44,726 bases of DNA from Candidatus Omnitrophota bacterium (GCA_043718225.1 JAYSWD010000100.1:1-44726); one strand, 5' to 3'; numbered from the stretch's first letter, positions 1 through 44,726 are shown. The notes: a model not told the origin generated them from the letters alone. A program made the numbers and translations.

Positions 1-506
1 ACCGCACGGCGCTTTTGCGCAATTTAGCGAAAAGCCTTATTCATCGCAAGAGCATCGTAACTACTTATGCAAAAGCACGTGAAACCAGCGCTTTTGTGGA
101 TAGTGTAGTGACGATTGCCAAACGCGGTGGTTTACATGCACGCCGTTTGCTGATTTCAGAATTGGGGTGTGCACGGGCAGCTGAACAAGTTGTCACTCAA
201 ATCTTGCCAAAATTCGGTGAGCGCAAAGGTGGTTATACCCGTGTTCTAAAAACGACAGTGCGGACAGGCGATGGTGCCCAGCGCGCTTTGCTTGAATTTA
301 CGGAAGTTTTTGACGCTCCGGTTTACAAGAAAAAAGCAAAAAAAGCTCCCGCTAAAAAAGAAGCCGTAGCTGAAGTAACGACGACGGAAAAGAAATCCAA
401 AAAAGCTGAGGAAGTGCAAGCTTCCGAGAAGGCCGTGGATAAGGACCCTGAAAAGAAAAAGGGTTTTGTCGGCAATCTGCGCAAGTTCTTCAAACGCGAA
501 CAGTAA
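1..506 (+). CDS. rplQ: 50S ribosomal protein L17 (bL17), 5'-partial; Lys-rich C-terminal tail
   Basis: Translation 'LRNLAKSLIHRKSIVTTYAKARE...GLHARRL...RTGDGAQRALLEFTE' fits the bL17 core. The frame is open to the window start, so the N-terminus lies upstream of the window. The C-terminal 'KKKAKKAPAKKEA...' tail is a low-complexity extension. Confidence 0.85.
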   Translation, partial: RTALLRNLAKSLIHRKSIVTTYAKARETSAFVDSVVTIAKRGGLHARRLLISELGCARAAEQVVTQILPKFGERKGGYTRVLKTTVRTGDGAQRALLEFTEVFDAPVYKKKAKKAPAKKEAVAEVTTTEKKSKKAEEVQASEKAVDKDPEKKKGFVGNLRKFFKREQ

Positions 507-521
507 TCACAATTTTGTTTT

Positions 522-564
522 TGCTCTGTGCTGCGCACAACCGCGGCACAGAGCATTTGGTTTT
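522..564 (+). terminator. Rho-independent terminator after rplQ
   Basis: 10-bp perfect stem TGCTCTGTGC / GCACAGAGCA with a 14-nt loop, followed directly by TTTGGTTTT. Confidence 0.6.
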
Positions 565-580
565 AACGGGTGGTTAAGTC

Positions 581-1786
581 ATGAATTCAATTAGACTTTC
601 GGACCGTGTTACAGCTGTAAAACCTTCACTGACGCTTGGCATTGCCGCCAAAGCGAAAGCCATGCGCGCGCAGGGTTTAGACGTGATTTCTCTCAGCGCG
701 GGCGAGCCTGATTTCGACACGCCGCAATTCATAAAAGACTCCGCGATTCAAGCGCTTCAAAATGGCGCCACGAAATATACTCCCGAAACCGGCACGCCCG
801 AAATTAAACAAGCAGTCATCCGCAAATTTAAGCGCGACCAGGGGCTGACTTTCGAACCCGAACAAGTAGTGGTGGGCTGCGGCGCGAAGCATGTGATTTT
901 CAATGTGTTTTACGCTATGCTCAATCCCGGGGATGAAGTCCTGATTCCGTCTCCTTTTTGGCTGAGCTATCCCGAAATGGCGATTCTTTGCGGAGCGAAA
1001 AGCGTTTTGATTGAAACAACCGAAGCGACCGGTTTCAAGCTGACTCCCGCGATGCTTGAGAAAAGCATTACACCTCAAACCAAGCTCTTAATTTTAAATT
1101 CGCCTTCAAATCCGACCGGTGCGGTTTATTCCGAAAAAGAACTGCGCGATCTCATCCCGGTTTTGAAAAAAAATCCGCACGTACAGATTTTAAGCGATGA
1201 AATTTATGAGAAACTTATTTTTGGCGGCGCCAAAGCTGTTTCGATCGCGTCTTTGGATACTGAAATCGCCGCGCGTACAATCGTTGTAAACGGCCACAGC
1301 AAGGCCTACGCAATGACCGGCTGGCGTTTAGGATACGCGGGTATTCCCGATAAGCCGCTTGCCAAGGCCGTGGCCAGCTTTCAAAGCCATTCGACTTCAA
1401 ACCCCAACTCTTTCGCGCAGGCCGGGGGCATTACCGCGCTTGATCAAGGCGACGCCGAAGCGGCAAAAATGTGCGCGGTTTATGAAAAACGCCGCGATCT
1501 TTTTATCAATTTGCTGAAGACAATTCCTTCGTTGAAACCGTTCCGTCCCGAAGGCGCTTTTTATCTTTTTATCAATATTGAAGGTACCGGTATGACCGGT
1601 TTGCAGCTTTCTGAGCTCCTGCTTGAAAAAGCGCATTTAGCGGTGGTTCCGGGTGAGCCTTTTGGAAGCGCGAAACATATCCGCGTGAGCTATGCCACAT
1701 CCGAAAAAGATATTGAAGAAGCCGTTCGCCGCATGGCACAGCATATTCTGCCTCTGCGCCAAGGCGCAACCGGCGCTCGCGCATAA
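581..1786 (+). CDS. Class I/II (aspartate/aromatic) aminotransferase, PLP-dependent
   Basis: 'LSAGEPDFDTPQFIKDSAIQAL', 'ILNSPSNPTG', and the PLP-lysine context 'NGHSKAYAMTGWRLGYA'. Length is 401 aa. Confidence 0.8.
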   Translation: MNSIRLSDRVTAVKPSLTLGIAAKAKAMRAQGLDVISLSAGEPDFDTPQFIKDSAIQALQNGATKYTPETGTPEIKQAVIRKFKRDQGLTFEPEQVVVGCGAKHVIFNVFYAMLNPGDEVLIPSPFWLSYPEMAILCGAKSVLIETTEATGFKLTPAMLEKSITPQTKLLILNSPSNPTGAVYSEKELRDLIPVLKKNPHVQILSDEIYEKLIFGGAKAVSIASLDTEIAARTIVVNGHSKAYAMTGWRLGYAGIPDKPLAKAVASFQSHSTSNPNSFAQAGGITALDQGDAEAAKMCAVYEKRRDLFINLLKTIPSLKPFRPEGAFYLFINIEGTGMTGLQLSELLLEKAHLAVVPGEPFGSAKHIRVSYATSEKDIEEAVRRMAQHILPLRQGATGARA

Positions 1787-1839
1787 TCTCATCCATTTCC
1801 CCGATACAATTTTCTCCGATTATTTGCTAGGCTAACCAC

Positions 1840-3750
1840 ATGGATGTACACCGTTTACAAGTGGGTGATTCGATCCGGGTTGAAGAGCTGGAACAACAGC
1901 TGGGAGCGCTCCATTACCAGCCTGTAAGTGCGGTTGCCGCGCCGGGACAATACGCCCTGAGAGGCGCCGCGTTTGATATTTTCCCCGTTTCATACCGCTT
2001 GCCCGTACGCATCCGCATTACGGATGACAAAGTGGCGAATATTCGCGACTTCACGCTTTCTGACGGCCGCAACATGACCGTTTTTGATGAAGTCTTTCTG
2101 ATTCCCGTTTCCGATTTCTTTCAAAAAAAACTGGATAAGCTCGAGGAACAATTCGCTTTATTCGAACCGGTTTTTCGTGCCAAAGATCTGGAGCGCGGCG
2201 ACTATGTCGTGCATTCCAAATACGGTATCGGAAAATTTTTGGGCCTTAAAACGCTGGAAGACCGGGGTAAAAAAGAAAAGCATTTAGCGATTGAATATGC
2301 CGACAAGGAAATTCTTTATGTTTCGACGCGCGAACCCGTCGAGCGTTTTATTGGCGGGTCATATTCAAAACCCAAATTAACCAAGCTGCATTCGAAAGAT
2401 TGGGAACGCGTCCAGCAGCGCACTAAAAGCGCTTTGCACCGCGTAGCCTCCGACATGCTTGAAATCCAGGTCAAGCGCAATACGGAAAAAGGATTTGCTT
2501 TTACCGCGCAGCCTGAATGGGAAGAAAAATTTTCCGCCGGCTTTCAATTTGAACTTACCGCAGGCCAGGTGCGTTCCATCAACGAAGTGTATAAAGATAT
2601 GGAAGGCCTGCGCCCGATGGACCGGCTTTTATGCGGCGATGTCGGCTACGGCAAAACCGAAGTCGCGATTCGAGCCGCTTTTCGCGCGGCGCTTTGCGGT
2701 AAACAAGTCGCTTTTCTGGTTCCGACGACATTGCTCGCCGAACAACATTTTTTACGCCTGAAAGAGCGTTTACGGGATTTTCCTGTCCGCGTCCAGCTGC
2801 TTTCCAGGTTTCAAACCAAAGAAGAAATGAAACAAGTCGTGGCGGGTTTGAATACGGGTGAAGTCGATATCGTCGTAGGAACGCACCGGCTGCTTTCTAA
2901 AGACGTGCAATTCAAAGATTTAGGCCTTGTGATTATCGACGAAGAACAGCGGTTTGGCGTGGCGCATAAAGAACGGTTGAAAGCTATGCGCGCGATGGTG
3001 GATATTTTGACTTTGACCGCCACGCCGATTCCCAGAACGCTGCACCTTTCAATGCTCGGAGTCAGAGACATGTCTGTGATTGATACCGCGCCCAAAACGC
3101 GTTTGCCTGTCGAGACTTTTGTGACACCGTATCATGAGGGTTTGATTATTCAGGCCGTGCTCAAAGAAATGGAACGCGGCGGACAGATTTATTTTATTCA
3201 TAACCGCGTGATGGATATGGAAAAAATCTATTTACGGCTTAAAACAATTTTACCGGGCATAAGGCTGGGGGTAGCGCACGGGCAAATGCCGCCGTCTACG
3301 CTTGAGGTGGTGATGAAGAAATTCATGGAACATGAAATCGACTGTTTGATCGCGACGAATATTGTCGAATCGGGCATTGATATTCCGAATGTGAACACTT
3401 TGATTGTCGACCGCGCCGATTTATTCGGTTTGGCGGATCTGTATCAATTGCGCGGGCGTGTCGGGCGCTTCCACAAAGAACGCCAGGCTTACGCTTATTT
3501 GCTGATTCCGCCCCAGGCGGCTATGGGAGAAGAGGCTTCAAAACGCCTGAAGGCGATTGAGCGGTTTACAGATCTGGGGTCCGGCTTTAAAATTGCCGTC
3601 GAAGATTTGCAGATTCGGGGGGCGGGGAACCTGCTTGGCCACGAGCAAAGCGGCTTTATTCACGCGGTTGGATTTGACATGTATTGCCGGATGTTGAAAC
3701 AGGCAATCGAAGACGAAATGCATTCGCGTAAAAATTTAAGGAAAGCATAA
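1840..3750 (+). CDS. mfd: Transcription-repair coupling factor Mfd, unusually short (636 aa)
   Basis: CarD/RID motif 'RGDYVVHSKYGIGKFLGL'. SF2 translocase motifs are present: 'GDVGYGKTEVA', 'LVPTTLLAEQH', 'DEEQRFGV', 'LTLTATPIPRTL', 'QLRGRVGR', and the TRG region 'IRGAGNLLGHEQSGF'. The N-terminus carries a UvrB/Mfd-like 'RGAAFDIFP' motif. Only 53 nt separate it from the upstream gene, so the short N-terminus is real. The C-terminus ends about 20 aa after the TRG motif. Confidence 0.7.
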   Translation: MDVHRLQVGDSIRVEELEQQLGALHYQPVSAVAAPGQYALRGAAFDIFPVSYRLPVRIRITDDKVANIRDFTLSDGRNMTVFDEVFLIPVSDFFQKKLDKLEEQFALFEPVFRAKDLERGDYVVHSKYGIGKFLGLKTLEDRGKKEKHLAIEYADKEILYVSTREPVERFIGGSYSKPKLTKLHSKDWERVQQRTKSALHRVASDMLEIQVKRNTEKGFAFTAQPEWEEKFSAGFQFELTAGQVRSINEVYKDMEGLRPMDRLLCGDVGYGKTEVAIRAAFRAALCGKQVAFLVPTTLLAEQHFLRLKERLRDFPVRVQLLSRFQTKEEMKQVVAGLNTGEVDIVVGTHRLLSKDVQFKDLGLVIIDEEQRFGVAHKERLKAMRAMVDILTLTATPIPRTLHLSMLGVRDMSVIDTAPKTRLPVETFVTPYHEGLIIQAVLKEMERGGQIYFIHNRVMDMEKIYLRLKTILPGIRLGVAHGQMPPSTLEVVMKKFMEHEIDCLIATNIVESGIDIPNVNTLIVDRADLFGLADLYQLRGRVGRFHKERQAYAYLLIPPQAAMGEEASKRLKAIERFTDLGSGFKIAVEDLQIRGAGNLLGHEQSGFIHAVGFDMYCRMLKQAIEDEMHSRKNLRKA

Positions 3751-3754
3751 TTTT

Positions 3755-4765
3755 ATGAACCACGAGCCACGAGTCACGAATCACACCGCTGCTTTTCTTT
3801 GTCTTTGGTCTATGGTCTTTTGTCTTTTTTCAACTCCTGCGCAGGCAAAGCCGGAATTGCTCGACCGGCTTGTGGCGGTCGTGAACGATGATGTGATAAA
3901 TCAAAGCGAAGTTGATGGGCTGCTGCGCCCGCTTTATGAACAGTATTCGCGTGAATACAGCGGTGAAACAGTGATGAAAATGCTCGCGGGGGCGCAGGAG
4001 AAAATTCTGAGCCAGCTGATCGAAGACAGGCTTGTTTATCAAGAGGCCGTGAAGAAAAAAATAGAAGTGTCTGAAAGCGATATTGAAAAAGAAATGAATT
4101 TTTTTAAACAGCGTTTCGGAAGTTCGGTTGAATTGGAAAAAGCGCTCAAAAGCGAGAACGCAAGCGTAGCGGATTTGAAGGACCGCCTTAAAAAACAGGC
4201 GCTGATCCGAAAACTGCATGAAAGTGAAATCCGCTCAAAAACCATTGTTTCTCCTAAAGAACAGGAAGCTTATTATGCGGAACATAAAGACGAGTTCGCG
4301 GCGCAAGAGCAGGCGAAGATCAAGTCGCTAACGATAAAAAAGAGCGAGGAAACCCGCGAGAAAGGCATGGCGGACGAAGCCGCCCAGGCACGTTTAGCGG
4401 CTTTGCGCGACAGAATTTTAAAAGGCGAGGACTTTGATAAATTAACTGCGGAATCTTCCGAAGACAAGCATTCCGATGCAGAGGGAAAAGGAAATTGGAT
4501 TTTGCGAGGACAGATGATTCCGGCGGTGGACGAAATTATTTTTAAAACTAAAGCCGGGGAATTAACTGATGTAATTGAGACGCCGGTTGGCTACCATGTT
4601 TTTAAAGTGATCGAGCGCCAGGATCCCCTTCAGAAATCATACGAACAGGTACGTGACCAGATTTATGAGATTTTGTTCCGCAAAAAAAGCGAGGACCGTT
4701 TTACGATCTGGATGGATGGACTGAAGAAGAACGCGTACATCTCCATTAAAGGTAAACGTATTTGA
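3755..4765 (+). CDS. surA: SurA/PpiC-type peptidyl-prolyl isomerase / periplasmic chaperone (signal peptide)
   Basis: Signal peptide '...FLCLWSMVFCLFSTPAQA|KPE'. SurA N-domain-like region, then a parvulin motif 'TPVGYHVFKVIER'. The gene sits directly upstream of pdxA-ksgA, the classic surA-pdxA-ksgA order. Confidence 0.65.
   Translation: MNHEPRVTNHTAAFLCLWSMVFCLFSTPAQAKPELLDRLVAVVNDDVINQSEVDGLLRPLYEQYSREYSGETVMKMLAGAQEKILSQLIEDRLVYQEAVKKKIEVSESDIEKEMNFFKQRFGSSVELEKALKSENASVADLKDRLKKQALIRKLHESEIRSKTIVSPKEQEAYYAEHKDEFAAQEQAKIKSLTIKKSEETREKGMADEAAQARLAALRDRILKGEDFDKLTAESSEDKHSDAEGKGNWILRGQMIPAVDEIIFKTKAGELTDVIETPVGYHVFKVIERQDPLQKSYEQVRDQIYEILFRKKSEDRFTIWMDGLKKNAYISIKGKRI
3760..3787 (+). repeat. 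Tandem heptamer run (CCACGAG/CCACGAG/TCACGAA/TCACACC) inside the surA 5' end
   Basis: Read directly: accacgagccacgagtcacgaatcacacc. It encodes the n-region 'HEPRVTNH' of the signal peptide. It shares TCACGAATCAC with the repeat at 29825-29859. Confidence 0.6.
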
Positions 4766-4841
4766 CGAAAACTGCTGACGGTCTTATATTGCGCGCTCGA
4801 TAAAGCTCGCGCCGCATATCGACCCGTCTCAACTCAAAAAT

Positions 4842-5834
4842 ATGTCATCAAAATTAATTGCGCTAACGATGGGTGATCCGGGCGGAATAGGGCCTGAAAT
4901 TCTACTGAAAACTCTAAAGAAGAGAAGAAGTGCTGCCCGTTTTTTGGTCATAGGCTCGGAGCAGGCACTGAAGCTTCTCAAAGACAAGCTCGGATTAAAA
5001 CTTTCTTTTGAATTTGTTTCTTCTGCGGCGGAACTAAAAAAGACAAAAGCCGCTCTTCTTTTTTGGGATGTTGACCTGCAGATTTCCGGAAAAATTCAAG
5101 CCGGAAAATTATCCAAAACAAACGGCGCTAAAGCCCTGGAATCAATTCGAATCGCTGAAGGTCTTGCCCGCGGCGGGAATGTTGACGCGATTGTGACAGC
5201 GCCGCTCAATAAAACAGCCGTGCGATTGGTGGACGCGAAGTTTGTGGGGCATACCGAGTTTTTGGCCAAGCATGCGTGCGTTAAAAAGTACGGGATGATG
5301 TTTGTGGGATCCAAATTTTTAGTCACACTTGCGACCATACATTTACCGCTTAAAAAAGTGGCAGCGGCTATCACTAAAAAACTAATCACTGAAAAAATCG
5401 GGCTTACGGCAGCTTTCCTCAAAAAATATCGTTTTCCAAAACAGGATGTGGCAGTATGCGCTCTGAATCCGCACGGTCGCGAAACAGGTGGCGAGGAAGA
5501 CCGTATCATTACTCCGGCTGTGCGTGAAGCTCGCCGCCTGGGCCTGAAAGTCGCCGGGCCATATCCGGCGGACAGCCTTTTTTATGACGCTTATCACGGA
5601 AAACACGGAGCGATACTTGCCATGTATCATGATCAGGCTTTAGCCCCTTTTAAAATGATTTCTTTCAGAGACGGAGTAAATGTGACATTAGGACTGCCTT
5701 ATTTGAGAACTTCGCCCGACCACGGAACGGCGTTCGATATTGCCTATTCGGGAAAGGCCGATCCGGCGTCATTTCAAAGCGCGCTTGATTTGGCATTGCG
5801 CCTTCTCAGCGGATCAGCGGGGCCAAAGAGATGA
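4842..5834 (+). CDS. pdxA: 4-hydroxythreonine-4-phosphate dehydrogenase
   Basis: N-terminal 'IALTMGDPGGIGPEI' and 'HGRETGGEEDRIITPA...AMYHDQALAPFK' are PdxA signatures. Confidence 0.85.
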   Translation: MSSKLIALTMGDPGGIGPEILLKTLKKRRSAARFLVIGSEQALKLLKDKLGLKLSFEFVSSAAELKKTKAALLFWDVDLQISGKIQAGKLSKTNGAKALESIRIAEGLARGGNVDAIVTAPLNKTAVRLVDAKFVGHTEFLAKHACVKKYGMMFVGSKFLVTLATIHLPLKKVAAAITKKLITEKIGLTAAFLKKYRFPKQDVAVCALNPHGRETGGEEDRIITPAVREARRLGLKVAGPYPADSLFYDAYHGKHGAILAMYHDQALAPFKMISFRDGVNVTLGLPYLRTSPDHGTAFDIAYSGKADPASFQSALDLALRLLSGSAGPKR

Positions 5835-6697
5835 TGACGCAAACGGCGTTGCTTCAAAAGTACCGCATACAAATCAAAGGTGATTTGGGGCAGCATCTGC
5901 TTCTCGATGCGAATATCGTCCGGAAAATTGTCGGCGCGCTCAATCCTCAAATCGGACAAACGGTGGTTGAGATCGGCCCCGGGCTGGGCGCTTTAACAGT
6001 CGAGCTTTTACGGCATGGGATGAATGTCATCGCGATTGAAAAGGACCCAAAGTTCGTAAATATTCTCGAAAAAGAATTGCTGCCTGAGTTTCCCGATACT
6101 TTTCATCTCATCGAAGCGGATGTTTTGAAATGCAATTTTCGTGAAATATGCGAAGACCTTGAAGAGGTTCAGCTTGTTAGTAATCTGCCTTACTACATTA
6201 CAACGCCGATTCTTTTTAAATTAATCGAGGAAACGCCGGCGTTTTCTTCCGCGGTTTTAATGATGCAAAAAGAGGTCGCGGAAAAGATTGCCGCGGCTCC
6301 GGGTTCTCCTAAGTATGGACGTTTAGCTGCCGCTGCCGCCGCGGTAGGGCGTTCGGAACGCCTCTTCTCTGTCGCCAAAGGCTGTTTTACGCCCGCACCC
6401 GCGGTGGATTCGACGGTGATCAGGTTTAGTTTTAAACAGCGTGTTAAAATAGAACCCACAGACATGCCCGCTTTTCTTGAGTTCGTCAAATCGGCATTCA
6501 GTGAACGCCGAAAAACTTTGATTACATTATTGCTGAGCCAAAAAGGAGCCAAGCCTAATCGGCTTGATATGGAACTTATTTTTAAGGCTTGCGACCTCGA
6601 TTTGAAGCTTCGCGCGGACCAGCTTAAAATAGAACAATTCGCCGATTTATATTCAAAACTTTCCAACCGGGAAAGCAGGTTGAAACAAACGCCATGA
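5831..6697 (+). CDS. rsmA: 16S rRNA (adenine1518/1519-N6)-dimethyltransferase
   Basis: 'GQHLLLDANIVRKIV...VVEIGPGLGALT' is the SAM-binding motif. 'NLPYYITTPILFKL' is also present. ATGA overlap with pdxA. It contains a (GCYGCC)x3 poly-Ala insert 'RLAAAAAAVG'. Confidence 0.85.
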   Translation: MMTQTALLQKYRIQIKGDLGQHLLLDANIVRKIVGALNPQIGQTVVEIGPGLGALTVELLRHGMNVIAIEKDPKFVNILEKELLPEFPDTFHLIEADVLKCNFREICEDLEEVQLVSNLPYYITTPILFKLIEETPAFSSAVLMMQKEVAEKIAAAPGSPKYGRLAAAAAAVGRSERLFSVAKGCFTPAPAVDSTVIRFSFKQRVKIEPTDMPAFLEFVKSAFSERRKTLITLLLSQKGAKPNRLDMELIFKACDLDLKLRADQLKIEQFADLYSKLSNRESRLKQTP

Positions 6698-7689
6698 AAA
6701 CAGCCTCAATTTTAGATGAAATTTACGCCCCTATAGCGGGCCCTGTTAAAAACGTTCCCGGCCAAATTTTAAAAATTCTCGAATCATCCAATCCGCTGAT
6801 TCAAGATATTTTCCGGCATTTTTTTCAGGCGCAGGGGAAGATGCTGCGCCCTGCGATGACCTTTTTGGGGGCGGCGGTGGCGCGGCCTTCTTTTGAAATA
6901 AATGATAATGAAAAGCTGCTCAATCTCGCCGCGGCATTTGAAATTTTCCATGCCGCGACTTTGATTCACGACGATATCATTGACCGCGCGGAATTGCGGC
7001 GCGGCCTGGTGTCGGTCAATGCTCAATGGGGTTCGCCCGTCGCCGTGTTAGCGGGAGATTTTTTGCATGACCGCGCGCTGGTCACCATTTTTGAAAACAG
7101 TCACTCCGACATCATGCGCCTGTTTTTAAAAACCGCCGGCATTGTCTGTGACGGCGAAATTCACGAACTGCGGCGGGTTAGATTTTATGACTTAACGGAA
7201 GCGGAGTATTTTGAAATCATTTATAAAAAGACCGCCTCACTTCTGGCCTGTGTCTTGGAATCGGGTGCGCGTACTGCCGGCGCTACAGAAAGCGAAGCGC
7301 GGGCACTTGCGGAATTCGGGCGGCATTTTGGAAATGCCTTCCAAATGATCGATGATTGCCTTGATTTTACGGCGAATCAGGTTGAACTTGGAAAAACACT
7401 GGGGACGGATTTAGCCGCGGGTGTTTTGACTTTACCGCTGATTCGTTTGCTTGAAACCCGGCCTGATTTAAGACCGCAAATTTTAAATTTAATCGAGCAC
7501 AGCGCGTCGCGTGAAAATCTCAATCAATTAACCCGGCTGATTTTTGAAAATGGCGCGTTGGATTATGTTTTTCAGCGCGCGCGTGAATCAACCCAGCGCG
7601 CACTTTTGTCATTATCCGTTTTTCCCGATTCTGCTGCCCGTCAAAGCCTTGAAAAACTCGCGGGTTACATTCTTGAACGCACTAAATAG
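6694..7689 (+). CDS. ispB: All-trans polyprenyl diphosphate synthase (IspB-like)
   Basis: First DDxxD motif 'LIHDDIIDRAELRRG' and second 'FQMIDDCLDF'. ATGA overlap with rsmA. Confidence 0.75.
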   Translation: MKTASILDEIYAPIAGPVKNVPGQILKILESSNPLIQDIFRHFFQAQGKMLRPAMTFLGAAVARPSFEINDNEKLLNLAAAFEIFHAATLIHDDIIDRAELRRGLVSVNAQWGSPVAVLAGDFLHDRALVTIFENSHSDIMRLFLKTAGIVCDGEIHELRRVRFYDLTEAEYFEIIYKKTASLLACVLESGARTAGATESEARALAEFGRHFGNAFQMIDDCLDFTANQVELGKTLGTDLAAGVLTLPLIRLLETRPDLRPQILNLIEHSASRENLNQLTRLIFENGALDYVFQRARESTQRALLSLSVFPDSAARQSLEKLAGYILERTK

Positions 7690-7773
7690 TGACAGGTGAC
7701 AAGTGACGAGTGACCGGCAATCAAAAGTTAATGCGGCCATTTTTCTTGTCACCAGTCACCGGTTACCAGTCAC
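7689..7773. repeat. Inverted array of GTGACNN heptamers (4 direct + 4 inverted) between ispB and rsmI
   Basis: GTGACAG GTGACAA GTGACGA GTGACCGG, then a 27-nt spacer, then CTTGTCAC CAGTCAC CGGTTAC CAGTCAC. This makes an imperfect long hairpin. It starts at the ispB stop codon and ends 3 nt before the rsmI ATG. Confidence 0.6.
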
Positions 7774-7776
7774 TGT

Positions 7777-8526
7777 ATGTTAAGCATTATTTCCACACCG
7801 ATCGGAAATTTGGGGGATATCACTTTCCGCGCGGTGGAGACGCTCAAGAAATGCGATGTGATCGCCTGTGAAGATACGCGCCATACTCTGACGTTGCTTA
7901 AGCATTATCAAATTGAGAAACCGCTTATCAGTCATCACGACCATTCTTCGCCGGATAGCCGCCGTCGCTTGGCCGCGATGCTGCGCGAAGGCAAGCATGT
8001 GGCGCTTGTTTCAGACGGGGGAACGCCGCTTGTCAATGACCCCGGCTTTGAGCTGATGCGTTTTTCCCGCGAATTCAATATCGCGGTTGAAGTTTTGCCC
8101 GGCCCGTGTTCGATTATTTCAGGGCTTGTCTTAAGCGGCCTGGCGGTGGATTCCTTTTCATTTTTCGGATTTCTTCCTCAAAAATCATCGCAGCGCAAAA
8201 AAATATTTACGGATCTTGCGGGAAAAAGAGAAACCTTGATTTTTTTTGAATCACCTTTTCGAATCGAAAAAGCGGTTACGGATGCGCTTGAGATTTTAGG
8301 CGACCGGGAAGCCGCGATAGTGCGCGAAATAACAAAAAAATTCGAAGAGGCTTTGCGCGGGTCCTTAAGTCAATTGGTGAGTGCGCTTCAGAAAAGGCCG
8401 CGAAAAGGCGAAATGGTATTGGTCATTGCCGGTGTGGACCGTAAAAAACTATTCGCGGAAGGTAATTTTGAATCCGCCGAACAAGCGCCGGTGACGGAAG
8501 AGCCAAATTCGGAAGGGAATGAATGA
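7777..8526 (+). CDS. rsmI: 16S rRNA (cytidine1402-2'-O)-methyltransferase
   Basis: 'LSIISTPIGNLGDITFRAVETLKKCDVIACEDTRHT' is the tetrapyrrole-methylase-fold RsmI N-terminus. Confidence 0.85.
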   Translation: MLSIISTPIGNLGDITFRAVETLKKCDVIACEDTRHTLTLLKHYQIEKPLISHHDHSSPDSRRRLAAMLREGKHVALVSDGGTPLVNDPGFELMRFSREFNIAVEVLPGPCSIISGLVLSGLAVDSFSFFGFLPQKSSQRKKIFTDLAGKRETLIFFESPFRIEKAVTDALEILGDREAAIVREITKKFEEALRGSLSQLVSALQKRPRKGEMVLVIAGVDRKKLFAEGNFESAEQAPVTEEPNSEGNE

Positions 8527-9098
8527 GCCTTAAAAAAATCGTATTTCTAGTATCGGGCGGCGGTACCAACATGGAGAATTTGATTAAACGCATGCGCTTG
8601 GGTGAAATTCCCGCCGAACCGGTTTTGGTCATCTGCAACCGTCCGGAAGCCGGCGCACTGGACCGAGCCGCGCTTTTGAGAGTGCCCGCCTGCGTAATTG
8701 ATCATGAACAATTTTCATCCCGGCATGATTTTGATAAAGAGTTGGCATCGGTCATTGATTCGAGCGGGGCCGATTTAATTTGTTTGGCAGGCTTTATGCG
8801 TCTGCTTACAACCGAATTTGTGAGCCGTTATCCCAAAAAACTGATCAACATTCATCCGTCGTATTTGCCGGCATTTCCGGGCGCGCATGCAATCCGCGAC
8901 GCGTATATCGCCAAAGCAAAAGAAACCGGGGTCACGATTCATTATGTCGATACGGGCGTGGATACCGGGCCTATTATTCTGCAAAAAAAGGTGCCGATTT
9001 ATTTGGGTGAGACGCTGGAAGCAGTTGAAGCGCGCGTGCATGAAACCGAGTATGAAATTTATCCGGAAGCCCTCAAGTTGGTCTTGAAAAACGTTTAA
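8523..9098 (+). CDS. purN: Phosphoribosylglycinamide formyltransferase
   Basis: 'KIVFLVSGGGTNMENLI', 'INIHPSYLPAFPGAHA', 'HYVDTGVDTGPII'. ATGA overlap with rsmI. Confidence 0.85.
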   Translation: MSLKKIVFLVSGGGTNMENLIKRMRLGEIPAEPVLVICNRPEAGALDRAALLRVPACVIDHEQFSSRHDFDKELASVIDSSGADLICLAGFMRLLTTEFVSRYPKKLINIHPSYLPAFPGAHAIRDAYIAKAKETGVTIHYVDTGVDTGPIILQKKVPIYLGETLEAVEARVHETEYEIYPEALKLVLKNV

Positions 9099-9210
9099 CA
9101 GTTTTTCATTCACACTTCGTTTGCATGTCATTCTTATAATTCCACTTGTCATCCCAGCGTAGGCGGGGATCCAGTTCAATATTCTGCTTGGTTCAATCAA
9201 CTCTTTCGAT

Positions 9211-9315
9211 CTGCTCAAACAGCGGATACTTCGTTCCGAACTCGCATTTCAAAAGAATTGATTGAACCCCCTCGCGTAAAGGGGAGGTGAGGCTTAAAAA
9301 GGAGAAACAGGGCTG
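9211..9315 (+). repeat. Intergenic repeated element, copy A (of 3)
   Basis: Aligns with 10625-10728 and 18040-18143. Shared core: gctcaaacagcgGATactTCGtTCcGAACTCGCa ... gGGGAGg.GagGCT ... gGAGAAACAgGG. An 11-bp inverted repeat GGTTCAATCAA/TTGATTGAACC (9190-9200 / 9258-9268) encloses the 5' half. Confidence 0.55.
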
Positions 9316-9476
9316 AGTTTGCGGGGTTGCTCGAAGATGCTTTCATTTTATCTACTTATTTTCTGCCTCGAATCGCATTGCTAGTTTCCTGTTATATGGT
9401 TTTCCGCGATTCCCCGTGAATCGCGGAAAGCCCTGATGATTTTTCTCCGTACCGTTTTCCGTTTCCTTCGACTACA

Positions 9477-9881
9477 ATGCTTCAACCTTTGGCTAAAGAA
9501 AGGGTAGGCATGGATAAAAAACGAAAGCACCAAATAACTACGTGGGTTATTAATCTCTTAACGGTCATTTCTGTTTTCGTGAGTTTCTATTATTTTAAAA
9601 TAGTGGGTTTATTTGCAGTACTTTTAATTAGTTGGACTGTAAGTATATTTGTTGATTTATTAATGGGATTTACGAGATTAAGTTTGGGTTTGCGCGGGCT
9701 TTGGGTGGGGGTGTGGGATATTTCAAGACAAGGTAACCCAAAAAGGTATTGGGCAGTTATGGTTTTCCAAATGTTTGCCCTTGTTGCAGTTGCTGCTATT
9801 GTCTTTAGCATAAACAAACTTTTGAAACCTTTCCTCCAAAAATGTCGATTTTTGATCAACGTTCAGCTGAATAAAGGATAA
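9477..9881 (+). CDS. Hypothetical small membrane protein (3-4 predicted TM helices)
   Basis: Hydrophobic stretches 'LLTVISVFVSFYYFKIVGLFAVLLISWTVSIFVDLL' and 'AVMVFQMFALVAVAAIVF'. No recognisable motif. The start is ambiguous, with an alternative ATG at 9507. Confidence 0.4.
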   Translation: MLQPLAKERVGMDKKRKHQITTWVINLLTVISVFVSFYYFKIVGLFAVLLISWTVSIFVDLLMGFTRLSLGLRGLWVGVWDISRQGNPKRYWAVMVFQMFALVAVAAIVFSINKLLKPFLQKCRFLINVQLNKG

Positions 9882-9884
9882 GCA

Positions 9885-10529
9885 ATGAATACAAAAATAA
9901 TTTTAACTATTATTTCAGGCTTTCTGGTTCTTGGGTTCTTGTCCGGCTGCGCGACGAGTTACGGCCGGCAAAATGATCCGGTGCGCGTTTATTTCAAAAC
10001 CAACGCGCCGCAAGCGACGGTCAATTGCGGAGGCGAGGCCACGGAATTGCCGGGCAATATTTCGCTTAGGCGTGGGTCGAATCACGATTGCTTGGCTCAA
10101 GCCCCCGGCTTTGAGAAGTTAAATTTCCGGGTTTGGTCCAAAATTTCAGGTGAAGGTTTCAAATATTCCACCAAAGTAAATTGGCAGAAGTGGAGTAAAT
10201 GGACATTGGGAATCGGCAATCTCGTTGCCTGGCCGATTGATTTCTTTTCAGGCTCTATGAAAACACTGGAAAATGACCGTTATGATTTAAGGATGCGCTC
10301 TTCCGGTTCGGTTTCGACAAAGGATAAGGTTTTAGATAAGACAGCGAACATCACTAAAAAAATAGTTTCTATTCCCGCGGACGTGGTGGAGGAAACAACC
10401 GGCGCGGTCATGAATGGTGTGATCAAAAAGCCCGCGGAAGCTTTGGGGCTTGCCTCCAGTGAGCAGCGCGAAGAGACCGAAAAAGTGCTTGAGGGCCAAG
10501 CAGCCGCCGAGCATTTATCGGGAAAATAA
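9885..10529 (+). CDS. Hypothetical lipoprotein
   Basis: Signal peptide plus lipobox 'FLVLGFLSGC|ATS'. The rest shows no recognisable family. Confidence 0.5.
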   Translation: MNTKIILTIISGFLVLGFLSGCATSYGRQNDPVRVYFKTNAPQATVNCGGEATELPGNISLRRGSNHDCLAQAPGFEKLNFRVWSKISGEGFKYSTKVNWQKWSKWTLGIGNLVAWPIDFFSGSMKTLENDRYDLRMRSSGSVSTKDKVLDKTANITKKIVSIPADVVEETTGAVMNGVIKKPAEALGLASSEQREETEKVLEGQAAAEHLSGK

Positions 10530-10624
10530 GCTGATAATTTTTCGAAGTACTTGCGTGGTGACTTTTACTTTGTGCTCGATTTAAATCGATCCTTGTGTTG
10601 AGCTCATAAAAAGAATGGGCCCCG

Positions 10625-10728
10625 GCTCAAACAACCAATGCTTCGCTTGGAACTCGCCGGTCCCCACTCTTTTTTTGAGCGATCTTCGCAGTGTGGGGGA
10701 GGAGGGTAGAAGCAGAGAAACAAGGCGG
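10625..10728 (+). repeat. Intergenic repeated element, copy B
   Basis: gGCTCAAACAaCcaATGCTTCGCTtGGAACTCGCc ... GGGGGAGGAGGGTAGAAGCAGAGAAACAAGG. It is enclosed by the 7-bp inverted repeat GCTCAAA/TTTGAGC. Confidence 0.55.
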
Positions 10729-11065
10729 TGAATGAAAAGCGATAGAGAGCCGCAACCCTAATCTTTCCTACAATAGCCTTCAAGGCCTTCACAGTAGTTT
10801 CCCCTTATATCTTGTTTTATCTCAGCCAAGCGGAGATAAAAAAATGAATCGATAAATTCCGATATTTTTATTTAAATCTTTTCTCCTGGTGCGGTTGCAT
10901 TTATGGTCGAAGACCACCGAACCAGGAGAAAAGAATATGATAGGAAGCTAGCTTGCTGAGGTTAAGGCTCGGTGTGGCAAATTTAATGAAGGGCGGCTTC
11001 GATTAATTTAGATTTCTCTACCGTGCTTCTCCTTTCAAAGCCTCTCCACCCCCTTTAGCGCGGAT

Positions 11066-11152
11066 GTCATTAGAAAAGGATCTGAAATGCGAGTTCCGCA
11101 GGAGCGAAGCGACGAGGACTGCCTGAGCAGTTCAGGGGCCTTTTCTAATGAC
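11066..11152. repeat. 87-bp element bounded by a perfect 14-bp inverted repeat (GTCATTAGAAAAGG / CCTTTTCTAATGAC)
   Basis: Read directly. The interior holds TCTGAAATGCGAGTTCC, the reverse complement of the GGAACTCGCATTTCA core of element copy A, and a further CTGAA/TTCAG pairing. It sits in the 720-bp non-coding gap upstream of the peptidase gene. Confidence 0.5.
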
Positions 11153-11250
11153 CGACTCATTGTATGTTTCTAGTATAATAGAAATTACAAATTAACTTCT
11201 TATAGCGCTTATTTTTTTAAAAGACTCGGCACCAAGTTTGAGAGACATTA

Positions 11251-13440
11251 ATGGCTTCGCCGTCTCGTTTTTTTGAAACCCTGGTTTTGATTATTGGAAT
11301 TACGGCGTTAGGCATCGCTGTATGGATCAACATGAATGGAAGACAAATGAATTTTTCTCTTGAGCATGTGTTAAATGAACAACCTCCCGTAGCTGAAAAA
11401 AAAGCGCATGCCGTGAAGGCGCATGGCGAAACGTGGGAAGATCCTTATTTTTGGCTGCGCGAAAAAGAAAATCCCGAAGTAATCGATTATCTTAAGGCCG
11501 AGAATACTTACGCGGAAAAAATTCTCAAACCCACCGAGGATTTTCAGAAAAAAATTTATGCCGAAATGCTCGGGCGCATTAAAGAGGATGATCTGAGCGT
11601 GCCGGTCTATAAAAAAGGTTTTTTTTATTATTCGCGCACTGAAAAGGGCAAGTCCTACGCAATTTATTGCCGGAAAGCCGCGCCTGAGGTGCGCAATAAA
11701 ACACAGCCGGCTTTGGACGTGCCGGAAGAAATTCTGCTGGATGTGAATCAACTTGCCGCCGGTTCGGATGATTTTGCGCTGGGTGTTTTCAGCATCAGCC
11801 CCGATCAGAAACTGCTCGCGTATTCGTGGGATAACACAGGTTCCGAAACTTACACGTTGCAGGTAAAAAATCTGGAAACAGGCGCCCTACTATCCGAAAA
11901 AATTTTAGCCACCGGAACCAGTCTGGTTTGGGCGAATGATAACCGGACCTTTTTTTATAGCACGCTCGACACCATGAAACGGCCTTACAGGCTGTTCCGG
12001 CATTTGCTGGGTGCGGATTCCGCAAAGGATGCTTTGATTTACGAAGAAAAAGACGAGCGTTTTTTTTTAGCGGCGAATAAGAGCAAAGACGAACGCTATT
12101 TATTGATCGAGCTTCACAGTAAAAATACTTCAGAGGAACTTTTTCTTAATGCGAATACGCCGCAGGGAAAATTTGAAATTCTGGCGCCGCGCGAAGAGGG
12201 AATTGAGTATTCCGCCGAACATCAGGACGGAAACTTTCTGATTCTGACAAATTGGCAGGCGGTTAACTTTCGGGTTATGGCCGTGCCCGTCGCCGGCCCC
12301 GGCCGCGCGAATTGGAAAGAATGGTATGCCCACCGGCCCGAAGTGAAACTAGACGGGCTGGATGTATTTAAAAATTACGCGGTTCTTTACGAGCGCTCAA
12401 ACGGCAACACTGATATCCGGATCATTGATCTGAAAAACCGGGATGAAAAGCGCGTTGATTTCGGCGAAACGGTTTATACTTCGGGCGGGGGATCGAATCC
12501 GGAATATGGTTCCGAAATTCTGAGGATTGGATTCGCGTCCCTGCTTACGCCCTCTACTGTCTACGACTACAACATGCGTACGCGCGACCGCGAAGTTAAA
12601 AAGCGGCAGGAAGTTTTGGGTGGCTATGACCCCGCGCAGTATGCCTCGGAACGTGTTTTTGCAACTTCGCATGACGGCGCAAAAATTCCGATTTCTTTGG
12701 TTTACAAAAAGGGACTGAAGCGCGACGGTTCTTCAAAAGCCTGGATTTACGGCTACGGTTCCTACGGCATCAGCATGGACCCCGTTTTTTCTTCAAACCG
12801 TTTAAGCTTGCTTGACCGCGGATTTGTTTTCGCGATCGCGCATATCCGCGGCGGCGGCGATATGGGGCGGCCGTGGTATGACGCCGGCAAACTTAAAAAC
12901 AAAATGAATACCTTTCTTGATTTTATCGCCTGCGCCGAATTTTTAATTCGTGAAAAATATACTTCCGCGGACCGGCTTGTCACATCCGGCGGCAGCGCGG
13001 GCGGTCTTTTGATGGGGGCGGCGGCGAATCTGCGGCCCGATCTTTTCAAAGCCATGATTTTGGACGTACCGTTTGTCGACGCGTTAAACACAATGCTCGA
13101 TGCGTCTTTGCCGTTGACTGTCACCGAATATGACGAATGGGGCAATCCGGAAGAAATGGAATCTTTTAAAACGATACGGGCTTACGCGCCTTATGAAAAT
13201 ATCAAAGCGCAGAATTATCCGAACATGCTTGTAACAGGCGGCTTGAATGATCCGCGCGTGCAATATTGGGAGCCGGCGAAATGGACTGCAAAATTACGCG
13301 CGACAAAAACGGATAAAAATCTGCTCTTAATGATTATTCATATGGGTTCGGGCCATGGCGGCCCGTCTGGACGTTACGCGTATCTCAAAGAGATTGCGCG
13401 TGATTATACTTTTATGTTCGCGATGACAGACGGCCTTTGA
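11251..13440 (+). CDS. S9 family serine peptidase (oligopeptidase B / prolyl oligopeptidase-like), N-terminal membrane anchor
   Basis: Catalytic-triad contexts 'GGSAGGLLMGAAAN' (Ser), 'GGLNDPRV' (Asp) and 'GSGHGGPS' (His). The beta-propeller N-half is about 400 aa. The N-terminus has the TM helix 'LVLIIGITALGIAVWI'. Confidence 0.8.
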   Translation: MASPSRFFETLVLIIGITALGIAVWINMNGRQMNFSLEHVLNEQPPVAEKKAHAVKAHGETWEDPYFWLREKENPEVIDYLKAENTYAEKILKPTEDFQKKIYAEMLGRIKEDDLSVPVYKKGFFYYSRTEKGKSYAIYCRKAAPEVRNKTQPALDVPEEILLDVNQLAAGSDDFALGVFSISPDQKLLAYSWDNTGSETYTLQVKNLETGALLSEKILATGTSLVWANDNRTFFYSTLDTMKRPYRLFRHLLGADSAKDALIYEEKDERFFLAANKSKDERYLLIELHSKNTSEELFLNANTPQGKFEILAPREEGIEYSAEHQDGNFLILTNWQAVNFRVMAVPVAGPGRANWKEWYAHRPEVKLDGLDVFKNYAVLYERSNGNTDIRIIDLKNRDEKRVDFGETVYTSGGGSNPEYGSEILRIGFASLLTPSTVYDYNMRTRDREVKKRQEVLGGYDPAQYASERVFATSHDGAKIPISLVYKKGLKRDGSSKAWIYGYGSYGISMDPVFSSNRLSLLDRGFVFAIAHIRGGGDMGRPWYDAGKLKNKMNTFLDFIACAEFLIREKYTSADRLVTSGGSAGGLLMGAAANLRPDLFKAMILDVPFVDALNTMLDASLPLTVTEYDEWGNPEEMESFKTIRAYAPYENIKAQNYPNMLVTGGLNDPRVQYWEPAKWTAKLRATKTDKNLLLMIIHMGSGHGGPSGRYAYLKEIARDYTFMFAMTDGL

Positions 13441-13564
13441 GATTCAGCTTGGCGCGGGCTAGTTTGCCGTGTTAAATTTGCCCTTCCGAGTTTCGTTTTT
13501 GCATGTGCCGAGCTCATGCAAAGCGAGTTTTCGGGTGAAGGAAAATAAATTTTCAAGGAAGTTT

Positions 13565-13849
13565 ATGGATTTTGACATTAATAAAGTAGCCAAATTGTCG
13601 CGTTTGAAGCTGGCGCCCGAAGAAGGGGCTAAGCTGGCGCAGAATTTAAGCGCGATCCTGGATTATGTGAAAAATCTTGAGAAACTGGACACAAAAAATG
13701 TCGAGCCAACGAGCCATGTCCTTAATCTTGAGAATGTTTACCGTCCCGACGAAGTCAAAAAATCTTTGGCGCGCGACAAAGTTTTAAAACACGCGCCCGC
13801 AAGTGACGGGTTTTTCTTCAAAGTTCCCAAAACCGTCACGAGAGAATAA
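13565..13849 (+). CDS. gatC: Asp/Glu-tRNA(Asn/Gln) amidotransferase subunit C
   Basis: 'MDFDINKVAKLSRLKLAPEEGAKLAQNLSAILDYVKNLEKLDTKNVEPTSHVLNLENVYRPDEV' is a canonical GatC of about 94 aa. The listed ORF from 13469 is an upstream extension, and the real start is the ATG at 13565. Confidence 0.8.
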   Translation: MDFDINKVAKLSRLKLAPEEGAKLAQNLSAILDYVKNLEKLDTKNVEPTSHVLNLENVYRPDEVKKSLARDKVLKHAPASDGFFFKVPKTVTRE

Positions 13850-13887
13850 TGACTGATACGACTGACGACCGACGACTAACGACTAAC
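13850..13887 (+). repeat. Tandem heptamer run (ACGACTG/ACGACCG/ACGACTA/ACGACTA) between gatC and gatA
   Basis: Read directly, immediately after the gatC stop codon. Confidence 0.6.
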
Positions 13888-13896
13888 ATCGAGTTG

Positions 13897-13943
13897 CCCA
13901 ACACTCCCGGTGTTGGGAGCAGTCTCCCATCACCGGGAGTGTT
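13897..13943 (+). promoter_or_regulatory. Perfect 13-bp stem-loop with nested inner hairpin between gatC and gatA
   Basis: AACACTCCCGGTG ... CACCGGGAGTGTT. The loop itself folds as TGGGAG-cagt-CTCCCA. GGTTTTTAC begins 6 nt downstream of the stem. Confidence 0.45.
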
Positions 13944-13970
13944 CCTCAGGTTTTTACGTAAGGCTTCGAT

Positions 13971-15404
13971 ATGACTTCTGCTTTACACAGTCTGACATTC
14001 AAGCAGGCAGTTGAGCATGCGAAAAAAAATGGTGCGGCAGATTTAATCAAAGCCGTTAAAGAACGTGCGCAGAAATTAAATCCCTCGCTCAATGCTTTTT
14101 TGCGTTTGGACCAAACTGTTTCTTCCAACGGGAACGCTTCGGGAGCGTTTGGCGGTGTTCCGGTCGCGGTTAAAGATAATATTTGCGTCGAGGGGCAGGA
14201 GGCGACCTGCGCGTCTAAAATCCTAAAAGGGCATGTCGCACCTTACGATGCGACCGTAATTCAAAAATTAAAAAATTCCGGCGCGTCGATTTTCGGAACC
14301 TGCAATATGGATGAATTCGCATTCGGTTCTTCCTGCGAAACTTCGGCTTTCGGCCCGGCCAAGAATCCCTGGGATATCTCGCGCGTGCCGGGCGGTTCCA
14401 GCGGCGGTTCCGCGGCAGCGGTCGCGGCGGATATGGCTTATGCGGCGCTTGGCAGCGACACGGGCGGTTCCATCCGTCAGCCGGCGGCATTATGCGGTCT
14501 CGTCGGCCTGAAGCCTACTTATGGGCGCATTTCACGCAGCGGATTAATCGCTTTCGGTTCGAGCTTCGATCAAATCGGGCCGATCACAAAAACCGTCGAA
14601 GATTCCGCGATGCTGCTCGGCGCTATGGCGGGGCATGACATGATGGATTCGACTTCGGCGAATGTTTTTGTGCCTGATTACGCCAAAAATTTAAATGCTT
14701 CGATCAAGGGGCTCAAAATCGGATTACCGAAAGAATTTTTCCCGCAAGACGGCGGCGGGATGGACAAGGATGTTGAAAAATCCGTGCGCGAAGCGGTGGA
14801 GCAGCTGAAAAGTCTCGGCGCGGAAATCCGCGAAATGACGCTGCCGCATGTGAAGTATTCGGTGGAAGTTTATTATATTGTCGCGGTCGCGGAAGCGAGT
14901 TCGAATCTTGGACGGTTTGACGGCGTGCGTTTCGGCGCGCGCGCGGCGGCGAAAGATTTGAACGAAGTTTATTTCGCGAGTCGCAGCGAAGGCTTCGGCC
15001 AGGAAGCGAAGCGCCGCATTCTGCTCGGCACATTCGTGCTTTCGGCGGGGTATTACGAAGCTTATTATCTGAAAGGCCAGAAAGTCCGCACACTGATTAG
15101 AAATGACTTTGATCAAGCATTTAGGGAAGTCGATGTGATTTTATCGCCGACTTCGCCGACGCCCGCATTTAAAATCGGCGAGAAGTCGAATGACCCGCTC
15201 GCGATGTATTTATCCGATATTTATACGATTCCAGCGAATTTGGCGGGAATTCCGGCGTTGTCAGTTCCTTGCGGTTTTACGGGCGCGGGACTTCCGATCG
15301 GTTTACAGCTGATGGGCCGCGCGTTTGAAGAAGAAACAATTTTGAGGGTGGCGCATCAGTATGAACAGAAAACACAGTTTTATAAGAAGAAACCAAGTTT
15401 ATGA
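13971..15404 (+). CDS. gatA: Glu-tRNA(Gln)/Asp-tRNA(Asn) amidotransferase subunit A (amidase)
   Basis: Amidase signature '[13 protein letters not shown]...[12 protein letters not shown]', 477 aa. Confidence 0.9.
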
Positions 15405-15422
15405 ACAAAAATCAAAACTGTA

Positions 15423-15450
15423 GCGATCAGCGATCAGCGATCAGCGGACA
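15423..15450 (+). repeat. Tandem heptamer run (AGCGATC x3 + AGCGGAC) between gatA and gatB
   Basis: tagcgatcagcgatcagcgatcagcggacag, read directly. Confidence 0.6.
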
Positions 15451-15495
15451 GAATAATTCCCTGAACGCTGTACGCCGAACGCTGTGCGCTGTTTT

Positions 15496-16938
15496 ATGAA
15501 GTACGAACCCGTCATCGGACTTGAAGTCCACGTTCAGCTGGGCACAAATTCGAAGTTGTTCTGCGCCTGCGCGACAACGTTCGGCTCCGAGCCTAATGCC
15601 AACACCTGCCCGGTATGCCTCGGCATGCCGGGATCTTTACCAGTTTTAAATCAGCAGGCGCTGGAACTCGGGATGAAAGCGGGGCTTGCGCTCGATTGTG
15701 AAATCAACGCGCGGTTAAAATTTGACCGTAAAAATTATTTTTATCCCGACCTTCCGAAAGCGTATCAGATTTCGCAGTTTGATATGCCGATCAATAAGGG
15801 CGGGCATCTTTTAATTGAAACTAAGGGCGCCGACGGAAAATGGATTGAGAAAAAAATCGGCATTACGCGCGCGCATTTGGAAGAAGACGCCGGAAAACTT
15901 TTGCATGAAGGCATTGTGGACGGCACTTTAGTTGACTATAACCGCGGCGGCATTCCTTTGCTCGAAATTGTTTCAGAACCCGATATTCGTTCATCTGAGG
16001 AAGCTTATGCTTGTCTTTCCGCGTTGAAATCGGTTTTGCAATATGCGGGCGTCAGCGACTGTGACATGGAAATGGGCAAGCTGCGTTGCGATGCAAACGT
16101 TTCTGTGAGGCCCGTGGGCCAGGAAAAATTCGGCACGCGCACTGAAACCAAAAATCTGAATTCATTTCGCGCGGTACAAAAGGCGATTGATTATGAAATC
16201 GCGCGCCAGAGCCAAATCCTCGAAGACGGCGGCGTGGTCGAGCAGCAGACGCGTTTATGGAATGAAGCCAAGGGCGAGACCGCGTTGATGCGCTCCAAAG
16301 AAGACGCGCATGATTACCGTTATTTTCCGGAGCCGGATTTAGTGCCGTTTACGATCTCGCGCGATAAAGTCGAAACGATGCGAAAAACTTTGCCCGAACT
16401 TCCTCGCGCGCGCGCGAAGCGTTTTGTGGAAAAGTTGGGGTTGCCGCGCGCCGACGCGCATGTTTTGGTGGAGGACCAGCTTCTCGCCAAGTTTTTTGAA
16501 GCAACTATTGCCGAGGGGGCAAGCGCGAAACTCGCGAGCAATTGGCTGCTTAATGATTTGCTCGGAAGCTTAAACGAAAAAAAAATCAAGATTGAGAACT
16601 CACCGGTTTCGCCCAAATCGCTGGCGGGTTTAATTTCATTAATCGATAACAGCACAATAAATGGAAAAATCGCCAAAGACGTATTGCCTTTAATGCTTGC
16701 CGAAAATAAAACCGCGGATCAAATCGTAAAAGAAAAAGGCCTGGCGCAGGTTCAGGATACGGGGTTGCTTGAAGCCGCAGCGGACAAAATTATTGCCGCG
16801 AATCCGAAGTCAGTTGAAGATTTTAAGTCCGGTAAAAAACAGGCGCTTGGATTTTTGGTCGGACAAATCATGAAGGAAACCGGCGGCAAAGCCAATCCTA
16901 AAATGGTGAACGACCTTCTTGCAAAAAAACTTTCCTGA
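15496..16938 (+). CDS. gatB: Asp/Glu-tRNA amidotransferase subunit B
   Basis: 'KYEPVIGLEVHVQLGTNSKLFC', and 'NWLLNDLLG' in the C-terminal GatB/YqeY domain. The start is probably ATG 15496. The listed ORF begins at 15484. Confidence 0.9.
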   Translation: MKYEPVIGLEVHVQLGTNSKLFCACATTFGSEPNANTCPVCLGMPGSLPVLNQQALELGMKAGLALDCEINARLKFDRKNYFYPDLPKAYQISQFDMPINKGGHLLIETKGADGKWIEKKIGITRAHLEEDAGKLLHEGIVDGTLVDYNRGGIPLLEIVSEPDIRSSEEAYACLSALKSVLQYAGVSDCDMEMGKLRCDANVSVRPVGQEKFGTRTETKNLNSFRAVQKAIDYEIARQSQILEDGGVVEQQTRLWNEAKGETALMRSKEDAHDYRYFPEPDLVPFTISRDKVETMRKTLPELPRARAKRFVEKLGLPRADAHVLVEDQLLAKFFEATIAEGASAKLASNWLLNDLLGSLNEKKIKIENSPVSPKSLAGLISLIDNSTINGKIAKDVLPLMLAENKTADQIVKEKGLAQVQDTGLLEAAADKIIAANPKSVEDFKSGKKQALGFLVGQIMKETGGKANPKMVNDLLAKKLS

Positions 16939-16939
16939 T

Positions 16940-18004
16940 ATGGCTTCCGGCCCGCTTCTCGTTCTCGGTATCGAAACCTCCTGTGACGAGACCTCCGTTG
17001 CGGTATTGCGCGGCAAAGACGAAATACTCTCCAATGTTATTTCCTCCAGTCTTTTTCGCCACAAAGAGTGGGGTGGCGTTGTGCCGGAAATCGCATCGCG
17101 GCATTGCCTTGAGCAAATTGAAATAGTTTTTAATCAGGCGTTGAAAGAAGCAAATATCCGCGTTCAGGACTTAAATCTAATCGCCGTCACCGAAGGTCCG
17201 GGGCTTATCGGCTCGCTTTTCGTCGGTATGGGTTTTGGAAAATCGCTGAGTTACCGGTTGGGCATTCCGCTCGTTGCCGTCAATCATCTTGAAGCTCATT
17301 TTGCGGCGTGTTTTTTGCCCTCGGTTGGTGAGCAGTCCCAGAGAGGGCAAGATGTGATTAGCATTGGTAAGCCCGCGCCTGAAAAATATATCGGCCTGCT
17401 TGTTTCGGGCGGGCATACCTCGCTGACCTATTATGAAAAGGGAAAATATGAACTCTTGGGCGAAACCGAAGATGACGCCGTCGGCGAAGCCTATGACAAA
17501 GCCGCGAAAATTATCGGCCTTGATTATCCGGGTGGACCGCTGCTGGACAAACTCGCGGCGAAAGGCAATCCGCGCGCGATCATGTTCAAAAAACCCAAAC
17601 AGGAAAAGCCGCTTGATTTCAGTTTCAGCGGAATCAAAACAGCGGTCCTTTACGCGGTCAAAGATATGAAAACCGGATTGCGTAAAGCGGATGCGCCTTC
17701 CAATGAAGATTTGGCGGCCAGTTTTCAGTATTCGGTAGTGCGTTGGATTGTGGAAAAGGCTTTTGCCGCATGCGAGCTCAAAGGCGTGAAGCATTTGGTT
17801 GTCGGCGGCGGCGTCAGCGCGAATTCGCATTTGCGCGCGGAATTACTCAGGCACGCATCTGAAAAGGGGATTGAAGTTTCGATTCCGCCGCTTGGATTGA
17901 CCGGCGATAATGCTGCGATGATCGCGAGACGCGGCCTTGAGATTTTTGAGTCAGGCGGACAAGCTAATCTAAGTTTAACTGCTAAACCGAATCTTCGAAT
18001 TTAA
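16940..18004 (+). CDS. tsaD: tRNA N6-adenosine threonylcarbamoyltransferase (Kae1/Gcp family)
   Basis: 'LVLGIETSCDETSVAVL', 'GPGLIGSLFVGMGFGKSL', 'VVGGGVSANSHLR'. The start ATG at 16940 is 1 nt after the gatB stop. There is a roughly 20-aa insert 'GEQSQRGQDVISIGKPAPEKY'. Confidence 0.85.
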   Translation: MASGPLLVLGIETSCDETSVAVLRGKDEILSNVISSSLFRHKEWGGVVPEIASRHCLEQIEIVFNQALKEANIRVQDLNLIAVTEGPGLIGSLFVGMGFGKSLSYRLGIPLVAVNHLEAHFAACFLPSVGEQSQRGQDVISIGKPAPEKYIGLLVSGGHTSLTYYEKGKYELLGETEDDAVGEAYDKAAKIIGLDYPGGPLLDKLAAKGNPRAIMFKKPKQEKPLDFSFSGIKTAVLYAVKDMKTGLRKADAPSNEDLAASFQYSVVRWIVEKAFAACELKGVKHLVVGGGVSANSHLRAELLRHASEKGIEVSIPPLGLTGDNAAMIARRGLEIFESGGQANLSLTAKPNLRI

Positions 18005-18039
18005 ATTAATTGGATTGATCTTTAAAAAACATCCCGAAT

Positions 18040-18143
18040 TGCTCAGACAGCCGATGCTACGCTCGGAACTCGCAAGTCGGGATATTTTTTGAAGATTTTT
18101 TCGCAATGTTGGGGAGAGTAGGCTGAACATGGAGAAACAAAGT
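18040..18143 (+). repeat. Intergenic repeated element, copy C
   Basis: tGCTCAgACAGCcGATgCTaCGCTCGGAACTCGCAAG ... GGGGAGAGTAGGCTGAACATGGAGAAACAAAG. It is enclosed by a 13/14-bp stem AAAAAACATCCCGA / TCGGGATATTTTTT, which also looks like an intrinsic terminator for tsaD. Confidence 0.55.
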
Positions 18144-18190
18144 GCCCTGCCAAATTTCTCGAAAAGCAATCTTATCCGCGTCTCCATTTA

Positions 18191-18258
18191 GGTCTCCAGG
18201 ATTTCACTGAAGTTTCCGTTAATATCTTTTTCTTGCTCTGCTCGCCGAGCAAGAAAAA
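18191..18258 (+). repeat. Roughly 68-nt direct repeat, left copy, flanking the SPFH gene; contains a symmetric hairpin with A/T runs
   Basis: ggtctccaggatttcactgaagtttccgttaatatctttttcttgctctgctcgccgagcaagaaaaaa. The internal structure is TTTTTCTTGCTC-loop-GAGCAAGAAAAAA, which is bidirectional-terminator-like. It is about 85% identical to 19678-19746. Confidence 0.6.
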
Positions 18259-18353
18259 AGGATGAGGGGAAATTTATAATTATTTTAGCAGAATGAAATT
18301 GCTCACAGCTTTCATGCATGCTAAGCTTTCACCGAATTTTAAAAGGAGGCTTC

Positions 18354-19649
18354 ATGCAAGTGGTTTATTTATATCTTATTATTTTTGTTATCGTCCTCAT
18401 TCCGCTATTTTTTTTGCGGCACATTTTGGGCGGTATGCTTGGTCTTTATCGGATTGTCGCGCCCAACGAAGCCCATGTGAGAGTTTTACGCAACACTAAG
18501 GAAATATTTTCTATTCGAAGTGGTAAAACATGCTATTGGTATATTCCCTTCATTACAAAGCTCAATCGTTTACCGCTGAGTAACCTTACCATTCCCGTCG
18601 ACAATGTGAAACTGAACGACAAGAACATGGCGAAGTTTCAATGTGATCTGGTTTGCTTTGTTAATATTCAAAATTTAGAGTTGGCCGCGGAACGGCTAGC
18701 GCTTTCTAACCTTGAAAAAGAAATGGGCTTTGACTTTGTGAAGCTTTCCGAAGACTTTAGGTCGATTATGGAGAGTATCGGCCGAACCGTAGTAACGAAA
18801 CAAACGATTCTTGATATTTATATGAACCGCCATTTGATGAGCGATGCGATTATTAAAGAGGTTGGGAGCGTTTTCCCAAAATGGGGTATTGAACTCGTCA
18901 ATCTTGAACTTAAACATATCAAGGATACCGAGGGAAGCACCATTATTTCTGACATTGAAAGAAAAGTAGCGGCTGAAATCCGGCGCGACGCGGACATCAG
19001 AATTGCTGAAACAACAAAAGAAGCTGAAATTGCCAAGGCGCAGGCTGAAGAAATTTACCGCAAAAGACAAATTGAAAAAGAAAAGGCGATCGGGATTTCA
19101 GAGCAGCAGAAGAATCAAGAAATCGCGATGATGCGCGCGGAAGCGAATGTACGCGAAGTACAGGCTATGCGTGAAATTGAAGTCGGAAAAGCAGAGATTG
19201 AGAAGCAAAAAATTGAAAAGCTGGCGGATGCGGAAAAAAGCAAGTTGACACTCGAGGCCGAAGGGCAGGCCGCGCAGGTGAAAGCGGTCGGACAAGCCGA
19301 AGCCGATATTATTCGAATCAAAAAAGAAGCGGAAGCCGCGGGAACTTTAAAGCTTGCGGAAGCCCTCAAGCAGTTTAACGAAACAGCCTTAAATGTGAAG
19401 ATGCTCGATATTCAAAAAGACATCATGATTGAAAAGTTCAAAGCTCTGGCAATCGTTGCGGGAGAAGCGGATATCCGTTGGATTATGAGCGGCCAGAACG
19501 CGCAAGACTTTTTCGGGTTGAATTTAAATGCCGAGGGAGGCGCAAACCTAAAGCAATTTTTGGATGAGTCAGAAATCCCTTTTGATAAGTTAAAGAGTTT
19601 TATTTCGGCTAATAAGGCAGAATCAGATAAAAAGCAAAGTTTGAAATAA
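18354..19649 (+). CDS. SPFH/band-7 (flotillin-like) membrane protein with long coiled-coil
   Basis: N-terminal TM 'VVYLYLIIFVIVLIPLFF', an SPFH core, and the flotillin-type EA-rich coiled coil 'EAEIAKAQAEEIYRKRQIEKEKA...AEGQAAQVKAVGQAEADIIRIKKEAEAAG'. An AAGGAGG RBS precedes ATG 18354. The listed ORF start at 18318 is probably too early. Confidence 0.75.
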   Translation: MQVVYLYLIIFVIVLIPLFFLRHILGGMLGLYRIVAPNEAHVRVLRNTKEIFSIRSGKTCYWYIPFITKLNRLPLSNLTIPVDNVKLNDKNMAKFQCDLVCFVNIQNLELAAERLALSNLEKEMGFDFVKLSEDFRSIMESIGRTVVTKQTILDIYMNRHLMSDAIIKEVGSVFPKWGIELVNLELKHIKDTEGSTIISDIERKVAAEIRRDADIRIAETTKEAEIAKAQAEEIYRKRQIEKEKAIGISEQQKNQEIAMMRAEANVREVQAMREIEVGKAEIEKQKIEKLADAEKSKLTLEAEGQAAQVKAVGQAEADIIRIKKEAEAAGTLKLAEALKQFNETALNVKMLDIQKDIMIEKFKALAIVAGEADIRWIMSGQNAQDFFGLNLNAEGGANLKQFLDESEIPFDKLKSFISANKAESDKKQSLK

Positions 19650-19677
19650 TTTTCAAAAAACTCTCTTTTCCTTTTCG

Positions 19678-19746
19678 GGTCTCCAGGATTGCAAAGTAGT
19701 TTCCTTTGATACCTTTTTCTTGCTCTGCTGTGCCGAGCAAGAAAAA
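19678..19746 (+). repeat. Roughly 68-nt direct repeat, right copy, downstream of the SPFH gene
   Basis: ggtctccaggattgcaaagtagtttcctttgatacctttttcttgctctgctgtgccgagcaagaaaaa. Confidence 0.6.
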
Positions 19747-20063
19747 TGCATAACGGGAAGCTTCTTATGTTGAGCTTGATGCCGTGGATTTGTATATCAA
19801 ATGATTTGCTTCCTCAGCCGAATATATTTGGCCGCCTTGCTTCTCCTTTTATTGCCTCACCCCACACAGCGAAGCCGTCTTTGGAAGAAGGACTCAATCC
19901 GCGAGTTCTCCGCCATCGGGACGGAGCTGTTTGAGCGGGTGGAGTCCTTCTTTCAAAGACCAACCACTTACAAAGTTACTCATTTTTTAGTCTTTTCTGC
20001 CTTAACCCCGCCCTGGGTTTTTACTTTGACAGTTTCTATAGGCTTCGCTACAATTCGCCCTCT

Positions 20064-20936
20064 ATGCCGACACTTAAATTAGCGCTTCCCAAGGGTTCCC
20101 TCGAAGAATCGACCTTTGCCTTGTTCAAAAAGGCCGGTTTTGAAATTCGCAATAGTTCCCGTTCTTTTACACCTTCGGTGAACGATCCGGAGCTGGAAAT
20201 CATCCTTTTTCGCCCCCAGGAAATGTCCCGTTATATTGAAGACGGTATTGTGGATTGCGGCTTAACCGGCCATGACTGGATTGTCGAAAACAGTTCCAAA
20301 GTGACCGAACTTTGCCAGCTTCAATATTCCAAGCAAACCTCCAATCCGGTACGTTGGGTGCTTGCGGTGCATGAATCATCTAAAGTTCAAAATATTAAGG
20401 ATTTGCAGGGTAAGAAAATCGTGACTGAGCTAGTTAATGTCACCAAAGCTTATTTGAAGAAGAATAAGGTTAAAGCCGAAGTTGAATTTTCCTGGGGCGC
20501 TACCGAAGCTAAGCCGCCGCGGCTTGCTGACGCGATTGTGGAAGCCACTGAAACAGGTTCAAGCCTTAAAGCCAACCGCTTGCGCATCGTGGATACCGTG
20601 ATTGTTTCGATTCCTAAGTTTATTGCGAATAAAGACAGCATCAAAGACAATTGGAAAAGTAAAAAAATGGATCAGCTTGTCATGCTTTTGCAGGGTGCAA
20701 TCCGCGCGCAGGAAAAAGTCGGGCTGAAAATGAATGTCTCTCAAAAGAATTTAAAAGCCGTGATTGCTTTGCTTCCGGCGCTCAGAAAACCAACCGTATC
20801 TTCCTTGGCTGAAGACGGCTGGTTTGATGTCGATACTATTATTGATGAATCGATCGTGCGCAACCTGATTCCCGACCTGAAAATTGCGGGTGCGCATGGA
20901 ATCATCGAATATCCTTTGAACAAAGTAATTCCATAA
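20064..20936 (+). CDS. hisG: ATP phosphoribosyltransferase, long form
   Basis: 'MPTLKLALPKGSLEESTFALFKKAGFEI', and 290 aa with the C-terminal regulatory domain. Confidence 0.85.
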   Translation: MPTLKLALPKGSLEESTFALFKKAGFEIRNSSRSFTPSVNDPELEIILFRPQEMSRYIEDGIVDCGLTGHDWIVENSSKVTELCQLQYSKQTSNPVRWVLAVHESSKVQNIKDLQGKKIVTELVNVTKAYLKKNKVKAEVEFSWGATEAKPPRLADAIVEATETGSSLKANRLRIVDTVIVSIPKFIANKDSIKDNWKSKKMDQLVMLLQGAIRAQEKVGLKMNVSQKNLKAVIALLPALRKPTVSSLAEDGWFDVDTIIDESIVRNLIPDLKIAGAHGIIEYPLNKVIP

Positions 20937-20958
20937 TCATTGACTGAGGAGAACCCGA

Positions 20959-21057
20959 ATGCCCTGGGCAAAAAAACAGCGTAAGAAAAAGATGAATAAG
21001 CATAAGCGCAAAAAGAAGCTGCGCAAAAACCGTCACAAGAAAAAAGATTGGTCATAG
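20959..21057 (+). CDS. 32-aa highly basic peptide, bS22-like (ribosomal protein bS22 / AURKAIP1 family)
   Basis: It is not in the ORF track because it is under 60 aa. A GAGGAGAA RBS lies 8 nt upstream. Translation: MPWAKKQRKKKMNKHKRKKKLRKNRHKKKDWS. It matches the bS22 pattern, which I recall as K-[KR]-R-[KR]-x-M-x-K-K-x-x-R-K-L-L-R-x-x-R-x-x-R-[RK]-K. Confidence 0.5.
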   Translation: MPWAKKQRKKKMNKHKRKKKLRKNRHKKKDWS

Positions 21058-21058
21058 C

Positions 21059-21135
21059 AAATTCCGCCGTTGGCGGAATTTGCGTAGAGCGCATCTCGTG
21101 AAGCGTATATCGAAGAACAATTCACGAGATGCGCT
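21059..21135 (+). promoter_or_regulatory. Two consecutive perfect hairpins between the bS22-like ORF and ispE
   Basis: (1) AAATTCCGCC-gtt-GGCGGAATTT, 10-bp stem, 21059-21081. (2) AGCGCATCTCGTGAA-18 nt-TTCACGAGATGCGCT, 15-bp stem, 21088-21135. If ispE started at the listed ATG 21080, both would fall inside its coding sequence, which argues for a later start. Confidence 0.5.
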
Positions 21136-21151
21136 TAACGCTTCACCAAAA

Positions 21152-21967
21152 GTGCAGTCCCTTCGATTAGAATCTCCCGCGAAAGTTAATCTTTACCTTA
21201 GGATCACAGGCCGCCGTCCGGACGGTTATCATCTGCTCGATACGCTTTTTCACCGTATTTCCTTAGCCGATACATTGACGCTTTCGAAGCGCGGATTCGG
21301 ATTTTCTTTTGCCTCGAATGTCAAACTTCCGCCCCGCGAAGGCAATTTGCTTTTTAAAGCTTATCTTGAGCTTCAAAATAAATTTCCTGATTTAAAAGGT
21401 GTGCACGCTAAGCTTGTGAAACGCATTCCAATCGGCGCCGGCCTCGGTGGGGGATCCAGCAACGCGGCTTTTTTTTTGCTGGGCATGATTAAACTTTACG
21501 GATTGCGCATTTCAAAGCCGGAGCTTATGAGGATGGGATTGCGAATCGGGGCGGACGTTCCTTTTTTTCTGCTCCAAAAAACACAGGCGCGCGCTCAGGG
21601 TATCGGAGAAAAATTAAAGCCCGTTGCCTGCAAAAAGAAAAACCGGTTTTTGCTGATTACCGACCCGAAACCTTTATCTACAGTTCAGGTGTATAAACAT
21701 TATCGCAAGCAAGGCAGGCCTTTTTCCAAAGGGCTCTTCGCCTTGAATCAATTTGCAAATGACTTGCAGCCCTCCGCGATTGCATTGCGGCCCGCGATTA
21801 AAAAAACTCTTAATGAGTTGGTTGCCTTGGGCGCCGAATCGGTTTTAATGAGCGGAAGTGGGCCGACAGTCTTTGCGGTTTCTGCTTCTCAAAAACGGAT
21901 TCAAAAATTGCGCGCTTCGTTGCCCCCGGAAACAAAAAAACGCGCGATTCTTTGCCGGACGCTTTGA
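21152..21967 (+). CDS. ispE: 4-diphosphocytidyl-2-C-methyl-D-erythritol kinase
   Basis: 'PAKVNLYLRITGRRPDGYHLLDTLF' and 'IPIGAGLGGGSSNAA' are GHMP-kinase motifs. The proposed start is GTG 21152, in frame and just after the hairpins. The listed ORF starts at ATG 21080. The true start is uncertain. Confidence 0.7.
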   Translation: MQSLRLESPAKVNLYLRITGRRPDGYHLLDTLFHRISLADTLTLSKRGFGFSFASNVKLPPREGNLLFKAYLELQNKFPDLKGVHAKLVKRIPIGAGLGGGSSNAAFFLLGMIKLYGLRISKPELMRMGLRIGADVPFFLLQKTQARAQGIGEKLKPVACKKKNRFLLITDPKPLSTVQVYKHYRKQGRPFSKGLFALNQFANDLQPSAIALRPAIKKTLNELVALGAESVLMSGSGPTVFAVSASQKRIQKLRASLPPETKKRAILCRTL

Positions 21968-22049
21968 AATTCCGCCCAAAAAGACGTCAAAATCCGCTCT
22001 TGGGTAAATGAGTAAAATCGGGTAGATTATGCAGCCTGGCTAAGGTGTT

Positions 22050-22123
22050 TGGTTGCCCGACCAGGGTTCGAACCTGGAACCTTGCCTCCAAAGGGCAGTG
22101 TGATACCATTTCACCATCGGGCA
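22050..22123 (-). tRNA. tRNA, tentatively Gln (anticodon UUG); CCA encoded
   Basis: Reverse complement: TGCCCGA-T-GGTGAAATGGTATCACA-CTGCC-CTTTGGA-GGCAA-GGTT-CCAGG-TTCGAAC-CCTGG-TCGGGCA-A-CCA. It has a U1:A72 acceptor, a GG D-loop and a TTCGAA T-loop. The anticodon stem has one C.A mismatch, so Pro(UGG) cannot be fully excluded by hand. Confidence 0.65.
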
Positions 22124-22211
22124 GTGGAATGACAGGGCGATAATTTACAGGATTTTTAAAGAATTCCCAAGGACTGATTTTATTCTTTTTAGACAACGGT
22201 AGGTCCCAGTT

Positions 22212-22478
22212 TTGGCTTGGCTTGTCTATATTTTGGAATGCCGGAATGGAAGTTTATACACCGGAATAACCAATGACCTTGAGCGCCGCTTATGCCAGCA
22301 TCAAAAAGGCAAGGGTGCGAAGTATACGAGAGCTTTTGGCGCCGCAAAATTGATTTATCGGGAAAAGCGGCCGGACCGATCAGGCGCTTCCAAGCGAGAA
22401 GCCGAGATTAAGTCCTGGACGCGAAAACAAAAACTTGAATTTATAAAAAAGAAAACAAATGACCTTTCAAAAAGATAA
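22212..22478 (+). CDS. GIY-YIG nuclease superfamily protein (UPF0213-like, 88 aa)
   Basis: '[27 protein letters not shown]' is a GIY-YIG motif. TTG start. It overlaps the clpX start by 20 nt. Confidence 0.7.
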
Positions 22479-23721
22479 TTCGAACGAATCCTGTTCCTTT
22501 TGCGGGCGCAAAAAGGCCGAAGTTAAAAAGCTTTTCGCCGGTAACCAATCCTTTATCTGCGAAGTCTGCGTCCGTGTTTGTTATGACGCTTTTTTGAAAC
22601 AGCCCGCACCGGCGGCTGCTGACGCGAAAACTTTCAAAATCGAAGATTTTAAAGTTCCCAAACCGCACGATATTAAAATCAAACTCGACCAGCATGTTGT
22701 CGGGCAAAACCTTGCGAAAAAACGGCTTGCCGTAAGCGTCCATAATCATTACAAACGCATCACTTCCAAGAGCGAAGACGATGTCGAGATCGAAAAAAGC
22801 AATGTGCTTTTAATCGGCCCGACAGGATCGGGAAAAACTCTTTTCGCGCGGACTTTGGCAAAAATTTTGGATGTTCCTTTTGCGATCGCGGACGCCACCT
22901 CGCTGACCGAAGCGGGTTATGTCGGCGAAGACGTTGAAAATATTTTACTGCGGCTTTTGCAGTCCGCCAACTTTGACGTGAAGCGCGCCGAGATCGGAAT
23001 TGTTTATATCGATGAAATCGATAAGATCGCAAAGAAATCCGAGAACATGTCGATTACGCGCGATGTTTCGGGCGAAGGCGTGCAGCAGGCGCTCCTTAAA
23101 ATTTTAGAGGGCACAACGGCGAATGTGCCTCCGCAAGGCGGCCGCAAGCACCCGCATCAGGAATATATTACAGTCAATACACGCAATATTCTTTTCATTT
23201 GCGGCGGAATGTTTGGCGGCATCGAGGATTTGATTGAGCGGCGCATCGCGAGCAAGACGATGGGTTTTGGCGCGCAGAATTCTTCTCTCAAAAAAGAAAA
23301 AGATTTGGGACAATTAATTGACCGCCTTGAGCCCGAAGATTTGGTCAAATTCGGTTTGATTCCTGAATTTATCGGCCGTTTTCCGGTGGTAACGGGTTTG
23401 CATAAACTCACCGAAGATGATTTAGTGCGTGTTTTAACCGAGCCCAAAAATGCGATTGTGCGGCAGTATCAAAAATTATTTAAAATGGAAAACGTTGATT
23501 TGCGTTTTACGGACGGCGCCTTGCGCGAAGTCGCTCGCCGGGCATTGAAGAAGTCGACGGGGGCCCGCGCTTTACGTTCTATTCTTGAAGCCGCATTGCT
23601 TGATTTAATGTATGACATTCCGTCTACGCAGGATGCCGCCGAAGTTCTTATCACCGAAGACGTGATCGAGGGCAAAGTTCCTCCGGTTGTGACTATATCC
23701 GGCCTGGAGAAATCGGCATGA
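22459..23721 (+). CDS. clpX: ATP-dependent Clp protease ATP-binding subunit ClpX
   Basis: N-terminal zinc ribbon '[11 protein letters not shown]...FICEVC', Walker A '[15 protein letters not shown]', 'VYIDEIDKI', and the IGF-like loop 'GFGA'. No clpP is adjacent in this window. Confidence 0.9.
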
Positions 23722-23757
23722 GGAAACCATTCAACAGTAACATTTCGGAGAAATGAC

Positions 23758-24666
23758 ATGAAGCCATTTCTCAAGGACAAAACTAAAGAAATGCTCGCGG
23801 CCTACGCTTTCCTTGCGCCGAACCTGGTTGGTTTTCTTATTTTTACTTCTATTCCGGTTGTCGCGTCGCTTTTTTTAAGTTTTACGGATTGGAGTCTTTT
23901 TTCAGCGCCGAAATGGGTTGGGTTCCGGAATTTTATTGAACTTTTTCAGGATAAGCGTTTTTGGCAATATTGTTTAAATACAATTTACCTTATGGGCGCG
24001 ATTCCGATTTCAATGGCCGGGTCATTACTTCTCGCGCTTGCGCTGAATCAAAAATTAAAAGGCATGGTTATTTTTCGCACCATTTATTATTTGCCGACTA
24101 TCTGCGCAGGTGTCGCGATCTTTATGCTTTGGCGTTTGATGTACAACCCCGAATTCGGCGCTTTCAACACAATGATCGCGAAGCTGGGGCAAATATTGGG
24201 GCTGAAACTGCATGGGCCGAACTGGCTGACAGATGAGGTTTGGGCCAAGCCCGCGCTGATTTTGATGAGTGTCTGGCAAAGCGTCGGCGGGCAGAATATG
24301 ATTTTATATCTTGCCGCGCTGCAGGGCGTTCCGCGCGATTTGTATGACGCGGCGGAAGTTGACGGTGCCACGTCGATTCAAAAATTTTGGGCGGTGACTT
24401 GGCCGCAGATTTCACCCACGACTTTTTTTATCGGAATCATGAGCTTGATCGGCGGATTTCAGGCGGGTTTTGACCAGGCCTATATGATGACGGGCGGCGG
24501 GCCCAACGGATCAACCACAACGCTTATTTACTATCTCTATAACAACGCTTTCGTCTGGTATCACATGGGCTATGCCGCGGCCATTGCCTGGGTATTATTT
24601 TTGGTTATTTTTCTGATTACCTTTTTGAAATGGAAATTTTTTGGTAAAAATATTCACTACACTTAA
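23758..24666 (+). CDS. Carbohydrate ABC transporter permease (MalF/UgpA-like)
   Basis: 6 TM helices. EAA loop 'YDAAEVDGATSIQKFWAVTWPQISP'. Confidence 0.8.
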   Translation: MKPFLKDKTKEMLAAYAFLAPNLVGFLIFTSIPVVASLFLSFTDWSLFSAPKWVGFRNFIELFQDKRFWQYCLNTIYLMGAIPISMAGSLLLALALNQKLKGMVIFRTIYYLPTICAGVAIFMLWRLMYNPEFGAFNTMIAKLGQILGLKLHGPNWLTDEVWAKPALILMSVWQSVGGQNMILYLAALQGVPRDLYDAAEVDGATSIQKFWAVTWPQISPTTFFIGIMSLIGGFQAGFDQAYMMTGGGPNGSTTTLIYYLYNNAFVWYHMGYAAAIAWVLFLVIFLITFLKWKFFGKNIHYT

Positions 24667-24669
24667 ATT

Positions 24670-25563
24670 ATGAGTTATCAAGACGAAGTTATTTTAGCCC
24701 AGCAGCCCAACCCAAACCGCAAAAATCACCATTGGGGGCGTTTTTTCAGGAACGGTTTGGTTTATATCGGGCTTTCGATCGGCGCCCTCACGATGATCGC
24801 GCCGTTTATGTGGATGATCACCACTTCGCTTTCCGAACAGGGCGCTATTTTTTCCGCGAAAGCGTGGTGGAAAGAATGGATTCCCACCGCGTTTGTCTGG
24901 AAGAATTATGTGGATGTTTGGAAAGTGATTCCTTTCGGGCGTTTCTATCTGAATTCGATTTTTATTTCAGTGGCTTTGACCGCGGGACAGGTTGTAACGA
25001 GTTCGCTGGCGGCCTATGCTTTCGCGCGGCTTGAATTTCCGGGCCGCGATAAAATCTTTTTTGGTTATCTCGGCACGATGATGATTCCGGGCGCCGTGAC
25101 TATGATCCCCGTATTCATTTTATTGCGTTATTTGGGCTGGATTGACACCTACAAAGCCATGATTCTTCCGGGTATTTTTACGGCTTACGGCACTTTCATG
25201 CTGCGGCAGTTTTTTTTGACTATGCCCAAAGAGCTTGAGGACGCGGCAAAAATCGACGGCTGTTCTTATTTGAGAATTTTTTGGCATATTATCATTCCAC
25301 TTTCCGGTCCCGCGCTCGCGACGTTGACTACTTTTACTTTTATGGGTTCCTGGATGAGTTTGATGTGGCCTTTAATCGTTGTGAACAGCAACGCTAAATA
25401 TCCGCTGCCTGTCGGGCTTTCTTATTTCCAGGGGCTGCACAGCACGAACTGGGAGCTCTTGATGGCAGCAACTGTAATGATGATGATTCCTATCCTGGTT
25501 GTTTTTATTTTCTCTCAGCGTTTCTTTGTCGAAGGGATTAAACTATCGGGCATCAAAGGGTGA
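24670..25563 (+). CDS. Carbohydrate ABC transporter permease (MalG/UgpE-like)
   Basis: EAA loop 'EDAAKIDGCSYLRIFWHIIIPLSGP'. It lies 3 nt after the previous permease. Confidence 0.8.
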   Translation: MSYQDEVILAQQPNPNRKNHHWGRFFRNGLVYIGLSIGALTMIAPFMWMITTSLSEQGAIFSAKAWWKEWIPTAFVWKNYVDVWKVIPFGRFYLNSIFISVALTAGQVVTSSLAAYAFARLEFPGRDKIFFGYLGTMMIPGAVTMIPVFILLRYLGWIDTYKAMILPGIFTAYGTFMLRQFFLTMPKELEDAAKIDGCSYLRIFWHIIIPLSGPALATLTTFTFMGSWMSLMWPLIVVNSNAKYPLPVGLSYFQGLHSTNWELLMAATVMMMIPILVVFIFSQRFFVEGIKLSGIKG

Positions 25564-25700
25564 CTTTTGTTTGAAAACGGTTCATCTGCCGCGTTGTACG
25601 CGGCGCAGTTTTCGTGCGACGTATTTCGAATACGTCTCCTCAGAACTGCTTGCTAGCGCCTTGCATCTGAACCCTTTTGAATCAAAATTCAATAAAAATT

Positions 25701-26963
25701 ATGTCTAAAAAAGTAACTCTAAAATTGGATGCATTGGTGCTTGCTGCAGGCAAAGGCACGCGCATGCATTCTCATCTTCCGAAAGTCCTCCATCCGCTTT
25801 GGGAGCGCCCGCTTCTTGGGCATGTTCTTGATACGCTTCAAAGCCTTGGAATTAAAAAGCCGTGTGTTGTCGTCGGATACAGCGCCGGCGAAGTAAAAAA
25901 GTTCCTCGGAAGTTCCGCGACCACGGTTTTGCAAAAACCGCAAAAGGGAACGGGCCATGCCGTGATGGTGGCGGAGCGCGCCATGAAAAGCGCCGAAGAA
26001 GTTTTGATTTGGCCCGGCGATATGCCGCTTCTTAAAACGGAAACTCTGCGAAAATTTTTAAAAGACCACCGCGCGAGCGGAGCCGCGGCCAGCGTGCTGA
26101 CCTGCCGCCAGCCGAATCCTTTCGGCTACGGAAGAATCATCCGTGATTCTCATTGTGAATTTGTAGCAATCCGCGAAGAAGTAGACGCCAGCGAATCCGA
26201 GAAAAAGATTTGCGAAGTGAATACGGGAATTTACTTGTTCAATCGCAAAGATCTTTTTGAGGCGCTGCGCGAAATTCAGCCGAACAACCAAAAAGGCGAA
26301 TATTATTTAACCGATACGATTGAAATTCTGCGGGCTAAAAATTTAAGCGTGCGGGCCTGCTGTGCCGCTGCAGCGGAAGAAGCGCTGGGAGTGAATTCAA
26401 AAAGAGATTTAGCCGCGGCCATGCGCTCTCTGACGGACCGGGAAATTGACGCGCATTTAGCGGCGGGCGTAATCGTTGTTTCGCCGCGAGATACCTGGAT
26501 TGCGCCGCGTGTTAAAATCGGCGCGGGAACCGTGATTTATCCCTGGACCTGGATTGATTTAGGAACAGTCGTCGGCGCTAATTGCCAAATCGGCCCTTTC
26601 GCGAAAATCCGCGGCGGCTCAAAGATTGGCGATGGATCCATCGTCGGCAATTTTGTGGAAGTCAACCGCTCCAAACTGGGACGGTATGTGAACGCCAAAC
26701 ATTTAACTTATTTAGGCGATGCGGTTACCGGAGACTTTGTTAATTTCGGAGCGGGTTCAATTACCGCCAATTTTGACGGAAAAAATAAGCATACGACGCA
26801 TGTCGGCAAATCGGCAATGGTGGGTTCGAATACGGTCATGGTGGCGCCGGTGAATATTCCTGAGCGGGTCAAAACCGGAGCGGGTTCCGTCGTGACGAAA
26901 AAGACAAAAATGCGCGCGGGCGATATTATTGCGGGTGTTCCGGCGAAAGCCCTTAAGAAATAA
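25701..26963 (+). CDS. glmU: Bifunctional GlmU-like UDP-GlcNAc pyrophosphorylase / GlcN-1-P acetyltransferase
   Basis: N-terminal nucleotidyltransferase 'LVLAAGKGTRMHSHLPKVLHPL'. The C-terminus is a left-handed beta-helix of hexapeptide repeats '...GAGTVIYPWTWIDLGTVVGANCQIGPFAKIRGGSKIGDGSIVGNFVEV...'. prs lies immediately downstream, the conserved glmU-prs order. The start is likely ATG 25701. Confidence 0.75.
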   Translation: MSKKVTLKLDALVLAAGKGTRMHSHLPKVLHPLWERPLLGHVLDTLQSLGIKKPCVVVGYSAGEVKKFLGSSATTVLQKPQKGTGHAVMVAERAMKSAEEVLIWPGDMPLLKTETLRKFLKDHRASGAAASVLTCRQPNPFGYGRIIRDSHCEFVAIREEVDASESEKKICEVNTGIYLFNRKDLFEALREIQPNNQKGEYYLTDTIEILRAKNLSVRACCAAAAEEALGVNSKRDLAAAMRSLTDREIDAHLAAGVIVVSPRDTWIAPRVKIGAGTVIYPWTWIDLGTVVGANCQIGPFAKIRGGSKIGDGSIVGNFVEVNRSKLGRYVNAKHLTYLGDAVTGDFVNFGAGSITANFDGKNKHTTHVGKSAMVGSNTVMVAPVNIPERVKTGAGSVVTKKTKMRAGDIIAGVPAKALKK

Positions 26964-26998
26964 ATATTTAAATAGTCTTAATTAGAAACAGAGGTTTT

Positions 26999-27979
26999 AT
27001 GGCGACTAATTTTAAAGCAAAAAATCATGACGAGCTCATGCTTTTTTCCGGTAATTCCAATCCCGAACTTGCCAAAGAAGTGGCGCAATTATTAAACGTC
27101 AAATTGGGTGAAGTTCTCGTAGGCCGTTTTCCTGAAGGCGAAATTCATGTTCAAATCCGCGAAAATATCCGCGGTAAAGATGTTTTTTTGCTTCAGTCGA
27201 CATGCAATTCGCCAAACGATTATTTGATGGAGCTTTTGATTCTGGTGGATGCCGCGCGCCGCGCTTCCGCCCGCCGCATTACCGCCGTGCTTCCGTTTTA
27301 CGGTTATGCGCGTCAGGACCGCAAAGACCGTCCGCGTGTTCCGATTACCGCGAAACTCGTCGCCAATTTATTGGTGAGCGCCGGAGCGGACCGCGTTTTG
27401 ACCATGGATTTACATTCCGGGCAGATTCAAGGTTTTTTTGATATTCCCGTGGATCATCTTTATTCGATCAATATCATGGGCCAATATTTAAAGAAGAAAA
27501 AATTAAAAAATTTGGTTGTGGTTTCTCCCGATGTCGGCGGCATCAAAATGGCGCGCGCTTATTCGAAACTTTTAAACAGTAGTTTGGCGATCGTGGACAA
27601 GCGGCGCGAAGACGCGGCGAAAACTTCGGTGATGAATATTATCGGAGAAGTTAAAGGGAAGAATGTGGTCATCGTGGATGATTTGATTTCCACCGGCGGA
27701 TCCGTTGCCGAAGCTTCCAAGGCCTTGAAAGCGAACGGTGCTTTAGATATCTATGTGGTTGCCGTGCATCCGGTTTTGGCCGGTCCGGCGATCGAACGGT
27801 TACAGGGAGCTCCGATCAAAGAGCTGATTGTTTCCAACACGATTCCGATTTCCGCGAACAAGAAAATCAAAAAAATCACCCAGCTTTCCGTTGCGCCGCT
27901 TTTGGCCGATGCGATCGCGCGCATTCATTATAATGCGTCGGTAAGCGAACTATTCCGCCGCTCCGGTGTCGAAGCCTAA
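26999..27979 (+). CDS. prs: Ribose-phosphate pyrophosphokinase
   Basis: 'DLHSGQIQGFFDIPVDHLY', 'VVSPDVGGIKMARAY', and the PRPP-binding motif 'VVIVDDLISTGGS'. Confidence 0.9.
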   Translation: MATNFKAKNHDELMLFSGNSNPELAKEVAQLLNVKLGEVLVGRFPEGEIHVQIRENIRGKDVFLLQSTCNSPNDYLMELLILVDAARRASARRITAVLPFYGYARQDRKDRPRVPITAKLVANLLVSAGADRVLTMDLHSGQIQGFFDIPVDHLYSINIMGQYLKKKKLKNLVVVSPDVGGIKMARAYSKLLNSSLAIVDKRREDAAKTSVMNIIGEVKGKNVVIVDDLISTGGSVAEASKALKANGALDIYVVAVHPVLAGPAIERLQGAPIKELIVSNTIPISANKKIKKITQLSVAPLLADAIARIHYNASVSELFRRSGVEA

Positions 27980-27986
27980 CCTCATA

Positions 27987-28766
27987 CCTCCGTAGCCGCG
28001 TCGGCTCACATCCACGCAGGAGCCGACGCGGCTACGGAGGCCTGTTTTGCAAGTTGGCGTTGATACTCAATGTTTGAGTTAACAAAATAGGCGTAATTCT
28101 TCGGCTCAACGGAAATCCGGTTTTGAAAGCTGCAAATAGGAAGCTCCACGTTAGATTCGATGTATTCATGATAAGACGACCATTTCCATTCTTCCGGTTT
28201 ATCGACTAGATAAGCGGTGACCGGATTTAAATGAATGTAGCGCGTAAGATGTAGGACCTGCTCATCACTTTCACATAAAACTTTCTTGCTACGACCCTGC
28301 CATAATGGTCCTTTTCGATTGTGCAAAAAATTGAAATAGTGGGTATAACTGTTTAAGACATCATTTGAAAACTTTGATACAAACTCTTCTGAGTCAGCTT
28401 CCACGGCAATATGAAAATGAGTTGGCATGAGACAGTAAGCAAGGATGGTGATGGTTCTATTTTTATTGATGGGGAACGCCAGCAACGCGGAGAGGGAATT
28501 CTTTGTGTGTAATTCAAGAAATCGTGAGAAAGACACAAAAGCAGGTTTTGATTGATAAAATTTTAAAAGCATTTGCATTCGTAGGAAATCTTGAGGCCTA
28601 CAAAAAACTTCGTAACCCGCAATGCTCTTGTTGAATAAGTGGTAAACGAGGGGTGGCATGTATTCATTATAATCATAATATAATTATATTTAAATAAATA
28701 TTATGCTCTTTTCCACCGTAACCGCGTCGGCTCCGCTCTACGTGTGAGCCGACGCGGTTACGGTGG
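27987..28766 (-). mobile_element. RAYT/IS200-like unit: Y1 (HUH) transposase gene flanked by two near-identical REP-type hairpins
   Basis: Left hairpin 27987-28040: CCTCCGTAGCCGCGTCGGCTC-12-nt loop-GAGCCGACGCGGCTACGGAGG. Right hairpin 28713-28766: CCACCGTAACCGCGTCGGCTC-12-nt loop-GAGCCGACGCGGTTACGGTGG. The stems match at 19 of 21 positions. The transposase gene lies between them. Confidence 0.7.
28006..28659 (-). CDS. REP-associated tyrosine transposase (Y1 HUH, IS200-like family)
   Basis: HUH motif 'PTHFHIAVEA' and catalytic Tyr context 'RYIHLNPV', 217 aa. The 3' end of the ORF runs into the left hairpin. Confidence 0.75.
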   Translation of the reverse strand: MPPLVYHLFNKSIAGYEVFCRPQDFLRMQMLLKFYQSKPAFVSFSRFLELHTKNSLSALLAFPINKNRTITILAYCLMPTHFHIAVEADSEEFVSKFSNDVLNSYTHYFNFLHNRKGPLWQGRSKKVLCESDEQVLHLTRYIHLNPVTAYLVDKPEEWKWSSYHEYIESNVELPICSFQNRISVEPKNYAYFVNSNIEYQRQLAKQASVAASAPAWM

Positions 28767-28957
28767 TTATGAATTGATAGATGGCACTCTTTTTTTATGC
28801 TTATAGAGATTTTTTAAATTAAATTGAACCGACATTAGTTTTTTCGCTAGATTTAATTCTCAAATCTAAATTTTTTTTCATTTTCACTCTTGTTTTAAAC
28901 CCTCTCTACGAGTACATTTTTGGAACCTTTTTCCACTCTTTTTAAAAACGTTTTGTT

Positions 28958-31900
28958 TTGAAGGATTTCATGTTTCAAAAATGCTTCGGAAAATTTCTGC
29001 GGGCCACGGCAATCGTGACGCTTGTGACTTATATTCCGACTAATTTTTCTTATGCAGGTGTGACAGGGGCCGCGCCCGAAATTTCACTGCCCGCCGCATG
29101 GCAATTGAGTCAAAGTCTTGCGCTTGGATTGCCCGCTGAATTAGGCCGCATTGAAAGTTTGTCGCCCGGCCGCAAAGGCATTATTTTTCATCTTCAAACT
29201 GCGCACGGACATTATGAGGCGCAGGTCAAAATTCAAAAAATTCTCGAACAATTTGCCGGGCAATACGGATCCTATCCCGTGCTTCTGGAAGGTGCAGCCG
29301 GCAGGCTCAATGCCGAGCGCATTAATTTCTTTCCCAAAAATCCCGAACGCACAAAAGCAGCGGCGCATTTGCTTGCAAAAAAAGCGTTGGTCAAAGGGCC
29401 GGAACTTTACTTACTTGATCATCCCTCCGCTTTGGTGCAGGGCATCGAAAACGAAGCGGCGTACTGGGACAATCATCATCAATTTACATCGGTTTTACGC
29501 GCGCGTGAAGCGACGCAAACATTTTCAGAGGAATTCGACCGTGAGATGGAAAAAACAGCGGCCATTTTCGCGCCGGCTTTGCGCGGCTTTCTCAAAAGAG
29601 CCGAGCAGCATGAATTAGGAATTGTTTCTTACGAAAGCTGGATCGAAGAATTGCGCAACGCGGCCCAAAAGCATCTGAAAGTTGATTTAACGGACGCGGC
29701 CTGGCAGCTGCCGTGGCCGATGCTGGTGCGGTTTTTTAAAATTCAAAAAATTTCCAAAGCGTGGGATTCTCAAAAATATGAAAAAGAGAAGCCGCTTTTT
29801 ATTCGGGATGTCGAAAAGTATTTGACGAATCACAAAGTCCGAATCACGAATCACGAATTGTTTGATCGAATCAAACAATTGCTTGATTCCGCAGGGAAGA
29901 ATGTGCAGCTGCCTGAGCCCGAAACGGAAAATGCATTCGCCGAAATGCTGCGTTATTTGCCGCGCGATTTTGATTTTAAAACTTATCCGAATGTAACGCG
30001 CTTCATGGGGCTGCTTATCTTACAAAGCGAATTGCGCCCCGCCGCGCTCGTGTCTGAAATGCAGCGGATAGAACAGCTTGTCATGAATCAACTTGCGCGG
30101 GATGAAAGTGAAAAAGAAATTGGCACTGTTTTTTCTGATTACCGTCTGCTGAAAAAAACACTCGCATTGCAGTTGACACCGGATGATTTTAGAAAAATTA
30201 TTGAGCGTACAGCGACCAGCGTACAGCGTGCAGCGAAAATGCAGCCTTCTCAAATTACAGAGCGGCTTAAAGCGCTCAACAATCAACGCCGCGCTCAATA
30301 CTCGGTACGGGGTACGGGGTACGCAGAACCCTCTTCGAATTCAGTTCATGAGATTAAGGTTAAGTATCTCAAAGAGTTGGATGGGCTATTTAATCTTGCA
30401 ATTGAATTCTATCAGGGTGCGAAAAAGCGCGACGAACTCATGATTCAAAACACGGAGAATTATTTACAAAAAAATCCCGCGAAGTTTGCGGTTCTGGTGA
30501 CCGGGGGATTTCATACCGATGCCATGCGCAAGCAATTTGAAAAAGAGGGTTATGCCTACGCAGTCGTGACGCCCGCCATTTCCGGTCCCGATGAAGAGGG
30601 ATACAAAGCATATTTGAAAAATATGCTACAAAGCAGCACAGCGTACAGCGTACAACGTACCGCGCAAACGACATCGGGGTCTGTCCTTGGCGCGAATGCG
30701 ACGGGGACTGACCCCCATGCTCTTTTCAATCGCAACCAAAATCTTGAATCTGCTTATGGCACCGATATTTTGGGAGAAGCGACGCGTCGTTCTGAATTTA
30801 GAATGCTCGTGCAAGCTGCGCGTGACGGGAATTTAAGCTTACCGCACCGCTCTGAAAACCGCGCTTCCGCCGAACCTGCCGAAGAAGAGCTTCCTGCCCC
30901 AAGGACGTCAGCAGAATTAGCACAAAGAACAACTTGGCCTACCAGCAGAATTTCAAAAGCAGCGTATTCGGCCAAAATAGAGAAACGCAGAGGGCGCTCT
31001 GAAGCGCGGGATAAGAGACCGGATCCTGCCGGTGAGTTGGTGACCCAGGATGAAAAGAGGCGTAGAGCTTTTTCGAATCAAGCAACGAATCGCTTGAACA
31101 GCAAGACAGCCTTGCTTGTGGTCGTTTTTGCGACGGCATTTTTGATTTTTGGGCCATTGTGGCTTTATTTAGATTCAGTCACAACGAAAATGGCCGCGGT
31201 TGATGCGCAGAAAAAGCAATATTTTTTGGATGGGGGGCCGGATGCACTAGGTGAATTCAAGCCGGTTGTACCGCATACGTTTTGGGACACGCTGGTTGAA
31301 ATTTGGCAGTGGGTCTTGGTTGCAGGGCAATATGTTTTAGCGGCGGGCATCGCGGTTGTTGTTCTCAAAATTGTTTCCTCGCTGTATTTTTCTTTTCGCG
31401 CCATGCGTGATGCGCGCGTGGGATATGTCATGCTCCCGGACAGCGATAATCTTGAAGCGGCATTCGATCGGCTTTTGTGGTATCGCGATGAAAAGCATTT
31501 TCAGGTTTCAATACGCCTGAATGGCGACGGAGAGCATGTTTTAGATTCGCAGGCCGTTTCCGAACGTTTTTTTGCAGCAATTAAACGGGCCCTTATTTCC
31601 GATTACGGAGCCGGCAGAAAAAATCCTATTTCAGCCAGCTATTTATTTGACAATGCCGCCAAAAAAGTGACTTTGCATTTAAAGACGCGCCGCCAAAATC
31701 CGAAGGATCGCGGCGAGTTCGAAGCGACGAACTTGATCGAGGGAACTTTTTTATTCACACCGCCTTGGCACCGTCGAAGCTGGATTACAAAAAACTTAAA
31801 CCGCCTTGCCGATCAAATGAGCGCAGCGCATGACGAAAAGCAGACGCGTGTTATTCGCGGCATGCCGCGGTCCGCGACGAAGCAGAATGATATGGTTCTG

Positions 31901-34900
31901 GTTTTTCGTCCCGATACGAAAGCATTATCAAATGTGGCTATGTATATGCGTGTGCTGCTTGCGATATGGCGCCATGGTTACGCTGTCGTCGAAAGCCGGG
32001 CTTATTCAGCGGCTGATTTAAGATACGGCATTATTAATCAGCCGTCTATTCTTGCGCAATTGTCTCCGGCCATGGAGGCTCTTTCAGCGGGTAAAATAAC
32101 CGGCAATAAGGATGGGGGTGAAGCTTTATTTTTTACTCCGGAGCAACGGAGCCTATTTCAGCGGGAAGCCCTTCCGTTTATGGCGGAGAAAGGTACCGAT
32201 GAGGAAAACTTGATTGGCGCGGGAGCATTATTACAGAAGTCCGGTTTAAAATTGCGCGATTTGAAAGCTTTATATCAAAAAGCACCGCAGGATATTTTCG
32301 GAGAAGGTGATGAACGTTTTGAAATCTCTATTTTGACTTTGCCCGATGCTGAGCATATTCAGCCCCAATTCAGAAACCGAACACTAGCCGTTTTGAACGT
32401 GTTTTATGAAATTGAAAAAGCGCGATTTATAGAAAGTTCCGATTCCACGGTGGTTTTGCGCCTCCGGCCCTTGAGAAAATTTCCGCTTCCGGTTTCAGAA
32501 CGGCAAGTAGCGCTTCTTCGCCATTTTGGTTTTCAGAATACAACACAGATGTCGGTCGATTCCTGGTCTTGGCGCGCGCAAGAAGATGATCCTTTGCTTG
32601 GATTGGGCCCCTATTACAGCTTTGATTCTCAGCGCCCATTTATCGAGATTATGTTAGCGGAGGAAGTTGCCGTTGCGCTGCGCGCCTGGTTTACCCCGCA
32701 AATAACTTCGCTGCGTTCCGAAATGAGGGTGGAGCTGCAGGGAAGCGAGCCTACTTTTAAAGCGGGGTCTTTACCGCCGGGCTACAAACTTTTGAAATTC
32801 GATTTTACGGAAGAAGATAGGGAAAAGGTTTCAGAACTGTTTTCCGGCATGAAGCAGAATCTTCTCGCGCACCCAGGCCACAACGCACAAAGAAGATTCA
32901 CGAATCATATTGTCAAAAAAGTTTTTGGGCTGGCTGTTGCTCCGAAGCCGGGCGTTGCGCGGCATGCTGTTTATTTTGTGATTACGGATAAAAATCAAAT
33001 CGCGGCGGTTTATTTGCCCGCGTCTCAGCAGGAAGGCCTGGTAAAAGAAATCGCTGCCGGACATATTTTTTTGCCGAAACGAACCACGGAGTTTGGGCCT
33101 GTCAAAAAACATTTAGAGCGTCAGGGAATTGACAAAAAAGACATTTCTTCCTCTGCTGAAAGTTCAGCCGCGTACCTTGAATCCCAAAACCAGTCCAGTT
33201 TCGTTTTTGCTTCCCCCGCACGCTCCGAAATGCGGGAGTTTAAGCATGATAATTTAAACTGGAAAATTGCCGCTGACGAAGAAGTCTTATCGAAGGCTGC
33301 TGTGGATGCGATTGCAAAAGTGCTACTGGCGAAACCCAAAGCTGTTTTTCTTTTACCGGCGGGCAAAACGTCAGTGCGCATGTATGAGATTTTAGCGGAG
33401 CGAGCTAATGAAGAAGAAATCGATTTGACGCCGGCTACGATTTTTATGCTCACGGAGTATCGTGCAGGCAAAACCGCCCGCGCCTTTATTGACGAACATA
33501 TGAACAGCCCCATTGCTAGATTGAAAAGGCCCTCTGCGATTTATGTTTTGGATGGCACGACGAGGGAACCACAGAAAGAGGCGGAACAATACGAAAGAAT
33601 GATAGCCGAAGCAGGCGGTGTGGATCTTGCCGTATTAGAAATCGGTAATCAGGGTGAAATCGGTTTTAACGAAGTGGGCGCGTCTTTTGATTCCCCGGCG
33701 CGCGAAGTTACTTTGTCCGACACTTTACGAGCAGAGCACCAGGTGAGTTCTATGAAAGGGTTTACGGTGGGCATGCGAGTCATTCTTGATTCCAGAAAAA
33801 AAATTCTTTTGATCAGCGGTGCATCCAAAGCCAAAATTGCCGGAAAACTTTTTGGTCAAAAACCGGACCTATCTCTTCCCGCAAGCGTGCTGAAGCAGAG
33901 GGGGAATACAGATGTTTTGATTACAGAAGATGCCGAAATGAACATGGGTTTGCCGGAAAAAATGCAGGGCGCCCCGGGTTTTGAAGTTTATCAAGAAAGA
34001 GTGCATGCCGTGTTGGCGCAGGTTGTTGATCGGTGGATTGAGTCGGATAATAGTTACAAAGCGTATTTAAAAATATTGATCGAACTTGTTAAGAAAAATT
34101 TGAGAGTTGCGCCATTTTATACATTTTCAGAAATTGCGAGCGCGCCCGTGTTTAAGGAAGCAAAAAACATTCATCTTTTGCCTGAAATACTTGGCAATGC
34201 TGAGGTTGGCATGCGCGAAATAAATGTTTTTAAAACCGCTCCAGCATTACCCCCAAGTGATGAGGATCTAGCGGATGCATTGCGCGTCAAACGCGACACC
34301 GAACTTTTGGCTGCAACAACGATTTCGCGCGCGGAACTCGAAAAAGTCAATACTTCACAGGAGCCGTTGGGAATCAGCTTTAGCGGGCGCGAACAAAAAA
34401 TACATGCTGTTTGGTGGGGGCTAACAGAGATTCAACGCTCAGATTTTTCAAATTATTATGGAATCGGTACGCCGGAGACACCGCTTGCTCCGGCTGCATC
34501 GCAAATGGATATTGCAAAAGCACGCGGAAATGTTACGTCGGCGAATGTAGGCGCATCGATAAGAGTAGCAATAAGGAAACTGCGCGCGTTTGACGAACAG
34601 CCAGCTGTGGATGGGGCGCCTGAAGAATTGGGGCTGGCGCTAACTGATTTAATTGCTGAGATTTTGGCTGCTATGCCGGCAGGGACGGAGCTGGATGCGC
34701 AGCTATTAGCACGGCTTAAGAAGGCCGGACCCAAAGATGATCGCACTTGGCTCGAAGTTATTTTATTTAGCCGTCAAAAAGCTCTTTTAAAAATGTATGC
34801 CGACAAGCCGTTTGCAGCGGATGAAAAAGTTTCTCTCAAAGATCTTGTCGATGCTGCGCGAGGGAGTGATTCCGTCGGCAAATCTGTTTTGAAAAAAAGC

Positions 34901-37900
34901 ATCCTAAAATTTGTTGCAGAGAAAGGAATTGCCTGGGATTTGCTGTTTTTAAATGATCCGAATTTTGTGGAAAAAGCGGCTGGACCCTCTGCCGGAAAAG
35001 GATTGCGGGGCATAAGCACGAATCTTAAATGGACGCTTGCTAAGTTTTTAGAGCATGCGGACACGGATCGCGCATCGCTTGAAGAGGCAATAAAAAGCAA
35101 AACGGGAATTTTCGCGAAACCGCATGTTCGCATGTATTTTGGGTTGCGATTTTTGGGAAAAACCGAACGCGAAAATAAGGAAGTTATTGATTACCTTGCC
35201 AGAAGATACAAAGGGCAATATAAAATTGATGATGAATGGGCGCATGATTCCATTAAGCTTGCGAAAACCCAGTTTCATGGCATCAAAGAATTGCCGAAAG
35301 CCGAAACCGCGGCGAAGGAAGTTCCAGCTCCGGCGGCGGCAGAGTTGCAGGCTGACCCAAATCCCGCGGCGCCTCCTATGGAAATAACACCAATTGCGGC
35401 ACCTGATGGAATTCTTCCGGTTGAGGGGGCAGCTGCAGAACATGATGAGCCAGCCGCGGCGCCGCTCACTACTGATGCACCAGCAGGGAATGATTCTGAG
35501 CCAATAGCCGCGATTGCCGCTCCACCCGAATCTTATTCCGTTCTACGCGAGATGATGCAAAGGTCAAAACTTGCTTCGCCGCATCTTGACGAAATTCTCG
35601 CCTTAAGACGCAAAAATTGGATAAGAAAAATTCTGGAATTGGATTTAGTCGGTTATGAAGCGCGGTTAGCAGATTCTGCGCAGAAGGCACAGGCAACGCG
35701 GGAAATTCGAGGAATTATTGTCGAAGCAAAAATTGAGCGTTTGATTGAAAGTCCACATGGCGCGGCCGAAGAGCAAGCACGAGAAGTCGTAATTAAATTG
35801 AAAGAAATGATTCATTGGGAAGATCATGCCGGCGACATTGTTAAAATTGTCGCGCCTGAGCCGAAGCCTCGCGCGCCACAACCTGCTGCCGCGCCCTCTC
35901 CCTTGGCCGCCGCACCTGCTGAGCCGGAACTTCCGCCGGTTGATAGTGCGACAACAAAAGATTTTCAAAGCGACTTGCGTAAATGGCTGAATCTCGCTGA
36001 CCACAACTCTTTGGCACGGTTACTTCAGGATGCGTTTTTGAATCCTGCGGATGAAGTGAAAGTGAGTAAATGGGTGAGAGATAATCCGGATGCCGAAATC
36101 AAACTACGTTATTTGGAAAAACACAGCGCATCCCCGAGACAACAGCGTGAACTTTTTGCCAAGGCCCAAGCTATTTATAAAAGGTCCGATTACCCCCTTC
36201 TCGATCAGTTAAACGCGTTGAAATCAGAATTAGACGCTTTAATTGTGGATGCTAAAAGAACGGGCGCAGATTTAAACCCACTACTCAATTGGATGGGAAC
36301 AAAAGGTGCTGGGTTTAAACACAATGCGGACTATTTAGCAGGCAAAGGCTTTCCAGTTCGAGAGCATTTAGAAGCTCATGCTAACGCTGAAGATTTGTTT
36401 GTCGGCCGTTCCGAAATGCGAGAAATATTAATAGAAGCAGTCTCTCTCGACCCCATCGTTTTAGACGACGGCCGGGAAATTCAAATGTTTGCGATTGATC
36501 CGAACGATGATCTTAATTGGAACGCGATACGCGAAGAAGGGGGATTGAGTGACGTTATTGATGAATTAATACCCGAAGACTTTCCGTCACCCTCACTTCT
36601 TTTTACTGAGATACAATTTCGTCTTGGAATATTGGATGGCCGTCTTGTTTTGATAGATGATGTGGATGGTCATGAACACAGAGGATCAACGACTCATAGA
36701 GGGATGGCTTTGGGTTTAAACGGTGAAAAGGCACAAATAGAAGCTGCCACGCGAGGCGCGCAGCTCACAATAATCGATCTTCCCGCAATCGAGCTTCCAG
36801 TGCGCATTGGTACCCCGGCTGCTGCTGGCGGGTACACTCCGATTACCTTTGAAGTTTCTAAGGCCCGCTCCGAATTCCGTTTCGCGCCGATGGCCACTTT
36901 TTCCGTGCTAGCAAAAAAAATTAGAGGCATCGATCCTTTTTATGCGGTCTTATTAGGTTTAGTTGGAGTGATTTTTTGGTTGAATGATCACAATTGGGGC
37001 GGTGCGGGAGTAATCGTCGCGCTTTTACTTCTTATAGCTAGAAAAGCAGGTGACAGAAAATTGCCGGATCAAACAAAAGAGCTGCTGGCAAATATTTTTT
37101 GGGAAATAAACGCTCGCAATATAAAAACAATTGTCTTTTATGTTAATGGGAACAAACGCGCGCACCAAATTGAGGTTGATCGGGATTTTGAACCGATTCT
37201 CAGGAAATCAATCCGTGAGGTTTTGGCACTTGCCACAAACAATGGGAACAATGGAATTGCCTGGGATTTCCCTGCCCCTGACGTGCGAGATTCCACTATT
37301 TTAACGGTAAACGTTTCCACTTCGCGCTCCGAAATGCGTACTGCGGATGAAAAAGTTCAAGATTTTATTACGACACTGCGAATGAAGCGGGCTGCCGTTG
37401 ATTTTACGAACAATGACATTCGTATTGCTTTGAATCCGTCCGAAGTCGCAATTGATGAAAGCCGTATTCCTACATTTACGGGACGATCAAAGGAAATTTT
37501 TGATATTTTTTCATTCATTGCTTATCGGCTCGGCTTAACGGTGGATCTTGTGTCTCTGGGTGAGCCTAAGACTGAGGAGCAATGGCTTGTTTTGACATCG
37601 CAACCCTCCGACACTGCCTTCCTGGAAAAATTGAAGACGACAGTCGAAACGCGCTATCCAAATTTGTTGTATAAAAATCAACTCGCGGCATCTGATCAAG
37701 ATTTTTATGCACCAACTAAAAAGCGGCCTTTTCTAGTCGCCCTGATGACTTTATTTGTTTCTATTGGGGGGATGATTTTAAATTTGCCCGCTCTATCTAA
37801 TTGGATGAAAAGCCGGGGTTGGACGAGTGCAAATGATCTTGTTTCAAGCATGCCTTTAATTTTCATTTTTGTGGCTAGCGCGGTTGTTGCGGGTGCTACT

Positions 37901-40900
37901 TACTTCGTCTCAAGTTTCATCGCCCGGAAATTTGCCCAACATCGTTCCGCAAAAAATTTGCGCAAAGCCGAACGTTTAGACGTCGCCAATGAAAAATGGC
38001 CGCACAATTTTAACAAAACACAACGCTCTGAATTACGCGAAGCGCAGCTCCGGCCCATTTTGGAAGGAAGCACGGATGCTTTAACCTGGTTTCAGGCATT
38101 CAGTGAATTTGAGCCCGCACAACCAAGCGACAAAGTGATTGTCACGATTCAGATTGCGCGCGGCATTCGAATGCAAGTCCCGATCTGGCGCGCAGCGCTC
38201 ACCGACCCTGAACTTCAAGAATCCGCTTACCGCTATCTTTCGACCTGGACTTATAATCTTTCCGCGCGATACGGGACTTCGTTTGCTGCGATCGGGACAG
38301 AAGGTACGGCAGAGTTGATTGATGTTGCAAGAATTGAGCATTTGTTAACTCGAGAGAATTTAGCCGCAGTTCATCAAAGCTACGAAGCATCCGGCGGTGT
38401 TAGTTCCTTTGGCATTAGTAATTATGCAAACGGAGGCGAGTCCGTTGAATTTAAAAAACTTTCGGAATTAACAGACGCAGAAAAAGAAGAAAAACCGCTG
38501 AGTTTAAATATCAAATTACGTACGGATGCGCCCGGATCTTATCTAGGCGTTGATATTGGCGGCGGTTCTGCGAAATTTGCTGTAATTCGAAACGGAAAAA
38601 TTTTAGATATTCCCGAAGAATTTCAAAGTCTTCCAACCGTTCTTTTAAATACCGCTAACGTAGAAGTTCAAGAAACGCCCCAACAATATTCCGAACGAAT
38701 CGCAGGGCATATTGAAAAAATTGGGAAAGCGCTTGGTATCAGATTCGACGGTATTGGAATCGATACTCCCGGAGCCAAACATTTGACTGAAAATAAGATG
38801 GTGACACTAGGGCAGCTTCCCGTTGTTAAGAAATGGGACATGGGCGCGGTTAAAGAGTTTGGCCGCTTACTTCCTCTTACTGTTGCGCAGAAACAAGGGC
38901 TGGATTCTGAAAAAGTGATGATTCGCAACGATATGGACGGCGTGCTTCCGGGCGTAGCCTCGGTGCTGCCGCAAATTGTGCCTGAATTTTGGAAAAGAAC
39001 CGGCGGTAATTTCCGTTTCGATTGGATGGGGACGGGGCATGGCAATCAGGACGCGATCGGCGGCCTTCCCATGAATGCGCCAACAGAGGCCGGTCATTTT
39101 GTGCATGATTTTGCACGCCCCGGCGCAAAAGTTTTTGACACCGAAGCTTCTACGAGCATTCCCGGAATGATACTCGATGCAATCACGCAGGTGAGTGGCA
39201 GCAGGAGTCGCTGGGATGAATTACTGCAAGGAAAATTTAAACCATTGGCCGAGGAGATTGCTAAACGTCCAGTTGATGCAAATTATGAAAGAGGAATGAT
39301 TGCTGCGAGGACTTTACGCCGCTTTGCTAACGAGTATGCCGCAAATTTAGCAATCCATTACTGGATGACTCAATCCACGGGGAAGGGCAGTCCGGATGAA
39401 ATTGTTTTTGGCGGCGGAATTGTCCGTAAAGGTAGAGAAGATTATTTTAAAAATTTGATACTTGAAGCGCTTAAAAAATATGATTTGCAGGATAAAATTC
39501 GCATTACGGTCATATCTGATGAGGACCTCAAAAAAGCAAATATGAGCCCGGACAATGCCGGCCCCATCGGAATGGCGATGTTTATTCAAAGCGTTCTCGC
39601 GTCGAACCAAGCCACGACAACGTTAGAGCCCAATCCTATTACTGCAGCCGAATGGGCAGCGGTAAGAAAAGATTTTAAAGTTGATGATGACGCGCGGATA
39701 CCTCTCGCGCTAGCGGGAGTCTCTGAAACGGATGCCCAGAGAATTTACAGTCATCTCTTTCGTTATGATGGGCCGATTCAGCGTGTCATGGCCGCATTAC
39801 ATAAATTGGACCCAAGGCGATTTGACCTTCACCCTATCCTTTTCCTTGTGAATGATGATTTGTCAGACTATGACCCAAATTGGGGGCCAATTGTGCAAAG
39901 AACCCCACTTAAAGTAATTGTCGTTCCTGTCTCGACAGCATTTTTACAGAAAGTGAAAGCTGCACCTGCCGGTACTTTGTCAGAAGCTGAAATGGAGTTG
40001 TATTCCCGCTTTGCGTTTTCACTTACGGTTGCCCGCATGAGCCCCGCTGTGCATATGATTTTAAATACAGAAAACGTCTCGATTTCATTACCGGTGGAAA
40101 TTATTTTGAAAATGGCCTCCTGGGATGCCGCAGCATTGCGCAACTTTGAAGAGGTTCTTGGCTATAAAGTGGATGAGGGACTTGGGCAAAGCAATATTCC
40201 AGCACCCGCTTATTTAGATCCCAATGTTATAGATGCCCTTCGGCAAATGAATCTTGGTGATGGAAGAGCGGATTTCTTAGAGGTAAGCGATGCATTAGCA
40301 GCTTTTGTGAACGCCGAAGAAATTCGAACGGCAATCCGTTCAGGAGCATTGGATCATGCCCGCCAAATATTTTTGGGGCTTAAAGAAACCAAGGGCTGGC
40401 CTATGAATTATCTATTACCGCAGCAAATTGATCCGGCGGGGGTGCTTTATCAAGATGAAATGCATGCTTACCTGGGGATTATGAACCATTTAATTCTCAT
40501 TGAACAGTTTCGTGATGCTTTGCCGGCATTTTACGAAGAACAAATTCGCGCGTTGGAAAACGCGCAGGGCTTTTCTGCCGAAAAAGTCGCGCTTGCACGT
40601 AAGTATTTGGAACAATCGCCGGTATTGCGCGAGATGGCGGTGAAACAGACGGAACTTTCTGTGAGTCATATCACACAAAAATATCTTTTACCGGTGTCTC
40701 GCTTAATCGGGCGTGAAATTTTGCGCGAAAAAATAAGACAACAGCTAAATATGGGCCAGGAAGCGGCAAGTAAACTTGTTTTCACAGGATTGACCGAAGA
40801 ACTTTTCGAACGTGCCGCACAATTAGCGGGTAAACCGACCGCTCAGGATGTTGGAGTAGACCTTTCACATGCGAGCATTAGCGCAAAGCGGAATTCTGGC

Positions 40901-43009
40901 GGCGAGCCAGTTGTCATACCGTTTGCCCAATGGGATGCCACAACTCAGGCTGATTACCGCGAGCTCGCAATCGAAGGTGTTGAATTCGCCAAACGCTCTG
41001 AATTTCGTGTCTCGAACCACCAATCACCAATCACGAACAACGTCAAAGCCCGCTCCGAAATGCGGGAATCAGTCAATTACGAAGAAACTCTCGCGTTGAT
41101 TAGAAGCGCAACGCGAACCAAAGTTGAAAATGTGCCCGATACCAATCTTGAGTTATGGAAGTTTTACGGCGGCGCAAATGGCGATGAGCGTTTAGTTCAA
41201 GTTGAAGTCTTTCCAAAGAAAGGCCGCAGTGTTCAATTTAGCGGAATCAAGGTTTTTGGCCGTGGGGCAGGGGGATATTTGAATGATCCATGGAATGCGG
41301 CCTTGTTTGCTGATTCGCAAGTAGGCGCAAACGGGGAAGTAGCAGGTCTGGTTTCCCAGCATGTCGCCGATCAGCGTAAAGCAAAGTTAATAGCAGCGGC
41401 GCGCAAGAAAATTCAATCCCGTTCCGAAATGCGGGAAGTTGAGGTGGAAGTCAACAAGGTGGCAAGAAATCAAATATTAGCGGCGATTGTTACTGGGCTT
41501 GTTAAGGACGATAAAGGCGGATCTGTTCATCTGACTGTTAATACAGCATCCGTTAAGGCGGAGGAAGAATTAAAAGCGCTTGGCTTTAGTTTTAAACCAG
41601 TTGATGCTTTGCAATGGTTGCGTGAAAGCCTTTCCTCGGTGACAAAAGTTGTTCCCAAGCCCGGACAAATGCAAATTCACGCATTTGTTGGTGAGATCAA
41701 ATTAGTCATACAGTTAACAGAAGAACCTTCTGCGTTCGGCGATGGAGTTCGGCATTCTACTTATTTGCTTCCGATTATTACTCGGGGGCCGCCGGTTCAT
41801 TTTGAGAATCTTTATCCTGCCGAACTTAAAGTTCAAGGTGTTCTTCAAACCGCAGAGGCTCTTCGTGCTTTTTTAACCAACACAGAAGTTGCTGCTTATG
41901 ACGGTAGAATTATTTCCGAAGACGGAGTAGCTGCTGCTCAGCGAGAACAAGAAGTACGCAAGCGGTTAGGAACTAGCGCCACAGCTCTTTTAGAAAAGAT
42001 CCAAGCCATGCAGGCGGTTGTGCAAAGATTGAAACAACTCTTTGAGGGTACTCGGTCCGGCCTTTTAGAATGGACAGAGATTGAACAGCGTACCGCCGGT
42101 TTGAACGGCCAAAAAGATTTACTCGCAGCTGCTGAAGCTTTTCTTTCCAGGGCAAACCGCGTACCCGTGACAGAAAAAATTGAAAGTGTTCGAACTTACG
42201 CCAGCGAGATTCAAGGTTTTCGAACAACACTGAACGCTGCCATTCGCGCGCGCCTTGAAGAGGATCAAAAAGCAGTTGCTGAAAAAATTAACGCGCTTGG
42301 AGTTTCTGCTGTCGACCTTGCGATTCTCGGCGAAGTAAATGTTGATTTGATTACCGCTAAGGTTGCAAAGGATTGGGATTGGGGCAAGCGTTTGCTCGCG
42401 AAAGCTATGACTCTTTCAGCAGCCATTGACGGTCTTTCGCCAAGTTATGATCAATTTTCCACGCGAGCACAAGCGAATAGTTTTCAATACGCAGATTTAG
42501 AAAATAAAATCTTAGCCTTGCGTCAAATGAAAGAGCATTTGGAAAATGGTTTGCTGAACGCGGTGAAAGCCTATACTCCGGTGTCCGCATGGCAGCACAG
42601 TTTGCGTGGGGCCCAAAATTGGGCAAGAACACATCCTCGAAGCACCCGTTTTATTGTTGTGAGCATTGCCGTTTTTATCGGACTTACCGTGTTTTTTATA
42701 ATGACCATTCCTGAGCGCCGGGAAAAAGCCCGAGCTGCCGCGGCTCGCGCACAGGAAGCGGCCGTTTTAAAGCCGATTCGTGATTTTGTGAATGAAACCG
42801 CCGGCAACAAAAGCGAAACCTATTTTTCACAAGAGGTGGAACGCCAGGGTATTAACAATCTGAAATCAGCAGAAATTGCGCGGACGAGCGATCAAGTTGA
42901 TGCTTTTCGCGGAGTTACCTATCAAAATTGGAAAGGATTCGTTTTAAAAGACGGCAGAAACATCAAATTTATGATAATCAATTTTATAAGTTTGGCGGAA
43001 AATATTTAA
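28958..43009 (+). CDS. Giant multi-pass membrane/surface protein (4683 aa) with embedded NagB-like and ROK/ASKHA kinase-like domains
   Basis: Single uninterrupted frame of 14,052 nt. Signal peptide 'FLRATAIVTLVTYIPTNFSYA|GV'. TM clusters near aa 705-790, 2625-2665, 2895-2960 and 4595-4620. Ala/Pro-rich linkers at 35330-35520 and 35860-35940. The RSE(M/F)R motif recurs. The start could be TTG 28958 or ATG 28970. Confidence 0.8.
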   Translation: MKDFMFQKCFGKFLRATAIVTLVTYIPTNFSYAGVTGAAPEISLPAAWQLSQSLALGLPAELGRIESLSPGRKGIIFHLQTAHGHYEAQVKIQKILEQFAGQYGSYPVLLEGAAGRLNAERINFFPKNPERTKAAAHLLAKKALVKGPELYLLDHPSALVQGIENEAAYWDNHHQFTSVLRAREATQTFSEEFDREMEKTAAIFAPALRGFLKRAEQHELGIVSYESWIEELRNAAQKHLKVDLTDAAWQLPWPMLVRFFKIQKISKAWDSQKYEKEKPLFIRDVEKYLTNHKVRITNHELFDRIKQLLDSAGKNVQLPEPETENAFAEMLRYLPRDFDFKTYPNVTRFMGLLILQSELRPAALVSEMQRIEQLVMNQLARDESEKEIGTVFSDYRLLKKTLALQLTPDDFRKIIERTATSVQRAAKMQPSQITERLKALNNQRRAQYSVRGTGYAEPSSNSVHEIKVKYLKELDGLFNLAIEFYQGAKKRDELMIQNTENYLQKNPAKFAVLVTGGFHTDAMRKQFEKEGYAYAVVTPAISGPDEEGYKAYLKNMLQSSTAYSVQRTAQTTSGSVLGANATGTDPHALFNRNQNLESAYGTDILGEATRRSEFRMLVQAARDGNLSLPHRSENRASAEPAEEELPAPRTSAELAQRTTWPTSRISKAAYSAKIEKRRGRSEARDKRPDPAGELVTQDEKRRRAFSNQATNRLNSKTALLVVVFATAFLIFGPLWLYLDSVTTKMAAVDAQKKQYFLDGGPDALGEFKPVVPHTFWDTLVEIWQWVLVAGQYVLAAGIAVVVLKIVSSLYFSFRAMRDARVGYVMLPDSDNLEAAFDRLLWYRDEKHFQVSIRLNGDGEHVLDSQAVSERFFAAIKRALISDYGAGRKNPISASYLFDNAAKKVTLHLKTRRQNPKDRGEFEATNLIEGTFLFTPPWHRRSWITKNLNRLADQMSAAHDEKQTRVIRGMPRSATKQNDMVLVFRPDTKALSNVAMYMRVLLAIWRHGYAVVESRAYSAADLRYGIINQPSILAQLSPAMEALSAGKITGNKDGGEALFFTPEQRSLFQREALPFMAEKGTDEENLIGAGALLQKSGLKLRDLKALYQKAPQDIFGEGDERFEISILTLPDAEHIQPQFRNRTLAVLNVFYEIEKARFIESSDSTVVLRLRPLRKFPLPVSERQVALLRHFGFQNTTQMSVDSWSWRAQEDDPLLGLGPYYSFDSQRPFIEIMLAEEVAVALRAWFTPQITSLRSEMRVELQGSEPTFKAGSLPPGYKLLKFDFTEEDREKVSELFSGMKQNLLAHPGHNAQRRFTNHIVKKVFGLAVAPKPGVARHAVYFVITDKNQIAAVYLPASQQEGLVKEIAAGHIFLPKRTTEFGPVKKHLERQGIDKKDISSSAESSAAYLESQNQSSFVFASPARSEMREFKHDNLNWKIAADEEVLSKAAVDAIAKVLLAKPKAVFLLPAGKTSVRMYEILAERANEEEIDLTPATIFMLTEYRAGKTARAFIDEHMNSPIARLKRPSAIYVLDGTTREPQKEAEQYERMIAEAGGVDLAVLEIGNQGEIGFNEVGASFDSPAREVTLSDTLRAEHQVSSMKGFTVGMRVILDSRKKILLISGASKAKIAGKLFGQKPDLSLPASVLKQRGNTDVLITEDAEMNMGLPEKMQGAPGFEVYQERVHAVLAQVVDRWIESDNSYKAYLKILIELVKKNLRVAPFYTFSEIASAPVFKEAKNIHLLPEILGNAEVGMREINVFKTAPALPPSDEDLADALRVKRDTELLAATTISRAELEKVNTSQEPLGISFSGREQKIHAVWWGLTEIQRSDFSNYYGIGTPETPLAPAASQMDIAKARGNVTSANVGASIRVAIRKLRAFDEQPAVDGAPEELGLALTDLIAEILAAMPAGTELDAQLLARLKKAGPKDDRTWLEVILFSRQKALLKMYADKPFAADEKVSLKDLVDAARGSDSVGKSVLKKSILKFVAEKGIAWDLLFLNDPNFVEKAAGPSAGKGLRGISTNLKWTLAKFLEHADTDRASLEEAIKSKTGIFAKPHVRMYFGLRFLGKTERENKEVIDYLARRYKGQYKIDDEWAHDSIKLAKTQFHGIKELPKAETAAKEVPAPAAAELQADPNPAAPPMEITPIAAPDGILPVEGAAAEHDEPAAAPLTTDAPAGNDSEPIAAIAAPPESYSVLREMMQRSKLASPHLDEILALRRKNWIRKILELDLVGYEARLADSAQKAQATREIRGIIVEAKIERLIESPHGAAEEQAREVVIKLKEMIHWEDHAGDIVKIVAPEPKPRAPQPAAAPSPLAAAPAEPELPPVDSATTKDFQSDLRKWLNLADHNSLARLLQDAFLNPADEVKVSKWVRDNPDAEIKLRYLEKHSASPRQQRELFAKAQAIYKRSDYPLLDQLNALKSELDALIVDAKRTGADLNPLLNWMGTKGAGFKHNADYLAGKGFPVREHLEAHANAEDLFVGRSEMREILIEAVSLDPIVLDDGREIQMFAIDPNDDLNWNAIREEGGLSDVIDELIPEDFPSPSLLFTEIQFRLGILDGRLVLIDDVDGHEHRGSTTHRGMALGLNGEKAQIEAATRGAQLTIIDLPAIELPVRIGTPAAAGGYTPITFEVSKARSEFRFAPMATFSVLAKKIRGIDPFYAVLLGLVGVIFWLNDHNWGGAGVIVALLLLIARKAGDRKLPDQTKELLANIFWEINARNIKTIVFYVNGNKRAHQIEVDRDFEPILRKSIREVLALATNNGNNGIAWDFPAPDVRDSTILTVNVSTSRSEMRTADEKVQDFITTLRMKRAAVDFTNNDIRIALNPSEVAIDESRIPTFTGRSKEIFDIFSFIAYRLGLTVDLVSLGEPKTEEQWLVLTSQPSDTAFLEKLKTTVETRYPNLLYKNQLAASDQDFYAPTKKRPFLVALMTLFVSIGGMILNLPALSNWMKSRGWTSANDLVSSMPLIFIFVASAVVAGATYFVSSFIARKFAQHRSAKNLRKAERLDVANEKWPHNFNKTQRSELREAQLRPILEGSTDALTWFQAFSEFEPAQPSDKVIVTIQIARGIRMQVPIWRAALTDPELQESAYRYLSTWTYNLSARYGTSFAAIGTEGTAELIDVARIEHLLTRENLAAVHQSYEASGGVSSFGISNYANGGESVEFKKLSELTDAEKEEKPLSLNIKLRTDAPGSYLGVDIGGGSAKFAVIRNGKILDIPEEFQSLPTVLLNTANVEVQETPQQYSERIAGHIEKIGKALGIRFDGIGIDTPGAKHLTENKMVTLGQLPVVKKWDMGAVKEFGRLLPLTVAQKQGLDSEKVMIRNDMDGVLPGVASVLPQIVPEFWKRTGGNFRFDWMGTGHGNQDAIGGLPMNAPTEAGHFVHDFARPGAKVFDTEASTSIPGMILDAITQVSGSRSRWDELLQGKFKPLAEEIAKRPVDANYERGMIAARTLRRFANEYAANLAIHYWMTQSTGKGSPDEIVFGGGIVRKGREDYFKNLILEALKKYDLQDKIRITVISDEDLKKANMSPDNAGPIGMAMFIQSVLASNQATTTLEPNPITAAEWAAVRKDFKVDDDARIPLALAGVSETDAQRIYSHLFRYDGPIQRVMAALHKLDPRRFDLHPILFLVNDDLSDYDPNWGPIVQRTPLKVIVVPVSTAFLQKVKAAPAGTLSEAEMELYSRFAFSLTVARMSPAVHMILNTENVSISLPVEIILKMASWDAAALRNFEEVLGYKVDEGLGQSNIPAPAYLDPNVIDALRQMNLGDGRADFLEVSDALAAFVNAEEIRTAIRSGALDHARQIFLGLKETKGWPMNYLLPQQIDPAGVLYQDEMHAYLGIMNHLILIEQFRDALPAFYEEQIRALENAQGFSAEKVALARKYLEQSPVLREMAVKQTELSVSHITQKYLLPVSRLIGREILREKIRQQLNMGQEAASKLVFTGLTEELFERAAQLAGKPTAQDVGVDLSHASISAKRNSGGEPVVIPFAQWDATTQADYRELAIEGVEFAKRSEFRVSNHQSPITNNVKARSEMRESVNYEETLALIRSATRTKVENVPDTNLELWKFYGGANGDERLVQVEVFPKKGRSVQFSGIKVFGRGAGGYLNDPWNAALFADSQVGANGEVAGLVSQHVADQRKAKLIAAARKKIQSRSEMREVEVEVNKVARNQILAAIVTGLVKDDKGGSVHLTVNTASVKAEEELKALGFSFKPVDALQWLRESLSSVTKVVPKPGQMQIHAFVGEIKLVIQLTEEPSAFGDGVRHSTYLLPIITRGPPVHFENLYPAELKVQGVLQTAEALRAFLTNTEVAAYDGRIISEDGVAAAQREQEVRKRLGTSATALLEKIQAMQAVVQRLKQLFEGTRSGLLEWTEIEQRTAGLNGQKDLLAAAEAFLSRANRVPVTEKIESVRTYASEIQGFRTTLNAAIRARLEEDQKAVAEKINALGVSAVDLAILGEVNVDLITAKVAKDWDWGKRLLAKAMTLSAAIDGLSPSYDQFSTRAQANSFQYADLENKILALRQMKEHLENGLLNAVKAYTPVSAWQHSLRGAQNWARTHPRSTRFIVVSIAVFIGLTVFFIMTIPERREKARAAAARAQEAAVLKPIRDFVNETAGNKSETYFSQEVERQGINNLKSAEIARTSDQVDAFRGVTYQNWKGFVLKDGRNIKFMIINFISLAENI
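29825..30666 (+). repeat. Cluster of four in-frame tandem-heptamer runs in the 5' part of the giant gene
   Basis: 29825-29859: ACGAATC ACAAAGT CCGAATC ACGAATC ACGAATT. 30205-30239: GCGTACA GCGACCA GCGTACA GCGTGCA GCGAAAA. 30303-30324: CGGTACG GGGTACG GGGTACG. 30634-30666: CAGCGTA CAGCGTA CAACGTA. They encode 'TNHKVRITNHE', 'ERTATSVQRAAK', 'YSVRGTGYA' and 'STAYSVQRTAQ'. Confidence 0.6.
33250..33940 (+). other. NagB/glucosamine-6-phosphate deaminase-like domain inside the giant ORF
   Basis: 'AVDAIAKVLLAKPKAVFLLPAGKTSVRMYE...ATIFMLTEYRAG...GGVDLAVLEIGNQGEIGFNEVGASFDSPAREVTLSDTLRAEHQ...GFTVGMRVILDSRKKILLISGASKAKIAGKLFG' follows the NagB order (LGLATGSTP / FNLDEY / [24 protein letters not shown] / SG.GKA). 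Here GEDGH reads GNQGE. Confidence 0.55.
38535..39480 (+). other. ROK/ASKHA sugar-kinase-like domain inside the giant ORF
   Basis: 'SYLGVDIGGGSAKFAVIRNGKIL' is a phosphate-1 motif. 'IRFDGIGIDTPGA' is a phosphate-2 / GIGxPG motif. 'IRNDMDGVLPGV', 'GTGHGNQDAIGG' and 'DEIVFGGGIVRKG' are adenosine-motif-like. No Zn-binding cysteines are present. Confidence 0.5.
41013..41046 (+). repeat. In-frame tandem heptamer run (TCGAACC ACCAATC ACCAATC ACGAACA) in the giant gene
   Basis: Read directly. It encodes 'SNHQSPITNNV' and lies between two RSE(F/M)R motifs at 40988 and 41051. Confidence 0.55.
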
Positions 43010-44726
43010 GTCCCGATGAACTTAAAGCGGTTACGCGGATTATTTTTGAAAGAAAGATCTTGGACGGGAAAGCCGAAGACGCGGGTTTGTTTGAACGGGA
43101 CCTAGCGCTTTTCGTGCTCAAAGAAAGTTTTAATCCAGATTCCGTAGCCGCGCTGGAAAACATCCGCCGGTTTTGGAAAATAATTCTAAAGGCGGGCGAA
43201 TTCCAACCGCAAAATCTTGTTATTTCAGAGCCTGAGCAGCCCTTAAAAACTTTTATATGGAATCTCACAGAAGGGCAGAAGGCGGCAGGGCCTGTCAGCC
43301 CGGGCGATTTAGTGATCGTGGGTTTAACGCCGTCGACGGCCGGCGAGCTTCTGGTTGGCAGTAGTTCGGAAAAGATTTTGTTTTCTTCCCCGCTTACTTT
43401 ATTAAGGGGCGCCACTCCGTCCGGGTTGAACAAAGTTAAGGTGGTTCAAGGCGGGCCGGTAACCTTTGCCATGCAGAATTCTGATACGGTTGTGGCCGCC
43501 CAAGTCGAGTCGGGAGGCATTGCGAACATCGCTTTTATTCAAATATCTGATTCGGTGAAACGTTTAGCCGCGAATCTTGGTGTGATGGTAAATGATGTTG
43601 CGGGTATTAGCCCATGGATGATTTATAAGTATGGCCAAGCGTTCCTAGCTTTAGAAACAATCGACCCCAAGACAAGGCAGATGTACATTGTGATTGCTGA
43701 TATTTCGAATCATTTCGGACTGCCTTCACCGATGAAGCCAGCGAGTGAAATGGTTATCGCGAAAATCGCAGGTGATTCTTTTAAAATGGACGTGAATAAG
43801 CAGATCGTTCGAATTTTTATAGGTGATCACGCCACTGCGCTTGTGGATTTAAAAACAAGTGCGATATACGGCGATGAAAGATTAGTTCCTAACGCCATCA
43901 GAAATCACAAGGGTGAAATTCTCGATCCCGAAAAGATCTTTCAGACACGCGATCTCCAGAAAATGATCGCGCTGCTGAATCAAATGGCAAACGAAAATCA
44001 AGTTGCTATCGTTGCTAAAGAACTTTTTGAGCAAGCCATTTACTTTCTTTATAAGGAGCCTTCATTTGAGGCGATGCAGGCTTGGGCTAAAAAACAAAAG
44101 CATGAGCAGGACAAGCGTGACGCAAACAGCACTTACACCGCAGCGTTTTTAAACGCGGATCAAGAACAGCTGGTCGCTTCGCAGCTTATGCGGAATCCCT
44201 TTCAAAATTTTTATCCTCCTGTTACGCAAATCATTCATTTTAAAAATGATGTTGATGCGAACCACAGTTTTGTGATTTCGTATACGCGCAATGCCGACGC
44301 TCCGGCGGAGGGCATTTTCCGAATTCTGGAAATGCTTCCAGGCGGCGGAATGACGATTCGGCAGGAGCGTACCGGTATTTATACCGGTTTTTCAATTACC
44401 ACCCTGGGAGTTGTAACGCTTCTGAATCAAGCCGGAGGTGTCGCGCATTTTGATTTGCGCAAAGGCATCGACTTGAGTAAGGGGTCTATGATCCCCAAGC
44501 GCTCCGAAATGCGCATTGACCTTGGTGCCATGCCGCGGACCATGAGCATTATTCCGGGCCATGACTATTGGGAGATTGTCGTGCCAGCGGGGGAAACACG
44601 CGCGAGGCTTTTGCTCGCCGTCATTGCAAATATGGTCAATCCACTCAACTCTGCCAGGATTGCGGAAGTTACGAAACGCATTCAGGGCGCGTTCGCGGGA
44701 GGATTTGATAGAGTTGTGGTGATCGC
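42901..44726 (+). CDS. Open reading frame continuing in the -1 frame past the giant ORF stop (at least 608 codons, 3'-partial)
   Basis: Frame 1 is open from the stop at 42898-42900 to the window end. It overlaps the last 109 nt of the giant ORF, which is in frame 2. The first in-frame ATG is at 43468. It contains 'PKRSEMRIDLG' with the same CGCTCCGAAATGCG nucleotide motif as the giant ORF. Confidence 0.45.

Follow-up and report, generated by a model that had tools for sequence, protein, structure and literature searches.

A giant modular gene of a Candidatus Omnitrophota bacterium that probably continues in the -1 frame past its stop codon

Introduction

On a contig of a Candidatus Omnitrophota bacterium (GCA_043718225.1, JAYSWD010000100.1:1-44726), a giant open reading frame (ORF) closes shortly after a second long frame has opened in the -1 register. 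This raises the question of whether there are two genes here or one and, if one, whether the change of frame is programmed. The window analysed is the entire contig of 44,726 nt. The original prediction had listed paralogous ORFs, a single gene read by programmed -1 frameshifting, a genuine frameshift mutation and an assembly error. It appears that the giant ORF and the open frame following it are one gene with a 1-nt frame break that is not programmed, and that the break is either a real mutation or an assembly or sequencing error. A probability of about 0.8 is given to this reading.

Two overlapping reading frames

The giant ORF, part 1 of the gene, lies in frame 2 of the plus strand (28970..43009). 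It starts at ATG 28970 or TTG 28958, and its product of 4,679 aa matches P0001 of the database exactly. In frame 1 of the same strand the last stop ahead of the long open run is a TGA at 42898..42900. As predicted, frame 1 then opens at 42901, where a 109-nt overlap with the giant ORF begins (42901..43009), and remains stop-free to 44724. These are at least 608 codons, since the frame runs into the end of the contig itself and not just the edge of the window. Both frames are open in the overlap, which is AT-rich (GC 0.30 vs 0.47) and has homopolymer runs of no more than 4 nt. A TAA at 43007..43009 closes the giant ORF's frame.

Along the giant ORF, frame 1 is interrupted by 302 stops in 4,643 codons and is never open for more than 69 codons in a row. 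From this stop rate, 608 open codons would arise by chance with P ~2e-18. Beyond 43009, 35 stops fall in 572 codons of the frame used by the giant ORF. Inside the overlap, the codon-usage likelihood passes from frame 2 to frame 1 without a gap. Maximum likelihood places the change point of the coding frame at 42956 (2-log support interval ~42923-43007), and all 90-nt windows between 42940 and the contig end have a frame-1 coding log-likelihood above zero. The fused product had been put at more than 5,290 aa, a figure that counted the overlap twice; the bound is at least 5,252 aa (4,660 + 592).

The giant ORF and its family

There are 74 giant homologs of the giant ORF, and those with a source name are almost all Candidatus Omnitrophota metagenome-assembled genomes (MAGs). 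The family has a common layout: an N-terminal domain of ~600 aa, enzyme-sized modules delimited by R-S-E-x-R pentapeptides, and a C-terminal domain of ~250-320 aa whose last residues are ...SA or ...AA. The pentapeptides number 613 across the family, where 8.4 are expected. Modules of the relatives include PGM, hexokinase, UDP-glucose dehydrogenase, starch synthase and HEAT repeats, among others.

The N-terminal domain is found in all 74 homologs. In the giant ORF it covers aa 1-611 (28970..30802), terminates at the first RSEFR and contains a signal/anchor helix, together with an alpha/beta core that is TIKI/erythromycin-esterase/ChaN/TraB-like and holds a large helical insert. A motif scan of the giant ORF identified twelve RSExR delimiters of 15 nt each on the plus strand (30788..41434), starting at 30788, 30848, 30995, 32714, 33221, 36407, 36866, 37325, 38024, 40994, 41051 and 41420. 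Their codons are limited to CGY TCY GAA, and no RSExR was found in the proper frame of the contig's other genes. About 10-20 aa past the RSEMR at 33221 begins a glucosamine-6-phosphate deaminase (NagB)-like enzyme module (33290..33907; Pfam PF01182, E 8.6e-10; NCBIfam NF001684, E 5.7e-31, under the curated cut-off). A possible ROK-family sugar-kinase-like module (39290..39589) gave a weak match to Pfam PF00480 (E 0.0075, under the cut-off), and a homologous module is present in P0002. Transmembrane helices are scattered along the protein. The gene product would be a membrane-anchored, modular, multi-enzyme giant protein.

The other end of the giant ORF does not fit the family. A C-terminal ...A tail is present in the same ORF in 61 of the 74 homologs, and the giant ORF's C-terminus, '...INFISLAENI', matches none of these 61; the C-terminal domain is absent from it. 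Three of the 13 homologs lacking the tail were examined. Two (P0004 and P0021) are cut by contig ends. The third, P0071 (L007), is visibly damaged: the break separates the DHH half of one enzyme module from its DHHA1 half, with an in-frame stop and Ns after it. Sporadic frame breaks do occur in the giant family.

A comparison with orthologous loci, proposed in the original prediction, supports a single gene. The gene order in L004 (GCA_964562525.1) and L005 (SRR22388275) is glmU-prs-giant gene-rplY-pth-rpsF-ssb-rpsR, and glmU-prs are also upstream of the giant ORF on this contig. In both syntenic loci the giant gene is one ORF, of 3,996 or 3,665 aa, ending in ...ELVAVSA.

The downstream part

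The continuation of the gene in frame 1 (42949..44724, plus strand) has at least 592 codons and ends with the contig. It carries a thirteenth RSEMR motif, CGCTCCGAAATGCGC, at 44500..44514. The motif had been predicted to have identical nucleotides; its presence holds, while 14 of its 15 nucleotides match the copies at 33221, 37325 and 41051. No homologs of the downstream product were found. Its GC content is close to that of the upstream part (0.477 vs 0.470), and the codon-usage model fits both equally well.

The suggestion that the two ORFs are paralogous was rejected: the downstream frame was found to have neither the N-terminal family domain nor, apart from the pentapeptide motif, any similarity to the giant ORF that could be detected. 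The two parts are instead complementary, with the N-terminal domain upstream and an RSEMR downstream, and the syntenic loci have single ORFs; they are therefore read as one gene with a 1-nt frame break. Family architecture, synteny and the seamless switch of the coding signal all speak for continuation in the -1 frame.

Programmed frameshifting as a proposed mechanism

The predicted heptamer is present. Read in the frame of the giant ORF (GTT TTA AAA), T_TTA_AAA at 42943..42949 has the X_XXY_YYZ form, and the TAA lies 19 codons past it. A programmed -1 slip on U_UUA_AAA, aided by a hairpin, would carry ribosomes into frame 1 to make the full-length protein, while unshifted ribosomes would halt at 43007, leaving a truncated product that lacks both the downstream modules and the C-terminal domain. 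The heptamer falls within the change-point interval, a purine stretch (GGAAAGGA) lies 6-13 nt upstream of it, and its -1 frame is open for at least 592 codons, compared with no more than 60 for the ORF's other 46 heptamers. However, any recent indel predicts a long open -1 frame equally. In-frame heptamers of this form are also common: the giant ORF has 47 in its 4,680 codons, four of them TTTAAAA, and the other genes have 92 in 6,976 codons. At ~1 per 100 codons, ~0.4 are predicted in the 36-codon overlap, so that one is expected there by chance with P ~0.3, and with a higher probability still in an AT-rich patch.

RNA folding, which had been proposed as a search for a stimulatory structure, gave no strong, correctly spaced structure after the heptamer. 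It returned just an AU-rich hairpin (42961..42997, plus strand) of 11-12 A-U/G-U pairs and -8.9 kcal/mol. In a 61-nt window the hairpin has a z of -2.3 (4 of 200 shuffles fold as well), but in larger windows z is -0.6 to -1.4, as for shuffles. It begins 11-13 nt past the heptamer, whereas frameshift stimulators generally begin 5-8 nt downstream (PMC4066793). U_UUA_AAA is absent from both the efficient E. coli motifs and the selected under-represented motifs, and even the best motifs give ~0.3% frameshifting without a stimulator (PMC4066793). In addition, the N- and C-terminal domains are encoded in one frame in 61 of 74 relatives and in both syntenic orthologues. Programmed slippage is thus considered very unlikely, and the break is inferred to be unprogrammed, with no decoding signal. 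No Rfam element was found above noise.

Two genes or a misjoined contig as possible alternatives

It is also conceivable that the giant ORF truly ends at TAA 43007 and that the ancestral giant protein is made as two separately translated polypeptides. The long stretch without ATG noted in the original prediction is real, as the first in-frame ATG is at 43471, 570 nt in. Other start candidates are present at TTG 42928 (with an 82-nt overlap), TTG 43060, TTG 43087 and GTG 43114. The missing ribosome-binding site, predicted correctly, is uninformative because most genes of the contig have no Shine-Dalgarno sequence; its rarity in the genome means that the absence does not count against a start. 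The change-point interval, from 42923, is compatible with a start at 42928, the overlap resembles the AT-rich patches that mark gene ends and intergenic regions on the contig, and a split could be tolerated if the modules are released or act independently. Against this stand the 570 nt without ATG and the domain content of the two parts: the N-terminal domain and signal/anchor that 74 of 74 homologs have are missing from the downstream part, and the C-terminal domain, which 61 of 74 have, is missing from the upstream part. Both syntenic loci also have the gene as one ORF. Ahead of 43060, the first post-stop candidate, frame 1 has 53 open codons (P ~0.03), and it scores as coding already from ~42940. 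No promoter or terminator pattern was found between the two parts. Two genes would also have originated through the same frame-breaking indel. This arrangement is considered unlikely.

The last 1.8 kb could alternatively stem from a different giant gene, in this genome or a related one, and have been joined on near 42900-43000. Assembly graphs are least reliable at contig ends, and the break is 1.7-1.8 kb from such an end; tandem giant genes are also possible, as on a related contig (L006). But no repeat longer than 12-13 nt ties the junction to the rest of the contig, the shared motif is just 15 nt and lies away from the junction, and GC and codon usage fit downstream as well as upstream. Such a chimera is highly improbable.

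Origin of the frame break

A single gene with an unprogrammed break is left as the best explanation, and mutation and assembly error, both anticipated, jointly account for it. Relative to an intact ORF, one base would be missing (or two would be extra) within 42901-43009, most likely within 42923-43007, and the TAA at 43007-43009 would be a product of the break. One option is a recent real indel in the sequenced population; the copy would then be truncated or newly pseudogenised, or a minority variant would have entered the consensus. A real mutation would have to be very recent, because no decay is seen in the downstream frame across its at least 592 codons. The other option is an error of sequencing or local assembly, in an AT-rich patch that lies 1.8 kb from the end of the contig. 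The homopolymers named in the original prediction as a possible source of a false split are present in the overlap; however, a simple miscall is not an obvious cause, because these runs are short and the contig's ORFs contain 384 homopolymers of at least 5 nt (42 of at least 7 nt), none of which breaks a frame. The module at the junction is an orphan, and the probable break position was placed by coding signal.

Comparison with known systems

The dnaX frameshift site combines A_AAA_AAG with an upstream SD-like element and a downstream hairpin. Like the bacterial programmed -1 sites of dnaX and the IS3/IS1 transposases, this locus has a 0-frame X_XXY_YYZ heptamer, a 0-frame stop soon after it and a long open -1 frame. 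Its U_UUA_AAA is not among the efficient motifs (PMC4066793). It also differs in its weak, too distant structure and in a two-frame layout that is not conserved in relatives. In coronaviruses, the ORF1a/1b frameshift uses U_UUA_AAC and a pseudoknot within a giant polyprotein. The heptamer here is nearly identical, the frame changes within a very long modular ORF, and the modules may, hypothetically, be released by proteolysis. In contrast, neither a pseudoknot nor a stable structure is present here, relatives have no frame change, and the locus is on a cellular chromosome, between prs and (in relatives) rplY.

MARTX toxins have modules that are freed by a cysteine protease domain, and their effector RRSP cleaves host Ras. 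MARTX toxins and the TIKI-family effector RRSP (PMC6254334) resemble the present family as giant modular bacterial proteins with short inter-module sites that suggest module release by cleavage. They differ in that the modules here are housekeeping-type enzymes and the delimiter, at which cleavage is hypothetical, is R-S-E-x-R.

A further close class is the 'multi-enzyme metabolic cluster' giant proteins of Omnitrophota, as presented in the accessible text of Nielsen & Lui 2026 (bioRxiv 10.64898/2026.06.07.730766) and West-Roberts et al. 2023 (bioRxiv 10.1101/2023.11.21.568195). Shared features are the sources of the homologs, a long polypeptide that has a signal/anchor and transmembrane helices scattered along it, and tiling by unrelated sugar-metabolism enzymes (NagB and ROK on this contig). 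The fused product, at more than 5.25 kaa, is under the 10-kaa threshold of those catalogues, and this copy, unlike the catalogued giants, is frame-broken and cut at a contig end. The accessible text of the two reports does not mention frameshifts or the RSExR motif or describe the conserved N-terminal TIKI-like domain, and that of West-Roberts et al. gives the cleavage points of giant proteins as unknown.

Finally, the locus resembles MAG genes disrupted by frameshifts, whether pseudogenes or consensus errors. There is a single frame change, the halves jointly match intact relatives, no recoding signal exceeds chance, and another family member, P0071, is broken at a different place. It differs from such genes only in its unusual length and in the orphan nature of the broken module.

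Reading frames at the end of the contig

The giant ORF occupies positions 28970-43009 of the forward strand in frame 2. Its start is ATG at 28970 or a TTG four codons upstream, at 28958, and its stop is the TAA at 43007-43009. Frame 1 has a TGA at 42898-42900 and, from there to 44724, an uninterrupted series of 608 sense codons. This downstream frame opens at 42901 and overlaps the giant ORF by 109 nt. The overlap holds the heptamer T_TTA_AAA at 42943-42949, read from the giant-ORF codons GTT TTA AAA. The opening of frame 1, the TAA, the overlap, and the heptamer had been listed in the original prediction and were confirmed in the sequence. The fused product, which had been put at more than 5,290 aa, is at least 5,252 aa; the overlap had been counted twice. 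The limit of the downstream frame, described as the window edge, is the end of the contig itself, which truncates it; the longest contig listed for the database copy of the giant protein is 44,726 nt, the full length of the window.

The downstream frame has the properties of coding DNA. Within the giant ORF, 302 of the 4,643 codons of frame 1 are stops, and it is never open for longer than 69 codons; at this stop density, 608 open codons would arise by chance with a probability of about 2e-18. Past 43009, the giant ORF's own frame has 35 stops in 572 codons. Codon-usage likelihood, trained on the contig's genes, shows that the coding signal moves from frame 2 to frame 1 inside the overlap. The score of frame 1 is above zero in each 90-nt window from 42940 to the contig end, and that of frame 2 is negative from 42940 on. 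By maximum likelihood the change point lies at 42956, and the 2-log support interval extends from about 42923 to 43007.

The downstream frame had also been described as lacking both an early ATG and a ribosome-binding site. The first observation holds, since the first in-frame ATG is at 43471. The second carries no weight because most genes of this contig lack a Shine-Dalgarno sequence; none was recognisable in most of the 22 well-defined genes. TTG or GTG is the best ORF start for several genes of the contig, and candidates of this kind are present in the downstream frame at 42928, 43060, 43087, and 43114. The second part could be translated separately, from the TTG at 42928 or the candidate at 43060, after a tolerated split of the gene. 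This is unlikely, and a gene split in this way would still descend from the same indel. A single-sequence AlphaFold model of 42928-44514, which bears on whether residues before 43060 belong to the fold, had a pLDDT of 35 and was unusable.

The giant-protein family

The family was defined here from 75 sequences, the window's giant protein of 4,679 aa (P0001) and its 74 homologs. The homologs are 2.6-7.9 kaa long and their named sources are nearly all Candidatus Omnitrophota MAGs. Their similarity to the giant ORF is confined to the first 11-14% of the query. Beyond this region, Pfam domains of the homologs include PGM, hexokinase, UDP-glucose dehydrogenase, starch synthase, PFK, TIM, enolase, GDH, adenylate kinase, and HEAT, among others. 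Enzyme modules in the window's protein are one like NagB (PF01182) and, from a weak match, one of the ROK type; the protein also carries an N-terminal signal or anchor and about six more hydrophobic helices.

The shared N-terminal domain is about 570-650 aa long across the family, and its HMM matches all 74 homologs. In the giant ORF it covers aa 1-611, which are 68% identical to the homolog P0002 and 27-54% identical to the others. Q76, H79, E107, E160, and GGFH at 512-515 are invariant together with other residues. An AlphaFold model built from 13 sequences (pLDDT 75.7, about 88 in the core) has an alpha/beta fold with a parallel beta-sheet core, like that of solved TIKI, erythromycin-esterase, ChaN, and TraB members. 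Foldseek and sequence profiles gave no significant match for this domain. The model would place it in the TIKI/erythromycin-esterase/ChaN/TraB superfamily at the level of fold only. Esterases as well as site-specific endopeptidases with a 2His/2Glu centre belong to the TIKI superfamily (PMC6254334). The invariant H79, E107, E160, and H515 of the family are candidates for such catalytic residues.

The opposite end of the family proteins is a divergent C-terminal domain of about 250-320 aa that follows the last RSExR pentapeptide and has no Pfam match. In 61 of the 74 homologs it closes with a similar amphipathic tail finishing ...[S/A/K]A-COOH, and 51 of these 61 C-termini have a match among the others at E < 1e-5. 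The tail may be a sorting or processing signal.

Giant genes can also stand in tandem. At L006:1-15906, the locus that holds the homolog P0004, a gene for a 4,126-aa protein with epimerase and PFK domains runs over the locus start. P0004 follows about 300 nt on and has its own N-terminal domain.

One gene in two parts

The two ORFs of the window are two parts of one gene that is single in relatives. This conclusion draws on the family features found in or missing from each ORF, the single-ORF synteny, and the switch in coding frame, taken together. The giant ORF has the N-terminal domain and copies of RSExR, and it ends in "...FMIINFISLAENI" without the family C-terminal domain, which argues that its stop is premature. 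Neither the C-terminal-domain HMM nor the 61 individual C-termini matched the giant ORF or the downstream 608 aa. Presumably the domain lies beyond the contig end, since the gene runs off it. The downstream frame has neither an N-terminal domain nor similarity to any homolog, apart from RSEMR.

A comparison with orthologous loci, which the original prediction had proposed, found one ORF and not two. Two loci of closer relatives (L004, from GCA_964562525.1, and L005, from SRR22388275) share the arrangement (ABC permease)-glmU-prs-giant gene-rplY-pth-rpsF-ssb-rpsR, in which the giant gene forms one ORF, of 3,996 or 3,665 aa, that ends ...ELVAVSA. The window's gene matches this arrangement on the glmU-prs side, with a RAYT-like transposase inserted, and its rplY-pth side would lie past the contig end. 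The alternatives first offered were that the ORFs are paralogous or one gene. Family, synteny, and the coding switch bear out the latter. Paralogy was rejected, as the similarity between the two ORFs is limited to the pentapeptide.

Fusing the two frames needs one more base, or two fewer, within 42901-43009. Several searches were made for a counterpart of the junction. A word-index search with the fused 1,102-aa junction module gave no match, and when the 608-aa downstream ORF was compared exhaustively with 1.84 billion representatives by phmmer, the one match was weak (P0076, E 4e-5). In scans of genome and metagenome contigs, the module matched no more than 24 residues, by chance, in marine Neomarinimicrobiota contigs and on their non-coding strand. 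The contig index had no exact entry for Prs or for any of three forms of the giant ORF. A profile search with the C-terminal domain for split second halves recovered only three fragments, on contigs of 1-2 kb. As no orthologue of the junction was found, the break cannot be placed by homology.

Cause of the frame break

The best explanation, with a probability of about 0.8, is that a single giant modular gene is interrupted by a 1-nt frame break that is not programmed. The observations behind it are the family membership, the missing C-terminal domain, the single-ORF synteny of the relatives, the switch in coding frame, and a heptamer that occurs at chance level.

This last point concerns programmed -1 ribosomal frameshifting, for which T_TTA_AAA had been put forward as the slip site. 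The heptamer does fit the X_XXY_YYZ pattern and sits in the upstream frame inside the overlap. However, in-frame heptamers of this pattern occur 47 times in the 4,680 codons of the giant ORF (TTTAAAA four times) and 92 times in the 6,976 codons of the other genes. At this rate, about one per 76-100 codons, some 0.4 are expected in the 36-codon overlap (P about 0.3), and the presence of one there weighs little. The chance is higher still because the overlap forms an AT-rich patch (GC 0.30). In E. coli, the efficient motifs are V_VVA_AAR, H_HHU_UUY, U_UUA_AAG, and a few others; even the best give about 0.3% when no stimulator is present, and a stimulatory structure usually starts 5-8 nt downstream (PMC4066793). 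U_UUA_AAA is absent from these efficient motifs and from the 18 selected motifs of that study, a list from E. coli that may not be that of Omnitrophota.

Folding of the downstream RNA, which had been suggested as a check, gave a single weak A-U/G-U hairpin of -8.9 kcal/mol that starts 11-13 nt after the heptamer. Its z-score is -2.3 in a 61-nt window and -0.6 to -1.4 at 91-141 nt. A Shine-Dalgarno-like stimulator is not favored either, as this genome makes little use of such sequences. The only match in an Rfam scan was flavi_FSE, the flavivirus frameshift element, at 42811-42849 (15.8 bits against a gathering score of 43, E 0.83). It is below threshold, upstream of the overlap, and away from the heptamer, and was set aside as chance. 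Finally, the N- and C-terminal domains lie in one ORF in 61 of the 74 homologs and in both syntenic orthologues, although the junction module itself has no homolog. Since relatives encode both protein ends in one frame, frameshifting is not a trait of the family. Programmed slippage at the heptamer is accordingly quite improbable, and the frame change appears to be unprogrammed, that is, not decoded by ribosomal slippage.

An unprogrammed break could be a mutation or an artefact. The contig's ORFs contain 384 homopolymers of at least 5 nt, 42 of them of at least 7 nt, and none disturbs a frame. The runs in the overlap are at most 4 nt long, so a plain homopolymer miscall is not favored. An old pseudogene is disfavored by the downstream frame, which is unbroken and has a coding score along its whole length. 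The position of the break, in an unusual AT-rich patch 1.8 kb from the contig end, favors a local problem. A chimeric assembly join is hardly credible: the longest repeat that links the junction to the rest of the contig is 12-13 nt, and composition is alike on both sides.

Unprogrammed breaks occur in database copies of these very long genes, as the homolog P0071 indicates (JGI Ga0216253_10001541, L007:8001-22869). It has a +1-type frame change between the DHH and DHHA1 parts of a RecJ/NrnA-like module, at ...EEQDYAV / LMAGEDWNEGVIGIVASR..., with an in-frame stop and a stretch of Ns after it. This copy is damaged or was poorly assembled. Two further members lack a C-terminus because contig ends cut them.

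Only four AT-rich patches (GC at most 0.31 over 90-109 nt) are present in the giant gene, at 42901-43009, around 29732, at 34026-34135, and at 39416-39547. Of these, one coincides with the overlap, another comes directly after the NagB module, and a third falls where the ROK-like module ends. In the rest of the contig, patches of this type mark the ends of genes and the regions between them. Those in the giant gene may be relics of old gene boundaries in a gene built by fusion. A more general rule, with low GC at every module boundary, was rejected because mean GC around the 13 pentapeptide motifs is flat.

The RSExR pentapeptide

The pentapeptide R-S-E-x-R is found 613 times in the 363 kaa of the 75 giant proteins, against 8.4 copies expected from composition, an enrichment of 73-fold. 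A minor variant, RAExR, adds 153 copies. The motif favors a small residue at position -1 and V, A, M, or L at x. In all cases the first copy comes after the N-terminal domain, and the spacings between copies are enzyme-sized; for example, the NagB module of the homolog P0003 is flanked by two copies 254 aa apart. In the window, 12 copies lie in the giant ORF (30788-41434) and one in the downstream frame (44500-44514), with none in-frame in the other genes.

Within a protein, the x residue tends to be uniform: M in 7 of 13 copies in the window and A in 9 of 12 in P0007 (L004:3001-14991). The codons are also constrained. All 13 window copies use CGY, TCY, and GAA, which account for 49%, 38%, and 70% of the respective shares outside the motif. 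In P0007, CGN and TCN are used in 12 of 12 copies (TCY in nine) and GAA in 9 of 12. Such constraint might stem from selection for accuracy at key residues, from a shared origin of the copies, or from a role at the RNA or DNA level. RSEM as a Shine-Dalgarno sequence plus ATG for internal starts was rejected, as the Arg codons are CGY and not AGG and x is often F, L, N, or A.

A literature search for RSEMR returned unrelated strings only, one for polyproteins in Omnitrophota retrieved no papers, and no description of an R-S-E-x-R delimiter was found. In the accessible parts of the literature on these giant proteins, there is no mention of RSExR as a delimiter, of a TIKI-like domain at the N-terminus, or of a conserved tail at the C-terminus.

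Possible function of the giant protein

The giant protein may be a membrane-anchored scaffold or polyprotein of sugar-metabolism enzymes, with modules putatively released by proteolysis at RSExR. A sharp, context-free pentapeptide and an N-terminal superfamily that includes site-specific endopeptidases suggest such a release. The polyprotein could be self-processing, in that the N-terminal TIKI-superfamily hydrolase, or a partner, would cut at R-S-E-x-R and free enzyme-sized modules. Taken alone, this proposal is tentative, and it is judged much likelier than an added role for frameshifting. In the latter, a -1 frameshift at U_UUA_AAA, like that of coronavirus ORF1a/1b, would set the ratio of upstream modules to downstream modules plus the C-terminal domain. 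That both operate together is very doubtful.

The frame break itself is of little weight. It means that one more very long MAG gene is annotated as truncated, at 4,679 aa against more than 5,250 aa, and it cautions that a slippery-looking heptamer, when found in an overlap, proves little on its own. The features of the family are the part worth pursuing: the TIKI/esterase-like N-terminal fold, the ...SA or ...AA tail, and the RSExR copies that bracket the modules. The cleavage points of Omnitrophota giant proteins are stated to be unknown in the accessible text of West-Roberts et al. (2023, bioRxiv 10.1101/2023.11.21.568195). A delimiter enriched 73-fold would make the question of one giant protein or many processed ones directly testable.

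Surrounding genes

The left 28 kb of the contig carries ordinary chromosomal genes: mfd, a surA-like gene, pdxA, ksgA, gatA, gatB, hisG, an ispE-like gene, clpX, an ABC permease pair, glmU, and prs. The mfd gene (1840-3750) is compact, at 636 aa, and the next gene follows 5 nt on. Its match covers positions 307-824 of a 907-position model and 476-988 of a 1,148-position model, and this partial coverage indicates that the C-terminal region of canonical Mfd is missing. A REP-associated tyrosine transposase gene (RAYT/IS200-like; NF047646, E 3e-15; PF01797) lies on the minus strand at 28006-28659, and a perfect 21-bp inverted repeat with a 12-nt loop is at 28713-28766. Both stand between prs and the giant gene, whereas in L004 and L005 the giant gene directly follows prs.

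Comparison with known systems

The window resembles bacterial frameshift sites and coronavirus ORF1a/1b only in its heptamer; their structure and conservation have no counterpart here. Its frame break is of an ordinary type, that of MAG genes disrupted by a frameshift. The gene adds a new member, truncated by assembly, to the Omnitrophota multi-enzyme giant proteins described in two preprints. According to the accessible part of one of these, the giant proteins of this phylum include a "multi-enzyme metabolic cluster" class (Nielsen & Lui 2026, bioRxiv 10.64898/2026.06.07.730766), and the assortment of enzyme domains in the window's family fits that class.
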